Shown: positions 1 through 64,000 of the stretch, piece by piece
Numbering within the stretch: the first letter of the stretch is position 1
Layout of the letters: every line of letters begins with the position of its first letter
From: Longimicrobiales bacterium
Lineage (GTDB): Bacteria; Gemmatimonadota; Gemmatimonadetes; Longimicrobiales; Gaopeijiaceae
Reading direction: 5' to 3'
NCBI GenBank assembly: GCA_965116905.1
Contig: OZ220732.1
Location: forward strand, 4,096,001 to 4,160,000
Length of the DNA stretch: 64,000 nucleotides
Translations under genes and position numbers: made by a program
The notes under the pieces: model-generated
Seen by the model: only the letters and a program-made list of their open reading frames with translations
The model's database searches: none
What the model was told of the DNA's origin: nothing

Positions 1-129
1 TCGTGGCCAACGGATACGGTCATGTGCGATGCGGTGAGGTGGGCGTGATTCCGATTGGAGCGCTGGGGCCCTAGCCACAGGCGGCGGGTTGCGGCGAGGC
101 TTTCCGAAGCAGACAGGAGCGAAGCCCCG

Positions 130-1419
130 ATGATGAGCCACTTCCGGCTGGAAGAACGAAACACCAGCGTGCGGACCGAGGTGCTGGCCGGATGCACCAC
201 GTTCCTCACCCTGTCCTACATCATCTTCATCAACCCGCTGGTCCTGGCGGACACGGGGATGGATGCCGGGGCCGTGCTGGTCGCCACCTGCATCGCCGCA
301 GCCTTCGGGTCGGCGGTGATGGGGTTGTACGCCAACTATCCCATCGCCCTGGCCCCGGGCATGGGGCTGAACGCCTACTTCGCGGCGGTCGCTGTGGGCA
401 CCCTGGGTCTGTCCTGGCAGACCGCGCTCGGGGCGGTGTTCTGCTCCGGGATCCTGATGCTGATTCTTTCCGTGCTGCCCGTGCGCGAGTGGGTGGTCAA
501 CGCCATTCCCCGCTCGCAGAAGCTGGCCATCGCCGCCGGGATCGGCTTCTTCCTGGTGATCATCGGGCTCCGCAACGCAGGAGTCGTGGTCGCCAGCGAA
601 GCGACCCTCGTCACGCTGGGCAACCTGATACAGTGGCCCGTGGTGCTGGCCGCCCTGGGATTCGTGGGGATCGTCGCGCTGGAGCAGCGCAAGCTGCCCG
701 GTGCAGTGATCATCAGCATCCTGGCCGTGTCGCTCATCGGGTGGATCGCGGGACAGTCCCCCCCACCGGAGTCGGTGTTGGCGGCCCCGCCCTCGCTGGC
801 TCCGACATTCCTCCAGCTGGATATCGCCGCCGCGGTCGAGGTGGGTTTGGTCGCGATCGTTTTTGCCTTCCTGATGGTGGACCTCTTCGACACCAGCGGC
901 ACACTGGTCGCCGTACTCAACGAAGCGGGGCTGACCGACGGCACCGGTCGCATTCCCCATTTGCGCCGCGCCCTGGTGGCGGACAGCTCGGCCACGATCG
1001 TGGGTTCGCTGCTCGGCACCTCGACGACGACCTCCTACATAGAGAGCGCGGCCGGCGTGCGCGCAGGGGGACGCACCGGCCTGACCGCGCTGGTGGTCGC
1101 AGGCCTGTTCCTGGTCGCGCTCGTGTTCGCTCCGGTTGCCACCTCCATTCCCGAATACGCCACCGCTCCGGCCATCATCTTCGTCGGGTGCGTGATGGCG
1201 AGGGCGCTTCGGGGCGTGGAGTGGGACGACCTGACGGAGAGCGTCCCGGCGATCGTCACCGCGATCGCGATGCCCTTCACCTATTCGATCGCCACGGGGA
1301 TCGGGCTCGGCTTCATCGCCTACGCCCTGATCAAGGTGCTGGCCGGCCGCAGCCACGAACTCAACGCCGCGGTGGCGACCGTGGCGGTGCTGTTCGCGAT
1401 CCGGTTCGTGGTCAGTTGA
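130..1419 (+). CDS. NCS2/AzgA-family purine permease
   Basis: Polytopic hydrophobic protein with family motifs EVLAGCTTFLT, ALAPGMGLNAYF, DLFDTSGTL, YIESAAGVRAGGRTGLTA, MPFTYSIATGI. Start chosen at ATG 130. Confidence 0.92.
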   Translation: MMSHFRLEERNTSVRTEVLAGCTTFLTLSYIIFINPLVLADTGMDAGAVLVATCIAAAFGSAVMGLYANYPIALAPGMGLNAYFAAVAVGTLGLSWQTALGAVFCSGILMLILSVLPVREWVVNAIPRSQKLAIAAGIGFFLVIIGLRNAGVVVASEATLVTLGNLIQWPVVLAALGFVGIVALEQRKLPGAVIISILAVSLIGWIAGQSPPPESVLAAPPSLAPTFLQLDIAAAVEVGLVAIVFAFLMVDLFDTSGTLVAVLNEAGLTDGTGRIPHLRRALVADSSATIVGSLLGTSTTTSYIESAAGVRAGGRTGLTALVVAGLFLVALVFAPVATSIPEYATAPAIIFVGCVMARALRGVEWDDLTESVPAIVTAIAMPFTYSIATGIGLGFIAYALIKVLAGRSHELNAAVATVAVLFAIRFVVS

Positions 1420-1436
1420 CAGCCCCGGGCACCCGG

Positions 1437-2720
1437 ATGTCGACCCCGGACCGCCGCCGGTTTCTTCGGCAATCCGCCCTGTGGGCCGCCGCGGCGCCGC
1501 TCGTGCCGGTCGAGCGGCTCGCAGCCTTGCACTCGGGCGCGTCCGCCCGCCCACAGGACGCCTGGGTTGCCCGTGCCCGCGCCGAGATCCCGGCCGCGAC
1601 CGGAAGCGTGTACTTCCAGACCGGGGGCATCGGTCCTTCTCCGACGGCGGTTATCGCCACGGTCAGCGAGCGCCTGGACTTCCAGAACCGGGGTCCCGCC
1701 GATCCCCGCTATGCGACCGACATGGCCCGGATCGAGCCCGATCTGCGCGCTCAGCTCGGGCGCGTCTTCGGTGCCGGAGGCGATGAGGTCGCGCTCACCC
1801 ACAGCACCTCCGAAGGCATATCCATCGTGGCCTGGAGCCTGAACTGGCAGCCGGGCGACGAAGTGATCATCTCCAACATCGAGCACCCGGCCAACGTCAT
1901 TCCCTGGTACGTGCTGCGCGACCGGTTCGGGATCGCCATCCGGGAGATCGATCTCGCCGCCGGGACCTCGCTCATGGACGAGATCCGGGCACAGCTGTCC
2001 CCCCGCACGCGGATGGTCAGCATCAGCCACGTGTCGCGCAACAACGGGCGCACGATCCGCACCGACGAATCCGCCGAACTCGGCAACCTGCTCCGCGGGC
2101 GCGGCGTCCGCTACCACCTCGACGGCGCTCAGGGCCCGGGCTGCGTCCCCACCGACTTCCGCGCGCTCGGCTGCGACTGCTACTCGACGTGCGGGCACAA
2201 GTGGCTGCTCGGTCCCAAGGGCACGGGCGCGCTCTTCGTCCGGCGTGAGATCCTCGACGACGTGCAACTCAGCTGGGCGGGCTCCCACAGCCACGCGACC
2301 ATGGACTACCAGGGAGGCTACACGCTGCTTCCAGGCGCGGCGCGCTACGAGTTCGGCACGCGCGCCCTGGCCGATTTCGCCGGCTTCGCCAGCGCCGTCG
2401 AGTGGATGGAGGGCATCGGCCTGACAAGGATCGGCGACCGCATCCAGTCGCTCGTGGACCACGCGATCGAGGCCGTGGACGCGACCGCCAGCCTCTCCGT
2501 GTCGTCGCCCCGCACCCGACCCGACCGCTCCGGCGTCTTCGTACTCCGGCTCCCCGCCGACTGCGACGCCACCAACCTCTACAACGACCTCCGCGAAAAC
2601 GCGGGCATTCTGGCCTCGCCGGTCAAACAGCCCCGCGACTTCCGCCTCTCCATACACTTCTTCAATACCCGGGATGAGATCGACGCCGCGATCGAGGCGA
2701 TCAGCGAGCGGTGTTCGTGA
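1437..2720 (+). CDS. Class V PLP-dependent aminotransferase (cysteine desulfurase/epimerase-like) with Tat signal
   Basis: DRRRFLRQ twin-arginine leader; STSEG, EHPAN, LDGAQ, CGHKWLLGPKGTG (PLP lysine), RYEFGT. The upstream part of ORF 192..2720 is off-frame overlap with the permease. Confidence 0.85.
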   Translation: MSTPDRRRFLRQSALWAAAAPLVPVERLAALHSGASARPQDAWVARARAEIPAATGSVYFQTGGIGPSPTAVIATVSERLDFQNRGPADPRYATDMARIEPDLRAQLGRVFGAGGDEVALTHSTSEGISIVAWSLNWQPGDEVIISNIEHPANVIPWYVLRDRFGIAIREIDLAAGTSLMDEIRAQLSPRTRMVSISHVSRNNGRTIRTDESAELGNLLRGRGVRYHLDGAQGPGCVPTDFRALGCDCYSTCGHKWLLGPKGTGALFVRREILDDVQLSWAGSHSHATMDYQGGYTLLPGAARYEFGTRALADFAGFASAVEWMEGIGLTRIGDRIQSLVDHAIEAVDATASLSVSSPRTRPDRSGVFVLRLPADCDATNLYNDLRENAGILASPVKQPRDFRLSIHFFNTRDEIDAAIEAISERCS

Positions 2721-2757
2721 CGTCCCGATGTCGCCAACCAACCTTCGGACTCGACTC

Positions 2758-4668
2758 ATGAAATACTCCCGCCCCGTGGCCACGGCCCTGGCCGCGCCCG
2801 CCACCACCGCCGCCCTCCCCCTCGTTACGCTGTCTGCGCTCTCCGCCCTCGCACTCGCGCTCCTCGCGCTCCCCACCCCCGCCACCGCCCAGACCGGCCC
2901 CGTCATCGAGAATGGCCAGGCCCAGGTCGTCCCCGCCTTCGCTGATTCGGCCACGTGGATCCGCCACGACCTCTGGGTCGAGACCGAGTTCGACACCGAC
3001 GGCGACGGCCGGCCCGACCGCGTGCACGTCGCAGTCACCCGCCCCGGCCAGACGGACACCGAGGGGCTCACCGTCTCCGTCATCTACGAGACCAGCCCCT
3101 ACTACTCCGGCGTCGCCGGCATCGACTTCGACCACTTCTGGAACCTGCGACAGGAGGTGGGCAGCGATCCCCCGGCACGCGACCCCTTCCCCGCCACCAT
3201 CCGGCACATCGAGCGCCAGCCGGTCATCTCCAACTCGCACATCCGCACGTGGGTGCCCCGCGGCTTCGCGGTCATCCACTCGCAGTCCCCCGGCACCGGC
3301 CAGTCGCAGGGCTGCCCTACCGTCGGCGGCGAGAACGAATCGCTCGCGCCCAAGGCCGTCATCGACTGGCTGAACGGGCGTGCACGCGGGTTCACCACCG
3401 TCGACGGCAGCGAACAGGTCGAGGCCTACTGGAGCACCGGCAAGGTCGGCATGACCGGCACCTCCTACAACGGCACCCTGCCCCTGGCCGCCGCGACCAC
3501 CGGCGTCGACGGCCTCGAAGCGATCATCCCCGTCGCGCCCAACACGTCCTACTACCACTACTACCGCTCGAACGGCCTCGTCCGCTCGCCCGGCGGCTAC
3601 CCCGGCGAGGACATCGACGTCCTCTTCGACTTCATCTTCAGCGGCTACCCTGACGTGCGCGACTATTGCATCGCCCACGTGCGCGACGAGATGTACGCCG
3701 AACTCGACCGCACCACCGGCGACTACAACGATTTCTGGGCGGGCCGCGACTACCTGAACCACATCGACGGCGTCCGCGCCGCCACCCTCATGGCCCACGC
3801 CTTCAACGACTGGAACGTGATGCCCGAGCACAGCTACCGCATCACCGAGGCGCTGAAAAGCCGCGGCGTCCCCGTCCAGATCTACTACCATCAGGGCGGC
3901 CACGGCGGTCCCCCGCCCCTCGAGCTCATGAACCGCTGGTTCACCCGCTACGTCCTGGGCGTCGAGAACGGCGTCGAGAACGACCCGCGCGCATGGATCG
4001 TCCGCGAGGCCGACGACCGCCAGCAGCCCACCGCCTACCCCGACTATCCGCACCCCGAGTCCGACGGCGTCCGCCTGCATCCCGCGGGCGACGGCAACTG
4101 GACCGGAACCCTCTCGCTCAACGCCGGCGACGCGGACGGTACCGGCGGCATTGTGGACAATTTTGCTTTTGAGGGCGGCCAACTCGCCGCGGCGGAATGG
4201 TCGAACCACCGGCTTCTATATGCGACACCGTTGCTCCAGCAGGATGTTCACCTTTCGGGCGTGGCCACGGTCCGCGTGCGCGTGGCCTCCGATGCAGCCG
4301 CGGCGAATCTGACCGTCTGGCTCGTCTCGCTCCCCTGGACCGACGGCGGCGACATCAACGACAACGTCATCACCAAGGGCTGGGCGGATCCGGCCAACGC
4401 GGGCGCGGACAACATCGCGAGCCCGCGGTCCGGCACCGACCTCACGCCCGGCGAGTTCGTCGAACTCGAATTCCCGCTGCAGCCGGACGATCAGGTGATC
4501 CCGGCAGGGGCGCGGATCGGGCTGATGGTGTTCTCGAGCGACAAGTACTTCACGTTGCACCCGGAGCCGGGGACGGAGCTGACCGTGGATCTGCGCGGGA
4601 CGAGTGTGGAGTTGCCGGTGGTGGGGGGTGTGGAGGCGTTGAGGAGGGCGCTCAGGCCGGTGAGTTGA
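2758..4668 (+). CDS. Xaa-Pro dipeptidyl-peptidase (S15/CocE-NonD family), exported
   Basis: Signal peptide ending ATA-Q; VETEFDTDGDG, AVIDWLNGRA, nucleophile GTSYNG, DWNV, QGGHG; PepX-like C-terminal domain. Alternative start 2728. Confidence 0.88.
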   Translation: MKYSRPVATALAAPATTAALPLVTLSALSALALALLALPTPATAQTGPVIENGQAQVVPAFADSATWIRHDLWVETEFDTDGDGRPDRVHVAVTRPGQTDTEGLTVSVIYETSPYYSGVAGIDFDHFWNLRQEVGSDPPARDPFPATIRHIERQPVISNSHIRTWVPRGFAVIHSQSPGTGQSQGCPTVGGENESLAPKAVIDWLNGRARGFTTVDGSEQVEAYWSTGKVGMTGTSYNGTLPLAAATTGVDGLEAIIPVAPNTSYYHYYRSNGLVRSPGGYPGEDIDVLFDFIFSGYPDVRDYCIAHVRDEMYAELDRTTGDYNDFWAGRDYLNHIDGVRAATLMAHAFNDWNVMPEHSYRITEALKSRGVPVQIYYHQGGHGGPPPLELMNRWFTRYVLGVENGVENDPRAWIVREADDRQQPTAYPDYPHPESDGVRLHPAGDGNWTGTLSLNAGDADGTGGIVDNFAFEGGQLAAAEWSNHRLLYATPLLQQDVHLSGVATVRVRVASDAAAANLTVWLVSLPWTDGGDINDNVITKGWADPANAGADNIASPRSGTDLTPGEFVELEFPLQPDDQVIPAGARIGLMVFSSDKYFTLHPEPGTELTVDLRGTSVELPVVGGVEALRRALRPVS

Positions 4669-4691
4669 AGGGGGGGAGGGGGCATCATCGT

Positions 4692-4730
4692 CCAGACGTC
4701 CCCCGTGAGGTCGCGTGGCAGCTTCCTCAT
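4692..4730 (-). pseudogene. hicA: Truncated HicA-type toxin (first ~11 codons only)
   Basis: MRKLPRDLTGD resembles the HicA N-terminus (MKLPRDLSG) and overlaps the hicB-like stop by ATGA. No GSH motif follows; the frame runs into antisense pepX. Confidence 0.6.
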
Positions 4731-4939
4731 ACGGCGATTGCTTCGTCCCTTACCAGATGGAGCCGAATCACCCTCGGGGCGTCCTGAGGGTCGAAATGGC
4801 AGATTACGGCATCTCTGACCATCGCCTTCAGATCCGTCCAGTCGTCGCCCTGAGTAAAGATGCTGTGCCCGAGTGCTCTGGCGTCGTAGCCTCCCTCAGC
4901 GGCTTCGGTAACTTCAAAGATGATCTCACTGGGCTTCAT
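4727..4939 (-). CDS. hicB: Short HicB-like antitoxin
   Basis: 70 aa, EIIFEVTEAAEGGYDARALGHSIFTQGDDWTDLKAMVRDAV (HicB partial RNase H-like pattern); RBS AAGAGG; coupled to the HicA-like start. Confidence 0.7.
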   Translation of the reverse strand: MKPSEIIFEVTEAAEGGYDARALGHSIFTQGDDWTDLKAMVRDAVICHFDPQDAPRVIRLHLVRDEAIAV

Positions 4940-5065
4940 CTGTGCCTCTTTTTCGGCTATCGGAAGGGTTCCGGCTACGCGAGGTCAACGTGGCGCTCCA
5001 ATAAACGTAACGATCGCATCCCGACGGAAATCAATAGGCTCGGGTCGCAGAAAGAGCGAACGATC

Positions 5066-6355
5066 ATGACCAGGATCGACGGCGTATCTGTTCCGGCTAC
5101 CCTGTTCCAGGTTGCGCTGACTCTCGTCTTGACCGCCTGTACCGATGGCTCCCATCAGGCACCACGGCCCGGTGCACCGACGGTCCGAGACAGCGCCGGC
5201 GTGCGTATCGTGACCAGTGCCGCGCCGCTGTGGGGCACGGAAGCCGGGTGGACGGTGGACCCTGACCCATCCGTGACGATCGGCACCGAGGAGCCGATGG
5301 GCGACGGGACGGACATTCTCTTCGGGTCGATTCGATCCATGGTGGTGCTGCCGAGCGGGCGCTTCGCAGTAGCAGACGAGCACTCCGCCGTCGTGTCGGT
5401 TTTCGATCCCGATGGGCAGTTCGTCCACCGCTTCGGCGGCCGTGGAGAGGGTCCCGGCGAGGTTGGCGGCATCTGGGATTTGTACGGCTGCGCCGGGGAC
5501 ACCGTCGTCGTGCGCTTTCGAACCCAACTCAGCTTCTTCGACGGCGACGGCGAGTTCATCCGCCGGATCAACAGTACGGGTGCGGGCACGACCTGGTCAC
5601 TCGAGACGATCGCGCCCGACTGCCGCAACTTTATCGCCTCGCGATCCGCCTCTGGAACTGCGCCGCCAGCAGGTCAGGAGAGGCTGTTGCACATGGTGCT
5701 GGTTCAGACTGACGATGCGTTCGAGGTCACCGACACCCTCGCCCGGGAGGTGGCAGCCGCGGGCTTCACAGCTTCCCGGCGAGGAGAGGACGTATTCGTG
5801 GCACTGCCCTGGACACCGTTCGATGCCACTGTGGAACTCCGGCGCGATCACGTGATTGCGGGATTCGGGCGGTGGGCCGAGTTCCGGATTCATTCCCTTG
5901 CCGGAGGCCTGGACCAGCTGATCCGGTGGCAGCCTGTTTCCGACGAGGTCACGGACGCCGACCGCGACCGATACATGGCCAAGCGCGACGAGTTCCTCGC
6001 CAGATATGAAGGCAGTCCGGACGCACTCTTTTCGTTCCCCTCGCTGCGGGAATTCCCGCGGGTCCCGACCCACAAGCCGTTCTTCGACCGATTCCTGATC
6101 GACGACGCGGGCAACATCTGGGCTCGCCACTTTCCATCGACCGGACTCGGCATCCAGGACCTGCGGCCGCCTCGCGACCCGGCCCCGCCCGAGATCTGGA
6201 CCGTGCTCGATTCAGCGGGCGTCTGGCTGGGACCCGTGCGCCTGCCCGACGGGTTTGCCGCCCACGAGGTGGCGAATGACCGCGTGTACGGGGTTCACAC
6301 GGCGCCGCTCGGGGCTCAGATGGTCCGGGTTTATCGGCTTGTTCGGGAGGATTGA
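5066..6355 (+). CDS. Exported 6-bladed beta-propeller lipoprotein (NHL/TolB-like)
   Basis: Lipobox LTAC; TVRDSAGVRIV; FGGRGEGPGE; IDDAGNIW; WTVLDSAGVWLGPVRLP. Confidence 0.7.
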   Translation: MTRIDGVSVPATLFQVALTLVLTACTDGSHQAPRPGAPTVRDSAGVRIVTSAAPLWGTEAGWTVDPDPSVTIGTEEPMGDGTDILFGSIRSMVVLPSGRFAVADEHSAVVSVFDPDGQFVHRFGGRGEGPGEVGGIWDLYGCAGDTVVVRFRTQLSFFDGDGEFIRRINSTGAGTTWSLETIAPDCRNFIASRSASGTAPPAGQERLLHMVLVQTDDAFEVTDTLAREVAAAGFTASRRGEDVFVALPWTPFDATVELRRDHVIAGFGRWAEFRIHSLAGGLDQLIRWQPVSDEVTDADRDRYMAKRDEFLARYEGSPDALFSFPSLREFPRVPTHKPFFDRFLIDDAGNIWARHFPSTGLGIQDLRPPRDPAPPEIWTVLDSAGVWLGPVRLPDGFAAHEVANDRVYGVHTAPLGAQMVRVYRLVRED

Positions 6356-6449
6356 CGACCACCATCAGACCCCTGCCCCGGCCATATGGCCAGACGCGCT
6401 GCCGACACTGCTATCTTCCATCTGGAGGGAGATTGACGGGAGGGGAAGG

Positions 6450-6848
6450 ATGTTTGATCCATGTGTCGGGCGTCGGTCGCTTTTTGCCGACGCATGGTTG
6501 GAGGGATACGAGGGCGGCCTCCGGTCTATGGGTGTGCCCCGCGAAGAAAGGATGCGGTTGGTCGCCAGTAGCGTCGGCAGGCTCACCACCGAAGGCTACT
6601 ACGTGGGCTACGCGTTGGGAGCCGAGAGCGGGTACAAGGCCGGCATGGTGGAGGGGCAGTGTGAGGTCATCCGCTCGGCGGCCTGGATCAAGTTCGGGCC
6701 GACAGCAGCGTTCCACGTCTCGGAGCTGGTTGAGTACACTTGCGACCCCGAGCGGACCGCTCACCTCGCAGCTTGCGTTGTGACCTGCGGCACTGCGGCG
6801 GAGTTCCTGGCCCAGGTGGAGGAAATGACGGAGGGAGAGCGGCCGTGA
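6450..6848 (+). CDS. Hypothetical protein resembling the C-terminal domain of Rpn/YhgA-like proteins
   Basis: RBS GGGAAGG; GYKAGMVEG followed by KFG...DPER...VVTCGTAAEFLA; no PD-(D/E)xK domain. Confidence 0.5.
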   Translation: MFDPCVGRRSLFADAWLEGYEGGLRSMGVPREERMRLVASSVGRLTTEGYYVGYALGAESGYKAGMVEGQCEVIRSAAWIKFGPTAAFHVSELVEYTCDPERTAHLAACVVTCGTAAEFLAQVEEMTEGERP

Positions 6849-7309
6849 GCTCGAAGGATGTGGTGACGATCAAGGGATTCGCCAAGGAGGTTGGCCGAGA
6901 CATCTTCAGCCGTTACAGGGAAGGGTTTGACGAGGGCCGCGAGAGCGCCCATGCGGTCGGCCTCGTGACAGGCCGCGAGAGCATCGTCCACGCGCTGACT
7001 GCCACTCGGTTCGGCCCTGAAACGGCGGACCGCGTCGCCGAATTGACCAGGAGCCTTTGCGAGTGTGAGGACGGTTTCGGCATCAGCAGCGCAGATCGGA
7101 TCGGAATCTGCGTCCTGACCTGCGCCACCGCTGATGATCTCCTGGCGAGGGTACGGGAAGTCGAGGAGGAAGAGTCGAACCGGGCCCGTTGGTTCGAGGA
7201 CGATCCCAGGGCCGGATGGGCCGACGCGGCCCGCGACCTCGCGGCTCGACGCGATGACGGCCCTGAGGACGACCCGACTCCCACCGTCCTTGACGAGTCG
7301 GAAGGGTAA
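6845..7309 (+). CDS. Second Rpn C-terminal-like hypothetical protein
   Basis: GTG start overlapping the previous stop (GTGA); EGFDEGRE...RFGPETADRV...VLTCATADDLLARV, paralogous to the upstream ORF. Confidence 0.5.
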   Translation: MSSKDVVTIKGFAKEVGRDIFSRYREGFDEGRESAHAVGLVTGRESIVHALTATRFGPETADRVAELTRSLCECEDGFGISSADRIGICVLTCATADDLLARVREVEEEESNRARWFEDDPRAGWADAARDLAARRDDGPEDDPTPTVLDESEG

Positions 7310-7372
7310 TGGTAGTAGGCACCAGCCGCGAAGAGACCCTGAGGCCCCAAGCGGCCGCCGTTCCGTGGTTGA

Positions 7373-7534
7373 GGGCATCGGAGCGCAGCTTTCTCGGGTA
7401 GCGACTTTGCGGCAGGAGGGCTCCCCAAGCCATCGATGGTGAAGCCGACCAAGCTGTTCACGATGCATTCCTCGCTCATCGCCAAGCGGATCGGTGCCCT
7501 CAGGACCGAAATGACGATGGAAGTCCTACGTTCA
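7373..7534 (+). pseudogene. C-terminal remnant of a PemK/MazF toxin
   Basis: Manual translation from 7403: DFAAGGLPKPSMVKPTKLFTMHSSLIAKRIGALRTEMTMEVLRS. An in-frame TGA lies just upstream and the N-terminal half is absent. Confidence 0.65.
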
Positions 7535-7581
7535 CATCCACGACGACGACCGCAACGTGGCGTTCGATGCACTGGGCTTCA

Positions 7582-9503
7582 TCAACGACCTCCGGCCAGA
7601 CGCCCATAGGCGTCCCTCACCACTGCCTCCGCCAGCTTCCCGCGTATGGCGAAACTCCGTCTGTCCAGCCAGAACTCGGCCCACGTTGCGTCTGTCGCGA
7701 TCCAGTTGTCCCAGAAGAAGGCGCCATTGACGAGGTTCGGATAGCTTGCGCTCGCGTTGAAAAACGCCTGGAAGATGTTGGCCTGGGTTTCCTCGCCGTC
7801 ATCCATTCCGTTTCGGTTGGCGTCCACGAGAACCCGCTCTTCCGAGTGGCGCGCACCTAGAGAGGATCGGCCGGCGCTTCCACGACATCCATCGAGCCGT
7901 ACTCGGTGAATACTATCGCCCGCCCTGGATTCCGGCTGGCAAGCGGAACCAGGTAGTCCTGGAAGATGGCCTCGTAGCTCGCCTGCAGTTCCGGCACACC
8001 GAGTACCGTTGTCGGAGCTCTGGCCGTGAGCGGGAACCACCCGCTGACTCCCACAATGTCAAGGTCAAGGTCTTCCCAGAGGTGACCCGCGCCCGATCCG
8101 CTTCCGTGGTAATCGGCATATATCAGTGCGTTGGCATGCATGTCGTAGGTCAGCCGACCGGAATACACCGCACGCACGCGGCTCACCAGGTCCCGCAGTT
8201 CATCGCCGAAGTCGTTGTACATGTAGCCGGACTCGGGCCGGGCTTCGTCGTCCGGATCGGGGCGCGATCGGAACAGGCGGTCCGTCTCGGTCCCGAGCGA
8301 ATACAGGGCCACTCCCTCCTGCTCGGCGATTCGGGCAAAGTGCACAGCGTTATCCGCGTACGTTTGCCAGAACTCGCCCACAAAGCGGTCGTGGTCCGGG
8401 TGGTCGGGACGCCACGGCCAGTTGGCGGGCACAATCCGATTTCGCCAGTCCTCATCGGGAGGAGCGCCGCCGGTATGTGGCGGGGCTGGATCTCCCAGCA
8501 GATGTCGGCTGAGCGGGCGAGAGGAAGCCTCGGCCTCGTGGGCTTCGAACGCCAGAGTCATGTACACCTCGAATCCATGGCTCCGGAACTCGCGGATCAT
8601 TTGCCGCAGCGAACCATCGCGCCACGTCGGAACGTTCCGGTTCCGACCCGTCTCGCGCGCGACGGAGCTGTCCATGCTGTCCTCGTAGTGGAGGGCCACC
8701 GAAATCAGGATCCAGTTCACATGCAGACCGCGAAGCCAAGCAACGTATTCCAGCGGAATGAGCGAGCCTGTGCTCCCTTGGTCCTCCCAAACCTGCACAA
8801 CGTCTCGATTGGTGCCCCAGTTGCCCGAGATCGCAACGGCGCGCATCGGGAAATCGAAGATGTCCAGCCCCGGACCCAGTTTGGGGGGGCGTCTCGTCAC
8901 CGTGACCCTTGCGGTTCCCTGTGCGCTCGCCGAGGTGGCGGTGACCGACGCCACGCCCTCGGTCACGCCCCGCACCAGTCCCAATCCGTCCACCGTGGCG
9001 ACCGACGAATCGCTCGACGACCATGTGAACTCCGCGCCTTCGACGCGGTGCTCGTTCTCGTCGAAGGCCTCCGCAACCAGCCGAATCGTGTCGCCCACAA
9101 CAACCGTGTCTGCAGTCGGCGTGACCGCGATCCCGACCGCTGCCTGGGCGACCGCAACGGTTGCGGTACCCGCAGCCCCGCCCGCGGTCGCAGTGATCGT
9201 AGCGGTGCCGTTGGCCACCGCCGTCACCAGCCCGTTGGAGTCGACGGTCGCCACGTCGGCGTCGTTGCTCGCCCAGGACACATTGGCACCCGCCATTGCC
9301 TGACCGTGCTGATCGAGCACCTGCGCCGACAGTTGCACGGTTGCGCCCAACGCATTCAGCCGTGCCGTTGCCGGGCTGACCGTTACCGTAGTTGCACGGG
9401 CGGGCTCCGGCGCAGCAGGCTCTTCCGCGTCCCCGCACCCGTTTGCTAGGGGTGCGCCCATCAGAAGCGCGGACACCCGGAGGATGGTGCGGCAACGGCT
9501 CAT
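7582..9503 (-). pseudogene. Lipoprotein with two Ig-like (Big_2) domains and a GH113-like TIM barrel, frameshifted near 7862
   Basis: Lipobox ANGC; two WxS-VATVD-GLV Ig repeats; YSLGTET and VFTEYG glutamate motifs. ORF 7857..9503 stops at ADPL*, and the expected C-terminus (QANIFQAFF...GAFFWD...RGKLAEAVVR) continues in frame 7582..8040. Confidence 0.65.
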
Positions 9504-9793
9504 GGATTCGAAGAGGACGACAAAGCTGCGTGTTCAGTGACCGTCGCAAGGTGGCTAAGCGATGACCCTAACCGCCGCCAGCCTGGTCGGCAACGGACAT
9601 GCCTACGTTGGCCACTCTTCGAAGGTCGTCGGAGTCAATGGAGCAAGTGGCGGCGGCTCTGGCGTCTTATGCCGCCAAGAGAACCGGTCCGATCTGGCCA
9701 ACGCAGGTACGGACCACGGCCGTCAGAAGCGGTTTTCCGTTCCGGGACCCCCTCACGTCTGACGACCCTTAGTGCGCCGCCCAGGAGTAACCC

Positions 9794-10678
9794 TCAGTTG
9801 ACGGTCCGGGCGACGCGGAACCCCAACGCGAAGTTTCGGAAGTCTGCCGCCGATCCACGACGGTAGGCCGAACGCAGTTCGGTCGGATCGTGTAGCCATG
9901 AACCGCCACGCGTGATACGACGAGTACAATCTCCTCTGTACCACGAACTGCCGTCTGTCGGAGCACCCTCATAACTCCCGTTGGCGCAGTCATCGACCCA
10001 CTCCCGCACGTTGCCCAGGATATCGAAAACTCCAAACCCGTTAGGCCGGTAAGAACCTACAGGTGCGGAGTTTGGCTGCCGGTCACGACAACCAACCATG
10101 TCCCTGCCGAAACCGTGCTCGGCGTGTCCATTGGCATCGTATCCGTTGGCAAATTGACACTGCTCCCGATCCGTTTCTCCCCAGTATCGTGCCGTGCGAG
10201 TCCCCGCCCGCGCCACGTATTCCCACTCCGCCTCGCTTAGTAGCCGGTACTCCTCTCCCGTTTGTTCCGACAACCAGTCGGCATACAGCCACGCATCCTC
10301 CCAATTCACCCACACCACGGGCCGTCTACCTCTGCCCCAGCCCTGGTCATGCGGTTCGCGTCCGCCGCAGCCACCCCCTCGAACACACGCATCCCATTCG
10401 TCAAATGTGACTTCGTAGACTCCCACGGCGAACGCATAGTCGATAGTGACTTCGTGTTGCGGCCCTTCGTCGAAGTCGCGTCCTTCCTCCGTTTCCGGCG
10501 AGCCCATTGTGAAGGTGCCCGCCGGCACCACAATCATTCCCGGGCACACGTCGCAGTCGCGGAAGACCTCACCGACTTCCTGCGCCCCGGCAGGGGCGGC
10601 GAAGAGTACCAATGCGGCCAGTGCCACGACGCGGGTATTTACCGCAGGCTCCTGGCAACGCCTGAAGTCGGCGATCAT
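9794..10678 (-). CDS. Secreted FGE/SUMF1-family (CLec-fold) protein A
   Basis: Signal peptide AGA-Q; FRDCDVCP, YEVTFDEW, RLLSEAEWEY, NGFGVFDILGNVREW, RGGSW, GFRVARTVN. Confidence 0.9.
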   Translation of the reverse strand: MIADFRRCQEPAVNTRVVALAALVLFAAPAGAQEVGEVFRDCDVCPGMIVVPAGTFTMGSPETEEGRDFDEGPQHEVTIDYAFAVGVYEVTFDEWDACVRGGGCGGREPHDQGWGRGRRPVVWVNWEDAWLYADWLSEQTGEEYRLLSEAEWEYVARAGTRTARYWGETDREQCQFANGYDANGHAEHGFGRDMVGCRDRQPNSAPVGSYRPNGFGVFDILGNVREWVDDCANGSYEGAPTDGSSWYRGDCTRRITRGGSWLHDPTELRSAYRRGSAADFRNFALGFRVARTVN

Positions 10679-11490
10679 CGGACGCTCCGTGCAACACGGA
10701 AGCCGTAGTACTGGTGCCCTATAGTCGGATACCAGTTGCCACGGTGAGCCGAACGGAGTTTCGCCGGATCGTTGGCCGCGGATCCGCCCCGCAACACTCG
10801 ATAGGAGCAGTCGGATTCGGGTGGCGCAGCACTCCCGTCGTTCGGGGCATTCGAATAGCTGTCGTGCCAGCAGTCCTCAACCCACTCCCACACGTTGCCG
10901 AGCATGTCGTACAACCCAAAGGCGTTCGGGCGGAGTGACCCTACCGGCGCGGTATTCGCGTAGCCACCCGAACACGAAACGTCATCGTCATTCCCGTTCG
11001 CATGCGTGCACTGCTCCGCTTCACTGTCCCCCCAGTAGCGAGCGGTCTGCGTCCCCGCACGCGCCACATACTCCCACTCCGCCTCGGTCAACAGCCGATA
11101 CTCCTGGCGAGTCGCTCCAGAGAGCCAAGTCACGTATGCCTGAGCATCGTCCCAGCTCACATTGACGACCGGACGGTTCGCACGGCCCCACCCTTCATCC
11201 TCGGGAATCGCACCACCACAGCCCCCGTCCCACGCGCATGCATCCCACTCCTCGAACGTTATCTCGTAGACTCCCACCGCGAACGACTCGATCGACACGA
11301 CCCGGCGAGGACCCTCGTCGTCGCCCCTATCTTCCTCCATCTCCGGCGAGCCCATGATGAATCGGCCCGCGGGCACCACGACCATTCGCGGGCACACTTC
11401 GCAGTCCTGAAAAACCTCGTTGACTTCCTGCGCTTCCGCAGGGACAACCAGGAGTGCCAAAGAGGCTTGGGCCAAAATGCGAGCGATCAT
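10675..11490 (-). CDS. Secreted FGE/SUMF1-family protein B
   Basis: Signal peptide AEA-Q; same motifs as A; ends GFRVARSVR with ATGA overlap to gene A. Confidence 0.9.
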   Translation of the reverse strand: MIARILAQASLALLVVPAEAQEVNEVFQDCEVCPRMVVVPAGRFIMGSPEMEEDRGDDEGPRRVVSIESFAVGVYEITFEEWDACAWDGGCGGAIPEDEGWGRANRPVVNVSWDDAQAYVTWLSGATRQEYRLLTEAEWEYVARAGTQTARYWGDSEAEQCTHANGNDDDVSCSGGYANTAPVGSLRPNAFGLYDMLGNVWEWVEDCWHDSYSNAPNDGSAAPPESDCSYRVLRGGSAANDPAKLRSAHRGNWYPTIGHQYYGFRVARSVR

Positions 11491-11630
11491 CGGGAGTTCT
11501 TGGCAACGCGAAAACCCTGATCGCCGTTTTGGAAATCGCCTGGGTAGTCATAGCGTTCCGCTGAGCGGACTTCATTCGGAGCGTGGCGCCACTTGCTGCC
11601 ACGCCTAACGCGACGTGCGCAGTCTCCCAT
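11487..11630 (-). pseudogene. Orphan FGE C-terminal fragment C
   Basis: Manual translation MGDCARRVRRGSKWRHAPNEVRSAERYDYPGDFQNGDQGFRVAKNSR*; the stop overlaps the ATG of gene B. Confidence 0.75.
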
Positions 11631-11659
11631 GTAGCGGCCCATGCTGGTGTGGTGAGAGG

Positions 11660-14152
11660 CTATGTTGCCCTCCGGCGGTTCACGAGATGCGACACCACTC
11701 CGACCATAGCCGCTATCAACAAGGCCGCAAAGAGATGGTCAACAAACCATTTCCAGAACCGCGCCCACCAACTCATCATGTCTGAGCAGAGATTGCGCCG
11801 GATCTCTTTCCGAACCTTCGTTTCATCTGTCGCGCCCTGGCCGTGAATCACTAGTGCCGAGATCACAGTTTCTTCACGCTCCGGCCGCACATGATACGGC
11901 CGACAACCATTGTTGTCTTCTGCCTTCGACGCGCCCCCATCCAGACGCAAGAGCGTCAGGATCACGTCTTCGTCGCTCACCTTCATCGCGTGATGCAAGG
12001 GGATCCTTCCGGACAAATCTTCTTCCCTACTATCGAACCCTAGCTCGGTGCAAATCTTCACGGAAGTGGATGTAGCCTGCTTGAAGAATGCTTCGCTCGT
12101 CCACATTGGCACTGTCGTGCAGCGAAACCTAGCGCGCAGGGAAGCGCTCAGACTATCGTTGCCAGTCAAAGGTCCTTCACCATTTCCATTCTCAAATCTC
12201 AGCGAAGCGCCGGCTTCGACCAGAGCTTGAACCATATTCAAATGGCCGGCACGGAATGCAATGTGCAGAGGCGTGTCACCATCGGCATTGGTGGCATCGA
12301 CTGATACGTCGGTCTTCAGAAGGGAGCGGAGAGAGGCAAGGTTCCCTTCTTGAGCTGCTTCATGCAACGGATGCCGGGAAGATGCCCGACGAACTATGAT
12401 TCGGTAAGACCCGATGGCCTCTGTTGATGCCGAGTTGGCTAAGACAGTGTAGGACCCCGCTTCGGGCGCCCTGAAGGCAACCCTTGCATCCAGTCCACCC
12501 CCTCCGTCATCGTCGGACGCGATGGGTGTCCCGTTTCTCAGAACTACGAGGAAGGGATCGAAGTCAGACGATGTCATCTCTACTACTATGCTGTCGCCTT
12601 CCAAAGCGTTGTAGATCCAAGTGTCATATGGGGTTCCGTCAAGAGAGAGTTGCGCGTCACTTGGCGTCAGTTCACCCACTCCTGCACCGTCTGCTCGGAG
12701 CTCCGTCGGGAACCTGAGAGAAAGCACATAGTCACCTGTTTCCTCAGGATCTGCACTCGTCGCAGTGACCGTATAGCTGCCTGGTAACAGCGCGACTTGT
12801 AGCCAAGAATTCAAGGTCAGGCCTGGCCCCCCATCGTCGTCACTTGCGATTTCCACCGTGCTTCCCCGCAGACCCCGGGACAGTACCAGGTACGAGTCGA
12901 TCTCCTCGGAAGTCATCTCGATGATTACCATTCCGGAGTCGGCAATCTCGAACACCCATTCATCGAAATAGGAGCCGCGTGGCATGCGCGGGTCGTCAGC
13001 ACTCAAAGATCCACTATTGGGTTCGACGGGGCGAAGAGTGGACGGCGTTGATGACTCTACCGACCCGTCGCCATGTTGAACCGTCACTGTGATTCCATAA
13101 GACCCAGCGGCTTCTGTTGATACCGCGTTGGCCAAGATAGTGTAGGATCCCACTACAGGCGCCCTGAAGGCAACCCTTGCATCCAGTCCACCCCCTCCGT
13201 CATCGTCGGACGCGATGGGTGTCCCGTTTCTCAGAACTACGAGGAAGGGATCGAAGTCAGACGATGTCATCTCTACTACCATGCTGTCGCCTTCCAAAGC
13301 GTTGTAGATCCAAGTGTCATATGGGGTTCCGTCAAGAGAGAGTTGCGCGTCACTTGGCGTCAGTTCACCCACTCCTGCACCGTCTGCTCGGAGCTCCGTC
13401 GGGAACCTGAGAGAAAGCACATAGTCACCTGTTTCCTCAGGATCTGCACTCGTCGCAGTGACCGTATAGCTGCCTGGTAACAGCGCGACTTGTAGCCAAG
13501 AATTCAAGGTCAGGCCTGGCCCCCCATCGTCGTCACTTGCGATTTCCACCGTGCTTCCCCGCAGACCCCGGGACAGTACCAGGTACGAGTCGATCTCCTC
13601 GGAAGTCATCTCGATGATTACCATTCCGGAGTCGGCAATCTCGAACACCCATTCATCGAAATAGGAGCCGCGTGGCATGCGCGGGTCGTCAGCACTCAAA
13701 GATCCACTATTGGGTTCGACGGGGCGAATCTCGGACTGCGCAGCAACAGACGGTGAGCCGAGGGAGCTTGCCGAGGTCAGGACGATTGCCCACAGGAACT
13801 GCCACTGAAGTGAGCAACAGCTCAGGTGTGGTGGCAGGATGAGGCTCTTGTAACACGATCCAAATCGCTGTTCGCGGATTTTCTTCACCAACCGATCCCT
13901 TCGGCCCAACAAGGAGGATTCCCTGTCCCTTCCATCCATAGTATGGCTCACTCGGTTGCGCACAGTATCGCTCGCTCGGTCGAGCATCAGTTTCACGAAA
14001 GGCTTCGAATTGCGAGCCTGTGGTCGCCGTCGTTCTAAGTTCCATGGCATACGCCGGTCAAGTTGGGGGGCTCTACCCGAGCGCACAACCGTGTCGTTGC
14101 GGCCGTCTTCGTGCAAGTCTTTCCCGATGGTGTTTCGCTGGCCGTTGTTCAT
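11660..14152 (-). CDS. Protein with 4 PPC (pre-peptidase C-terminal)-like domains, ankyrin repeats and a C-terminal TM helix
   Basis: Four ASDDDGG-containing PPC-like units; ankyrin motifs HPLHEAA, GDTPLHIA, GRIPLHHA; hydrophobic C-terminus. ATG 14152 has RBS GAAGAGGG; the true start could be nearer the hydrophobic segment before AAQ. Visibly lower GC than the flanks. Confidence 0.7.
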   Translation of the reverse strand: MNNGQRNTIGKDLHEDGRNDTVVRSGRAPQLDRRMPWNLERRRPQARNSKPFVKLMLDRASDTVRNRVSHTMDGRDRESSLLGRRDRLVKKIREQRFGSCYKSLILPPHLSCCSLQWQFLWAIVLTSASSLGSPSVAAQSEIRPVEPNSGSLSADDPRMPRGSYFDEWVFEIADSGMVIIEMTSEEIDSYLVLSRGLRGSTVEIASDDDGGPGLTLNSWLQVALLPGSYTVTATSADPEETGDYVLSLRFPTELRADGAGVGELTPSDAQLSLDGTPYDTWIYNALEGDSMVVEMTSSDFDPFLVVLRNGTPIASDDDGGGGLDARVAFRAPVVGSYTILANAVSTEAAGSYGITVTVQHGDGSVESSTPSTLRPVEPNSGSLSADDPRMPRGSYFDEWVFEIADSGMVIIEMTSEEIDSYLVLSRGLRGSTVEIASDDDGGPGLTLNSWLQVALLPGSYTVTATSADPEETGDYVLSLRFPTELRADGAGVGELTPSDAQLSLDGTPYDTWIYNALEGDSIVVEMTSSDFDPFLVVLRNGTPIASDDDGGGGLDARVAFRAPEAGSYTVLANSASTEAIGSYRIIVRRASSRHPLHEAAQEGNLASLRSLLKTDVSVDATNADGDTPLHIAFRAGHLNMVQALVEAGASLRFENGNGEGPLTGNDSLSASLRARFRCTTVPMWTSEAFFKQATSTSVKICTELGFDSREEDLSGRIPLHHAMKVSDEDVILTLLRLDGGASKAEDNNGCRPYHVRPEREETVISALVIHGQGATDETKVRKEIRRNLCSDMMSWWARFWKWFVDHLFAALLIAAMVGVVSHLVNRRRAT
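12465..13728. repeat. Intragenic direct repeat, period 693 bp (12465-13035 vs 13158-13728)
   Basis: Direct comparison shows near identity, with one substitution noticed (Ile/Met codon); the adjacent ~55 bp are clearly diverged. Confidence 0.95.
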
Positions 14153-14394
14153 AGTACCCTCTTCACCGTAGTGGAACGTTGACAAAAGATGGTTGGGCTG
14201 GTCTTCTGACTCACGACACTGTGGAGTACCCAGGGGCTCCACGCCTCCAGCCGACGCTCTTCGATGCATCGCCGAAACCGCAGAATGTCGCCCCAGCCGT
14301 CACGGCCGATCAAGCGATCTTGGGCAGCTACCGAACGCGCGACGGCCAAGGCCGTCCCCGCCAAGGCAGCCAGCACTTCGGCGCGCGCAGTCAT
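14149..14394 (-). pseudogene. Probable truncated secreted ankyrin-type gene
   Basis: MTARAEVLAALAGTALAVARSVAAQ signal-like start, then RRCIEE...WVLHSVVSQKTSPTI resembling AECLEA...ILRHAAEWTRSPAV of the ankyrin protein at 18943. ATGA overlaps at both ends. Confidence 0.45.
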
Positions 14395-15251
14395 CGTACG
14401 CCCCGGGCAACACGAAACCCGATCCGAGGATGCTTCTCGCGCAATGGCCAAGTGCGAACAGCCGAGCGGAGTCTCCCCGGCGCATTGCCCCAGGAGCCGC
14501 CGCGAATCACACGACTAGAGCACTCGCCGGACTCGGATTCCCTGACGCTCCCGTCGTTCGGGGCGGCCGCATAGTCCTCTATCCAACAGTCCGCCGTCCA
14601 TTCCCAGACGTTGCCCAGGACGTCATGCAGCCCGAACCCGTTCGGTTGAAACGATCCCACCGGCGCCGCGTTCTCGTAGCCATCCGAGCACGAGAGGTCC
14701 TCGTCGTTCCCGTTGGCATATCGGCACTGATCCGCTTCACTGTCTCCCCAGTACCGGGCGGACTCGGTTCCCGCACGCGCCACGTACTCCCACTCCGCTT
14801 CCGACAAGAGGCGGTACTCGCGTCCGGTCGCTGCGGAGAGCCATGCGACGTACGCCATGGCGTCTTCCCAGTCCACGTTGATCACCGGACGGTTGGCCCG
14901 CCCCCACCCTTCGTCCTCGGGAATCGCGCCGCCACACCCCCCGGCCCACGCGCAGGCGTCCCATTCCTCGAAGGTCACCTCGTACACTCCGACCGCAAAC
15001 GACTCGATCGACACGACCCGACGAGGTCCTTCCATGTCATACAACCGGCCCTCCTCCGTCTCCGGCGAGCCCATGATGAAGCGGCCCGTCGGCACCACAA
15101 TCATCTCGGGGCAGTCGTCGCAGTCCCCGAACACCTCGCCGACCTGCTGGGCCACGGCCGATACGCCAGGAACCACCGCGCCGATCACCCACGGAAGGAA
15201 CCCGGCCGCTACCCCACACCCGAATCCGCAGAATCGCCAAGCCACCTTCAT
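14391..15251 (-). CDS. Secreted FGE/SUMF1-family protein D
   Basis: Signal AVA-Q; FGDCDDCPEM, RLLSEAEWEY, LGNVWEW, RGGSW, GFRVARGVR; most similar to protein B. Confidence 0.9.
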   Translation of the reverse strand: MKVAWRFCGFGCGVAAGFLPWVIGAVVPGVSAVAQQVGEVFGDCDDCPEMIVVPTGRFIMGSPETEEGRLYDMEGPRRVVSIESFAVGVYEVTFEEWDACAWAGGCGGAIPEDEGWGRANRPVINVDWEDAMAYVAWLSAATGREYRLLSEAEWEYVARAGTESARYWGDSEADQCRYANGNDEDLSCSDGYENAAPVGSFQPNGFGLHDVLGNVWEWTADCWIEDYAAAPNDGSVRESESGECSSRVIRGGSWGNAPGRLRSAVRTWPLREKHPRIGFRVARGVR

Positions 15252-15445
15252 GTACATCTCCATCTCGTCGGTATTGTATAGTCCTGACCACTCCGCGCCG
15301 CCACACCGACAAGGGCCGCTATCGCCGCACGGGTTGGTGACTCTGCCCCGGCGTTCAAGACCATAGGCGGCAATCATGGGAACCCAATTCGATGCCGCGC
15401 AAGCGCTTTCCTACACCGTCAACCGGCGCCGGATTGCTGACGTGT

Positions 15446-15536
15446 GATCGCCCGGCGGCCTGGATGACTGGAATATTGGTCGCATAAGTCACTTGTGCAT
15501 ATTATTGTCAGCATTGGGGGCCCGAACTTGGGTCAC
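15446..15536. promoter_or_regulatory. Conserved AT-rich upstream element, copy 1
   Basis: Aligns with 19916-20005; exact core ACTTGTGCATATTAT at 15491-15505; lies upstream of the FGE operon. Confidence 0.65.
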
Positions 15537-15628
15537 GAGCGCCCAGATCGCGGATATCTCCACCCGTTGAGCGCAAAACCCACAAGTCCCCCCCGATACA
15601 ACGAAGCGCCTCCAATTGAGCGAGGCCC

Positions 15629-16302
15629 GGATCGTCCGCGAGGCCGACGACCGCCAGCAGCCCACCGCCTACCCGGACTATCCGCACCCCGAGGCCGAGG
15701 GCGTCCCCCTGCATCCCACGGGCGACGGCAACTGGACCGGCACCCTCTCGCTCAACGCCGGCGACGCGGACGGTACCGGCGGCATTATGGACAATTTTGC
15801 TTTTGAGGGCGGCCAACTCGCCGCGGCGGAATGGTCGAACCACCGGCTTCTATATGCGACACCGTCGCTCCAGCAGGATGTTCACCTCTCGGGCGTGGCC
15901 ACGGTGCGCGTGCGCGTGGCCTCCGATGCAGCCGCGGCGAATCTGACCGTCTGGCTCGTCTCGCTCCCCTGGACCGACGGCGACGACATCAACGACAACG
16001 TCATCACCAAGGGCTGGGCGGATCCGGCCAACGCGGGTGCAGCGGACATCGCGGCTCCGCGGTCGGGCACCGACCTCACGCCCGGCGAGTTCGTCGAACT
16101 GGAGTTCCCGCTGCAACCGGACGACCAGGTGATCCCGGCGGGGGCGCGGATCGGGCTGATGGTGTTCTCGAGCGACAAGTACTTCACGGTGCACCCGGAG
16201 CCGGGGACGGAGCTGACGGTCGATTTGCGGGGGACGAGCGTGGAGTTGCCGGTGGTGGGGGGCGTGGAGGTGTTGAGGAGGGCGTTTAGGCCAGTGAGTT
16301 GA
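15629..16302 (+). pseudogene. Duplicated 3' third of the Xaa-Pro dipeptidyl-peptidase gene
   Basis: Colinear with 3995-4668 (offset 11634) and near-identical; lacks the catalytic Ser region. Confidence 0.9.
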
Positions 16303-16315
16303 GGGGGGAGGCAGA

Positions 16316-17447
16316 ATGACCACGTTGATCCGGCGGGCGGGCTTCCTCGGCACACGGTTTCGCCTGTCCCTGCTCGTCGTGACAGCGGCGTGCACCGATG
16401 GCCCGGATCAGGCATCCGGTCCGGGCGCCACAACGGTCCGAGACAGCGCGGGGATCCGGATCGTGACCAGTGAGGGGCCACGATGGGGCGCCGGTGAAGG
16501 GTGGACGGTCATCCCCGAGCCGGATCTGGTCATCGGTGACGAAGACCCGATGGGCGGCGGAACGGACACCCTCTTCGGATCGATTCGGGCCATGGTGGTG
16601 CTGCCGAGCGGACGCTTTGCGGTAGCGGACGAACACTCGGCTGTCATATCCGTGTTCGACCCCCATGGGCAGCTCGTCCACCGCTTTGGGGGCCATGGAG
16701 AAGGGCCCGGAGAAGTTGGCGGCGTCTGGGATCTGTACGGCTGCGCCGGGGACACGGTCATCGTGCGCTTTCGCACCGAGCTGAGCTTCTTCGACGGCGA
16801 CGGCCAGTTCATCCGCCGCATCAACTGCGCGGGTGCGGGCACGACCTGGGCGCTCGCGGCGATAGCGCCCGACTGCAGGCGCTTCGTGGCTTCGCACAGT
16901 ACCGGCGGATCGGCCCCGCCGGCAGGTCAGGAGTGGTTGCTGCCCAGCGTGCTCGTGTACACTGACGATGACTTCGTGGCCACCGACACCATCGCCCGGG
17001 AGGTGACAGGCGAGGGGTTCACGGGTTCACTGCGAGGAGAGGATGTCTTTGTGGCGCTACCCTAGACTCCGGTCGACGCCAACGTGGAACTCAGGGGCGA
17101 CCAGCTGGTTGCGGGATTCGGGCGGTGGGCGGAGTTCCGGATCCGTTCCCTTGGCGGGCACCTCGTGCAGCTGATCCGCTGGCACGCCACTCCCGAAGAG
17201 GTCACGGACGCCGACCGCGACCGCTACATGGACAAGCGCGACGAGTCCGCCTCGCGACCCTGCCCCGCCCGAGACCTGGACGGTCCTCGATTCAGCGGGT
17301 GTCTGGCTGGGGCCCGTGCACCTGCCCGACGGATTCGCCGTCCACGAGGTGGCGAACGGGCGGGTGTACGGCGTTCACACCGCGCCGCTCGGAGCCCAGA
17401 CCGTCAGGGTTCATCGGCTTGTGGACCCCCATTCGGCCAGCGGCTGA
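16316..17447 (+). pseudogene. Disrupted paralogue of the beta-propeller lipoprotein at 5066-6355
   Basis: TGG to TAG at 17063-17065, and an ~173-bp frameshifting deletion corresponding to 5994-6166. Confidence 0.9.
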
Positions 17448-17461
17448 GTTTCTTGCCAGGC

Positions 17462-18034
17462 TCAGGATGCCGGGGGTAGCTGGCCCGCCGCGCGCGGTTC
17501 GTTGAGCCTTTGTTCAAAATCCGCTATGCGTCGGTAGTTGGGGCGTGTCTGATCCTGTATCAGGCCCTTGAGGTACTCATCTTCGAACGGAAGCATGGTA
17601 GCAAGGTGACCGGCGACCATATTATTGGTAGCGGGTGGAAGCAGGTCACGGAAGTACAGGTCGCAGGCCGCTGCCGTGACGTCCGACAGCCTCTTCGCAC
17701 TGGTATGGAATTTGAATTTCCTACCCATGTCAGCCTTTTGCTCTTTTTGCTCTTGCAAGTAGCCGCGGTGCGCTTGGTCAAGCCTGTCAGCCAGCCGAAG
17801 GTATGTGTCTACATCCGTTGAACTGGTGTGTTGCTCCAGGGCTGCGAAACTGACCATCACCGCGAGCAACACAGCTATGTGCGCCAACGCCTGGAGGAGA
17901 TCCAGCATGTCGGGGCGCGCCACGCGCACTCCAAGGAGCGGTAACTGCGGCCAGATAGCCGCCACCAATCCCAACACCGCAACAACCAGTGCCACCAAGA
18001 GTATTACGGCAGCCGTCTTTGCAAATCGGGTCAT
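17462..18034 (-). CDS. Hypothetical membrane protein (2 N-terminal TM helices plus helical domain)
   Basis: Strong RBS GGAGG; two hydrophobic segments; lower GC. Confidence 0.6.
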   Translation of the reverse strand: MTRFAKTAAVILLVALVVAVLGLVAAIWPQLPLLGVRVARPDMLDLLQALAHIAVLLAVMVSFAALEQHTSSTDVDTYLRLADRLDQAHRGYLQEQKEQKADMGRKFKFHTSAKRLSDVTAAACDLYFRDLLPPATNNMVAGHLATMLPFEDEYLKGLIQDQTRPNYRRIADFEQRLNEPRAAGQLPPAS

Positions 18035-18103
18035 GTTGGATACCCTCCTACGTTACCAGGTGTAACCGTGAGCGGCGTGTCGCCGTCTTGATCTCGCGGG
18101 CAG

Positions 18104-18946
18104 TCATCGGACGCTCCGGGCGACCCGGAATCCGAAGTGGGGACTCCGGTTACTGGCGTCGCCCCTGAGCCGGCGGGCCGAACGGAGGTCGTTCGGACCG
18201 TCGTAGAACCCACCACCCCGCACCACACGGTAGTCACAATCGCCGGCGTACGATGAAAGTCCATTGGTGGGAGCATCGTCGTAGCTGCCATAGCAGTCAT
18301 CCACCCATTCCCACACGTTCCCCAGGGCATCGTAGAGCCCGAACCCATTCGGTCGGTAAGTGCCTACTGGTGCCGGACCCTCCTGCCTGTCCCGGCAGCC
18401 GACGCTGCTGTCGCCGTTGGCATACTCGCACTGCTCGCGCGTCCCATCCCCCCAGTACCGCGCCGTCTGAGTCCCGGCCCGCGCCACGTACTCCCACTCC
18501 GCCTCGCTCAGCAGCCGGTACTCCTCCCCGGTTCGTTGGGTGAGCCAATCCGCGTACTGCCACGCATCCTCCCAATGCACTTCGGACACAGGACGCCTGC
18601 CGCGGTCGGTCAAAACAATCGGCTCGTAACCACCGCATCCGCCCCCCTGCACACATGCGTCCCACTCATCGAACGTGACTTCATACACGCCCACGGCGAA
18701 CGAATAGCCAATGGTGACTCGCCGCTGAGGCCCTTCGCGATCCCGCCGCCCTTCCTCCGTCTCCGGCGAACCCATGATGAAGCTCCCCGCTGGTACCACG
18801 ACCACCTCAGGGCACATGTCGCAGTCCCGGAATACCTCGCCCACTTCCTGGCCCGCAGCTGACCGTGTCGGCATCAAGCACCCAATCACCGTCAGCGCGA
18901 ACAATCCTGCCAGTCCTCCCCACCGGGGCGTTCGCAATCGGCTCAT
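18104..18946 (-). CDS. Secreted FGE/SUMF1-family protein E
   Basis: ATGA-coupled to the ankyrin gene; AAG-Q signal; FRDCDMCPE, RLLSEAEWEY, GFRVARSVR; most similar to protein A. Confidence 0.9.
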   Translation of the reverse strand: MSRLRTPRWGGLAGLFALTVIGCLMPTRSAAGQEVGEVFRDCDMCPEVVVVPAGSFIMGSPETEEGRRDREGPQRRVTIGYSFAVGVYEVTFDEWDACVQGGGCGGYEPIVLTDRGRRPVSEVHWEDAWQYADWLTQRTGEEYRLLSEAEWEYVARAGTQTARYWGDGTREQCEYANGDSSVGCRDRQEGPAPVGTYRPNGFGLYDALGNVWEWVDDCYGSYDDAPTNGLSSYAGDCDYRVVRGGGFYDGPNDLRSARRLRGDASNRSPHFGFRVARSVR

Positions 18947-19755
18947 GGCTCCCTGGCCCCCGCTTCCCGAAGCATGCGCACGATGGTGTCTCGCTCGGAT
19001 CCGTAGCACGACTCGGCGACCTCGAGCGGCGTCTGATCGAGACCCCTCGTCGCGTTCGGGTCCGCTCCATACTCCAGCAGCACGCGCACGAGAGGCTGTC
19101 TGCACCTGTCGATGGCGACGTGTAGCGGCGTCCCAAGAGTGGTCTTCGCGTTCGGATCGGCGCCGACTGCGAGCAGAGCTTCCAGCACCAGCGGATTCGT
19201 TGTGTTCTCAGCTGCATGGTGCAACGGAGTCACCAGTCCCCAGGATCCACTGGGATCGGCACCCGCGTCGAGGAGCAGTTCGACCAGTGCGATGCTGTTG
19301 GGCTGATTGCCCAGGACGTGGTAGAGCGGCGTGTAGCCGAAGCGATCCGGGCCCAGGTCCGCGTTTGCGTAGAGCAGTGCAGCCACCACACCGTGAACGA
19401 CTGTCGCGTTGTCCGTGCGCTGAACCGCCCAGAATAGCGGGCTCTCCACCCCCCCGATGGGGTTCGGGTTCGCCCCGGCCCTCAGCAGCATCTGAACCAC
19501 GGCGGGGGAGCGCGTCCACTCGGCCGCATGTCTCAGGATTCCCTGTGCATTCGGATCGGCGCCGGCTTCAAGACACTCGGCGATGTGGACGGGTCTCGCC
19601 TCGTTCCACCAGGTCTCCAGGAACCGCGTGTCCCGCCTCCACGGATTGGACCCATTGGGGTCGCACACGGGATTGTCCGGGCTCTGCGCGGCGGCGGGTG
19701 CAGCGGTCAGGGCCGCAAGTGCCAGGGTGGCTAGAGCTGCGGCGCGGACGATCAC
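18943..19755 (-). CDS. Secreted ankyrin-repeat protein
   Basis: GTG start; AAA-Q signal; repeated GADPN and TPLH motifs. Confidence 0.88.
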   Translation of the reverse strand: MIVRAAALATLALAALTAAPAAAQSPDNPVCDPNGSNPWRRDTRFLETWWNEARPVHIAECLEAGADPNAQGILRHAAEWTRSPAVVQMLLRAGANPNPIGGVESPLFWAVQRTDNATVVHGVVAALLYANADLGPDRFGYTPLYHVLGNQPNSIALVELLLDAGADPSGSWGLVTPLHHAAENTTNPLVLEALLAVGADPNAKTTLGTPLHVAIDRCRQPLVRVLLEYGADPNATRGLDQTPLEVAESCYGSERDTIVRMLREAGAREP

Positions 19756-19915
19756 GGGATGCTGCGGGCGACGCGGAAGTCGATTGAAGCCCATTGCTGT
19801 TCGGCCCTCCAGTCGCAATGGTAGCGGATGTGTTTCGAGCCATCATGGCAGTCAGAATCAATGCTGCGCAAACGTCTCCGGAGGCGCCCAACTGGCAACA
19901 CACTCCCCGACCTGG

Positions 19916-20005
19916 GATCGCCCAGCGATCCGTATGACTGAAATAATGTGCGCACGCTCTACTTGTGCATATTATCGTCAACATTATCATCCGAACCTGG
20001 ATCAC
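19916..20005. promoter_or_regulatory. Conserved AT-rich upstream element, copy 2
   Basis: Aligns with 15446-15536; core ACTTGTGCATATTAT at 19961-19975. Confidence 0.65.
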
Positions 20006-20255
20006 CGGCTTGGCGACGACAGGCATCCTAAACCCCTTGGGCGCCAAGCTTTCCAGTCCTCCGCCGACCGACGGAGCACCCCCGTCTGAGCGAAAAATGC
20101 GCGATGACATCCGGAGAGACCGACGACCATAGGCAGCGTCACAATGGGGTGAGCGGTGGCGTACACTTGGCGCCCTGGTTCGGCTTCAGCGGATTCCGGG
20201 TCGCGCGCACTGTCAATTGACTCGTGCGCCGACCGGCTGGCGGCCACCGCGCCCG

Positions 20256-21443
20256 CTACCTGCCAATCGACTGACCCACCAGATCGCAGTCCCTCACACT
20301 CACACCACTCTCGCGCATCACATCGTACCACGACGACTGTACGATCCCGGAGATCCTGTCGAAGATGGCTTCGGCCGCCACTCGGTCCAGCAGGAACCGC
20401 CCCGCTCCAGCGACGATATTCTCACGACTCGGAGCACGGCCGTCTGGACCGCAGATCATGGTGAAATCGCGACGCTTGTCACCCGCCAACGGTGTTGGTA
20501 CCGGGGCAGAGGCAGGCGCGAGACGCCAGCCAGTGCCCTTTGCGACCATCATGGGGTGGCGCGGATTGTCCGTGAGACACGAGATGGCGACGTTGAAGCA
20601 AATGCGCCCAAAGAGCTCGCGCAGGTCCTCCCTGGGGTGTGAACTCACCCTTCGAACCCGGTCGGCCAATGTCAGGTATGACCAGCCATGCTTCGTGGCC
20701 GGTGCAGAGTCCATGCCGAGCAGCGTAAAGCCGCTGATCAAACGGCTGCAGGCATAGCCAGCGCCCACCCAGCTTCGGTCGTAGCGTCGCACCATCAGGA
20801 CGTCTTCGCCGTGGGCGCTCTCGATTCGGCTGGGAACGGCATCAAGGCCGCAGTTCCGTGCAAGCTGCAGTGTCGCGTGGCGGACACGGTTCTGGTTCCA
20901 TATCATGCCGTCCCGCGGGAATTTCGCTATCCAGAGTGTGCGATCATCTTCAACCGTCACCTTGGGTGCGTTTGCCCCAGGGACCTCGTGACCTCCACGG
21001 AGAGCATCATCGAGAGGTGCGTCCTGCACAACGTGGCCCCGGTCGAAGGCCGCCTTGAGGCCGGTCAGGTCGTCAACGGTGGGGAAGTGCAGCCTTGGCA
21101 CGGGAGGGTCGAGTCCGAGAGCGAACGCGACCGCGCCACCGTAGTCGCTCGGACTCTTCACCACATCCGGAGTGCTTCCTCCTCCGATGAACCGGCCCCA
21201 TGAAGAGGGTATGGTGTCTCGCATCGCGCCGAAGACACCGCCGACGCTTCCCTTGCGAACGCGCCGGGTGAGTCGGAGGTGAACAGGGTCAAGTTCGACC
21301 GCGTCCGCGCGGCTGAGATAGCTGCGGCCGTAGATGAATTCTCCGAGTGGTGCGTCGCCGGACACGCGGAAACGCCCGGCCACCACATAGCGGCTCTGTC
21401 CGGGAAGAGCCACAAAAACAAACCGGTCGAAATCAGAAGTCAT
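20256..21443 (-). CDS. hipA: HipA-family protein with degenerate kinase motifs
   Basis: FIYGRSYL, GANAPK, WIAKFP, RRYDR, SYLTLAD, ELFGRICFN, WRLAP; overlaps the upstream HTH gene. Confidence 0.8.
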   Translation of the reverse strand: MTSDFDRFVFVALPGQSRYVVAGRFRVSGDAPLGEFIYGRSYLSRADAVELDPVHLRLTRRVRKGSVGGVFGAMRDTIPSSWGRFIGGGSTPDVVKSPSDYGGAVAFALGLDPPVPRLHFPTVDDLTGLKAAFDRGHVVQDAPLDDALRGGHEVPGANAPKVTVEDDRTLWIAKFPRDGMIWNQNRVRHATLQLARNCGLDAVPSRIESAHGEDVLMVRRYDRSWVGAGYACSRLISGFTLLGMDSAPATKHGWSYLTLADRVRRVSSHPREDLRELFGRICFNVAISCLTDNPRHPMMVAKGTGWRLAPASAPVPTPLAGDKRRDFTMICGPDGRAPSRENIVAGAGRFLLDRVAAEAIFDRISGIVQSSWYDVMRESGVSVRDCDLVGQSIGR

Positions 21444-21786
21444 CGCGGAGCGGTTGGAGGCGCGGGGCCTGACTCGGGAAGCGGGCGGACTCCAGAATCT
21501 TGCCCTCTTCGTCACGGTCCGGGTCGGCCAGGTGGTCCGCGTCGGCAAGCAGACCCAGTGCCCACAAGACCCCGAAGTAGGCCGCTGCCGACACGCCCGG
21601 CTTCCCGTTCTCCACATTGGCGACCGTGGAGCGGGAGGCGCCGATGCGGTCGGCGATGTCCTGGATCCGCAGCCGTCGCCGCAAGCGGGCGGTGCGGAGG
21701 TTGTCGCCAAAGCGCCGTAGGGTGTCCGAGACTTCGCCCGGCGGGCTGGTGCTGATCGTGGCGCGAGTTGGGCTCCCGTTGCTCAT
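21433..21786 (-). CDS. XRE-family HTH protein (HipB-like antitoxin)
   Basis: LRTARLRRRLRIQDIADRIGASRSTVANVENGKPGV...YFGVLWALGL; directly upstream of hipA. Confidence 0.85.
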   Translation of the reverse strand: MSNGSPTRATISTSPPGEVSDTLRRFGDNLRTARLRRRLRIQDIADRIGASRSTVANVENGKPGVSAAAYFGVLWALGLLADADHLADPDRDEEGKILESARFPSQAPRLQPLRDDF

Positions 21787-21976
21787 CCGTCCCACCACGT
21801 GATGAAGAGGGTATGATTGTCTGCACGACATTGACGCAACAATATCGCGATAGTTCCACGACAGCAATCCCGACGCGATGGCCGTCTGGCCGACCAATCC
21901 CCACCGTCCTGGACGAGTCGGAACAGGCTCGCGCTTAGACCTGCCGCGACAGCCGAACCGCCGCCGCGCCGCCCCT

Positions 21977-24175
21977 CTACCGCCGCCCCTCCGTCGCCAC
22001 CGCCCCGTCACCCCCCATGTAGCGGTCGAAGAAGTCGTCCGTTGCATCGAAGGTGATCAGCCAGCGCTCGTGCAGCAGGAAGTCGTGCACGTCGTCCGGG
22101 AACACGATCAGCTCGTGCGGCACGCCCTGCGCGCGGAGCAGCTGCACCAGCCCCACCGTCTGCGAAAACGCCACGTTGCGGTCGTCGTCGCCGTGGATCA
22201 GCAGCACCGGTGACGTCCAATTCTCGACCTCGGCCACCGACGACGACTGGTAGGACACCGTCTCCGGGTCGATCGAGTTCCCCCACAGGTGCACGCCGGC
22301 GATGTCGACGCCCGCCGCGAACAGGTCGGAGTCCCGCGCCAGGCCCTGCGCCGTGAGAATCCCCCCGTACGAGAGCCCCCAGAGTCCGATCCGGGCCGCA
22401 TCCACGTCGTCGCGGTCGCGCAGATACTCGCCGGCCGCCTTGATGTCGCGGTATTCGGTGTTGCCCAGGCGCCCGCGCCCCGGCGCGTTACGGAACTCGC
22501 GGCCGTACCCGATACCGCTCCGGTAATTCACCGACAGCACCACGTAGCCCTTGTTCGCGAAGTACTGATTCATCGCGTAGGCCATGTGGTAGAAGTGCAT
22601 GTAGTGGTAGCCGAGCAGCATCTGCCGCCGGGACCCGCCGTGGATGAAGATCATCGCGGGCCGCTTCTCGCCGGGCTGCAGGTCGGGGGGCAGGAAGAGC
22701 TGGTTGTAGAACTCGAAGCCGTCCTCGGCCTCGAGCGTGACCGCCTCGGGCATGACGTGCTCGTCGAAGGGGTAACGCGCCGGCAGATCCCGGATCGTCC
22801 GCGCCTCGCCGCCGTCCGCAGGGACCACCGCGACGGTCAGCGGCTGGCGGGCGTCCGCGTACAACACCGCCACGTCGCGTCCCGACGCCAGCGCGGCCGG
22901 GTAGGTCTCGATGCCGTCGCCGTGGGTGAGCTGCCGCGCGTCGCCGCCCGACGTGGGCACGCGCCACAGGTGGCGGCGGTCGATGTCGCCCGCGTTGGTC
23001 GCGTAGAAGAGGGTGCGTCCGTCCGGCGAAAGCGAGATGTATTCCGCGATGCCATCGCCCGGCGTGAGCTCCGCGGGGGTGGCGGGTGCGCCGGTGAGCC
23101 AGCCCGCGCCGTTGGCCGTGCCGCCCGAAGCCGCCACCGAGTAGTACCGCCGCCACCCGTCCGGCTCGGCCTGGAAGATGATGTGGTCGCCCGCCCAGAT
23201 CACCGAGCGCACTTCGCGGTGGATCTCGTCACCGGCCGCGTTGTGCCACACCTCGCGCGCCTCGCCGGTGCCCGCGTCGCCGACCCAGATCGAAAAGTCG
23301 TAGCCACCCGCGAACCGCGCCTCGGTCATGCCGTCGGGCAGGTCGTCCGGGCTCGCCTCGCCCAGGTCGGCCCGTGCCCCGAAGGGCAGCCCCGGCCTGC
23401 GGATGAAGGCGACCCGCGTGCCGTCGGGGGACCAAGTCGGGCTGGCGTCGCGGTCCACGGCCGGTCCCAGATAGGTGATGCCGGGGTTGTCGGTGTCGTA
23501 GACGCCGATGAAGCTGTGATCCTCGCGGTCGCTCACGAAGGCGATTCGGCGCGAGTCGGGAGACCACACCGGGCTGCCCTGACTGCCGAAGACGCTGAAG
23601 AGGGGCCTCTCGGGCTCGGTCGTCACCACGCCAGGGTTCACCGGCGCGCGGTAGATCGCCCCGTCCCTCGCGTACGCGACCCACTCACCGTCGGGCGACA
23701 GCGCCACGTTCCACGCCTCGACGACCCGCCAGGGCTCGCCGCCCGCCGTGCTCACCGCCCACACCGCGCGCTCGGCGCCGCGTGGGTCGCTGGCCGGGTT
23801 CGCGATCCATCCCTCGCGGTTCGGCGTGTGGCCCCGCAGGAAGACCAGTGTCGAGCCGTCGTCGGAGATGCGCAGGTTCGACAGATCGCGCCCGTCATCG
23901 TCCTCGTAGCGCGTGAGCCGCACGGGCTCGAAGCCGGGAGCCGTCGCCGTATAGACGTTGCGCCGCCCTTCCTCGTACTCGATCCACGCGATGCGGTCGG
24001 CCGCCTTCGCCGCGACCAGCTGGACCGGGTAGCCGGGACTGAGCACATCCTCGATCGAGAAGCGCTGGGCCTGCACGGGTGGGGCGGTGAGCGCGACGGA
24101 GAGCACGACGGCGAGCGCGGCCAGGGCGAGCACGGCGAGGGCGCGAACGGGGACGAAGACGGTGCGGCGCTTCAT
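21977..24175 (-). CDS. S9 prolyl oligopeptidase/DPP IV-like peptidase, exported
   Basis: Signal VQA-Q; WSPD propeller repeats; GLSYGG, HGDDDRNV, DVHDF catalytic triad. Confidence 0.92.
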   Translation of the reverse strand: MKRRTVFVPVRALAVLALAALAVVLSVALTAPPVQAQRFSIEDVLSPGYPVQLVAAKAADRIAWIEYEEGRRNVYTATAPGFEPVRLTRYEDDDGRDLSNLRISDDGSTLVFLRGHTPNREGWIANPASDPRGAERAVWAVSTAGGEPWRVVEAWNVALSPDGEWVAYARDGAIYRAPVNPGVVTTEPERPLFSVFGSQGSPVWSPDSRRIAFVSDREDHSFIGVYDTDNPGITYLGPAVDRDASPTWSPDGTRVAFIRRPGLPFGARADLGEASPDDLPDGMTEARFAGGYDFSIWVGDAGTGEAREVWHNAAGDEIHREVRSVIWAGDHIIFQAEPDGWRRYYSVAASGGTANGAGWLTGAPATPAELTPGDGIAEYISLSPDGRTLFYATNAGDIDRRHLWRVPTSGGDARQLTHGDGIETYPAALASGRDVAVLYADARQPLTVAVVPADGGEARTIRDLPARYPFDEHVMPEAVTLEAEDGFEFYNQLFLPPDLQPGEKRPAMIFIHGGSRRQMLLGYHYMHFYHMAYAMNQYFANKGYVVLSVNYRSGIGYGREFRNAPGRGRLGNTEYRDIKAAGEYLRDRDDVDAARIGLWGLSYGGILTAQGLARDSDLFAAGVDIAGVHLWGNSIDPETVSYQSSSVAEVENWTSPVLLIHGDDDRNVAFSQTVGLVQLLRAQGVPHELIVFPDDVHDFLLHERWLITFDATDDFFDRYMGGDGAVATEGRR

Positions 24176-24305
24176 GGCAAGGATCTCCAGCGTTCCGGGC
24201 GTGGGGCGGCATTCGGCCGGCACGATGCGCCGGCTACGGACACGATGCCCGTCGCGACGTTCCCGGGCAAACGGCGGGGCGCTGCCGCAGGTACCGGCCA
24301 TGTCA

Positions 24306-24322
24306 TGAGTATGATATACTCA
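24306..24322 (+). promoter_or_regulatory. Palindromic operator overlapping the extended -10 of vapBC
   Basis: TGAGTAT-GAT-ATACTCA; TGn-TATACT lies 6 nt before ATG 24327, suggesting a leaderless transcript. Confidence 0.7.
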
Positions 24323-24326
24323 AAAC

Positions 24327-24767
24327 ATGAGTAAGCGACTCCAGGTAGTGATGTCCGACGCCGACCTCGAGGAGGTCCGGGACGCGGCCAGGCGCAACAG
24401 CGTCACGGTGTCCGCGTGGGTGCGCCGCACGCTTCGGGGCGCGGCGGATCTTGACCGGCGCGGCGGAGCGGCCGCGGTGCGCGAAGCACGCCCGAACTAT
24501 TCCGTCATCAAGCCGGAGTTCCTCCGCTACGTCACGATCGAGGTCAGGCTGATGGAGGAGGAGGTGGAAGCCGTGCGGCGGCGGTACAACCTGCGCGACT
24601 GGTCGGCGGCAGTGAAGGAGGCAGTCTGTCGGCAGGCGTTGGCGCCGATGACCAAGGAGGAGGCGCTCGCAATGGAGGGTGTGGGATGGGACGGAGACCT
24701 GGACGAGATGCGCAACGAGCCCCCGATCGAGATGATCGACCCGGTCAGGGGATTTGACGAGGAGTGA
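24327..24767 (+). CDS. vapB: VapB-type antitoxin with an extra N-terminal RHH/CopG-like domain
   Basis: N-terminal KRLQVVM...VSAWVR; C-terminal AVRRRY...ALAMEGVGWDGDLDEMR; GTGA overlap with the PIN gene. Confidence 0.7.
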   Translation: MSKRLQVVMSDADLEEVRDAARRNSVTVSAWVRRTLRGAADLDRRGGAAAVREARPNYSVIKPEFLRYVTIEVRLMEEEVEAVRRRYNLRDWSAAVKEAVCRQALAPMTKEEALAMEGVGWDGDLDEMRNEPPIEMIDPVRGFDEE

Positions 24768-25207
24768 TTGTCGACACTTCGGCGTGGGTCGAGTACCTGC
24801 GCAAGACGGGCAGCCCAACCAATCTCGCCTTGCGAGCCGGAACCGGGAGCGGGCAACCCATTGCGACGCCTGCGCCGGTCGTCACGGAGCTGCTCTCCGG
24901 CAGCACCAGCGAGGCGGAAGCCGCAGAACTCTTCCAGTTCCTGAGCCGCTTCGAGATCCTGGAGCCCGACTCGCTCGCCGTGTACCGCAGCGCCGCGCGG
25001 ATCTACCGCATCTGCCGCCGAGCCGGCTTCACCATCCGCTCGACCGTCGACTGCCTGGTCGCCGCGACCGCGCTGGACAAGGACCGCCCCCTCCTGGCCC
25101 GCAACCGCGATTTCGCGGTGATTGCCCGCTACACCGGGCTCGAACTCGTCATCCCGCCGGATGCCGACGCTCCGAAAAAGCCGCCGCGGGGGTGGTCCGG
25201 GGAGTAG
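24764..25207 (+). CDS. vapC: VapC PIN-domain toxin
   Basis: IVDTSAW, ELLSG, RSTVDCLVAA, NRDF. Confidence 0.9.
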   Translation: MIVDTSAWVEYLRKTGSPTNLALRAGTGSGQPIATPAPVVTELLSGSTSEAEAAELFQFLSRFEILEPDSLAVYRSAARIYRICRRAGFTIRSTVDCLVAATALDKDRPLLARNRDFAVIARYTGLELVIPPDADAPKKPPRGWSGE

Positions 25208-25268
25208 GCGTCCGGTCGCGGGAGCCGCGCGAGCGCACCGCGCCAACCCGGAACTTCGCGTCCCGCCC

Positions 25269-27107
25269 CTACCCGATCGGCGGGCGGTGGTGATACATCC
25301 CCAGCCGCTCCTCGAGCGCCCGGGCCAGCGCGAGGATCGTCCCCTCGCCGAAGAGGCCGCCATGAAAAGCCACATTACGCGTGATCGTGTGCGGCTCTCC
25401 CTGCGGATCGTCCGGAACCGGGCCCGCGCTTCGGGTCGGGCTCCGGTCGAGGCCGGCGCGCAGGCTGATCCCCGGGTGTCCGGTGTAGTTCATCGCCATC
25501 AGCAGCTCGAACGAGCCGTAGGTCGGGGCGAACAGCGCGTCCACGTCGCTGTAGATCCGGTGGAACTCGTGCATGAGGCCGCGGCGGAGGCGCTCGGCCT
25601 GCAGGTAGTCGACCGCGGACAGCAGGCGGGCCTGCCGCCAGGCGTTGGGCCAGCCCTCGGGAGGCAGCTGGTCGTCGCGGCCGTCGAGGGTGAGTTCCTC
25701 GTAGATGGCCGCGGCTTCCACGTACAGGTTGGAAATCAGCGCAGTGTACGGGAACGCAGGCAACTCCACCTCGACCATCTCGACACCCAGTTCGCGAAGC
25801 GCCTCCAGCGCCTCAAGGTGGGCATCGGCGACCGGGACGGAGGCGCCGGGCCCGAAGCCGACCTCGCGGAACCAGTCAGGCGAGTAGCCGACGCGCAGGG
25901 TCCTCGGGTCCAGCCCCGCATCGTAGTCGAACCCCATGTCGATCGAGGACGCCGATGTGGGATCTGGACCATTGATCGCGGCCATCACCGGCACCGCATC
26001 CTCGACGCGGCGGGTCAGCGGCCCGATCCGATCCAGGCTGGGGGTCAGCGGCATGGCGCCCGCGGTCGGCACCCGCCCGAAGGTCGCGCGCAGGCCGACG
26101 ACGCCGCACTGGTCGGCGGGGTTGAGGATCGAGCCCAGGCTGTCGGTCCCGATCGAGAACGAACACAGCGCGGCGGCGGTCGCCGATCCGGGTCCCGCGC
26201 TGGACCCGCCCGCGTGTTCCTCGGTGTTCCACGGGTTGCGGACCTTGCCGCCGTACCACCAGTAGCCGTTGGCGAGGCTGGCGGTGGCAAGCTTGCCGAG
26301 GAGCACCGCACCCGCGTCGCGCAGCATGGTGACGATGCGGGCGTCGCCGCCGGGAACGCGGTCCCGGTAGGGGGTCGCGCCCCAGGTCGTGGGGATCCCC
26401 GCCGTGTCGAAGCAGTCCTTGATCCCGTACGGGATGCCGTGGAGCTCGCCCCGGTATCGGCCGCTGGCCAGCTCGCGGTCGGACTCGGTCGCCTGCGCCA
26501 GCGCGTGGTCCGCGGTGACGGTGATGTAGCAGTAGAGGTCCGGCGCCAGCCGCTCGATCCGCGACAGGTAGATCTCGGTGAGTCGCCGGCTGGTGATCTG
26601 TCCGGTGCGGATCCAGTGGGCCTGTTCGCGGACCGAGGCGTACGCGATGTCGGCTTCGTTGGCCGGCAGGGCTCCGGGGTTTTCGGAGGAGAGGACGACC
26701 CGGTTCTCCTGTGGCGGGTAGGACACGCCCGGCAGCCGTGGATCGAAGGTGATCGCCGGCTGGAGCGCCAGATCGCGCGGGACGTCGCGGAGCTGGCGCA
26801 CCCCGGCGATCTGCCCGCCGATGGACTGGACCAGTTGTTCGCGCTCCTCGTCCGTGTAGGTGACGGTGTGGAGCTTTTCGGCCTCGGCGATGGTGGTGGC
26901 GGTGATGTCGGAAGACGGCTGGGCGGTGGCTTCGGCCGCGGACGCATTCGCACCGGCCGCCGCCGACTCCTCGCCGCCCGCCCCGGCCTCGTCCGGGCCG
27001 TTGCCCGCACCCGCGTCACATGCAGCGAGCCCGCCCGCCGCGAGCGCCGCCGAGCCGGCGAGAAAGTCCCTGCGGGTCGTGGTCGGGCGCTTGCGGGGGG
27101 ACCCCAT
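25269..27107 (-). CDS. Amidase-signature family enzyme, Tat lipoprotein
   Basis: TRRDFL plus LAAC; GIPYGIKD, GGSSAG, GTDSLGSI. Confidence 0.9.
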   Translation of the reverse strand: MGSPRKRPTTTRRDFLAGSAALAAGGLAACDAGAGNGPDEAGAGGEESAAAGANASAAEATAQPSSDITATTIAEAEKLHTVTYTDEEREQLVQSIGGQIAGVRQLRDVPRDLALQPAITFDPRLPGVSYPPQENRVVLSSENPGALPANEADIAYASVREQAHWIRTGQITSRRLTEIYLSRIERLAPDLYCYITVTADHALAQATESDRELASGRYRGELHGIPYGIKDCFDTAGIPTTWGATPYRDRVPGGDARIVTMLRDAGAVLLGKLATASLANGYWWYGGKVRNPWNTEEHAGGSSAGPGSATAAALCSFSIGTDSLGSILNPADQCGVVGLRATFGRVPTAGAMPLTPSLDRIGPLTRRVEDAVPVMAAINGPDPTSASSIDMGFDYDAGLDPRTLRVGYSPDWFREVGFGPGASVPVADAHLEALEALRELGVEMVEVELPAFPYTALISNLYVEAAAIYEELTLDGRDDQLPPEGWPNAWRQARLLSAVDYLQAERLRRGLMHEFHRIYSDVDALFAPTYGSFELLMAMNYTGHPGISLRAGLDRSPTRSAGPVPDDPQGEPHTITRNVAFHGGLFGEGTILALARALEERLGMYHHRPPIG

Positions 27108-27113
27108 GTCTCC

Positions 27114-28412
27114 CTACCGCCGCGCGTCGCGCCTCGTCAACGGACTCAGATAGTCGCGGCTGCCGAGGCCCAGCTTGCGCAGCGCGATGCCCGTCATGCA
27201 TTCGTCCACGACCTGCTTGGCATTGAGCGCCGTCGTGTAGCCCGGGTCGACCAGGGGGTTGAGCTCCACCAGGTCGAATCCGACGACGTTGTTCTCGGAG
27301 CAGAGCCCGCGAACGATGGGGAAGACCTCGCGGGGCGTGAGCCCTCCGGGCACGGGCGTGCCGGTGCCCGACGTGTAGGCCGGGTCCATCACGTCGATGT
27401 CGAACGAGATGTGGAGGTATTCGGGCCCGTCGTTGGCCTCGTCCAGAACGCGCTGCATGACCGTGGTCCAGCCGTCACGGTCGATCTCCGCCATGGTGTG
27501 GTAGCGGAACTCGTTTTCGCGCATCCATTCGAAGCCCTCGGGGCCGGGCCAGCTGCCGCGCAGCCCCACCTGGATGAAGTTCCTGCCGAGGATGTGGCCT
27601 TCGTCCACGAGACGGCGCACCGGCTGTGCGTGCGAGATGAGATGGCCGCTGCGGGTGCCCCCGGCGTCGTAGTGGGCGTCGAAGTGGATGACGCCGACGT
27701 TCTCATTGCCGTACACGTCGGCCAGGCCGGCCACGTTGGCGAACTCGATCGAGTGGTCGCCCCCGATGATCACCGGGATCGCGCCGGTCTCCGCGATCTC
27801 GCGGACCATGCGGCGGATCGGCGGCATGCTGCGCTCCGTGCTCAGATTGTCGATCGGAGCGTTGCCGTAGTCCACCGCCGTCAACTCGCTGCGCCAGCGC
27901 ACCATCGTTTCCATGCTGCCAACGCTGCGTCTCATGGCGCGGAACGCGGTCGGGCCCTCGCCGGCCCCGCGAAAGCCGACGCCCATGTCGACCGGGGCGC
28001 CCATGAACGCCACCTCGACTTCGCCCGCGACGAGGTCCTCGATGGTGCGCGCGACGGGCAGGCCGAAGAAGGTCAGGACGGATCCCACGCGGATCGGACC
28101 GGGTTCGCGGGGCGGATCGTTCGAGATGTCCCGGTCCCGCCAGACCTCCAGGTTCGGGTCGTTGGGGTCGAGGCGGATGATCGCGGCCTCGGGGTCGGGG
28201 GCGGCTTCCTGGGCGGTGTCCGGCTCCTCGGGCGCGGCCTCCTGGGCGGCCTGCTGGGCGGCGTCCGATGCCTCGGCCGCATCCGCGGGCTGGGCGCCGG
28301 TTGCCTCGGCGCCGGAATCGGCGGGCGGAGCCTCGCAGCCCCACGCAAGCACGCCGAACAGGAGGAGCAGCGCGGCTGGGCGAAGCGGTGACGGGGACGA
28401 AGGATCTCTCAT
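27114..28412 (-). CDS. Agmatinase/ureohydrolase-family lipoprotein
   Basis: Lipobox AWGC and Ala/Glu-rich linker; GGDHS, HFDAHYD, SFDIDVMD, TGTPVPGG, VELNP. Confidence 0.88.
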   Translation of the reverse strand: MRDPSSPSPLRPAALLLLFGVLAWGCEAPPADSGAEATGAQPADAAEASDAAQQAAQEAAPEEPDTAQEAAPDPEAAIIRLDPNDPNLEVWRDRDISNDPPREPGPIRVGSVLTFFGLPVARTIEDLVAGEVEVAFMGAPVDMGVGFRGAGEGPTAFRAMRRSVGSMETMVRWRSELTAVDYGNAPIDNLSTERSMPPIRRMVREIAETGAIPVIIGGDHSIEFANVAGLADVYGNENVGVIHFDAHYDAGGTRSGHLISHAQPVRRLVDEGHILGRNFIQVGLRGSWPGPEGFEWMRENEFRYHTMAEIDRDGWTTVMQRVLDEANDGPEYLHISFDIDVMDPAYTSGTGTPVPGGLTPREVFPIVRGLCSENNVVGFDLVELNPLVDPGYTTALNAKQVVDECMTGIALRKLGLGSRDYLSPLTRRDARR

Positions 28413-28501
28413 GGAGCACAGTGTAGGCTTCGTGCCGTTTGCCCGCCAGCCTGGGAGACGGGCATGTTCCCCGCTCCGCTTCGCTCGACAGGAGACTCCC
28501 C

Positions 28502-29917
28502 ATGACCGTTCCCCGAGTGGTCGCCGTCGCATGGCCGATCATCGCTGTGGCGGTGTTGTCGGCTGCCGCGTGCGGGCCGGAGGGCGCGCGGACCAGCTCG
28601 TCGGCCGAGCAGGCCACCCTCGCGATCGAATCCGTCACGGTCATCCCGATGGACGGCGAGCAGGTGCTGCGCGACATGACCGTGCTCGTGGGCGACGGGC
28701 GCGTGCTCGCGGTTGCACCCGCCGACGACGCCGAGGCGGCCATCCCCGACGGAAACCTGCGCGTCGACGGCCGCGGCCGCTTCCTGATCCCCGGCCTCAA
28801 CGACATGCACGTCCACTTCCAGGACTCGTCGGCTCTCGGCCGCTTTATTGCCACTGGCGTCACGGGTGTGCGCGTGCTCTGGGGCGGGCCACCGACGCTC
28901 GACTTCCGCGACCGGATCGCCCGCGGCGAACTCGCCGGACCCGACATCTACACCGCCGGCACGATCATCGAGGGGCTGCCGCCGCCGGAACTGGCCGCCG
29001 TCATCGACACGGCCGGACGCGTGATCGTGCACGACAGCATCGACGGCGCCCGCGCGGTCCGGGAGCAGCACGCCGCCGGCTACGACTTCATCAAGGTCTA
29101 CAACAACGTGCCCGCGGCTGCGTATCGGGGGATCGTCGCCGAGGCCGCCGCGCTCGGCATCCCGGTGGCGGGCCACGTCCCCTTCGAGGTGGGGCTCGAC
29201 GGAGCGCTCGCGGCGGGCCAGGCCAGCATCGAGCACCTGCGGGGGTACATCTGGCACCTCGTGCCGGAAGACGCGCCCAACCAGCCCGGCGCCGACCTCC
29301 GCTCCCGCACGCTGGCGTGGGCGCACGGCGACCTCTCCCGTATCCAGGCGCTCGCCGAACGCACCCGCGACGCCGGCGTGTGGAGCGTCCCGACGCTCTC
29401 GGTCCGCATGATCATGAAGCCTGACCGCCTGGTCGAGGCCTACCTCGCCACGGAAGAAGCGTCCCACATGTCCGAGGGCATGCGCGCCTTCTACACCGAG
29501 CGCATGTCGATCCCGTGGATGAGCAACTTCACCGCGGACGACTTCGAAGCCGCGATGGACGGGTTCGCGGTGGCCGATTCCCTGATCCGCGCGCTGGTGG
29601 GCGTGGGCGCGCCGGTGATGGCCGGAACCGACACCCCGCCGCTCGGCTTCGCGCTTCACCGCGAGCTGGAGGAGCTGGTGGGCGCGGGGTTGTCCCCGTT
29701 TGAGGCGTTGCAGAGCGCCACGGTCCTCCCGGCGCGCTTCCTGGGTCGTGGCGGGGGATCGGGCATGGTGACGGAGGGGAGTCCCGCCGACCTGGTGCTG
29801 CTGGACGCCGATCCCCTGGCCGCCATCGGCAACACGCGACGAATCGCGGGGGTGGTGCGGCGCGGGGAGTGGCTCGACCGGGCCACATTGGACGCCATGC
29901 TGGCAGGCCGTGGATGA
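28502..29917 (+). CDS. Amidohydrolase-family lipoprotein
   Basis: Lipobox AAAC; IPGLNDMHVH, IKVY, GH, EH, AGTD, ADLVLLDADPL. Confidence 0.88.
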   Translation: MTVPRVVAVAWPIIAVAVLSAAACGPEGARTSSSAEQATLAIESVTVIPMDGEQVLRDMTVLVGDGRVLAVAPADDAEAAIPDGNLRVDGRGRFLIPGLNDMHVHFQDSSALGRFIATGVTGVRVLWGGPPTLDFRDRIARGELAGPDIYTAGTIIEGLPPPELAAVIDTAGRVIVHDSIDGARAVREQHAAGYDFIKVYNNVPAAAYRGIVAEAAALGIPVAGHVPFEVGLDGALAAGQASIEHLRGYIWHLVPEDAPNQPGADLRSRTLAWAHGDLSRIQALAERTRDAGVWSVPTLSVRMIMKPDRLVEAYLATEEASHMSEGMRAFYTERMSIPWMSNFTADDFEAAMDGFAVADSLIRALVGVGAPVMAGTDTPPLGFALHRELEELVGAGLSPFEALQSATVLPARFLGRGGGSGMVTEGSPADLVLLDADPLAAIGNTRRIAGVVRRGEWLDRATLDAMLAGRG

Positions 29918-29939
29918 ACCCCAAGGAGGCCGCAGGACG

Positions 29940-31382
29940 ATGATCTGGCTGACATTGCTTTCCGACCGAGCCAATGCCCGCCCTCCCGTCCCGCGACGGG
30001 CCGCTCCCGCGCACGGGCTCACCGCCCTCTTCGGCACGGCCTTCCTCGTGTTCGTCGCCGCGGCCTGCGCGCCCGTGCCCGATGGCGACCAGGGTGCGCC
30101 CGGCGCGGTGGCCGTGACCAACGCGACCATCATCGACGGCATGGGCGGGGCGCCGATCCCGGGCGGCGTGGTCGTCGTCGAAGGCGACCGGATCGTCGCC
30201 GCGGGGTCCGCCGCCGAGGTTGCCATTCCGGACGGAGCCACCATCATCGACGCGGCAGGTGGCGCGGTCATGCCCGGGCTCGCCGACATGCACGTTCACA
30301 TGGTGGGTGGATGGGACGGCGTCAGCACCGAGATGCTGGGCTATCGCCGCTACCTGAACGCGCTGCTGCACGCGGGCGTCACCACGGTCTTCGACGCCGG
30401 GAACGTGCTGCCGTTCATCCAGCAGATCCAGGCCGAGATCGAGGCGGGGCGGCTTCCGGGCCCCCGGGTCTATATGGCGGGACCGCTCGTGGACGGCCCC
30501 GTGCCGATATGGCCGCCCATCACCTACTTCACCTTTGAGGCCTCTGCCATGTGGAGGCACGCGTCTCAGCTGGCCGCGGCCGGGGTGGACGCGCTCAAGG
30601 GATACGCCGGCCTCAACGCGGAGATGGTCGACTCGCTGGTGCAGGCGGGTGCCGAGTTCGGTCTGCCCGTGATCGTGGACCTGGGCTCGCGCGGCGACTA
30701 CGCGGCCGCGGTCGAGGCGGGCGTCCTGGCGCGTGCCCATGCCCCTTCCGGTCCGCTGAGCGACGATGAGATCGCGGCAATGGTGGAACACGGCACGGCT
30801 ACGATCACGACGCTGGCCGTGCTGGAATCCTTCGCGCGGCGGCGGCTGAACGACCTGGAGTTCCTCGACCACCCGCTGATCGCTGCCACCACTCCCCCAT
30901 GGTTCCTCGAAGCGCTGCGGGAACACGCCACGCGGACCCTGTCGGACGCGGAAGCCGGGTTTGTGGCCACGATCGAGGAGCGCCTCATGACCGCGATGAC
31001 CAACGTGAAACGGCTGAGCGACGCCGGCGTGCTGCTTGTCGCCGGCACGGACGCACCCTACCCCGGCGTCTTCCAGGGCGAAGGCATCCACCGCGAGCTG
31101 GAACTGCTCGTCGAGGCCGGCCTCACGCCGCTTCAGGCGATCACCGTCGCGACTCACAACGCGGCCCGGCTCATGGACGCGAGCGACGAGTGGGGCGTGA
31201 TCGCACCCGGGATGGTCGCGGACCTGCTGGTGGTGCGGAGCAACCCGGCCGAGAACATCGGAGCGACCCGCGACATCCTGGCCGTGATCCAGCGCGGCGT
31301 CGTCCTGGATCGCTCGCAGCTCGTGTTCAGCGCGCTCGACGACCCCGGGTTCAGGACGGTGGGCTCGGTGGCAGCCAACTGA
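29940..31382 (+). CDS. Amidohydrolase-family lipoprotein
   Basis: MPGLADMHVH, AGTDAP, HRELELLVEAGLTP, ADLLVV; RBS AAGGAGG. Confidence 0.88.
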   Translation: MIWLTLLSDRANARPPVPRRAAPAHGLTALFGTAFLVFVAAACAPVPDGDQGAPGAVAVTNATIIDGMGGAPIPGGVVVVEGDRIVAAGSAAEVAIPDGATIIDAAGGAVMPGLADMHVHMVGGWDGVSTEMLGYRRYLNALLHAGVTTVFDAGNVLPFIQQIQAEIEAGRLPGPRVYMAGPLVDGPVPIWPPITYFTFEASAMWRHASQLAAAGVDALKGYAGLNAEMVDSLVQAGAEFGLPVIVDLGSRGDYAAAVEAGVLARAHAPSGPLSDDEIAAMVEHGTATITTLAVLESFARRRLNDLEFLDHPLIAATTPPWFLEALREHATRTLSDAEAGFVATIEERLMTAMTNVKRLSDAGVLLVAGTDAPYPGVFQGEGIHRELELLVEAGLTPLQAITVATHNAARLMDASDEWGVIAPGMVADLLVVRSNPAENIGATRDILAVIQRGVVLDRSQLVFSALDDPGFRTVGSVAAN

Positions 31383-31392
31383 GGGGCAAGTG

Positions 31393-32130
31393 CTACGGCT
31401 TTCTCGCGACGAAGAACATCCTGCCCTCGTGCAACGAGCCCTCCAGGACGGCGTCGTTGCCACCGACAGACTGCAGCTGTTCGAATCCGGCCTTTCGCAG
31501 TCGTCCCCTGATTTCACTCTCGCCATACCAGCGTTGAGTCAAGGGGAAATCGGACCTTCGCCAGGCCGAACCCTTCAGCTCGAACAGGGTCACATCAAGC
31601 CTGCCGGTTTTTTCATCCGAATCATGTGAAGATCGAACCACGCAGACGTGGTCCTCCTCTACATATCCGAACGAGCCTCGCCATCTGGACCGGTAGCCTT
31701 CTTCCATGTTGAGGTCGAACGCGAAGTAGCCGCCGCCTTCCAGGACCGCGAATACGCTGTGAAACACCTGTTCCAGACCTTCCGGACTCATCACGTGATT
31801 CAGGCTGTCGAATGTCGAGAAAACCGCAGAAAACGTGTGGGGCAAAGCGATGTTCCGGGCGTCCTGGACGACGAATTCCACGTCGGGAGCGTTTTGCCTC
31901 GCGATCTCGATCATCTGCTCCGAGCCATCCAGGCCCGTCGTGCGGTATCCTTGCTGCGCAAGCTCGGCGGCAAGCTGTCCGGTGCCACAGCAGAGATCCA
32001 GTACGGCACTTCCAGGGGCAAGATTCTGCAAGACCAAATGGTCGAGGATCGGGTACGCCTCCGTCGCGAAGAAACCCCAGTGCTGGTTATAGGTGCGCGC
32101 AAAGGGATCATACGCGTCGTAGCGGGTCAC
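31393..32130 (-). CDS. Class I SAM-dependent methyltransferase
   Basis: VLDLCCGTG, FDSLNH, GGYFAFD; GTG start after GGAGA. Confidence 0.88.
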   Translation of the reverse strand: MTRYDAYDPFARTYNQHWGFFATEAYPILDHLVLQNLAPGSAVLDLCCGTGQLAAELAQQGYRTTGLDGSEQMIEIARQNAPDVEFVVQDARNIALPHTFSAVFSTFDSLNHVMSPEGLEQVFHSVFAVLEGGGYFAFDLNMEEGYRSRWRGSFGYVEEDHVCVVRSSHDSDEKTGRLDVTLFELKGSAWRRSDFPLTQRWYGESEIRGRLRKAGFEQLQSVGGNDAVLEGSLHEGRMFFVARKP

Positions 32131-32222
32131 TTCGGGATCTCCTTCCGGGAAGGGTGGCAATGGGAATCCGGCGCATTGCTACCTTAACTCAATCGCACGC
32201 AACCCGGACGGAAGACCTTCAT

Positions 32223-33488
32223 ATGAACCATCTACGCTGCTTCGGATTCCTCGTTCTTTTCGCCCCTGTCGCCGGGTGCACCCCGGACGGCTCGGGCGGT
32301 TCGGACGGACGGCCAGGTGACGACAGCGACATCGTCAGGACCGCACTGCACGATTTCCGAGTGGAAGCGGTGGCCGACGGCCTGGTGCGTCCGTTCGCCA
32401 TGGCCTTCACCCCCGAAGGCGATCTGCTCGTAACGGAGCGGCCGGGCCGACTTCGAATCGTCCGCGACGGGGTCCTCCTTCCTGATTCGGTCGAGGGTCT
32501 GCCGCCGATCCGGGCACTCGGGCGCGGTGCCCGTTCCATGAGCGGTTTCGAGCAGGCCGGATTGCGCGACGCGATCCTTCATCCGGAGTTCGAGACGAAC
32601 CGCCTCCTCTATCTCAGCTACGTGAAGCCGGGGCCCGACTCGCTGGGCACGATCGCGATCGCCCGGGGCCGGTTCGAGAACGACCGGCTGACGGATGTCG
32701 AGGAGCTTTTCCATGCGGATGCGTTCGGGAACGGGACGGACCGGAGTTCCATGTGGGGCGGACGCCTCGTCTTCGACCACGATGGCTACCTGTTCATGAC
32801 GCTGGGCGACCGGCAGTGGCCGTCTGCGGGCGACCTGGAGGCGCATCCGGCCCAGGATCTGTCGAACCACAACGGGAGCACGATCCGGATCCACGACGAC
32901 GGGCGCGTCCCGGCGGACAACCCGTTCGTGGGCCGGGAGGGGGTCCATCCCGAGATCTGGACGTGGGGCCACCGGAACGCGCAGGGAATGGCGATGCACC
33001 CCGAAACAGGAGACCTGTGGCAGAACGAGCACGGCCCGCAGGGTGGCGATGAACTCAACCTGATCGAGCCCGGCCGCAACTACGGCTGGCCCGTCGTGGG
33101 GTACGGCGTGAACTACCGGACGGGTTCACGCATTCACCCGGGGACGCTCATGGACGCCATGGAGCCGCCAGACCATGTCTGGGTGCCCTCGATCGGCGTC
33201 TCCGGGATGCTCTTCTACACGGGCGACGCATTCCCGGAGTGGCGCGGTGACATGCTCGTCGGCGGCCTCAGCGGACGCCGCCTTGTCCGCCTGCGGCTGG
33301 AAGGCCGTGAGGTGACGGACGAGGAGACGATCCTGCAGGGGATCGGCGGCATCCCCGACATCGGTCGCGTCCGGGACGTTCGGCAGGGACCGGACGGCTT
33401 CATCTACCTCGCCATCGACGGAGAGACACGGGACGTCGACGGGCCGGCGACCGGCATCGTGCGGCTCGTGCCGGCTGGGCGACGATAG
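32223..33488 (+). CDS. PQQ-dependent sugar dehydrogenase (GSDH/YliI family) lipoprotein
   Basis: Lipobox VAGC; LLVTERPGRL, GHRNAQG, EHGPQGGDELN, NYGWP, RVRDVRQGPDG. Confidence 0.9.
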   Translation: MNHLRCFGFLVLFAPVAGCTPDGSGGSDGRPGDDSDIVRTALHDFRVEAVADGLVRPFAMAFTPEGDLLVTERPGRLRIVRDGVLLPDSVEGLPPIRALGRGARSMSGFEQAGLRDAILHPEFETNRLLYLSYVKPGPDSLGTIAIARGRFENDRLTDVEELFHADAFGNGTDRSSMWGGRLVFDHDGYLFMTLGDRQWPSAGDLEAHPAQDLSNHNGSTIRIHDDGRVPADNPFVGREGVHPEIWTWGHRNAQGMAMHPETGDLWQNEHGPQGGDELNLIEPGRNYGWPVVGYGVNYRTGSRIHPGTLMDAMEPPDHVWVPSIGVSGMLFYTGDAFPEWRGDMLVGGLSGRRLVRLRLEGREVTDEETILQGIGGIPDIGRVRDVRQGPDGFIYLAIDGETRDVDGPATGIVRLVPAGRR

Positions 33489-33539
33489 CCTATGTTGAAA
33501 GGTTGACCACCGACATCCGTCGTTTCTGGGGACGGGCGC

Positions 33540-36032
33540 GTGAAAACACTGGGTGCTAGTGCGTTTCTGTTGCTCTGGTTCGCCCTCACGGGGCAGCCCT
33601 CGGGGGATCGTGCGTCCGGTCCGGCACCCTCCGTGCACGGCCCGGATGTCGGCGTGGCGGCCATCGGCGACATGGCCGTCGACGACGCGGCAGATCTGAC
33701 CGGCGTCGTGCAACGCTACTGTGTTCGCTGTCACAACGAGCGCCTACTCCGCGGGAACCTCACGCTGGAGGAGTTCGACGTTGCGAGCGCGCAGGAGCAG
33801 GCGCCGACGGCGGAGAAGATGATCCGGAAGCTGCGCGCCGGGATGATGCCGCCGCCGGGCCAGCGGCGCCCGCCCCCGGACACCCTGCGCGCCCTGGTCG
33901 AGACCCTCGAGGCCGTGGTCGACCAGGAAGCGGCCCGTGACCGGAACCCCGGCTCGCGGCGCTTCCAGCGGCTTAACCGGGCCGAGTACGAGCGCGTGAT
34001 CCGCGATCTTCTCGACCTCGAGATCGATGCGAGCCGCTGGCTGCCCGCGGACACATACCTGGGCGCCTTCGACAACATGGCGGACGCTCAGGGGCTCTCG
34101 ACGACGCTCCTCGAGGCGTACCTGAGGGCCGCGACGGAGGTAAGCCGGCTCGCCGTCGGCAACCCGGAGGCGCTGTCGAAGACGGCCAAGTATACGAATC
34201 CGATCGATGTCTCCCAGCATGCGTGGGACCACATCGAGGGCACGCCGTACGGGACGCGCGGCGGAATGGTTGTGACCCACGACTTCCCCGTGGACGGAGA
34301 GTACGTGATCGCGATCGAAACGCTCTTCGGTCAGGGCACCGGCTTCCAGGATGTCGACATCTCCGTCGACGGTGAGGGGGTGGCGCTCCTCGGCCTCGAG
34401 CACGGGGGACGCTCCACGGTGCCGATCCGCACCGAGCCGATCTTCGTGCGGGCAGGCCAGCGCCTGGTCGCGGCCGCGTTCGTGCGGACGATCGAGGGAC
34501 CGTACGAGGATCGCCTGAAGACGCCCGGCTGGTCGTTTGTCGGCGGTGAGGACTCCCAGGCATGGGCGAACTACGGGATCACGGCGCTTCCTCACCTGAG
34601 TGAGCTGATGATCACCGGGCCACAGCGCAGCACGGGGCTTTCGGAGACGCCGAGCCGCAGCGCGATCTTCCACTGCCATCCGGGACGGAGTGTGGCGGTG
34701 GGCGGAGCAGCAGCGGCGGCGACAGATGCGGGAGCGGCGACAGCGGCCGCGGCCCGCGCCTGCGCCGAGTCCATCGTGGCCCGGCTCGCGCGCGAAGCCT
34801 ACCGGCGTCCGGTCACGGACGAGGACCTCGCCGGCCCAATGGCCTTCTACGACCAGGCGGCGGCCGAGGATGGCTTCGAGATCGGCGTTCGGACCGCGCT
34901 GCAGGCGATCCTCGCCGGCCCGTCCTTCATCTTCCGTCTCGAACAGGCGCCACCCGGGGCCGCGGCTGGAGAGAGCTACCGCATCGCGGACATCGACCTC
35001 GCCTCCCGCCTGTCGTTCTTCCTGTGGGCGGCAAGCCCGGACGACGAACTGCTGACGCTGGCGGCGGAGGAGCGGCTTTCGGATCCGGCGGTTTTCGAGT
35101 CGCAGGTGCGCCGGATGCTGGCCGACCCGCGGGCCGAGGCGCTCTCGACGCGCTTCGCCTCGCAGTGGCTGCGGCTTCAGGATGCAGAGGACAACCAGCC
35201 CGAGCCCTATCTCTACCCGGACTTCACCGGTCAGCTTCGCGAGGACCTGGTCCGGGAGACGCAACTTCTCTTCGACCACCTGATCCGGGAAGACCGGAGT
35301 CTTCTCGAACTCTACACGGCGGACTACACCTTCCTGAACGAGCGCCTCGCCGCGCACTACGGGATTCCGGGGATCTCGGGGCCGGGGTTCCGCCGCGTGA
35401 GCTACCCCGACGACAGCCGGCGCGGCGTGATGGGGCATGGAAGCGTGCTGCTCCTGACGTCGATGTCCGCGCGCACGTCGCCCGTCCTGCGCGGCAAATG
35501 GGTGATGGAAGTCCTCATGGGCACGCCGCCGCCACCGCCCCCGCCCAACATCCCCGCCTTCGACGACACCGAGGCCGCGCGGGACGGCCGGCCCCTCACC
35601 ACGCGGCAGCGTCTCGAGATCCACCGGGCGAACCCGACCTGCAATGCGTGCCACAGGTTCATGGACCCGATCGGGCTCGCCCTGGACAACTACGACGTGA
35701 CGGGACGGGTGCGGGTTCGCGAGAACGGCGTCGCGCTCGACACGCGGGGGACCTTCTACGACGGGACCGGGATCAGCACGCCCGCGGGCCTCGTCGACGT
35801 CCTCATGAAGCGGCCGGTCCCGCTGGTCCGCAACTTCACGGCCCACCTTCTGGCCTATGCGATCGGCCGCAGAACCGAGTACTTCGATCAGCCGACGATC
35901 CGGGCCATCGCCCGCGAGGCCGAAGCCGACGACTACAGCATGTCCTCGTTTATCCTCGGCGTCGTGAACAGCGACGCTTTCCGGATGGCGCGTCCGGCGC
36001 CCGCCACGGACAAGCAGGGAGAGACCTCATGA
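33540..36032 (+). CDS. DUF1592/1588/1587/1595/1585 protein with CxxCH motifs
   Basis: CVRCH and CNACH; KLRAGMMPP, RLNRAEY, LASRLSFFLW, RTSPVLRGKW. Confidence 0.9.
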   Translation: MKTLGASAFLLLWFALTGQPSGDRASGPAPSVHGPDVGVAAIGDMAVDDAADLTGVVQRYCVRCHNERLLRGNLTLEEFDVASAQEQAPTAEKMIRKLRAGMMPPPGQRRPPPDTLRALVETLEAVVDQEAARDRNPGSRRFQRLNRAEYERVIRDLLDLEIDASRWLPADTYLGAFDNMADAQGLSTTLLEAYLRAATEVSRLAVGNPEALSKTAKYTNPIDVSQHAWDHIEGTPYGTRGGMVVTHDFPVDGEYVIAIETLFGQGTGFQDVDISVDGEGVALLGLEHGGRSTVPIRTEPIFVRAGQRLVAAAFVRTIEGPYEDRLKTPGWSFVGGEDSQAWANYGITALPHLSELMITGPQRSTGLSETPSRSAIFHCHPGRSVAVGGAAAAATDAGAATAAAARACAESIVARLAREAYRRPVTDEDLAGPMAFYDQAAAEDGFEIGVRTALQAILAGPSFIFRLEQAPPGAAAGESYRIADIDLASRLSFFLWAASPDDELLTLAAEERLSDPAVFESQVRRMLADPRAEALSTRFASQWLRLQDAEDNQPEPYLYPDFTGQLREDLVRETQLLFDHLIREDRSLLELYTADYTFLNERLAAHYGIPGISGPGFRRVSYPDDSRRGVMGHGSVLLLTSMSARTSPVLRGKWVMEVLMGTPPPPPPPNIPAFDDTEAARDGRPLTTRQRLEIHRANPTCNACHRFMDPIGLALDNYDVTGRVRVRENGVALDTRGTFYDGTGISTPAGLVDVLMKRPVPLVRNFTAHLLAYAIGRRTEYFDQPTIRAIAREAEADDYSMSSFILGVVNSDAFRMARPAPATDKQGETS

Positions 36033-37501
36033 ACTTCATCACCGGCACACACCTTTCGCGCCGCACTTTCCTGCGGGGAGCCGGCGCCAGCGTGGCCCTG
36101 CCCCTGCTCGACGCGATGGTGCCGGCGGGACGGCTGCGGGCCGACCCGGGGAGTGCGGCAGACTTCACGCGCCTCGTCTGCATCGAGGAGTCGATGGGCG
36201 TGGCCGGATCGAGCGACTGGGGCGATGCCCGCCACCTGTTCGCGCCTGCGAAGACCGGGCGCGACTTCGAACTGGTCGCGGACAGTCAGCTCAAGCCGCT
36301 GGAGGCGTTCCGCGAGTACATGACGATCGTGAGCAACACGGATTGCCGCTCCGCGGAAGCGTTTCGGGCAGAGGAGATCGGCGGCGACCACGACCGCTCG
36401 ACCGCCGTATTCCTGACGCAGGCGCATCCAAGGCAGACGCAGGGATCGGATATCTTCCTCGGCACCTCGCTCGACCAGCTGCACGCACAACGCTTTGGGC
36501 AGGAAACGGTGCTCCCGTCGCTGGAACTGTGCATCGAGGGCATCGATCGCGGCGGCGGCTGCGCGTACAACTACCATTGCGCCTACACGACCTCGCTGGC
36601 GTGGGCCTCACCCAGCCAGCCGCTTCCGGCAATCAGGGAGCCGCGCGTCGTCTTCGAGCGGCTGTTCGGCGCCGGGGACACGGCCGCGGACCGGGCGGCG
36701 CGGCGGCGCACGGACCGCAGCATCATCGACTGGATCGCGACCGAGGTCGTGCGGCTGAGAAGGACCCTGGGGGCGACCGATCGGGTCGCGCTGGAAGAGT
36801 ACGTCGACCACATCCGCGAGCTTGAGCGCCGGATCCAGCTGGTCGAGGCGCGGAACACGAGCGGCGAGGAGCGGGCGATGCCCGAAGCGCCGTCGGGCGT
36901 GCCGGACTCGTTCGAGGAACACATGCAACTGATGTTCGATCTGCAACTCCTTGCGCTGCAGACGGACCTGACGCGGGTCATCACCTTCAAGACCGGTTTC
37001 GATCAGTCGAACCGGACGTTCCCCGGTAGCGGGACGACGAAGTCCATCCACGGGGCCTCGCACCACGGCAACGTTCCCGACGACATCATGGACTTCAACC
37101 GGATCAACACCTACCGGCTCGGGCAGCTCGCGTACTTCCTCGAAAGGATGCGCGACACCGTGGAAGGCGACGCTTCGCTGCTCGACAAGACGGCCATCGT
37201 ATGGGGCTCGCCGATGGCGGACGGCAACCTCCACAACCACCGGCGTGCGCCGCTGCTCGTGCTGGGCGGGGCGAACGGCGCACTGGAGGGCGGCGTCCAT
37301 CTGCGCGCCCCCAACGGGACCCCGATGGCCAATGCCTTCGTGAGCCTCATGCGCAAGATCGGACACCCGGAGATGGCCACGTTCGGCGACAGCGACGGCG
37401 TGTTCTCGCTCGACCTTGCGGACGGGGTGCCTTCGGGCGGCGTGCCCTCGGGCGGCGCGCCCTCGGGTGAGGGCCCCACGGACGGGAACGGTCCGGCATG
37501 A
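36029..37501 (+). CDS. DUF1552 domain protein (Tat-like leader)
   Basis: LSRRTFLRGAGASVALPLLDAM, PRVVFERLFG, HGASHH; ATGA-coupled on both sides. Confidence 0.9.
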   Translation: MNFITGTHLSRRTFLRGAGASVALPLLDAMVPAGRLRADPGSAADFTRLVCIEESMGVAGSSDWGDARHLFAPAKTGRDFELVADSQLKPLEAFREYMTIVSNTDCRSAEAFRAEEIGGDHDRSTAVFLTQAHPRQTQGSDIFLGTSLDQLHAQRFGQETVLPSLELCIEGIDRGGGCAYNYHCAYTTSLAWASPSQPLPAIREPRVVFERLFGAGDTAADRAARRRTDRSIIDWIATEVVRLRRTLGATDRVALEEYVDHIRELERRIQLVEARNTSGEERAMPEAPSGVPDSFEEHMQLMFDLQLLALQTDLTRVITFKTGFDQSNRTFPGSGTTKSIHGASHHGNVPDDIMDFNRINTYRLGQLAYFLERMRDTVEGDASLLDKTAIVWGSPMADGNLHNHRRAPLLVLGGANGALEGGVHLRAPNGTPMANAFVSLMRKIGHPEMATFGDSDGVFSLDLADGVPSGGVPSGGAPSGEGPTDGNGPA

Positions 37502-40485
37502 GGACCGTGGCGCTCGCGCTCCTGGTTGCGGCGACCCTGCCCGCGGCCCTGACAGCGCAACAGGCCGTTGCGGGCGACGAGCTGCTGCATGCTGCCCGGC
37601 ACGGCGAGCTGGAGGCGGTCCGCGAGCTGATTGGGCGCGGTGCCCACGTGGAAGCGAAGCGGGGCGACGGGATGACCGCGCTCCACCTCGCCGCCGAACG
37701 CGGGCATGCCGGGGTGGCCCGCGCGCTCATCGACGCGGGGGCGCCGGTTGACGCTGGCACACGCATCGGCCGCTACACGCCGCTGCACCTGGCCGCCCGG
37801 GACGGACACGGCGCCGTCGTCGCACACCTGCTCGAGGCCGGCGCCGACCCCAACGCCGTGACGACGAACAGCGGCGTGACCCCGCTGCACCTGGCGGGGG
37901 GCGCGGGGGCGGGTGCCCCAGGGGCGGTGACCGCCCTGCTCGAGCACGGCGCCGACCCCAACGCCCGGGAGGGGTCGGCGGGTCAGACGCCCCTGATGTT
38001 CGCGGCGGCCGCGAACCGGACGGCCGCGGTGCAGGCGCTGCTCGAGGCCGGCGCCGACCCCGGCATCGCGACCGCCGTGGTCGACGTACTGCCCGATCTG
38101 GCGCTGGACCGTGAGGCCAACCGCCGGTTCCGCGACATCTTGGGCGCCCCACCGGAGATGCTCGGGCTCTACGGGCCCGAGATCGACCCGGAAGCGGAAC
38201 AGCAAGGCGAACCCGCTCCCGCCCACGTCCAGGCGGCCATCCTCGCGCAGCGCGACTTTCTCCGCTCCGGCTACGACGTCGGCGAAGTCACCCCGCACTC
38301 GCTCGGCCGCACGGGGGCGGACTACCCGGGTGGTCCCCGCTTCGTACGGCCCCCGTACCGCGAAGTGCTCGTCGGGCGCACCGGGGGCATGACCGCGCTG
38401 CTGCACGCTGCGCGCGAGGGTCACATCGACGCGGCAACGGCCCTCCTCGACGGCGGCGCGGACATCGACCAGGTCAGCGCGGACGCCACCAGCCCGCTCC
38501 TCATGGCCGCTCTCAACGGCCAATTCGACCTGGCGCTCATGCTCATCGAGCGCGGCGCCGACCCGGACCTCGCCGCGTCGACGGACGGCGCCACACCCCT
38601 GTTCGCCGTGCTCCAGACCCAGTGGGCGCCCAAGTCCAACTATCCACAGCCGCGCGCGCAGGACGTGCAGCAAACCGGGCACATGGACGTGCTCGGCGCC
38701 CTGCTCGAGGCCGGAGCCGACCCCAACCCACGCCTGAACACCCACCTCTGGTACTGGGAATACGGACTCACCAAGATGGGGATCGACCTCACCGGGGCGA
38801 CCCCGTTCTGGCGCGCGGCCTTCGCCCAGGATCTCGACGCGATGAAGCTCCTGGTCGCACACGGAGCGGATCCCCACATCCCGACCCGGTGGCCCGAAGT
38901 CGGGATGCGGGAGCGGCGGCAGCAGGACGGCCGGCAGCAGGAGGACTCCGCACTTCCCTGGATCCCGGAGGGCGCGGCGAACGCCTGGCCGATCCACGCA
39001 GCGGCTGGCGGCGGATACCTGGGGCTGGGCGCGTTCAGCGTACGGAACCGGCCCGACCAGTTCATTCCCGCCGTCAGGTATCTGATCGAGGAACTCGGCG
39101 CGGACGTCAACCAGCGCGACTCCTGGCTCTACACGCCCATGCACTACGCGGCCTCGCGCGGAGACAACGAACTCATCGAGTATCTCGTGTCGCAGGGTGG
39201 GGAAGTCACCGCGATCACGCGCCTGGGCCAGTCCACGGCCGACATGGCCCGAGGTGGCCGGGCCGGGTTCTTTACTCGCGTTCCGTACCCGGCAACCGTC
39301 GAACTGCTGACCGCTCTGGGTTCGACCCTGGAATGCCTCCACACGCACTTCCTGGATACCGGGGATTCCTGCCCCGGAGCGGGCGTCAACGACCCGTGGG
39401 CACCCGCCGCCGCGACGATGGGTGGGATGGATGGCGCCGTCGTGAAGGGCGGAGACGACCGCACTGGCCCGTACGATCCGGTGGCCGGCTGGTGGAAGGC
39501 CGCACCGAACCACGACGACGAGTGGGGCTGGGGTCAGGTCGCCGGCGTAGCGGTGGACCACGCGGACCGCATCATCGTCGTCACCCGCGGCGATTGGCCC
39601 GCCGACCGGTCGGTTCCCCGCGAGGGGCGGTTGCGGCGCACGAACTTCGTCGTCGTGGCCAACGGCGACGGCGAGATCGTCGAGCAGTGGGCGCAGTGGG
39701 ACTCGATCTTCACGCTCCCGCACCAGGTGTACATCAACCCCTACGACCCCGACCGGCATGTGTGGGTGATCGACAGCGGCGGCGGCCAGGGCCACATGCA
39801 GGTTGTGAAGTTCACCAACGACGGCAGCGAGATCGTCATGCGGCTGGGCGAGCGCGATCACCCGAAGACGCGCGCAGCCGCCCGCGCGCGGTTCGACTGG
39901 GGACCCCATACGTACGGCTGGCCGTCGAAGCTGGCGTTCCTCCCGGACGGGAGCTTTCTCCTTGCCGACGGATACTGGAACTCGCGGATCATCAAGTACT
40001 CCGAGGACGGCGAGTTCATCATGCAGTGGGGCGGTCTGGGCACCGGCCCGGGCGAGTTCGATCTCCTTCACGGCCTAGCGGTGGACGAGGACCGAGTCTA
40101 TGTCGCCGACCGTCAGAACGAGCGCCTGCAGCTGTTCACCCACGACGGGGACTTCATTGAGGAGTGGCCGAACATCTTTGATCCGGTGAACATCTGGCCC
40201 GACGAGAACGGCGCGGTATGGGTCCTGGACGCAAGCCTGAACCGCGTGCTGAAGTACGACCGCGACGGCGTCCTCCAGGACTACTGGGGCGCATACGGCG
40301 CGGCCGGTGCGATCGGGCGCGGGACCTGGCCGGGCGGGCTGTCGCTGCCCCACCAGATGGACATGGACGAGAACGGCGCCGTGTACATCGCATCGTACAG
40401 CGGCGGCTGGATCAACAAGTTCACGCCAAAGCCGAACGCGGACCCGGACAGGCTCATGGGGGCCAGGCTGCTGCTCACGCGTTGA
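37498..40485 (+). CDS. Exported ankyrin-repeat protein fused to an NHL/PAL-like beta-propeller
   Basis: Many TPLH/TALH repeats, then ADGYWNSRI, GTGPGEFDLLHG, VYVADRQNER. Confidence 0.85.
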   Translation: MRTVALALLVAATLPAALTAQQAVAGDELLHAARHGELEAVRELIGRGAHVEAKRGDGMTALHLAAERGHAGVARALIDAGAPVDAGTRIGRYTPLHLAARDGHGAVVAHLLEAGADPNAVTTNSGVTPLHLAGGAGAGAPGAVTALLEHGADPNAREGSAGQTPLMFAAAANRTAAVQALLEAGADPGIATAVVDVLPDLALDREANRRFRDILGAPPEMLGLYGPEIDPEAEQQGEPAPAHVQAAILAQRDFLRSGYDVGEVTPHSLGRTGADYPGGPRFVRPPYREVLVGRTGGMTALLHAAREGHIDAATALLDGGADIDQVSADATSPLLMAALNGQFDLALMLIERGADPDLAASTDGATPLFAVLQTQWAPKSNYPQPRAQDVQQTGHMDVLGALLEAGADPNPRLNTHLWYWEYGLTKMGIDLTGATPFWRAAFAQDLDAMKLLVAHGADPHIPTRWPEVGMRERRQQDGRQQEDSALPWIPEGAANAWPIHAAAGGGYLGLGAFSVRNRPDQFIPAVRYLIEELGADVNQRDSWLYTPMHYAASRGDNELIEYLVSQGGEVTAITRLGQSTADMARGGRAGFFTRVPYPATVELLTALGSTLECLHTHFLDTGDSCPGAGVNDPWAPAAATMGGMDGAVVKGGDDRTGPYDPVAGWWKAAPNHDDEWGWGQVAGVAVDHADRIIVVTRGDWPADRSVPREGRLRRTNFVVVANGDGEIVEQWAQWDSIFTLPHQVYINPYDPDRHVWVIDSGGGQGHMQVVKFTNDGSEIVMRLGERDHPKTRAAARARFDWGPHTYGWPSKLAFLPDGSFLLADGYWNSRIIKYSEDGEFIMQWGGLGTGPGEFDLLHGLAVDEDRVYVADRQNERLQLFTHDGDFIEEWPNIFDPVNIWPDENGAVWVLDASLNRVLKYDRDGVLQDYWGAYGAAGAIGRGTWPGGLSLPHQMDMDENGAVYIASYSGGWINKFTPKPNADPDRLMGARLLLTR

Positions 40486-40544
40486 CGGCCATCGCCGCCG
40501 TCGGCCGGCCATTCTGGACAGCTGACCGCGACAGGCTAGCAGCC

Positions 40545-40570
40545 GAAACCAACCCCCCGGGCGCACCGTA
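40545..40570 (+). promoter_or_regulatory. Possible ECF-sigma promoter
   Basis: GAAACC-N16-CGTA upstream of the MacA-like gene. Confidence 0.4.
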
Positions 40571-40648
40571 GTTTCCAGTGCAAAAAAAGCCCTTCGGCGG
40601 CGAATCGGCCGGTTCGCTCGTGGGCGCGACTCGGGCGGAAAGTCAATC

Positions 40649-41740
40649 ATGAAAACCGGCACCAGGATAGTTTTCGGCACAATCGTCGTCGGAGGCCTGG
40701 GAGCCTCGGCGTTCGCAGTACTGACCGCCGGGGACGGCGAGACCGAAGTGGACACGATCCCGGTGGAGAGGGGCGAGATCGTGGACCGCGCTCTCGCGGT
40801 CGGACGCATTGAACCGCTCGTCGAAGTAAGCGTGAAGTCCCAACTCGCCGGCGTCGTGCGTCGGATGTTCAAGGAACCCGGCGAATATGTCCAGCGGGGC
40901 GAGCCTCTGCTCGAGGTCCAGCCCAACCCGACACCGATCGAACTGGTCGAGGCGCGCCGCGCCATCGAATTGCGCGAAATCGAGTTGCAGCAACTCGAGA
41001 GGCGACGTGATCGGCTGGCCGAGTTGCGCGACCAGGAGCTGGCGTCGGAGGAGGAGTTCGAGGACGCAGAGTACTCGTTCAACGAAGTCTCGCTCCAGCT
41101 CCAGATCGCCCGGGAGCGCCTGGCCCTGCTCTCGGAAGGGCGCGTGACCATCGGAGACGAGGCCCTCGAGACGGTCATCCAAAGCCCCATCCAGGGCTTC
41201 ATCCTCGAAAAGATGGTGGAAATCGGAGACCCGGTCGTCCCGCTCACGACGTTCCAGGAAGGGACCGTCCTGATGACGATGGCCGAAATGGACGAACTGC
41301 TCTTCCGGGGAACGGTCGACGAAATCGATGTGGGTCGGCTGACCGAGGGAATGCCGGTCGAGGTCACGATCGGGGCGCTTCCCGACGCGCGCGTCGATGG
41401 GCGACTGATGAAGATCTCGCTTACGGGCCGCGACGAGGAGAACGCCACCATCTTTCCGGTTGAAATCGCGGTTGTACCCGCAGAGGGCACCTTGCTGAGA
41501 GCAGGTTATTCGGCCAACGCACAGGTGATCATCGAGCGCCGCTCGGACATCCTGATCATCCCGGAGCGCGTGGTCAGGTTCGAGGACGGCGGCACGTTCG
41601 TGACGGTTCGCCTGGGGCCCGAGGAAACCGAGGAACGCGAGATCAGGACAGGTCTCAGCGACGGGATCAGTATCGAGGTGCTCGAGGGCCTGACCGAGGG
41701 CGAGCGCGTCATGGAGCCCCCGCGGCGCGAGATCACCTAG
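40649..41740 (+). CDS. MacA-like efflux periplasmic adaptor
   Basis: VSVKSQLAGVV, IQSPIQG, VDEIDVG, GYSANA, TGLSDG. Confidence 0.9.
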   Translation: MKTGTRIVFGTIVVGGLGASAFAVLTAGDGETEVDTIPVERGEIVDRALAVGRIEPLVEVSVKSQLAGVVRRMFKEPGEYVQRGEPLLEVQPNPTPIELVEARRAIELREIELQQLERRRDRLAELRDQELASEEEFEDAEYSFNEVSLQLQIARERLALLSEGRVTIGDEALETVIQSPIQGFILEKMVEIGDPVVPLTTFQEGTVLMTMAEMDELLFRGTVDEIDVGRLTEGMPVEVTIGALPDARVDGRLMKISLTGRDEENATIFPVEIAVVPAEGTLLRAGYSANAQVIIERRSDILIIPERVVRFEDGGTFVTVRLGPEETEEREIRTGLSDGISIEVLEGLTEGERVMEPPRREIT

Positions 41741-41777
41741 GGCAGTCCGTGGACAAAATCCCCCCGGCACTTGACCC

Positions 41778-43010
41778 GTGAGGCTGGTCGACGCCGTCCG
41801 GCAGCTGTGGTCTGACCTCTCCGCGCAGCGTCTGCGTACGGTACTGACCGTCCTCGGGATCACCTGGGGCACCGTGGCGGTCGTCGTTCTGCTCGCTTTT
41901 TCGGTCGGCCTCGAACGGCAGACGATCAAGCGGTTTCACGGGCTGGGCGACCGGATCGTCGTGCTCTTCGGTGGACGGACCGTGCTGGCCCACGCGGGCT
42001 TCAGGGAAGGGCGAACCATCCGGTTGCGCGAAGAGGATGCCCGCATCCTCGCCCGCCAGATCCCCGACATCACGATGATCAGCCCCGAGTACTCGACGCG
42101 CGAGGCCCCCGTCCGCCGCGGCCGGAACGGAGTCAATCCCAATATCACGGGCATTCAACCCGTGTACGGCGAGATGCGGAACATCTTCCCGCTCCCGGGC
42201 GGCCGGTTCATCAACGAGCGGGATCAGGAAGAGCGGCGCCGGGTTGTGTTCCTCGGCGACGAGGTCGCGCGCGTCCTGTTTGCAGACGCAGATCCCGTCG
42301 GCGAGCAGGTCCGGATCGGGGATTCCCCATTCACCGTGATCGGTGTGCTCCAGCCCAAGATTCAGAACAGTTCCTACAACTCGCGCGACGAGGACCGGGT
42401 GTTCATTCCCGCGAGCACGCACGCGGCCCTGTTCGGCTCACGTTTCGTCTCGAATCTGGTCTACCGGACGGCGGACGCCTCGCGCACGGCGTCGGTAGAG
42501 GAGCGGGTCTACGAGGTGCTGGGCAGGAAATACCGCTTCGATCCACAGGACGAGGACGCACTTCAGGTCTGGGACACGGCCGAATGGGAGCGCATGTTCG
42601 GCTTCCTGTTCCTGGGGTTCAAGCTGTTCTTCGCGATCGTCGGCAGCTTCACGCTCAGCGTGGGAGGGATCGGGGTCGCGAACATCATGTACATCGTCGT
42701 GCAGGAGCGCACACGCGAAATCGGGATCAAGCGCTCGGTCGGCGCGACCCGACGGTCCATTCTGTGGCACTTTCTCGCGGAGAGCTTCCTCATCGTGGCT
42801 GTCGGGGCCGCGCTCGGCGTCCTTGCATCGACGGGAATCGTGAAGCTGGCGTCACTGTTCCCCACGAACGATATCGTGGGGACGCCTACGATCTCGCTCC
42901 AGGTGGCCGCCGTGACGATGGCGCTGCTCGCGTTCGTCGCCATGCTCGCCGGCCTGTTGCCCGCTCGTCGCGCTGCGGGGCTGGATCCCGTCGAATGTCT
43001 CCGTCACTAG
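41778..43010 (+). CDS. MacB/FtsX-like ABC permease
   Basis: LTVLGITWGT, GRFIN, GGIGVANIM, ERTREIGI, PARRAA. Confidence 0.9.
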   Translation: MRLVDAVRQLWSDLSAQRLRTVLTVLGITWGTVAVVVLLAFSVGLERQTIKRFHGLGDRIVVLFGGRTVLAHAGFREGRTIRLREEDARILARQIPDITMISPEYSTREAPVRRGRNGVNPNITGIQPVYGEMRNIFPLPGGRFINERDQEERRRVVFLGDEVARVLFADADPVGEQVRIGDSPFTVIGVLQPKIQNSSYNSRDEDRVFIPASTHAALFGSRFVSNLVYRTADASRTASVEERVYEVLGRKYRFDPQDEDALQVWDTAEWERMFGFLFLGFKLFFAIVGSFTLSVGGIGVANIMYIVVQERTREIGIKRSVGATRRSILWHFLAESFLIVAVGAALGVLASTGIVKLASLFPTNDIVGTPTISLQVAAVTMALLAFVAMLAGLLPARRAAGLDPVECLRH

Positions 43011-43045
43011 CACCGGGGCGCCGCGCCCACAAGGTGGAATGACCG

Positions 43046-44290
43046 ATGTGGAAGATGCTCCTCGAAGAGGTTCTCGGTGACCTGAGGGCCCACCGTACCC
43101 GCACCTTCCTCACGATTTTCGCCATGGTGTGGGGCACGATTTCGATCGTCCTGCTGCTCGCCTTCGGCCAGGGGCTGAGAAACCAGGTTTCGGAGGGCCT
43201 GCTCAATGCGGGAGAACGAATCTTCATGGTCTACGGCGGCCAGACGAGCCTGGAGCACGAGGGGCTCTCGAGTGGACGCCGGATCCGGCTGCGGGAAGAT
43301 GATCTCGACCTGGTCCTGCGTGCGATCCCGGAGTTCGAGTTCGGCAGCCCGTCCTACGGACGCAGCAGGACGCATCTCGAGGCGGGCGACAACCGGACCA
43401 CGACCTACATGGAGGGCGTGAGCCCGATCTTCTCCGAGCTTCGGCGCATGTTCCCGGCCCCCGGCGGACGGTTCATCAATCAGCGCGACATCGACCAGAG
43501 GCGGCGCGTGCTCTTCCTCGGTGACGGGATTGCGGCGCGCCTGTTCGGCGACACGCCACCCGTGGGACAGACGATCCTGCTCGACGGGCTCACCTTCCGT
43601 GTGATCGGAGTCATGGAGTCCAAGTTCCAGGACTCGAGCAACAACGGTCCGGACGAGGACCGCGCCGTGATTCCGGCCTCGACGTTCCGGAGCATCTACG
43701 GCAACGAATTCGTCAATCACCTTCTGGTGAGACCGCGCAACGTGGCCGACGCGCCGGTCGCCAAGAGCGAGCTTTACCGGGTCCTCGGCGGCCGGCACAG
43801 GTTTGATCCGGGGGACGAACGAGCGCTCGGCATCTGGGACTTTATCGAGGATGAGAAGATCGTGGGCCAGATCGGTTTCGGCATCCAGGCCTTCCTCGGG
43901 CTGGTCGGTGCCTTTACGCTGCTGGTCGCCGGGGTCGGCGTCGCGAACATCATGTACGTCGTCGTGCGTGAACGGACACGGGAGATCGGCATCAGACTCG
44001 CCGTGGGCGCGCGCCGAAGGCACATCGTCAACCAGTTCCTGTGCGAAGCAGTCCTCATTGCGGTCGGCGGGGGTCTGCTCGGACTCGCCATCGCCACACT
44101 CCTGGTGACCGGCATCGACAGCATTCCCAGCGACAACCCGGCCATGGAGTACATCCTGAACCCGAAACTCTCCCTCCCGATCGCTTCGATGTGCGTCGGA
44201 ATGCTCATGGCGATCGGGCTCGTGGCCGGAATCCTGCCCGCGCGCAAGGCGGCGCGTCTCGATCCGGTGGAGTCGCTGAGGTACGAGTGA
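43046..44290 (+). CDS. MacB/FtsX-like ABC permease
   Basis: GVGVANIM, ERTREIGIRLAVGA, PARKAARLDPVESLRYE. Confidence 0.9.
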   Translation: MWKMLLEEVLGDLRAHRTRTFLTIFAMVWGTISIVLLLAFGQGLRNQVSEGLLNAGERIFMVYGGQTSLEHEGLSSGRRIRLREDDLDLVLRAIPEFEFGSPSYGRSRTHLEAGDNRTTTYMEGVSPIFSELRRMFPAPGGRFINQRDIDQRRRVLFLGDGIAARLFGDTPPVGQTILLDGLTFRVIGVMESKFQDSSNNGPDEDRAVIPASTFRSIYGNEFVNHLLVRPRNVADAPVAKSELYRVLGGRHRFDPGDERALGIWDFIEDEKIVGQIGFGIQAFLGLVGAFTLLVAGVGVANIMYVVVRERTREIGIRLAVGARRRHIVNQFLCEAVLIAVGGGLLGLAIATLLVTGIDSIPSDNPAMEYILNPKLSLPIASMCVGMLMAIGLVAGILPARKAARLDPVESLRYE

Positions 44291-44351
44291 AGAGGGGGCG
44301 CGTGGGCCGCCGTCGTCGTTCGATTCGGTCTCCGTACCGTATTAGGGGCAA

Positions 44352-44425
<74 letters not shown>

Positions 44426-44437
44426 CAAAGGCCAGAA

Positions 44438-44466
44438 AAGCTAGAAGCGCGGGGCGATGGCTTCAA
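44438..44466 (-). promoter_or_regulatory. Sigma70-type promoter of tRNA-Ile
   Basis: TTGAAG-N17-TAGCTT. Confidence 0.6.
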
Positions 44467-44516
44467 GGGCGGCGCTGCGCGAACCCGGCTGCGGACGCCC
44501 CGGCCGACCGCGTCGG

Positions 44517-45314
44517 TCACGCATGCGGCCCCGGCGCCGGACCCTTCCATTTCACGGGCCGCGGACCCGTTCCCGGCGCGGCGACGGCGCCGACCAGCGT
44601 GCCGTCTTCGTCAAGCAGGGTGACCGCCCCGCTCTCCGTCATCCACGCCCGTGCGGCGGCACCTGCCCCCGTGATCACAATCCTGCCTCCCGGCATCAGG
44701 ACGCGCAGGGATTCCCCCCACCACCCCTCCCCCGCCCCACCCTCTGCGACCACCCCACGCGCCACGCCGTCCCGCAGCGGCAACCGCGGCCCCGTGACGA
44801 AGGCACTCACCTCGGCAGCCGCCAGCCCCCGTCCCCCCCACCCCACCACCACCACCTCGATCCCGCTCACCATCCGCGCGAGCGGCGCCGCTTCCTCGCG
44901 GCAGGAGTCCGGCACGACGATCAGCCCGGGGCCGCGGGTGACGCCCAGCGCGGCTGCCAGGCGCAGCGCCGCGTCCGCCGTGCCGGGATCTCGGTCTCCC
45001 GCAGGCGCCCCGCCGCCAGCAGGCTCGCCGGTGATGGCGTCCGGCTCGCCCGCGACGGCCGCAACGCCCTCATCCCCCCCAACCGCCCCACGCGGCTCCG
45101 GCCCATCCGGCTCCGGCCCACACGGCTCCGGCCCACGCGGCGGCGGCCTCAGGTCCCCAAATCCGCCCTCTACCGGGAAGCGGTCACGGCAGTTCGGACA
45201 GCCGAATTCGCCCTGGCGCACGCGGCGGTCGCGCACGTCGCGAGCGAGCAGCACCAGGCCGAAGGGCGGACCGCAGCGCGGGCAGACGAGGTGATCGGTG
45301 AGGACGACGTTCAC
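44517..45314 (-). CDS. Trm112-like zinc-ribbon protein with a degenerate methyltransferase-like C-terminus
   Basis: LVCPRCG...GCPNC...FPV; LPLRDG...LRVLMPGGRIVI; GTGA-coupled to the SDR gene. Confidence 0.55.
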   Translation of the reverse strand: MNVVLTDHLVCPRCGPPFGLVLLARDVRDRRVRQGEFGCPNCRDRFPVEGGFGDLRPPPRGPEPCGPEPDGPEPRGAVGGDEGVAAVAGEPDAITGEPAGGGAPAGDRDPGTADAALRLAAALGVTRGPGLIVVPDSCREEAAPLARMVSGIEVVVVGWGGRGLAAAEVSAFVTGPRLPLRDGVARGVVAEGGAGEGWWGESLRVLMPGGRIVITGAGAAARAWMTESGAVTLLDEDGTLVGAVAAPGTGPRPVKWKGPAPGPHA

Positions 45315-46018
45315 GCCCGCTCGATTCTGAGCAGCGGGACGGTCACGGAAGGGGGGAGGCCCGCCACGAAGCTGACCGCACAGGCCACGTCGCCGGCACG
45401 GAGCATCTCGCCTCGGCCGGGCAGGTGCGGGGAGGAATCCGGAGCGTGGATGTCCCAGATCGGCGTATCCACGGCGCCCGGATCCAGGAGGCACGCGCGC
45501 ACACCGGTGCCGCGAATCTCTTCCAGCAGCACCTCGTGAAACCCGCGCAGGCCGTACTTGGACGCCGAGTAGGCCGCGTTCTCCGGGAAGGCCCGCCACC
45601 CGGCCACGGATCCCACGTGGATCACCAGCCCGGACCCGGCGGCCAGCATCGCCGGCAGGAAAGCCCTCGTCACGTTGAACGCGCCCTTGAGGTTCGCGTC
45701 CAGGTTGCGATTCAGCGCGGCGTCGCTGGTGTCCGCCACCGGCGCCAGGTCGAACACGCCGGCTGCGTTGACGAGCACCGCCAACCGGCCGGCGCCGCGC
45801 TCCGCGACCGCGCGCGCCCGTTCCACCTCGGCCTCCGACGTCATGTCGAAGGGCAGCGCCACGCCACCGACGTCCGCCGCCAGCCGCTCCAGGCGCTCCC
45901 GTCGGCGGCCCCCTGCGCAGACACGGAAACCGTCAGCGGCCAGGCGCCGGACGATGGCCTCGCCGATCCCGCCTGTCGCTCCGGTGACCAGCGCGGTGCG
46001 GCCACCGCCATCATTCAC
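45311..46018 (-). CDS. Short-chain dehydrogenase/reductase
   Basis: TGATGGIG, VNAAG, YSASK. Confidence 0.9.
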   Translation of the reverse strand: MNDGGGRTALVTGATGGIGEAIVRRLAADGFRVCAGGRRRERLERLAADVGGVALPFDMTSEAEVERARAVAERGAGRLAVLVNAAGVFDLAPVADTSDAALNRNLDANLKGAFNVTRAFLPAMLAAGSGLVIHVGSVAGWRAFPENAAYSASKYGLRGFHEVLLEEIRGTGVRACLLDPGAVDTPIWDIHAPDSSPHLPGRGEMLRAGDVACAVSFVAGLPPSVTVPLLRIERA

Positions 46019-46427
46019 CCGAATACTCCACCCAGTGACGCGGGGTTTCGCGCAACACCAGCTTCTCGAGCGTCGCGGGCGGCGGGATGAGGGGCGCGAG
46101 CCGTTCCCAGATGCGCACGACGAGGTTTTCGGTGGACGGGATCAACCCCTCCAGCCACGGCACGTCCACATTGAGGTTGCGATGGTCCAGGTCGTCCAGG
46201 ATCCGGGTGTTGACCAGGTCCTTGAGCTCCTTCAGGTCCATCACGTATCCGGTCTCGGCATCCACGGGACCGGCGACCGTGACCTCGAGATCGTAGTTGT
46301 GGCCGTGCCAGTTGGGATTCGCGCAGTCGCCGAAGACGTGGCGGTTCTTCTCCTCGTCCCACTCCGGCCGGGCCAGCCGGTGCGCGGCGCTGAAGTGGAG
46401 TCGGCGGGTGATTCGCACGTCAGGCAT
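46011..46427 (-). CDS. 6-pyruvoyl/6-carboxy-tetrahydropterin synthase family (PTPS/QueD)
   Basis: FSAAHRL, CANPNWHGHNY, LDHRNLN, STENL, ETP. Confidence 0.9.
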   Translation of the reverse strand: MPDVRITRRLHFSAAHRLARPEWDEEKNRHVFGDCANPNWHGHNYDLEVTVAGPVDAETGYVMDLKELKDLVNTRILDDLDHRNLNVDVPWLEGLIPSTENLVVRIWERLAPLIPPPATLEKLVLRETPRHWVEYSGE

Positions 46428-46460
46428 GCGGGCTCCGGTGGCTGGAGGTATCCCCCTTGC

Positions 46461-46632
46461 GCTCCGTGGACAAAGCCGCCCGAGCACCGAGAACGGCGAG
46501 GCGCCGGGCCGGCAAGGCGCGACGAAGGGCCAGTAGCACCGCTACGGGCCCGAGGAGCAACGCAGAGCGAAGCGGTCCGGCACGGATGCATCGCCGTTCG
46601 AATGCCGGGGGGATTTTGTCCACGGGCTGCTA
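46461..46632. mobile_element. MITE-like structured repeat (~170 bp)
   Basis: Terminal inverted repeat CCGTGGACAAA (46464-46474) / TTTGTCCACGG (46615-46625) with internal palindromes; one end recurs at 41742-41769. Confidence 0.55.
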
Positions 46633-46670
46633 AAGCAAGGGTCGGCGCCCGCGAAGGAGCGCCGACCCCC
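46633..46670 (-). terminator. Intrinsic terminator downstream of the putative 6S RNA
   Basis: GGGTCGGCGCTC-cttcgc-GGGCGCCGACCC hairpin followed by TTGCTTT. Confidence 0.6.
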
Positions 46671-46672
46671 GT

Positions 46673-46821
46673 GTGCCGGAGGGTGTAAAGCTGAAGCCCG
46701 GGCTTAACTTTTGGTGACTCCCCCGCTGCTTTCGCAGTCCCCGTGAACGAGGCATGACGTCCACCGCGGGAGGTAGTCCCGGCTCTTCTAGTGTTGGCTC
46801 AAATACGAGGCCCTCCAGCAC
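46673..46821 (-). ncRNA. ssrS: Probable 6S RNA
   Basis: Closing stem GTGCTGGAGGG/CCCTCCGGCAC; TTGAGCCAACAC and GGGCTTCA segments; promoter TTGCGG-N17-CATATT at 46856-46828; terminator downstream. Confidence 0.6.
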
Positions 46822-46991
46822 GACCGGAATATGAGGAGCGACCGCCACCGCCGCAATAGCCCCTACGGAATCAGTCCCATTCGGACATGCGAACGCCCGC
46901 GCCACCCGCGAACGCCCGCGCCGCCCCCGCCACCCGCGCCCGCCCGTGCTACCCGCGAACGCCCGCACCACCCCGCGCCGCCCGCGCTCCG

Positions 46992-48386
<1,395 letters not shown>

Positions 48387-48467
48387 GATCGTACTCTTGT
48401 AGCAGTTCGGGTGTTGCCTGCGAATGGCCCGTGCAAGGGCCGAGTGAACCGACGAAAGATAGCAACG

Positions 48468-49187
48468 ATGACTCGAGTCGCCCTTGTGACCGGTGGGGGT
48501 GTGAGGTTGGGAAGGGCGATCGCCCTGGCGCTGGCCGATAGCGGTTACGACCTGCTGGTGGGCTACAATACGTCGCCTGCGGGTGCCGCCGAGGTCGAAG
48601 CGGCTGCCCGGCGGGCCGGCAGACGGGCCCACGCGGTGAGCGCCGACCTGTCACGCGAGGAAGACGTGCTCCGCCTCGCGCGCGTCACCCGTGAGCGGTT
48701 CGGCCGCCTCGACCTGCTGGTCAATTCGGCGGCCAGCTTCATCGCCAACGACCTGCTCGATGTCACCGCCGACGAATGGGACGCGGTCATGGCGGTAAAC
48801 CTGCGTGCGCCGTTCCTGCTCATCCGCGAAACCGCCGACCTGCTGCGGCAGGCGCGGGGCGCGGTCGTCAACGTCGCCGACCTGTCGGCGCTGCGGCCCT
48901 GGACGACCCATCCCCACCATGCGGTGTCGAAGGCGGGACTGCTCCACCTCACGCGGGTCGCGGCCAGACGCCTGGCGCCCGACGTGCGCGTCAACGCCGT
49001 CGCGCCCGGCTTCGTGCTGCCCCCGGACGACTACGGCGCGGGCAAGATCGAACGGACGCGGCGGCGCATCCCGCTCGGCCGGGTCGGCACGCCCGACGAT
49101 GTCGTGAACGCGGTGAAGTTCCTGGCCACCGCCGACTACGTCACCGGCGAGGTGCTTGTCGTGGACGGCGGCCTGGGGCTCGACTAG
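48468..49187 (+). CDS. Pteridine reductase/FolM-like SDR
   Basis: TGGGVRLG, VNSAASF, NLRAPF, HAVSKA, LAPDVRVNAVAPG, TGEVLVVDGG. Confidence 0.8.
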   Translation: MTRVALVTGGGVRLGRAIALALADSGYDLLVGYNTSPAGAAEVEAAARRAGRRAHAVSADLSREEDVLRLARVTRERFGRLDLLVNSAASFIANDLLDVTADEWDAVMAVNLRAPFLLIRETADLLRQARGAVVNVADLSALRPWTTHPHHAVSKAGLLHLTRVAARRLAPDVRVNAVAPGFVLPPDDYGAGKIERTRRRIPLGRVGTPDDVVNAVKFLATADYVTGEVLVVDGGLGLD

Positions 49188-49573
49188 CCCTCGTGGAGCA
49201 CCTTCGCCACCACCATGCCGGCGATCCCGTACATCACGATCGAAACCACGGCGTCGCCGACCACGGTGGTCACCGTGTACATGCCCTCGGTGGTCCCGAA
49301 CATGGTCAGCCCCATCGAGAGGCTGAAGAGCAGGCCCACACCGGCCCCCGCCTTGAAAGCCGCGGCGGGCCCCCCGGCGGCGCGCCAGCTCAGCACGAGG
49401 GCAAGGAGCGCCCCGCTGGCCAGCTGGCCAGCCCCGATGGCCCAGTACGCCGGCGACTCCGACATGGCGTCATTGGCGAAGAAGTCCGCCAGCAGCACCC
49501 CATAGATGACGAACCCGAGCACGAACAGGGTGACGCCACCGGCGACGGTCGCAAGTATGCATTTCTGGTTCAC
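49184..49573 (-). CDS. Small hypothetical membrane protein (about 4 TM)
   Basis: Four hydrophobic segments; RBS AAGGAG before GTG. Confidence 0.7.
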   Translation of the reverse strand: MNQKCILATVAGGVTLFVLGFVIYGVLLADFFANDAMSESPAYWAIGAGQLASGALLALVLSWRAAGGPAAAFKAGAGVGLLFSLSMGLTMFGTTEGMYTVTTVVGDAVVSIVMYGIAGMVVAKVLHEG

Positions 49574-49668
49574 GGGATCTCCTTGGTGGGCGAGAACGGT
49601 TCGCTGATGCGGTCAACGTGGGGGTCAGTGGTTGGATCCGCAAACGGGCCGGCTCTGTCCGCGAACCG

Positions 49669-50634
49669 CTACTCCCCGTGCGCCAGAAATCGCTCCGCCT
49701 CCAGCGCCGCCATGCAGCCCGTGCCCGCCGCCGACACGGCCTGGCGGTAGTAGTCGTCCATGACGTCGCCGGCCGCAAAGACGCCCGGGACGTTGGTCTC
49801 GGTGCGCCACGGGGTGGGCAGTTGCACGTAGCCGTTGTCCTTGAGATCGATCTGACCGCGCAGGAAGGCCGTGTTGGGGTCGTGGCCAATCGCAACGAAC
49901 ATCCCGCCCACGGCCAGCTCCGAATCTTCCCCCGTCACCGTGTCCCGGACCCGGATGCCGGTGATGACGTCGTCCCCGAGCACTTCGACGACGACCTTGT
50001 TCCACAAAAATCGGATCTTTTCGCTGGCAAGGGCACGATCCTGCATGATCCGGGAAGCCCGCAACTCGTCCCGGCGATGGATGACCAGAACTTGACTAGC
50101 AAACTTGGTCATGTAGAGGGCTTCCTCCATGGCGCTGTCGCCGCCACCCACGACGGCGATCACCTGGCCGCGGAAGAACGGCAGGGCCCCATCGCACACG
50201 GCACACGCCGACACGCCGCCGCCGCTCTGCGCAAGCCGCTCCTCGCCGGGGACGCCCAGCCAGCGCGCGTTGGCTCCGGTCGCGAGCACGACCGTGCGGG
50301 CCCGAACCTCCTGCCCACCCGACGACCGCAGCAGGAACGGCCGGGCGGAGAAATCGACCTCGGTGATGTCCTCGGTGAAGACGCGGGTGTCGAAGCGGAG
50401 GGCCTGGTTCTTGAAGTGCATCATCATGTCGATGCCGCCGATGCCGTCGGGAAAGCCCGGATAGTTCTCCACGTCCGTGGTGAACATGAGCTGGCCGCCC
50501 GGGATCATGGTGCGGCTTCCGGCGCCCTCGAAGACGAGCGGGGCGAGGCTCGCGCGGGCCCCGTAGATGGCGGCAGTCCAGCCGGCGGGTCCGGAACCGA
50601 CGATCACGAGGTTCTCGATACTGTTGTCGGACAT
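49669..50634 (-). CDS. trxB: Thioredoxin-disulfide reductase
   Basis: [34 protein letters not shown]. Confidence 0.96.
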
Positions 50635-50682
50635 GGGGGTTCAGGGGTTGAGCGTGAGAAGTTGTGCAGGCGACCTGCCCGC

Positions 50683-51957
50683 CTATTGGGACGGGACTTC
50701 TTCCTCCGTGTACAGCGTGGAGCTTCGGTAGCGGTCCAGGCCCCGCACGAGAAGCAGCTTCGCGCCCACCGCGACCGGCACGCCGATCAACAGGCCCGCA
50801 AAGCCGAAGAAGAAGCCGCCGAGAGACAGCGACAGAACGATCCAGACGGGGTGCAGCCCGACCGACTCGCCCACGATCCGGGGGCTGATCACCGTGCTCT
50901 CGAGCGCCTGTGCGGCACCGTACACGGCCGCGACCTTGACGAGCGAGAGACCGATGTTATCGCTGACCAGCGCGATGATGATCGCCGGCACGAGCGACAC
51001 CCCCACGCCCAGATAGGGCACGATCCCGAGTACGGCGACGGTCGCGCCCAGCAGGAAGGAATACGGAAAGCCGACGATCAGAAGGCCGAGCCAGGTGATG
51101 GCACCCGTCAGGAGCGACGCCGATACCTGGCCGCGCAGGTAGCGGGACAGCAGCGCGTCGTACTCGCGCAGGAAATCGGTCGCGCCGGGGCGGATTCTGG
51201 CTGGAAGGAGGTCGCCGACGCGCGCCACGATGCGGTCGTAGTCGCGCAGCACGTAGAACATGAGCACGGGGGTCAGGACGATATAGCCGAGGATCACGAG
51301 CAGGGAGCCGAAGCCACGCCCGAGCCCGAGGACCGTGGCCCAGGCCCGTTCGGTGAGGTCGGCGCGCCTCGATTCCAGGAATTCGGCAATCATCTGTCCG
51401 TCGATCGCCTGGACGCGGGCCAGCAGGGTCGCCTCGTCGACGAACGGGATGTCGAACCCCAGCGACGCTGCGGTCAGCCCCTGCATCCAGGTGGTGAACG
51501 CGTTGAGAGCCCGGGGCGTCTCGCCGATCAGCGCGCGCACCTGCTGCACGATCTCCGGCACGCCGAAGACGACCGCCAGGGCGCCCACAGCCAGGAACGG
51601 GACCAGGATCAGGAAGATGGCGAGGGTGCGTCCAATGCGCGGGTGCGCGGAGACCCGGTCCGCCAGGGGGTCCAGGATGTAGGCGAGGACGAAGGCCAGG
51701 AAGAACGGCGCGAGGAGTGAGCCCGCCGTGTCGAGCACCCACAGGGCCACGAGGATCGTGGCCACCGTGACCGTGAGGGCGTGTCCGCGCACCCCGCGAA
51801 ACGGAGCCAGCAGCGCGATGAACACGCAGTAGATGAGGAACGGGTTGAGGAGGGTGCGCAGGCTGTACAGGAAGTAGCCGGCGACCAGTACCAGTACCGC
51901 CGCCTGCGCGATCCGCCAGGATCCTCCGGTGCCGCCGCCCGCATCGTTGCTCACCAT
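50683..51957 (-). CDS. AI-2E family transporter
   Basis: LAPFFLAFVLAYILDP, YLRGQ, VPYLG, GLHPVW. Confidence 0.9.
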   Translation of the reverse strand: MVSNDAGGGTGGSWRIAQAAVLVLVAGYFLYSLRTLLNPFLIYCVFIALLAPFRGVRGHALTVTVATILVALWVLDTAGSLLAPFFLAFVLAYILDPLADRVSAHPRIGRTLAIFLILVPFLAVGALAVVFGVPEIVQQVRALIGETPRALNAFTTWMQGLTAASLGFDIPFVDEATLLARVQAIDGQMIAEFLESRRADLTERAWATVLGLGRGFGSLLVILGYIVLTPVLMFYVLRDYDRIVARVGDLLPARIRPGATDFLREYDALLSRYLRGQVSASLLTGAITWLGLLIVGFPYSFLLGATVAVLGIVPYLGVGVSLVPAIIIALVSDNIGLSLVKVAAVYGAAQALESTVISPRIVGESVGLHPVWIVLSLSLGGFFFGFAGLLIGVPVAVGAKLLLVRGLDRYRSSTLYTEEEVPSQ

Positions 51958-52391
51958 CCCGCCTCCGTGATCTTCGCGTCCGAACGCAGCACGACATCGC
52001 GGGTCTCCTTGTAGCGGACCCGGGACGCGGCATCCGGGATCGGGAGCCACGCACAGGCGCTGATCCCTTCGTCGCGCTGCGGGACGGGCTGGCCCAGTCG
52101 GCTGCGCATGAGAAAGAACGTACAGTACTTGTGAATGGTTCTGTCCCCCTGACGGAACTTCCAGTCGATGGTGTCGATTTGCGGGCCAACGACCTCCGGC
52201 GTGATCCCGGTTTCCTCCGCAACCTCGCGCAGAGCCGCCTCGCGCAGACTCTCGCCGCCCTCAATATGACCCTTCGGCAACGACCAGTGACCATAGGGGT
52301 CCCTGATCAGGAGCGCGTGCCATACGCCGGCCACAGGGCACACGACGACGCCGCCCGCACTGCGCTCGACCGTCGCCGTCTCGCCTGACAT
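51951..52391 (-). CDS. NUDIX hydrolase
   Basis: PKGHIEGGESLREAALREVAEETG. Confidence 0.92.
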   Translation of the reverse strand: MSGETATVERSAGGVVVCPVAGVWHALLIRDPYGHWSLPKGHIEGGESLREAALREVAEETGITPEVVGPQIDTIDWKFRQGDRTIHKYCTFFLMRSRLGQPVPQRDEGISACAWLPIPDAASRVRYKETRDVVLRSDAKITEAGW

Positions 52392-52395
52392 CGGG

Positions 52396-53385
52396 CTACT
52401 GGAAGATCGAGAAGCTCAGGTAGCGGCGCGGGTTCTGCTGGATGTCCCGCAGCAGGTCACGCATCTGTACGACCGCGTCCAACGCGCCTTCTGCCAGCGT
52501 CGGATCCGCCAGCAGGCGGCCCAGCGATCCGCCCTCGTCCTGCACGGCGGTCAGCAGGGCGTCCAGGCTCGCAAAGGTCGCGTCGGCCTGACGCGCGGCG
52601 GTCTGGAGGTCCGAGAGCGAGGCGTCCATGGTCTCGGTCAATCTCCTCAGGTTCTCCACACCGGCGCCCGCGTCGGCCAACAGCTTCTGGACCTGGCCAT
52701 CCGCGACGATGGCGTCGACCCGCTCGAACGACATCCGGGCCGCGCGCGCGGCGGCACCCAGCTCACGCGTGGATGCGTCGACGCCCTCTGCAAGCGCGTC
52801 GAAGCGCTCGGCCTGCTGGTCGATGATCTCGGAGAACTGGTCGCTGACTTCGCCGAGGTTGTCGATCGCCCTGCCGAGATTCTGCGCCGTCTCCTCCGTG
52901 AACGCGACCTCGAACCGCTCCGAAATGGTCGTCAGGTTCTGCGCGATCTCGTCCGCGGTGGCCGTGAGGCGCGAGAAATCGGGAAGCGCCACTCCGGGGA
53001 GCACACCCTCTTCCGGGTATTCCAGGTAGGGATGCGTACCGTAGTCGTCCCGCCGGATGATCTCGGCCTGCCAGTCGCCGAACATGGATTCGGGCGCGAT
53101 CAGGACCGCCGCGTCGGGAGGAATGATCAGGTCCGGGCGAACCGACATGTCGATGAGCACCGCCTCGCCGCTCGGCACCACCGCCACCGACTCCACCCGA
53201 CCGACCGCGACCCCGCGAAACTTCACCGACGCTCCCTCGACAAGCTGCCCGACGCCGGTCGACGCCGCCCGCAGCGATACGCGGTCCCGGCCCCATCCGT
53301 CCTGCAGCCAGATGGTGCCCACCACGCCGACCGCGATCCCGAGCATCACCACCAGTCCCACCATGATCTCTCGTCTACGGTCCAT
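52396..53385 (-). CDS. mlaD: MlaD/MCE family protein
   Basis: N-terminal TM helix; GASVKFRGVAVGRV; helical tail ending DIQQNPRRY. Confidence 0.88.
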   Translation of the reverse strand: MDRRREIMVGLVVMLGIAVGVVGTIWLQDGWGRDRVSLRAASTGVGQLVEGASVKFRGVAVGRVESVAVVPSGEAVLIDMSVRPDLIIPPDAAVLIAPESMFGDWQAEIIRRDDYGTHPYLEYPEEGVLPGVALPDFSRLTATADEIAQNLTTISERFEVAFTEETAQNLGRAIDNLGEVSDQFSEIIDQQAERFDALAEGVDASTRELGAAARAARMSFERVDAIVADGQVQKLLADAGAGVENLRRLTETMDASLSDLQTAARQADATFASLDALLTAVQDEGGSLGRLLADPTLAEGALDAVVQMRDLLRDIQQNPRRYLSFSIFQ

Positions 53386-54145
53386 GATCTCCCCGTCCTT
53401 TCAGTCCATAGTACAAGCCCGGGTCACCCTCAACGAACCCGCGCAGCACGTCGTCGCGCGCGGCGCGCACCTCCGCAGGTGTACCCGTGAAGCGGGCCTT
53501 TCCTTCATGGAGAAGGGTAATCCTGTCGGCGACGCGGAACGCGCTGGTCATGTCATGCGTCACGACGAGTCCGGTTACCCCCAGCTCGTCGCGCATCCGG
53601 AGCACGAGCTGGTCGATCACCGAAGTGGTGACCGGGTCCAGTCCGGTCGTCGGTTCGTCGTACAGCAGGTACTTGGGCGAGGCGGCGATCGCCCGCGCGA
53701 GCCCGGCGCGCTTCTTCTGGCCTCCGCTCAGTTGCGAGGGGTAGCGCTCGCCCATCCCCTCGAGGTCGACGAGCGCCAGACACTCTTCCACGCGCTGACG
53801 GATCCTGTCGGGACGCCAGCCCGGCAGGCGCTTCAGCCCCATTCCCACGTTGTCGGCGACCGTCATCGAATCGAACAGGGCCGCGAACTGGAAGACGTAG
53901 CCGACGCGTCTGCGAAACCGCGCGAGGTCCCGTCTGCCCAGGTCGGGAACCGATTCGCCGTCCACGAAGACGGATCCCGTGTCCGGTCGCACCAGTCCCA
54001 CCAGGTGCTTCAGCAGGACTGACTTGCCGCTTCCCGACGGCCCCACGATCGCCGCGGTCGCGCCCTCGGCGACCTCCAGCGAGAAGCCGCGCAGGACCTC
54101 CTTCGGGCCGAACGCCTTGTGGAGTTCGGCGATCTGAATGCTCAT
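53375..54145 (-). CDS. mlaF: MlaF-like ABC ATPase
   Basis: GPSGSGKS, LSGGQ, YDEPTTGLDP, VTHD. Confidence 0.9.
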   Translation of the reverse strand: MSIQIAELHKAFGPKEVLRGFSLEVAEGATAAIVGPSGSGKSVLLKHLVGLVRPDTGSVFVDGESVPDLGRRDLARFRRRVGYVFQFAALFDSMTVADNVGMGLKRLPGWRPDRIRQRVEECLALVDLEGMGERYPSQLSGGQKKRAGLARAIAASPKYLLYDEPTTGLDPVTTSVIDQLVLRMRDELGVTGLVVTHDMTSAFRVADRITLLHEGKARFTGTPAEVRAARDDVLRGFVEGDPGLYYGLKGRGDHGP

Positions 54146-54924
54146 AGCAACGTCGCCGCCCAGAAGGCGTCCAGGCAGAGGATGATCATGCTCGCGATCA
54201 CCACGGTCTGGGTCGCGCTGCGCCCGACACCCTCGGCACCGCGCTCGGTCTGAAGTCCGTAGAAGCAGCCCACGCCGGTCACGACCGCACCGAAGGAAAC
54301 GGACTTGATCACGGCGAACCACACGTCCCAGGGCTCGAAGAGGAGGCGCAATCCCTTCACGAATTCGGGAGACGACATGTCCAGCAGCTGGAGTGCGGTG
54401 AACCAGCCGGAGACGATGCCCGTGGTCATCGCGAGGATCACCACGATCGGGAACATCACGATTCCGGCAATGATCCTGGGTACCACCAGGTACGCGAGCG
54501 GATCGTAGGCAAGCGTCTCGAGCGCGTCGACCTGCTCCGTGACGCGCATCGTCCCCAGCTCGGCGGAGATGTTCGCCCCGACGCGTCCTGCCAGCGTGAG
54601 CCCCGTGAGGACGGGGCCGAGCTCCAGCATCATCGTCTTGCCCACCAGGGTGCCGACAAAGTAGAGCGGTATCGTACCCGTCAGCGTATAGGACGCCTGG
54701 AGGGACATGACAATGCCGGTGAAGGTCGCGATGAAAAGCGCGATCGGGACCGACGCCACCCCAATACGCGCCAGCTGGGGGAACAACTGCGGACCCCAGA
54801 TGCCCGGATGGCGCAGTGCACCGGCCGTGCCGGCGAAGAGAATCCACGCGCGCCCCACCGAACCGAGGGCCCCGACCGTGCCGCGTCCGGCCGAGGCGAG
54901 GGGTCTCGCCACAAAGTCAAGCAT
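54142..54924 (-). CDS. mlaE: MlaE permease
   Basis: ELGPVLT, AELGTMRVTEQVDAL, GAEGVG. Confidence 0.92.
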   Translation of the reverse strand: MLDFVARPLASAGRGTVGALGSVGRAWILFAGTAGALRHPGIWGPQLFPQLARIGVASVPIALFIATFTGIVMSLQASYTLTGTIPLYFVGTLVGKTMMLELGPVLTGLTLAGRVGANISAELGTMRVTEQVDALETLAYDPLAYLVVPRIIAGIVMFPIVVILAMTTGIVSGWFTALQLLDMSSPEFVKGLRLLFEPWDVWFAVIKSVSFGAVVTGVGCFYGLQTERGAEGVGRSATQTVVIASMIILCLDAFWAATLL

Positions 54925-54986
54925 TGAGAATAATAATGGATGTGGCGGTCTGGCCCCGCCGTGGGCTCGGCCGGCCGGCCCGCCTG

Positions 54987-55331
54987 CTAGCGAAACGCCG
55001 TCAGAGTGAACGAGACGCGGTCCAACAGGGGATCGGTTCCCTCCGCGCCGCGCCACTGCACCTCGATCTCGCCGACCTGACCCGCCTCCGCCCGGAAGAC
55101 GATCTCCACATGCAGATCCTGCTCCCGGCTCTCGATCATGGTCCTGACCAACCCTACCTCGGGTCGCTCCCGGACCCTCGCCGGGTTCCGGAAGAGCGTC
55201 CTGGTCGACTGCCGCCCGGTGGGGAGGCGGCGCGTCACGCGGATCCGGTCCAGCCAGTCCGGTTGATAGCTGATGCGGTAACGGAAGCCGCGCTGATCAA
55301 CGCCCGTGGCATCCCGATTGTGTCTGGCCAT
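54987..55331 (-). CDS. Hypothetical protein
   Basis: Abuts the S2P stop and fills the gap in the minus-strand operon; no recognised motif. Confidence 0.55.
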   Translation of the reverse strand: MARHNRDATGVDQRGFRYRISYQPDWLDRIRVTRRLPTGRQSTRTLFRNPARVRERPEVGLVRTMIESREQDLHVEIVFRAEAGQVGEIEVQWRGAEGTDPLLDRVSFTLTAFR

Positions 55332-55332
55332 T

Positions 55333-56484
55333 TCAGAGCTGCAACGGTGCGGGTGAAAAGCTGAGGAAGAAGATCGCAACGGCGACCCAGCCCAGGATCG
55401 TGCGGCCCGTTTCCAGCGGCACTTCCTCCATCAGCACCGGCGGGTGGGCGAGCCTGCCCCGGCCGACCACCAGCGCGACCGCGCCCCAGAGCCACCATCC
55501 CCACCATACGAACCCCAACGGTATCATCAAAAGCACGAAGGCCATCGCGAAGGCACGCTGCCTCGGTCCCGCGAGCGCGTAGAGGATGTGCCCACCGTCC
55601 AGCTGCCCCAGGGGCACCAGGTTGAGCGCCGTGACGAAGATGCCGAGCCAGCCGGCGAACGCCAGCGGATGCAGCAGCACGGTGTTGCCGCTCTCGAATC
55701 CGGGCACGGCAATCAGGGTCGCGGCATGGAGAACGACGTTGCTCCCGATCTCGATCGGCGTATCCAGGAAACGCACCAGAAACGGATGGAGGCCGGAGTC
55801 GGTGGTGGCAACGGTTTCCGACAGGCCCAGGCCGATCAAGAGCAGCGGCAGCGACAGCACAAAGCTCGCCACCGGCCCGGCGACGCCGATGTCGAAAAGC
55901 ACCGATCTCCGGACCATGGGGCCGTGCAGCCGGATGAATGCCCCGAGGGTGCCGATAAGCGAAATGTAGGGCGGGCAGGGCAGGAAATACGGGAGTGACA
56001 CCGGGATCCGATGCCGGCGTGCCGCAAAGTAGTGTCCGAGTTCGTGACCGAGAAGGACGCCGATGAACGCCACCGCAAAGGGCAGCCCCGCACCCAGGGC
56101 CGAGACCCTCACACTCGTCGGCACCGGGAACCACTGTCCACCGATCTGCCGGGAAACCGTATCGAGGACATCGGTGCCGGCGAGGAATCCGCCCGCCACC
56201 ATCGTGCTGGCGAAGGCCAGCAGAAAGAGGGCCGCGTGCAGCACCAGGCGCGTCGGAGGCGCAGGTGTCTCGCGGCGCAATGCCACCAGCCGCGCGGCGT
56301 CTCCTTGCCGGTGGGTGTGGACTTGGTCGGCCCACTCCGCCACTTTTAGCATATCTTCCTCGGAGACATCGTCCCGCACCTGCCCGCGCACGACCTGGTA
56401 CCCGCCAGCTCTGCCAGCCCCGTGGTTCGTCAGAATGCTCGCCCACGGCGGATCGGGATGGGGAACTTTGGCCTCCACGGACAC
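55333..56484 (-). CDS. Site-2 protease family (M50) membrane metalloprotease
   Basis: HELGH, AGP, LNLVPLGQLDGGH. Confidence 0.92.
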   Translation of the reverse strand: MSVEAKVPHPDPPWASILTNHGAGRAGGYQVVRGQVRDDVSEEDMLKVAEWADQVHTHRQGDAARLVALRRETPAPPTRLVLHAALFLLAFASTMVAGGFLAGTDVLDTVSRQIGGQWFPVPTSVRVSALGAGLPFAVAFIGVLLGHELGHYFAARRHRIPVSLPYFLPCPPYISLIGTLGAFIRLHGPMVRRSVLFDIGVAGPVASFVLSLPLLLIGLGLSETVATTDSGLHPFLVRFLDTPIEIGSNVVLHAATLIAVPGFESGNTVLLHPLAFAGWLGIFVTALNLVPLGQLDGGHILYALAGPRQRAFAMAFVLLMIPLGFVWWGWWLWGAVALVVGRGRLAHPPVLMEEVPLETGRTILGWVAVAIFFLSFSPAPLQL

Positions 56485-56559
56485 GCTTCAGTCTTTTCGG
56501 ACCCCGGTGCGGGTGCTCCTTCTCGAGCCATCGATGCCGGCTCCATTCCCGACTTCCCG

Positions 56560-57813
56560 ATGGAAATCGCCGACCTCAAGAACAGAACGGTAGCGGAACT
56601 CCAGGGGTATGCGGAAGCGCTGAACATCCCCAACGCCGGCAGACTCCGCAAGCAGGATCTGATCTTCATGATCTATCGCGGCCTCGCGGAGCAGGATCAG
56701 GTCCCGCAATCCGAGGGCGTGCTCGACATCCTGCCGGACGGGTACGGCTTCCTCCGCTCCGCGAGCTGGAACTACCTGAACGGTCCCGACGACGTGTACG
56801 TCAGCCCCGCCCAGATCGCGTCGCTCGGCCTTCGCCGGGGCGACACCGTGGCCGGCCCGGTTCGTGCACCCGGCCGCCGGGAGCGGTACGTGGCCCTGGT
56901 CAGCGTCGACACCGTCAACGGGCTTGGGCCGGCGGCCGCGAAAGAGCGCCCCAAGTACGACGACCTGCGTCCGTTCTATCCCCAGCAGCGCCTGTCGCTC
57001 GAGGTGCCGGGCGGCGAAATGGACATGCGCATCATGGATCTGATCGCACCGGTGGGACTGGGTCAGCGGGGCCTCATCGTTTCTCCGCCCAAGGCCGGCA
57101 AGACCACGATCCTGCGCAACATGGCCAATGCCATCAGGACGAATCACCGAGACGTGGAGCTCGTGGTGCTGCTGATCGATGAACGCCCGGAAGAGGTCAC
57201 GGAGATGGAGGAGACCGCCGGCGCCAGCGTCTTCGCATCCACGTTCGACGAGCCGGCCAGCCGCCATCGGCAGGTCGCCGAAATGGTCCTGGAGCGAGCG
57301 AAACGGCTGGTCGAACAGGGGCGCGATGTCGTGATCCTCCTGGACTCGATCACGCGCCTCGCCCGGGCCTACAACATCCTCGCGCCACACTCCGGGAGGA
57401 TCCTCTCGGGCGGCGTCGACGCCTACGCGCTTTCGAAGCCAAAGCGGTTCTTCGGGTCGGCCCGCAACATTCACGAGGGTGGATCGCTCACCATCATTGC
57501 AACGGCGCTGGTGGAGACCGGAAGCCGCATGGACGAGGTGATCTTCGAGGAGTTCAAGGGAACCGGGAACATGGAGCTGGTCCTGGATCGCGAAATCGCG
57601 GACAACCGCGTGTATCCTGCGATCGATTTGAACCGGTCGGGCACCCGGCGGGAAGAGTTGCTGCTCTCGGAGACCGAGCTGAACCGCGTGTATCTGCTGC
57701 GCAGTTTCCTCGCCGACATGCCCGCTCCCGATGCGATCCAGTTTCTGATGGACCGCATGAGGCGCCACCGCACCAACGCCCGGTTCCTCGACGCGATGGT
57801 CGCGGGGGAGTGA
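56560..57813 (+). CDS. rho: Transcription termination factor Rho
   Basis: DGYGFLR, DVYVSP, PPKAGKT, DERPEEVT, EEFKGTGNME, SGTRREELL. Confidence 0.97.
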   Translation: MEIADLKNRTVAELQGYAEALNIPNAGRLRKQDLIFMIYRGLAEQDQVPQSEGVLDILPDGYGFLRSASWNYLNGPDDVYVSPAQIASLGLRRGDTVAGPVRAPGRRERYVALVSVDTVNGLGPAAAKERPKYDDLRPFYPQQRLSLEVPGGEMDMRIMDLIAPVGLGQRGLIVSPPKAGKTTILRNMANAIRTNHRDVELVVLLIDERPEEVTEMEETAGASVFASTFDEPASRHRQVAEMVLERAKRLVEQGRDVVILLDSITRLARAYNILAPHSGRILSGGVDAYALSKPKRFFGSARNIHEGGSLTIIATALVETGSRMDEVIFEEFKGTGNMELVLDREIADNRVYPAIDLNRSGTRREELLLSETELNRVYLLRSFLADMPAPDAIQFLMDRMRRHRTNARFLDAMVAGE

Positions 57814-57914
57814 TGGCCGCGGGGGAGTGATGGCCGCAGGGGAGTGACGGCCGCGCGGGCTGCGACCGCCCGCGGTTGCTGGCCGTCCAGATCCGGTTGC
57901 TAGCCGTCCAGATC
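57795..57914. repeat. Short tandem duplications spanning two convergent stop codons
   Basis: 17-bp GATGG(T/C)CGC(G/A)GGGGAGT about 3.5 times from 57795; 21-bp CGGTTGCT(G/A)GCCGTCCAGATC twice at 57873-57914. Confidence 0.85.
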
Positions 57915-58436
57915 CTCGTAGCGGGGGTTGACCACCAGGCTGTCGCCCTCGAAGACCTTGCGGTCCCACGGATAGACCAGCGTGGCATCCGTAACGAGCG
58001 CATGGTAGTCCGGCGCGAAGCCCCGGGTTCGCGCGAAGCTCGTGGCCGTGCGCACCTCCGCCGGGCCGACGTCCCGGACCGCGGCCAGAGCCAACCGCAG
58101 CGTTTCACCCGAGGTCGTGATCTCATCGACGATCAGTATTCGCTTGCCGCGCGCCTGCCTTGGAGCCGCGGACAGGATGGAGGGACGGTGCCGCACGACG
58201 CGGCCGCCCTCGCGCCGCGTGATCTTCAGGGAGAAGAAGTCCCGGCGCATGATGGAGGCGATGACCGCCCCGGGAATCACCCCCGCCCTCGCAACTCCGA
58301 TGACGATCTCGGGGTCGTAGTCGGCCGCTACCTTGAGCGCCAGTGCGCGGCAGAGTTCGCCGAACATCTCCCACGAAAGCTCCATGAAGTCTTCGGACGG
58401 CATGACGTCGCGCTGGTCGAAGGAACGGCTCAGCAT
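57900..58436 (-). CDS. Phosphoribosyltransferase (purine PRT-like)
   Basis: GVARAGVIPG, ILIVDEITTSGETL, VYPWD; RBS GAGGAG. Confidence 0.85.
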   Translation of the reverse strand: MLSRSFDQRDVMPSEDFMELSWEMFGELCRALALKVAADYDPEIVIGVARAGVIPGAVIASIMRRDFFSLKITRREGGRVVRHRPSILSAAPRQARGKRILIVDEITTSGETLRLALAAVRDVGPAEVRTATSFARTRGFAPDYHALVTDATLVYPWDRKVFEGDSLVVNPRYEDLDG

Positions 58437-58470
58437 TGTGTTCTCCTCTCCGCGCTTTAGACTTTCCGCC

Positions 58471-58917
58471 ATGACGACCGATCTCCAGGAGAAGGCCGAC
58501 GCCCGCTTCGCCGCAGCTCTCGCCGCCAGCGGTGCCCGCGACCCCAGGGAATACTATCGCACGCAACTTCGGGAGTTGAAGCGATCCAACCCCGAGGGGT
58601 ACGATCAGGCCGTCGGATATTATCAGGACGAGCTGGTCCCGTCCATTGCCGAGCGGGACGCCGATCCCATGCAGGCATGGCAAGCCTACGGTCTTCTCAT
58701 CGCCCAGCTGGCCGCTCCCGGGCGTGCCGTGGCGATCGATCCCAGCGGCCGGTCACAACCCCTGGAGTCCTCCGCCGGCCTCGAAGACATGGTTCTGCAC
58801 CTGCCGGATGCCCGAAACGCGCCGGCGCTCCTGGTGGGGCTGCCTCCGAAGCCATCGCCCGCGCAAATGGCCACGCACAGATGGCTGGTCTCGGGGCGCC
58901 GGGCTCTCGGAGACTAG
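58471..58917 (+). CDS. Hypothetical protein
   Basis: GARDPREYYR...AIDPSGRS...LHLP; -10-like TAGACT 7 nt upstream of the ATG. Confidence 0.65.
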   Translation: MTTDLQEKADARFAAALAASGARDPREYYRTQLRELKRSNPEGYDQAVGYYQDELVPSIAERDADPMQAWQAYGLLIAQLAAPGRAVAIDPSGRSQPLESSAGLEDMVLHLPDARNAPALLVGLPPKPSPAQMATHRWLVSGRRALGD

Positions 58918-58969
58918 CCGCACATTCACGCTACACGGCGCCCGTCCGACGCGGCGACTTGCCCCCAGG

Positions 58970-60826
58970 CTAGTCCTCTACCATGTAGGCAATGCCCCAC
59001 GCCCCCGGTCCCAGGTGGGTCGAGATCGTGGGCGTGATCGGCGAAACCAGCGTCTCGGCGTCGCCATAGCGCTGCCGCAATTCCTCGCACACCTGGCTCG
59101 CGATCTCGGGCGCCGCAACATGCACAACCCCGAAGCGGACCTTCCGGACGCCGGGCGGGATCTCGGCCGCGACCTTCTCCATCATCAACCTGCGGGCGCG
59201 CGTGGGGCCCCGGGCCTTGCCGTAGGCCTTGATCCTGCCGTCCGGGCCCACCCCCAACACCGGCTTCAGGTCCAGAATGCCTCCGAACCAGCCGGCGAAC
59301 TGGCTCACCCGCCCGGACGCGATCAGCCGGTCCAGGTTTCGTACCGTGAACAGAATACCCGACTGGCGCCGGACCCGCCGCACCTCCGCAACGATGTCGT
59401 CCGCGGACCAGCCCGCCTCGGCCAGCTCCGCGGCTTTCAGGGCCAGCAGTCCGACCAGCAGAGAGGCCGCCTCCGAGTCGACAAGCCGGATATCCAGCTG
59501 CGGAACCATGCGCGTCGCATTCTCGGCAGACCGGTAGATGCCACTCAGCGCCGCGGCCACCAGCACCCCGATCACCACCTCCGATTCGCTCGAAGCGCGT
59601 TCGAACGCGGCCATGAAGTCGCCGGGAGGGGGTTGCGACGTCGAGGGCAGCGTCCGACCGCTCTCCAGCCGCGCGTGAAACTCCTCGGCGGTCACGTCGA
59701 TGCCGTCCCTCAGGGTCTTGCCGTCCTCGATGAGAAGCAGCGGGACCACATGGATCCCGTGCGCCCGAACCACCGTCTCGGGAAGATCCGAGCCCGAATC
59801 GACCAGGATCCCGACGGGGCGCCGCACGGCGTCCTCCCCCGCGCGCCGCGCCGCTTCGAACTGGGCCAGCATGTCTTCGGCCTTGTGGGCGGTCACGGTC
59901 CCCACGGTCGCGCAGTAGTCGATCGCCGCCTGCGGTTCGTCCGTGTGCAGGTGGACCTTCAGGATTTCCTCGCTCCGTATGACCAGGAGCTCCTCCGTGC
60001 CCTCGGACAGCGCCGCGCGCACCGTCTTCCCGGAGGGGAGGTTCGGCCCCTCGACCAGGATCTCGGTGCAGTAGCGCCTGCTGCCGTGCGCGAAAGGATG
60101 CGAGACGCCTCCGATCGGGGACCAGTCGGCGCGCGACAGGTCGGCGACGAGATCCTCGGCGACCTGCTCCTGGACAGCGGCCTCGTGATCCCCTTTCTCG
60201 ATCAGGCTCACGACGCCTTCCAGCATCTGCACGAACCCCATCGCACCCGCGTCCACGACGCCAGCCTCGGCAAGAACCGGAAGCAGGTCGGGGGTGCGGG
60301 CAAGCGACTCCCGGGCCGTCTCGAGCACGCGAGCCATCGAGTCGGCGAAGTCTCCCGCCCCGTCTTCGCCCCCTTCCTCGACCGCCCTGGTGGCCGAGTC
60401 GCGCACCACGGTGAGGATCGTGCCCTCGACCGGGTCCTCGACCGCGCCGTCGAGCGAACGCGCGCCCGCCATCAGGGCCAGCGAAACGTCGGTGAGGGAC
60501 GCGCGCGCCCGCCCTTCCAGTCCTCCGGAAAAGCCCAGGAGGAACTGCGACAGCATCATCCCGCAATTGCCGCGAGCGCCCAACAGGGCCGAACGGGCAA
60601 CGGCCGCCGCGACCTTGTCCACGCGCCGTTCCAGGGATCCGGCCAGGTCACTGGCGACGGCGTCCAGCGTGAGCGACAGGTTGGTACCGGTGTCGCCGTC
60701 GGCCACGGGAAAGACGTTGATCCGGTTGAGCTCGGCCTTGACCTGCTGTCCATGGTCGCACGCTGCCAACACGGCGCGCCTTAGACGGCGACCATCCACG
60801 TAAGCGATCTTGGACCTGTCGGACAT
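58970..60826 (-). CDS. DAK2 (FakA-like) - DegV (FakB-like) fusion
   Basis: INVFPVADGDTGTN, GARGN, PVEGTILTV, VVDAG, KVHLHT; then VDSGSDLP, STSQP, THLGPG. Confidence 0.9.
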   Translation of the reverse strand: MSDRSKIAYVDGRRLRRAVLAACDHGQQVKAELNRINVFPVADGDTGTNLSLTLDAVASDLAGSLERRVDKVAAAVARSALLGARGNCGMMLSQFLLGFSGGLEGRARASLTDVSLALMAGARSLDGAVEDPVEGTILTVVRDSATRAVEEGGEDGAGDFADSMARVLETARESLARTPDLLPVLAEAGVVDAGAMGFVQMLEGVVSLIEKGDHEAAVQEQVAEDLVADLSRADWSPIGGVSHPFAHGSRRYCTEILVEGPNLPSGKTVRAALSEGTEELLVIRSEEILKVHLHTDEPQAAIDYCATVGTVTAHKAEDMLAQFEAARRAGEDAVRRPVGILVDSGSDLPETVVRAHGIHVVPLLLIEDGKTLRDGIDVTAEEFHARLESGRTLPSTSQPPPGDFMAAFERASSESEVVIGVLVAAALSGIYRSAENATRMVPQLDIRLVDSEAASLLVGLLALKAAELAEAGWSADDIVAEVRRVRRQSGILFTVRNLDRLIASGRVSQFAGWFGGILDLKPVLGVGPDGRIKAYGKARGPTRARRLMMEKVAAEIPPGVRKVRFGVVHVAAPEIASQVCEELRQRYGDAETLVSPITPTISTHLGPGAWGIAYMVED

Positions 60827-60907
60827 GCGGAGTAGACTCCCACAAGGAGCCGCGGCCGGAGGAACACTGCCTGCACAGTACTACCGACCCCGAAAGAGTG
60901 CCAAGGA

Positions 60908-61621
60908 GTGCCGAACTTGAAACCACTGCGCGACGGAATCGCCTGCGTCTGGGAAGGACGGCTCGACGCCGGACCCGCAGTGACGGCGGCGGCCCGGGCG
61001 CTGCTGTCTCCCAGGGAGCTGGCGCGCGCCGACCGGTTCGTCTACGACCACCACCGTCGGCGGTACACGGTCGCGCAGGCCCACCTTCGGCGTGTGCTGG
61101 CGGACCTGACCGGAGACGACCCGGCCGCCATTCGCTTCCGGTACGGAGAGCACGGCAAGCCGTTTCTGGCCGGTGGACCCGTGTTCAACCAGTCCCATTC
61201 ATCGGAGAGGGTCATGATCGCCGTTGCCACCGAAGGCCGCCTGGGGATCGACATCGAGAAGAGGAGGACGGTGCGCCTGATGTCCGAGATCGCCCGCAAG
61301 AACTTTGCATCGGCCGAGGCCGAACTCTTCCGAAGGACTCCCGGCCCCGACCGCCAGCACGTCTTTTTCCGGCTGTGGACGTGCAAGGAGGCCTTCCTCA
61401 AGGCACTCGGGGTCGGGCTCACCGAACCACTTCGTTCCTTCTCGGTCGATCCGTCCCGACATCCGCGGAGCGCCCTCGTCCAAGCAAGCGCCCACGGGGA
61501 ACACCCGGCGGACTGGCACGTCGCCAACATTCCCTGCTCAGGCGGCGCCACGGCGGCGATCGCGATCGACCGCCCGGACATCGCAGTGGAGCCGCTCGGC
61601 TACGATCCCGCCGGTCTCTAG
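60908..61621 (+). CDS. Sfp-type 4'-phosphopantetheinyl transferase
   Basis: GKP, FNQSHS, LGIDIE, WTCKEAFLKALG. Confidence 0.92.
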   Translation: MPNLKPLRDGIACVWEGRLDAGPAVTAAARALLSPRELARADRFVYDHHRRRYTVAQAHLRRVLADLTGDDPAAIRFRYGEHGKPFLAGGPVFNQSHSSERVMIAVATEGRLGIDIEKRRTVRLMSEIARKNFASAEAELFRRTPGPDRQHVFFRLWTCKEAFLKALGVGLTEPLRSFSVDPSRHPRSALVQASAHGEHPADWHVANIPCSGGATAAIAIDRPDIAVEPLGYDPAGL

Positions 61622-61648
61622 GGCGCCCACGGACTCCCGGGCGCGACG

Positions 61649-62620
61649 TCAGCCGCAGGTGTCGACGGTGCCTTCGCCGCAAGCGCCCACCGCCACGGCA
61701 CCCTCATCGCACGGACTCGAGCCGCTCGATTCGCCCGTGCCCGTGGTCGCATTCGAGCAGATCGCGCCGTTCTCGTAGCAGGTGTAGCAGGCCGATTCCG
61801 CCAGCGGCGCGCGCATTCGGACCGCCTCCGCGAGCGTGTCGGCGAGGCGCGCACTCGGATAGTCGAGCAGGATCGGGCAGGCGTAGACCCCGGCCGCCGT
61901 GACAAGCCGCGCACGCGTGCAGAGCAGCTGGTCGAGATCGTAGCCGTGCAGCATCTCGTGGGTGACACGCTCGGACGCGCGGTACGGCCGGTTCCGCTTC
62001 GCCTCCTCGCCGATCAGGAGCGGCGGCAACACCTTCAGCCGCGGCTCATCGTACCCGACGGTGCCGAGCGCGTCCCGAAACGCCTGCAGCATGCAGGGCA
62101 TCTCCTCGCAGGGCCAGCTCTGCATGGTCGTGATGATGGGCCGGAAGCCGGCAGCCACCAGATGCCCCACGCCCTCCATGGCGCGGTCGAAGGTGCCCTC
62201 TCCCCGGATCGGGTCGTTGATCTCGGCCGACGGGCCGTCCACGCTCACGCGCAACTCGAGCGCGTGCGCACTCGCGTCCTGGATCCGGCGAAGCTCCTGC
62301 ACCCGGCGCGGCGGGAAGAGCGTGGCGTTGGTCAGCACCGTGGCCGGCCCATAGGCCAGCGTGTCCTCGAGAATGCCCTCGATCTCGTTGTTCATGAAGG
62401 GCTCGCCGCCCGTGAAGTAGTACTCCTTCACCCCCATGCCGGCGGACTCCTTCAGCGCGACGCGCACCTGTTCCCTGGTCATGAACCAGAAGGAGTGGTT
62501 GTCGGGCGAGCACGAGATGAAGCAGTGACTGCAACGCAGGTTGCAGACCGTACCGCTCACCTGTATCCAGAGCTGGTCCAGCGAAGCGAGCGGGACGGTG
62601 GGGGTCAGGGGCGCAATCAT
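61649..62620 (-). CDS. Radical SAM protein
   Basis: CNLRCSHC, FTGGEP, LTNA; C-terminal cysteines (C..ACP..CYTC..C). Confidence 0.88.
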   Translation of the reverse strand: MIAPLTPTVPLASLDQLWIQVSGTVCNLRCSHCFISCSPDNHSFWFMTREQVRVALKESAGMGVKEYYFTGGEPFMNNEIEGILEDTLAYGPATVLTNATLFPPRRVQELRRIQDASAHALELRVSVDGPSAEINDPIRGEGTFDRAMEGVGHLVAAGFRPIITTMQSWPCEEMPCMLQAFRDALGTVGYDEPRLKVLPPLLIGEEAKRNRPYRASERVTHEMLHGYDLDQLLCTRARLVTAAGVYACPILLDYPSARLADTLAEAVRMRAPLAESACYTCYENGAICSNATTGTGESSGSSPCDEGAVAVGACGEGTVDTCG

Positions 62621-62666
62621 GACCCGAAACTAGCCCTGATCAATCGGAGCGGATAGGGTATTCCCC

Positions 62667-64000
62667 ATGGGATTCACGACGATCAACCCCGCCAGCGGCG
62701 AAATGCTGCGCAGGTACCCCTTCATGTCCGGCGACGCGCTGGACACCGCCCTCACCACCGCGCAAAAAGCCCAGCGGGCCTGGGCCGCGATACCGGTGGA
62801 GGAGCGCGCCCACACCGTAGCCGGTCTCGCGGCACACCTCCGCGCTCACGACAGCAAGCTCGCCCAGATCGTCACCATGGAGATGGGCAAGCCCCTGGGC
62901 GAGGCCGTGATGGAGGTCGACAAGTGCGCCTCCGGGTGCGAGCACTATGGCGAGATGGGTCCCGGCTATCTGCGCGACCAGGCGGTCGAGACCGAATCGC
63001 ACCGGAGCTACGTCACCTTCCAGCCCCTCGGACTCGTTCTGGCGATCATGCCGTGGAACTTCCCCCTCTGGCAGGTGATCCGGGCAGCCGTCCCGGCCCT
63101 GATCGCCGGAAACGGCGTGCTCCTCAAGCACGCGCCCAGCGTCCCCTGTTGCGCGCTGGAGCTCACCGGGCTTTTCCGGGCGGCGGGGCTCCCGGAAGGG
63201 CTGTTCACCAACGTCTTCATCGACCTGCCGGCCACCGCCGACCTGATCCGCGACGCACGCGTCCAGGCGGTCACCCTGACCGGCAGCACCCGCGCCGGCC
63301 GCGAGGTCGCGCGCCTTGCCGGATCGGAGATCAAGACGTGCGTGCTGGAACTCGGCGGCAGCGACCCCTACATCGTGCTCGAGGACGCCGACCTGCCCCG
63401 CACCGTCGAGGCGTGCGTGACCGGCCGCCTCATCAACGCGGGCCAGAGCTGCATCGCGGCCAAGCGCATGATCGTCCACGAGACGGTGGCGGACGAGTTC
63501 ACCGAAATGGTGATCGCGCGAATGGGAGCCACCCGCGTGGGCGACCCCATGGCCGAGATGACCGATGTCGGGCCGCTCGCGCGCGAGGATCTGCGCGACC
63601 ACCTTGCCGGACAGGTCGCCCGCAGCATCGAGGCCGGTGCCGAGTGCCCGCTGGGCGGCAAGGTGCCCGACGTGCCGGGGTGGTACTACCCGGCCACGGT
63701 GCTGGCGGGCGTGAAGCCGGGGATGCCCGCCTACGACGAGGAGATGTTCGGGCCGGTTGCCTGCATCATCCGCGCCGAGTCCGAGGAGGAGGCCATCCGC
63801 ATTGCCAACGACACCGCGTACGGGCTCGGAGCCGCGGTCTTCACGCGGGATCTGGAGCGCGGAGAACGCATCGCGCGAACCGGAATCGAGGCCGGGTCCT
63901 GTTTCGTGAACGACTTCGTGAAGTCCGACCCGCGACTGCCTTTCGGGGGGGTCAAGTCCAGCGGCTTCGGGCGCGAGCTGGCGGATTTCGGGATCCGCGA
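62667..64000 (+). CDS. NAD(P)-dependent succinate-semialdehyde dehydrogenase-like ALDH (runs off the window end)
   Basis: Manual translation MGFTTINPASGE...IMPWNFP...LTGS...LELGGSD...NAGQSC...EEMFGPV...PFGGVKSSGFGREL; absent from the ORF track because no stop lies in the window. Confidence 0.9.
   Translation, partial: MGFTTINPASGEMLRRYPFMSGDALDTALTTAQKAQRAWAAIPVEERAHTVAGLAAHLRAHDSKLAQIVTMEMGKPLGEAVMEVDKCASGCEHYGEMGPGYLRDQAVETESHRSYVTFQPLGLVLAIMPWNFPLWQVIRAAVPALIAGNGVLLKHAPSVPCCALELTGLFRAAGLPEGLFTNVFIDLPATADLIRDARVQAVTLTGSTRAGREVARLAGSEIKTCVLELGGSDPYIVLEDADLPRTVEACVTGRLINAGQSCIAAKRMIVHETVADEFTEMVIARMGATRVGDPMAEMTDVGPLAREDLRDHLAGQVARSIEAGAECPLGGKVPDVPGWYYPATVLAGVKPGMPAYDEEMFGPVACIIRAESEEEAIRIANDTAYGLGAAVFTRDLERGERIARTGIEAGSCFVNDFVKSDPRLPFGGVKSSGFGRELADFGIR

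Follow-up and report, generated by a model that had tools for sequence, protein, structure and literature searches.

A hotspot array of FGE-type C-type-lectin and ankyrin genes in a Longimicrobiales bacterium, read as a likely stockpile of former DGR targets

Results

Gene content of the array

We analysed a stretch of 64,000 nucleotides (the window; contig OZ220732.1) from a Longimicrobiales bacterium. Between a pepX-like and an S9 peptidase gene it holds an array of FGE/CLec genes, ankyrin genes and their fragments, listed here by position and strand.

2758..4668, +, pepX-like peptidase that bounds the hotspot on the left; fragments of the 3' end recur inside arrays
9794..10678, -, FGE/CLec gene A, full PF03781; variable tip at about 9794-9930, DGR footprint eroded
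10675..11490, -, FGE/CLec gene B, full PF03781; orthologue in the G063 array, 91% identical in amino acids
11487..11642, -, orphan FGE 3' end of about 55 codons with variable region and GFRV motif, left behind the low-GC PPC-ankyrin gene
11660..13891, -, 4xPPC-ankyrin gene with a C-terminal hydrophobic helix; start uncertain, open frame reaching 14269
14149..14394, -, ankyrin stump that keeps the N-terminus, with a signal-like start, of a second ankyrin gene type but none of the repeats
14391..15251, -, FGE/CLec gene D, full PF03781
15290..15620, -, conserved non-coding leader, copy 1; TTGACA-like hexamer and GCACAAG-N3-CTTGTGC-type palindrome
15629..16302, +, pepX 3' end repeated in part, sharing 94.7% identity with the intact gene
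16316..17423, +, broken second copy of a beta-propeller gene, about 80% identical in nucleotides to the gene at 5066-6355
17462..18034, -, predicted membrane protein of 190 aa; own RBS, not coupled
18034..18107, -, ankyrin micro-stump, start codon frameshifted onto one ankyrin motif
18104..18946, -, FGE/CLec gene E, full PF03781; model with FGE/CLec fold (pLDDT 93.8)
18943..19755, -, ANK1, full ankyrin gene with signal-like N-terminus
19752..19841, -, decayed orphan FGE tip of about 30 codons, directly behind leader copy 2
19845..20113, -, conserved non-coding leader, copy 2
20170..20226, +, remnant of a DGR-target 3' end, about 17 codons, on the strand opposite to the other array genes; tail site at 20220
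20256..21798, -, hipB-hipA-like pair
21977..24175, -, S9 peptidase; right border of the hotspot

The first-pass annotation, made from the letters alone, had counted four full FGE-family genes in two subtypes, three orphan FGE tails, one full and two stump ankyrin genes and a PPC-ankyrin gene, and this inventory held. All four full genes match PF03781, and the FGE tree separates A and E from B and D with support 99/98. The tails at 11487, 19752 and 20220 were recovered, the third on the + strand. A tail matrix gave 33-46 bits on these three sites, from which it had itself been built, and no match above 15 bits in 2 Mb of shuffled sequence. The tip at 19752..19841 may be what an internal deletion left of a former first gene. 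The remnant at 20170..20226 has four NNC codons, the GFRV motif and the beginning of what resembles an IMH (E 0.053 against the IMH model).

The array had also been described as two translationally coupled runs. ATGA or GTGA overlaps occur at seven of nine junctions, while the junctions from the PPC-ankyrin gene to the tail and from the micro-stump to the membrane protein gene are uncoupled. FGE and ankyrin genes begin with common codons. ANK1 is 81-92% conserved and followed by an E-like FGE gene in 6/6 full copies seen; a complex prediction for the two products scored 0.00, which is no answer and counts neither way. The PPC-ankyrin gene has a GC content of 56% and an internal 693-bp duplication (97.5% identity), and is absent from the relatives' loci that were fetched. 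The 190-aa membrane protein matched no Pfam or NCBIfam family.

The same upstream element does precede both runs, as first proposed: the two window copies share 75% identity over 77 bp, extending to about 300 bp when relatives are aligned. It is 77-80% conserved in eight copies, every one in an array. This leader may be a promoter region; a sigma-70 consensus search found no match in it, nor did Rfam for a structured RNA at E<=0.1. The idea that the tails facing each other at 19752 and 20220 enclose an invertible promoter found no support: no inverted tail flanks the leader in the other six aligned copies, and the lone flanking repeat is 79% over 33 nt.

True formylglycine-generating enzymes have two catalytic cysteines after RGGS. 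Alignments, including one to the T. curvata FGE, bear out that the window proteins lack this pair: the interval from RGG to LRSA is free of cysteine and the catalytic stretch is missing. The proteins are probably non-catalytic. The full FGE and ankyrin members, credited earlier with signal peptides, have signal-like N-termini by hydropathy and motif inspection (a hydrophobic N-terminus, then a small-residue site before Gln), and are predicted to be exported.

A DGR footprint in the variable tips

We scored the footprint at the 11 codons that read AAC in the template of G109, a genome of a sister genus that holds an intact DGR (target, bAvd, RT and TR). Across 17 array genes, one per clade, four-fold-box codons at these positions end in C or T 57 times out of 81 where 31.5 would be expected, a count attained in 0 of 200,000 simulations; the genes are related and not independent, so the pooled p-value overstates. 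Controls were flat, both at other tip positions (23/70, 26.5 expected) and at variable body columns (104/293, 115 expected). Columns of NGG (R/W/G) and NTC (L/I/V/F) type also occur in the tips. For the four window genes by themselves the count is 11/16 against 6.7 (p=0.024). The footprint is eroded in the window genes and marginal there alone; across related array genes it is strong.

Compared base by base with their best template, the window genes differ at 15-21 non-A positions of about 66, in a comparison of 56 of 68 tips that left out gene D and other tips with indels. In the positive controls, mismatches fall in G109 at 14/28 A and 4/80 non-A positions, and in L077 at 14/30 and 0/66. Once the tips are removed, the window genes cluster together with the long targets and the G109 target (SH 93, a FastTree value below the tool's mark), and gene E is 62% identical to the G109 target. 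What is found here is a C-terminal CLec variable region with an adenine-specific substitution pattern, in which variability is greatest at the residues that line the tip. The first-pass account of the array's origin had missed this: footprint and fossils (below) mark the window genes as likely orphaned DGR targets.

Targets persist where the machinery is missing

An active DGR is recognised by an RT, a template repeat and an Avd gene; none turned up in the genomes searched. This genome has no PF00078 RT. The G109 RT, which recovers itself in G109, found no DGR RT at E 1e-40 in 53 genomes of the genus. RVT_1 matches occur in 34 of the 53, mostly intron-like and about 470 aa long, and none of 26 RT loci examined had a template or target tip beside it, bar one single-copy FGE gene 5 kb away. 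bAvd (PF22296) was found in 0/53 genomes, stumps alone remaining, and template patterns in 0/53, or in 0/51 genus genomes with three mismatches allowed. An nhmmer scan of this genome for a template returned ten gene ends and nothing else. A resident DGR using the orphan tails as templates was rejected, there being no RT and the tails not being AAC-rich. A template-pattern match in another genome (G293) was discarded, with no FGE target there.

The targets are still present: their family occurs in 32 of the 53 genomes and the machinery in none. The IMH and GC-rich hairpin are absent behind all four window genes and present behind this genome's long paralogue and one member of the G054 array. 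A fossil with target, IMH, hairpin and avd stump (C1:1861683-1861790) lies elsewhere in this genome, at C1:1860.2-1861.8 kb, and a second of the same composition lies inside the G054 pepX array. Among the loci fetched, hairpin-bearing targets occur in six genus genomes and differ from the G109 or L077 template at 5-8 non-A positions. Beyond the genus, intact Avd and RT genes lie beside 5 of 77 related FGE loci of other phyla, and a related TR and RT on a viral contig (L164). Two metagenome template scans gave 0 and 42 matches; the 42 show just that the template type is widespread.

Shuffling at the pepX-S9 hotspot

The cassette-order comparison across relatives that the first-pass annotation had proposed showed order varying by species. 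The pepX-S9 interval ranges from 93 to 23,103 bp in 18 genomes measured. The FGE gene is absent from the site in 14 of 20 genomes examined, and in G005 the site is empty. The 15.6-17.4 kb gap between the two runs, which the first-pass annotation passed over, repeats the pepX 3' end and beta-propeller gene of 4.0-6.4 kb. Additional pepX fragments, whose left ends vary, are present in five of the six genomes with FGE genes at the site and in 0/14 others; because their ends differ, we ruled out the pepX 3' end as a site-specific att site. hipB-hipA-like pairs lie in or beside the arrays of five genomes (this one, G021, G063, G054 and G002).

Five ANK1 copies have five different upstream partners. 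Comparison gives identities of 0.77-0.95 downstream and 0.73-0.88 over the final 33 nt, and of 0.43-0.56 immediately ahead of that stretch. Partner switches cluster at the GFRVAR/ATGA junction, no more than 33 nt from the stop, and occur inside genes as well. The expectation that breakpoints lie at FGE 3' ends therefore stands in part: many are there, but mosaics, called from nearest neighbours in 40-codon segments, also fall within FGE genes, so breakpoints are not limited to 3' ends. Gene A is one example, its first third 78-80% and its remainder 90-94% identical to L017.

Exchange probably reaches across species: a related island in G021 and G063, two species, shows 99.3% identity across 17.6 kb, compared with 92-94% in the core genes on its flanks. 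The array had been called actively reshuffled, and this holds between species. Between contigs of two independent runs from two studies and the window there were 0 differences over the variable tips covered, a comparison limited by the fact that contigs drop rare variants and from which Hi-C reads (11 partial reads) were excluded. Joints seen in the read comparison derive from paralogues or other organisms.

Selection

FGE bodies have pN/pS of 0.19-0.22 across four clades, that is, purifying selection. In the gene D clade the body value is 0.21 and that of the highly divergent tip 0.63-0.78; since the tip stays below 1, positive selection is not shown.

Discussion

A DGR fingerprint is present and the machinery is absent in this genome and 52 relatives, and the array is therefore likely a bank of once-hypermutated binding proteins. 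We consider it probable that the window genes are a stockpile of former DGR targets whose machinery was lost, retained as predicted exported binders and shuffled by homologous recombination. The birth-and-death array of binding proteins that the first-pass annotation envisaged is upheld with members probably exported and probably non-catalytic, in an order that differs between species.

The footprint and the fossils, here and in a sister array, indicate that a DGR of a multi-phylum family diversified the ancestors of the array genes, the C-terminal tips of these FGE-type C-type-lectin proteins likely being rewritten by adenine-specific retrohoming. RT, Avd and template are gone from the genomes searched, where targets remain together with IMH, hairpin and avd stumps; in the short array genes the hairpin has disappeared too, since their stop is now overlapped by the following gene. 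RecA-type homologous recombination may since have swapped partners and tips, as the differences in order suggest, at the stop/start junction of about 75 bp common to all cassettes and at conserved blocks within FGE genes. Orphan tails and stumps would be its scars. Identity and fragment ends point to blocks that pass from species to species and are inserted at the pepX-S9 hotspot, carrying part of pepX as a homology anchor. Selection would keep the scaffold, and differing tips may allow the proteins to bind with differing specificity, either in the periplasm or on the cell surface, possibly for a host, phage or neighbour molecule.

A bolder reading, which we think rather unlikely, is of a community-wide receptor repertoire: a visiting DGR would write tips in co-habiting bacteria of several phyla and then leave or be deleted, the tips being traded between species. 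Hairpin-bearing targets would await the next visit, and useful tips would be recombined into exported FGE-ankyrin operons at the chromosomal hotspot. In G054, the array member that combines an E-type body with a fresh long-type tip, a hairpin and an avd stump would represent such a transfer in progress. If this were true, lineages would gain DGR diversity without carrying a DGR.

It is unlikely that the DGR origin is right and the array is nonetheless unselected debris at a recombination hotspot, its proteins no longer mattering. Such decay would fit the many stumps, the frameshifted copies, the broken propeller gene and the 14 of 20 genomes that lack an FGE gene at the site, including the empty one. 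Bodies with pN/pS near 0.2 in all four clades argue against it, as do the retained cysteines and signal-like N-termini and the conservation of ANK1 (81-92%) and of the leader (77-80% in eight copies, all in arrays).

Less probable still, the genes could go on being mutated in trans by a DGR that sits on a plasmid or phage missing from the assembly, or by one that visits occasionally. The hairpin-bearing targets of six genus genomes, only 5-8 non-A mismatches from the G109 or L077 template, would suit such targeting, as would the one inside the G054 pepX array and the TR and RT on the viral contig. Yet 0 of 53 genomes, many of them single-contig, have machinery, and the window genes lack the IMH-hairpin and carry many non-A changes. 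Their tips are also identical in contigs of two studies, though contigs drop rare variants.

We give little credence to a site-specific cassette system, integron- or shufflon-like, that recombines at the GFRVAR/ATGA junction. Partner switches do cluster at <=33 nt from the stop, FGE and ankyrin genes do begin with the same codons, and one tail is inverted relative to the leader. Third positions at the junction, however, show free variation (the top codon accounts for 34-89%, compared with a mean of 57% in the body), mosaics occur within genes, pepX fragments end at differing places, and a search of the window for tyrosine recombinases (PF00589; serine recombinases were outside it) found none.

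Equally improbable are PvdO-like periplasmic enzymes, cysteine-less FGE-fold oxidoreductases with differing substrates. The closest solved structure to the gene E model is the enzyme PvdO of Pseudomonas (PDB 5HHA; TM 0.91, 37% identity, E 8e-45), likewise an exported FGE fold without the FGE cysteine pair, export being predicted in the array. But genes A and E score 224 and 200 bits with the PvdO family model NF051459, far below its cut-off of 500. Unlike PvdO, moreover, the array genes are multi-copy with hypervariable tips whose lining residues vary most, and neither pyoverdine gene context nor other biosynthetic genes were found around them.

A poly-immunity role against neighbours' secreted toxins, raised by the first-pass annotation, found no support and is the most improbable: the tandem, same-strand, tightly spaced genes of strain-variable content and the ankyrin members (Imm-ank) resemble loci in PMC3482391, but no polymorphic toxin was recognised beside any array mapped, the DGR footprint accounts for the variation, and neither 'FGE' nor 'formylglycine' occurs in 300,000 of that paper's 357,715 characters.

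Multi-target DGRs with FGE-type CLec targets are described in PMC6602519, namely Treponema denticola TvpA and an eight-target cluster in Stenotrophomonas sp. SKA14. The array shares with them the fold (TM 0.79 between the gene E model and TvpA, PDB 2Y3C), a C-terminal variable region, an A-to-N footprint, an IMH and GC-rich hairpin on some family members, and paralogues both clustered and dispersed. It differs in that its genome and 52 relatives lack RT, Avd and TR, and in that the window genes have no hairpin left, are joined by ATGA overlaps to one another as well as to ankyrin genes, and owe their variation to recombination. For cyanobacterial CLec paralogues, which are likewise dispersed with remnant TR-VR homology, the authors of PMC7517822 suggest that diversification parts are lost once a good variant is selected. 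Those genomes retain the DGR and their proteins are mostly cytosolic kinase fusions, whereas the array genus, as sampled, lacks machinery and the array proteins are single-domain and predicted to be exported.

DGR surveys begin from the reverse transcriptase (PMC6602519) and are therefore blind to lineages with targets but no machinery. Our literature search, mostly outside subscription journals and excluding supplements, found no paper on DGR-less CLec/ankyrin arrays in Gemmatimonadota. The array offers a concrete case for the fate of DGR variants once generated: here selection appears to retain them, in operons shared with ankyrin partners whose products are predicted to be exported, and they appear to pass from one species to another. 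Fixed natural variants on one scaffold, together with an intact cognate DGR in a sister genus, provide material for tests. The gene order suggests that ankyrin and hypervariable lectin-fold proteins are linked in shared transcription units in these bacteria, which are likely sponge-associated.

Array anatomy and genomic setting

The window lies in a 4.2 Mb genome (G000) that is contained in one contig and is 97% complete, and its closest loci belong to Longimicrobiales/Gemmatimonadota. A run labelled as sponge metagenome contains related short pieces and the habitat is likely sponge; lineages of this kind we take to be sponge symbionts.

The array is real. The first-pass annotation had placed here four full FGE/CLec genes (A, B, D and E; PF03781), a full ankyrin gene (ANK1) and a PPC-ankyrin gene (4xPPC), and these positions were borne out, as were two FGE subtypes (A/E versus B/D) and the absence of the FGE cysteines; two ankyrin stumps and three orphan FGE ends were likewise in place. 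Stop and start overlap at 7 of 9 window junctions. The orphan tail at 20220 lies on the strand opposite to the rest of the array. The stretch between the two gene runs repeats the pepX 3' end (94.7% identity) and also contains a broken propeller gene copy. The predicted structure of E (pLDDT 93.8) matched PvdO (TM 0.91), the protein TvpA from a diversity-generating retroelement (DGR; 0.79) and FGE (about 0.77). Since PvdO is an enzyme with a cysteine-less FGE fold, the window proteins can be called non-catalytic only as the likely reading.

Features of the hotspot and of two further G000 loci
2758..4668, + strand: pepX-like peptidase gene bordering the hotspot
6498-7309: two short ORFs resembling Rpn C-terminal pieces by eye
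7582-9503: Big_2 plus GH113-like gene (sub-threshold match) that seems to be split close to the 3' end
17462-18034: 190-aa predicted membrane protein, single copy in the genome, without a family match and not seen in fetched loci of relatives
20256-21798: hipBA-like pair; two types of such pairs accompany arrays in five genomes
21977..24175, - strand: S9 peptidase gene bordering the hotspot
C1:3576.4-3579.4 kb (L001): second array, with D-like, ANK1 (88%), E-like (86%) and truncated second ankyrin genes, adjoining McrBC-like genes (named by inspection) and a stretch resembling part of a tRNA (no ARAGORN call)
C1:2197.7-2200.3 kb (L002): ankyrin-PPC gene then FGE gene, a third FGE/ankyrin pairing, in an integrase-bearing island

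Cassette order and transfer at the hotspot

The FGE subfamily was present in 19 of 24 genus relatives as compared with 0 of 16 genomes from two other families, and in 32 of the 53 genus genomes at E 1e-70. We surveyed the stretch downstream of pepX in 20 genomes picked by high pepX similarity. The pepX-S9 interval ranged from 93 bp to 23.1 kb (18 genomes measurable); FGE genes occupied it in six genomes and formed multi-gene arrays in four (G000, G021, G054, G063), and as the first-pass annotation had anticipated, cassette order differed in each of the four. Rpn/YhgA-like genes occur on the S9 side in 8/20 genomes (window 6498-7309; L014:15075-16085).

Extra pepX fragments with differing left ends accompanied the FGE genes in five of the six genomes, while a protein search found them in 0 of the 14 without FGE genes at the hotspot; in G068 a 63-bp pepX DNA match adjoins an FGE-gene fragment. 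We infer that the fragments reflect block entry through a single crossover or homology-anchored recombination. The leader, a shared non-coding element, has eight copies in 4/53 genomes, every one in an array immediately upstream of an FGE gene or tail, and its palindrome could be an operator. The array-bearing island is 99.3% identical between G021 and G063 across 17.6 kb, against 94% for their pepX and 92% for their S9 genes, and the island therefore moved recently.

Breakpoints were expected at FGE 3' ends, and this held in part. Five full ANK1 copies behind an FGE end have five different upstream partners; identity is 0.77-0.95 inside ANK1, 0.73-0.88 in the final 33 nt of the gene that precedes it and 0.43-0.56 further upstream. 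Partners switch at the upstream gene's end. Nearest neighbours also switch inside FGE genes, however (gene A, G063 9403, G054 15781). Most downstream genes, whether FGE or ankyrin, start with similar first codons, which gives about 75 bp of homology across the junction. Synonymous positions of the junction vary, and the window contains no tyrosine recombinase. Homologous recombination accounts for the breakpoints better than a dedicated site. The proposal of active reshuffling likewise stood only in that order differs between genomes: contigs from two sequencing runs, each of a different study, showed 0 differences from the window over the A, B and D tips, and 0 over the E tip (covered in one run), although one run may be the assembly source and contigs drop rare variants.

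An adenine footprint in the variable tip

Sequence diversity clusters in the segment that runs from RGG to GFR. Body pN/pS was 0.19-0.22 in all four clades, and in clade D it was 0.21 for the body against 0.63-0.78 for the tip. In a set of 69 distinct tips taken from Gemmatimonadota loci, the codons of variable columns have C/T in third position, four-fold codons included, and columns cycle among R/W/G (NGG) and L/I/V/F (NTC), a pattern that AAC, AGG and ATC template codons would produce.

Two matches emerged when 401 genomes of the order were searched for a template of this kind, one of them in G109. This genome, from another genus of the same family, has a full DGR with bAvd, reverse transcriptase (RT), template repeat (TR) and an FGE target that shares 62% identity with E, found in 1 of 19 genomes of its genus. 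The target differs from the TR at 14/28 adenines and 4/80 other bases and is followed by a GC hairpin. This DGR (C2:3093.9-3096.7 kb, L165; order target-avd-RT-TR) adjoins an Rpn-like gene, and G109 has at least two remote targets with hairpin (L168, L169). At the 11 AAC codons of this template, 57 of 81 four-fold codons in 17 array genes (one per clade) end in C/T, where the genes' own codon use predicts 31.5, and relatedness among the pooled genes inflates this excess; the four window genes alone give 11/16 against 6.7 (p=0.024). No C/T excess appeared at other tip positions or equally variable body columns. The pattern was first noticed in the same genes, but the tested positions were set by the independent template.

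Intact Avd and RT flank 5/77 related loci from other groups, including two Alphaproteobacteria and one Ca. Poriferihabitaceae, at 59-76% and 72-82% identity to those of G109. Two Latescibacterota FGE targets (L089, L115) adjoin avd stumps with no RT within 6 kb; DGR targets may have been orphaned in that phylum too.

A series of DGR fossils

In none of the 53 genus genomes was a DGR RT, bAvd or a DGR template found, and targets with hairpin occur in six genus genomes among the loci fetched. A long FGE gene in G000 (C1:1860.2-1861.5 kb), whose tip differs by 7 non-A changes from that template of G109, is followed by IMH, hairpin and truncated avd; this fossil (C1:1860.2-1861.8 kb; L003:7196-8800) lies near a broken integrase and near restriction-modification-like genes. 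Behind the leader in the G054 pepX array is a hairpin target with E-type body, long-type tip and avd stump. The window genes lack the hairpin and carry 15-21 non-A changes, which places them at the eroded end of this fossil series. In a tree built without the tips, they fall into one group with the long targets and the target of G109 (FastTree SH 93; 35 chosen rows). G010 (C1:27-54 kb and 4082-4096 kb; L018, L019, L032) has 27 FGE-subfamily matches, many with intact hairpins and including a duplicated block; both RTs among the matches listed are 471-aa and intron-like.

Origin, function and significance

The array resembles what a multi-target DGR would produce, yet it is not itself a DGR, since searches for RT, Avd and TR came up empty. 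On the likeliest reading, a mobile DGR would have diversified ancestral targets and then been lost; kept variants would have shed N-terminal extensions and hairpins to become coupled cassettes with signal-like leaders, which would now change via recombination and transfer. DGR proteins bind through the CLec tip, and the prediction is therefore that each cassette recognises its own extracytoplasmic ligand, with host interaction, phage decoy or neighbour sensing as roles that it may serve. FGS domains are described as sensors diversified by DGR (PMC8195603). An E-like gene follows ANK1 in 6/6 full copies; a functional link or simple co-inheritance may be the cause. Poly-immunity, also proposed earlier, has no direct support in the passages of PMC3482391 that bear on it.

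In cyanobacteria, dispersed paralogues that retain remnant homology are described, as is a possible loss of the machinery (PMC7517822), and clustered DGR targets and DGR transfer are already known (PMC6602519; bioRxiv 10.1101/2023.09.22.558884). Searches of the literature listed no account of this system. What is new is that machinery is absent genus-wide beside large target repertoires, that former DGR targets remain under purifying selection, that FGE genes are coupled to predicted exported ankyrins, that the fossils form a graded series, and that there was recent transfer between species.
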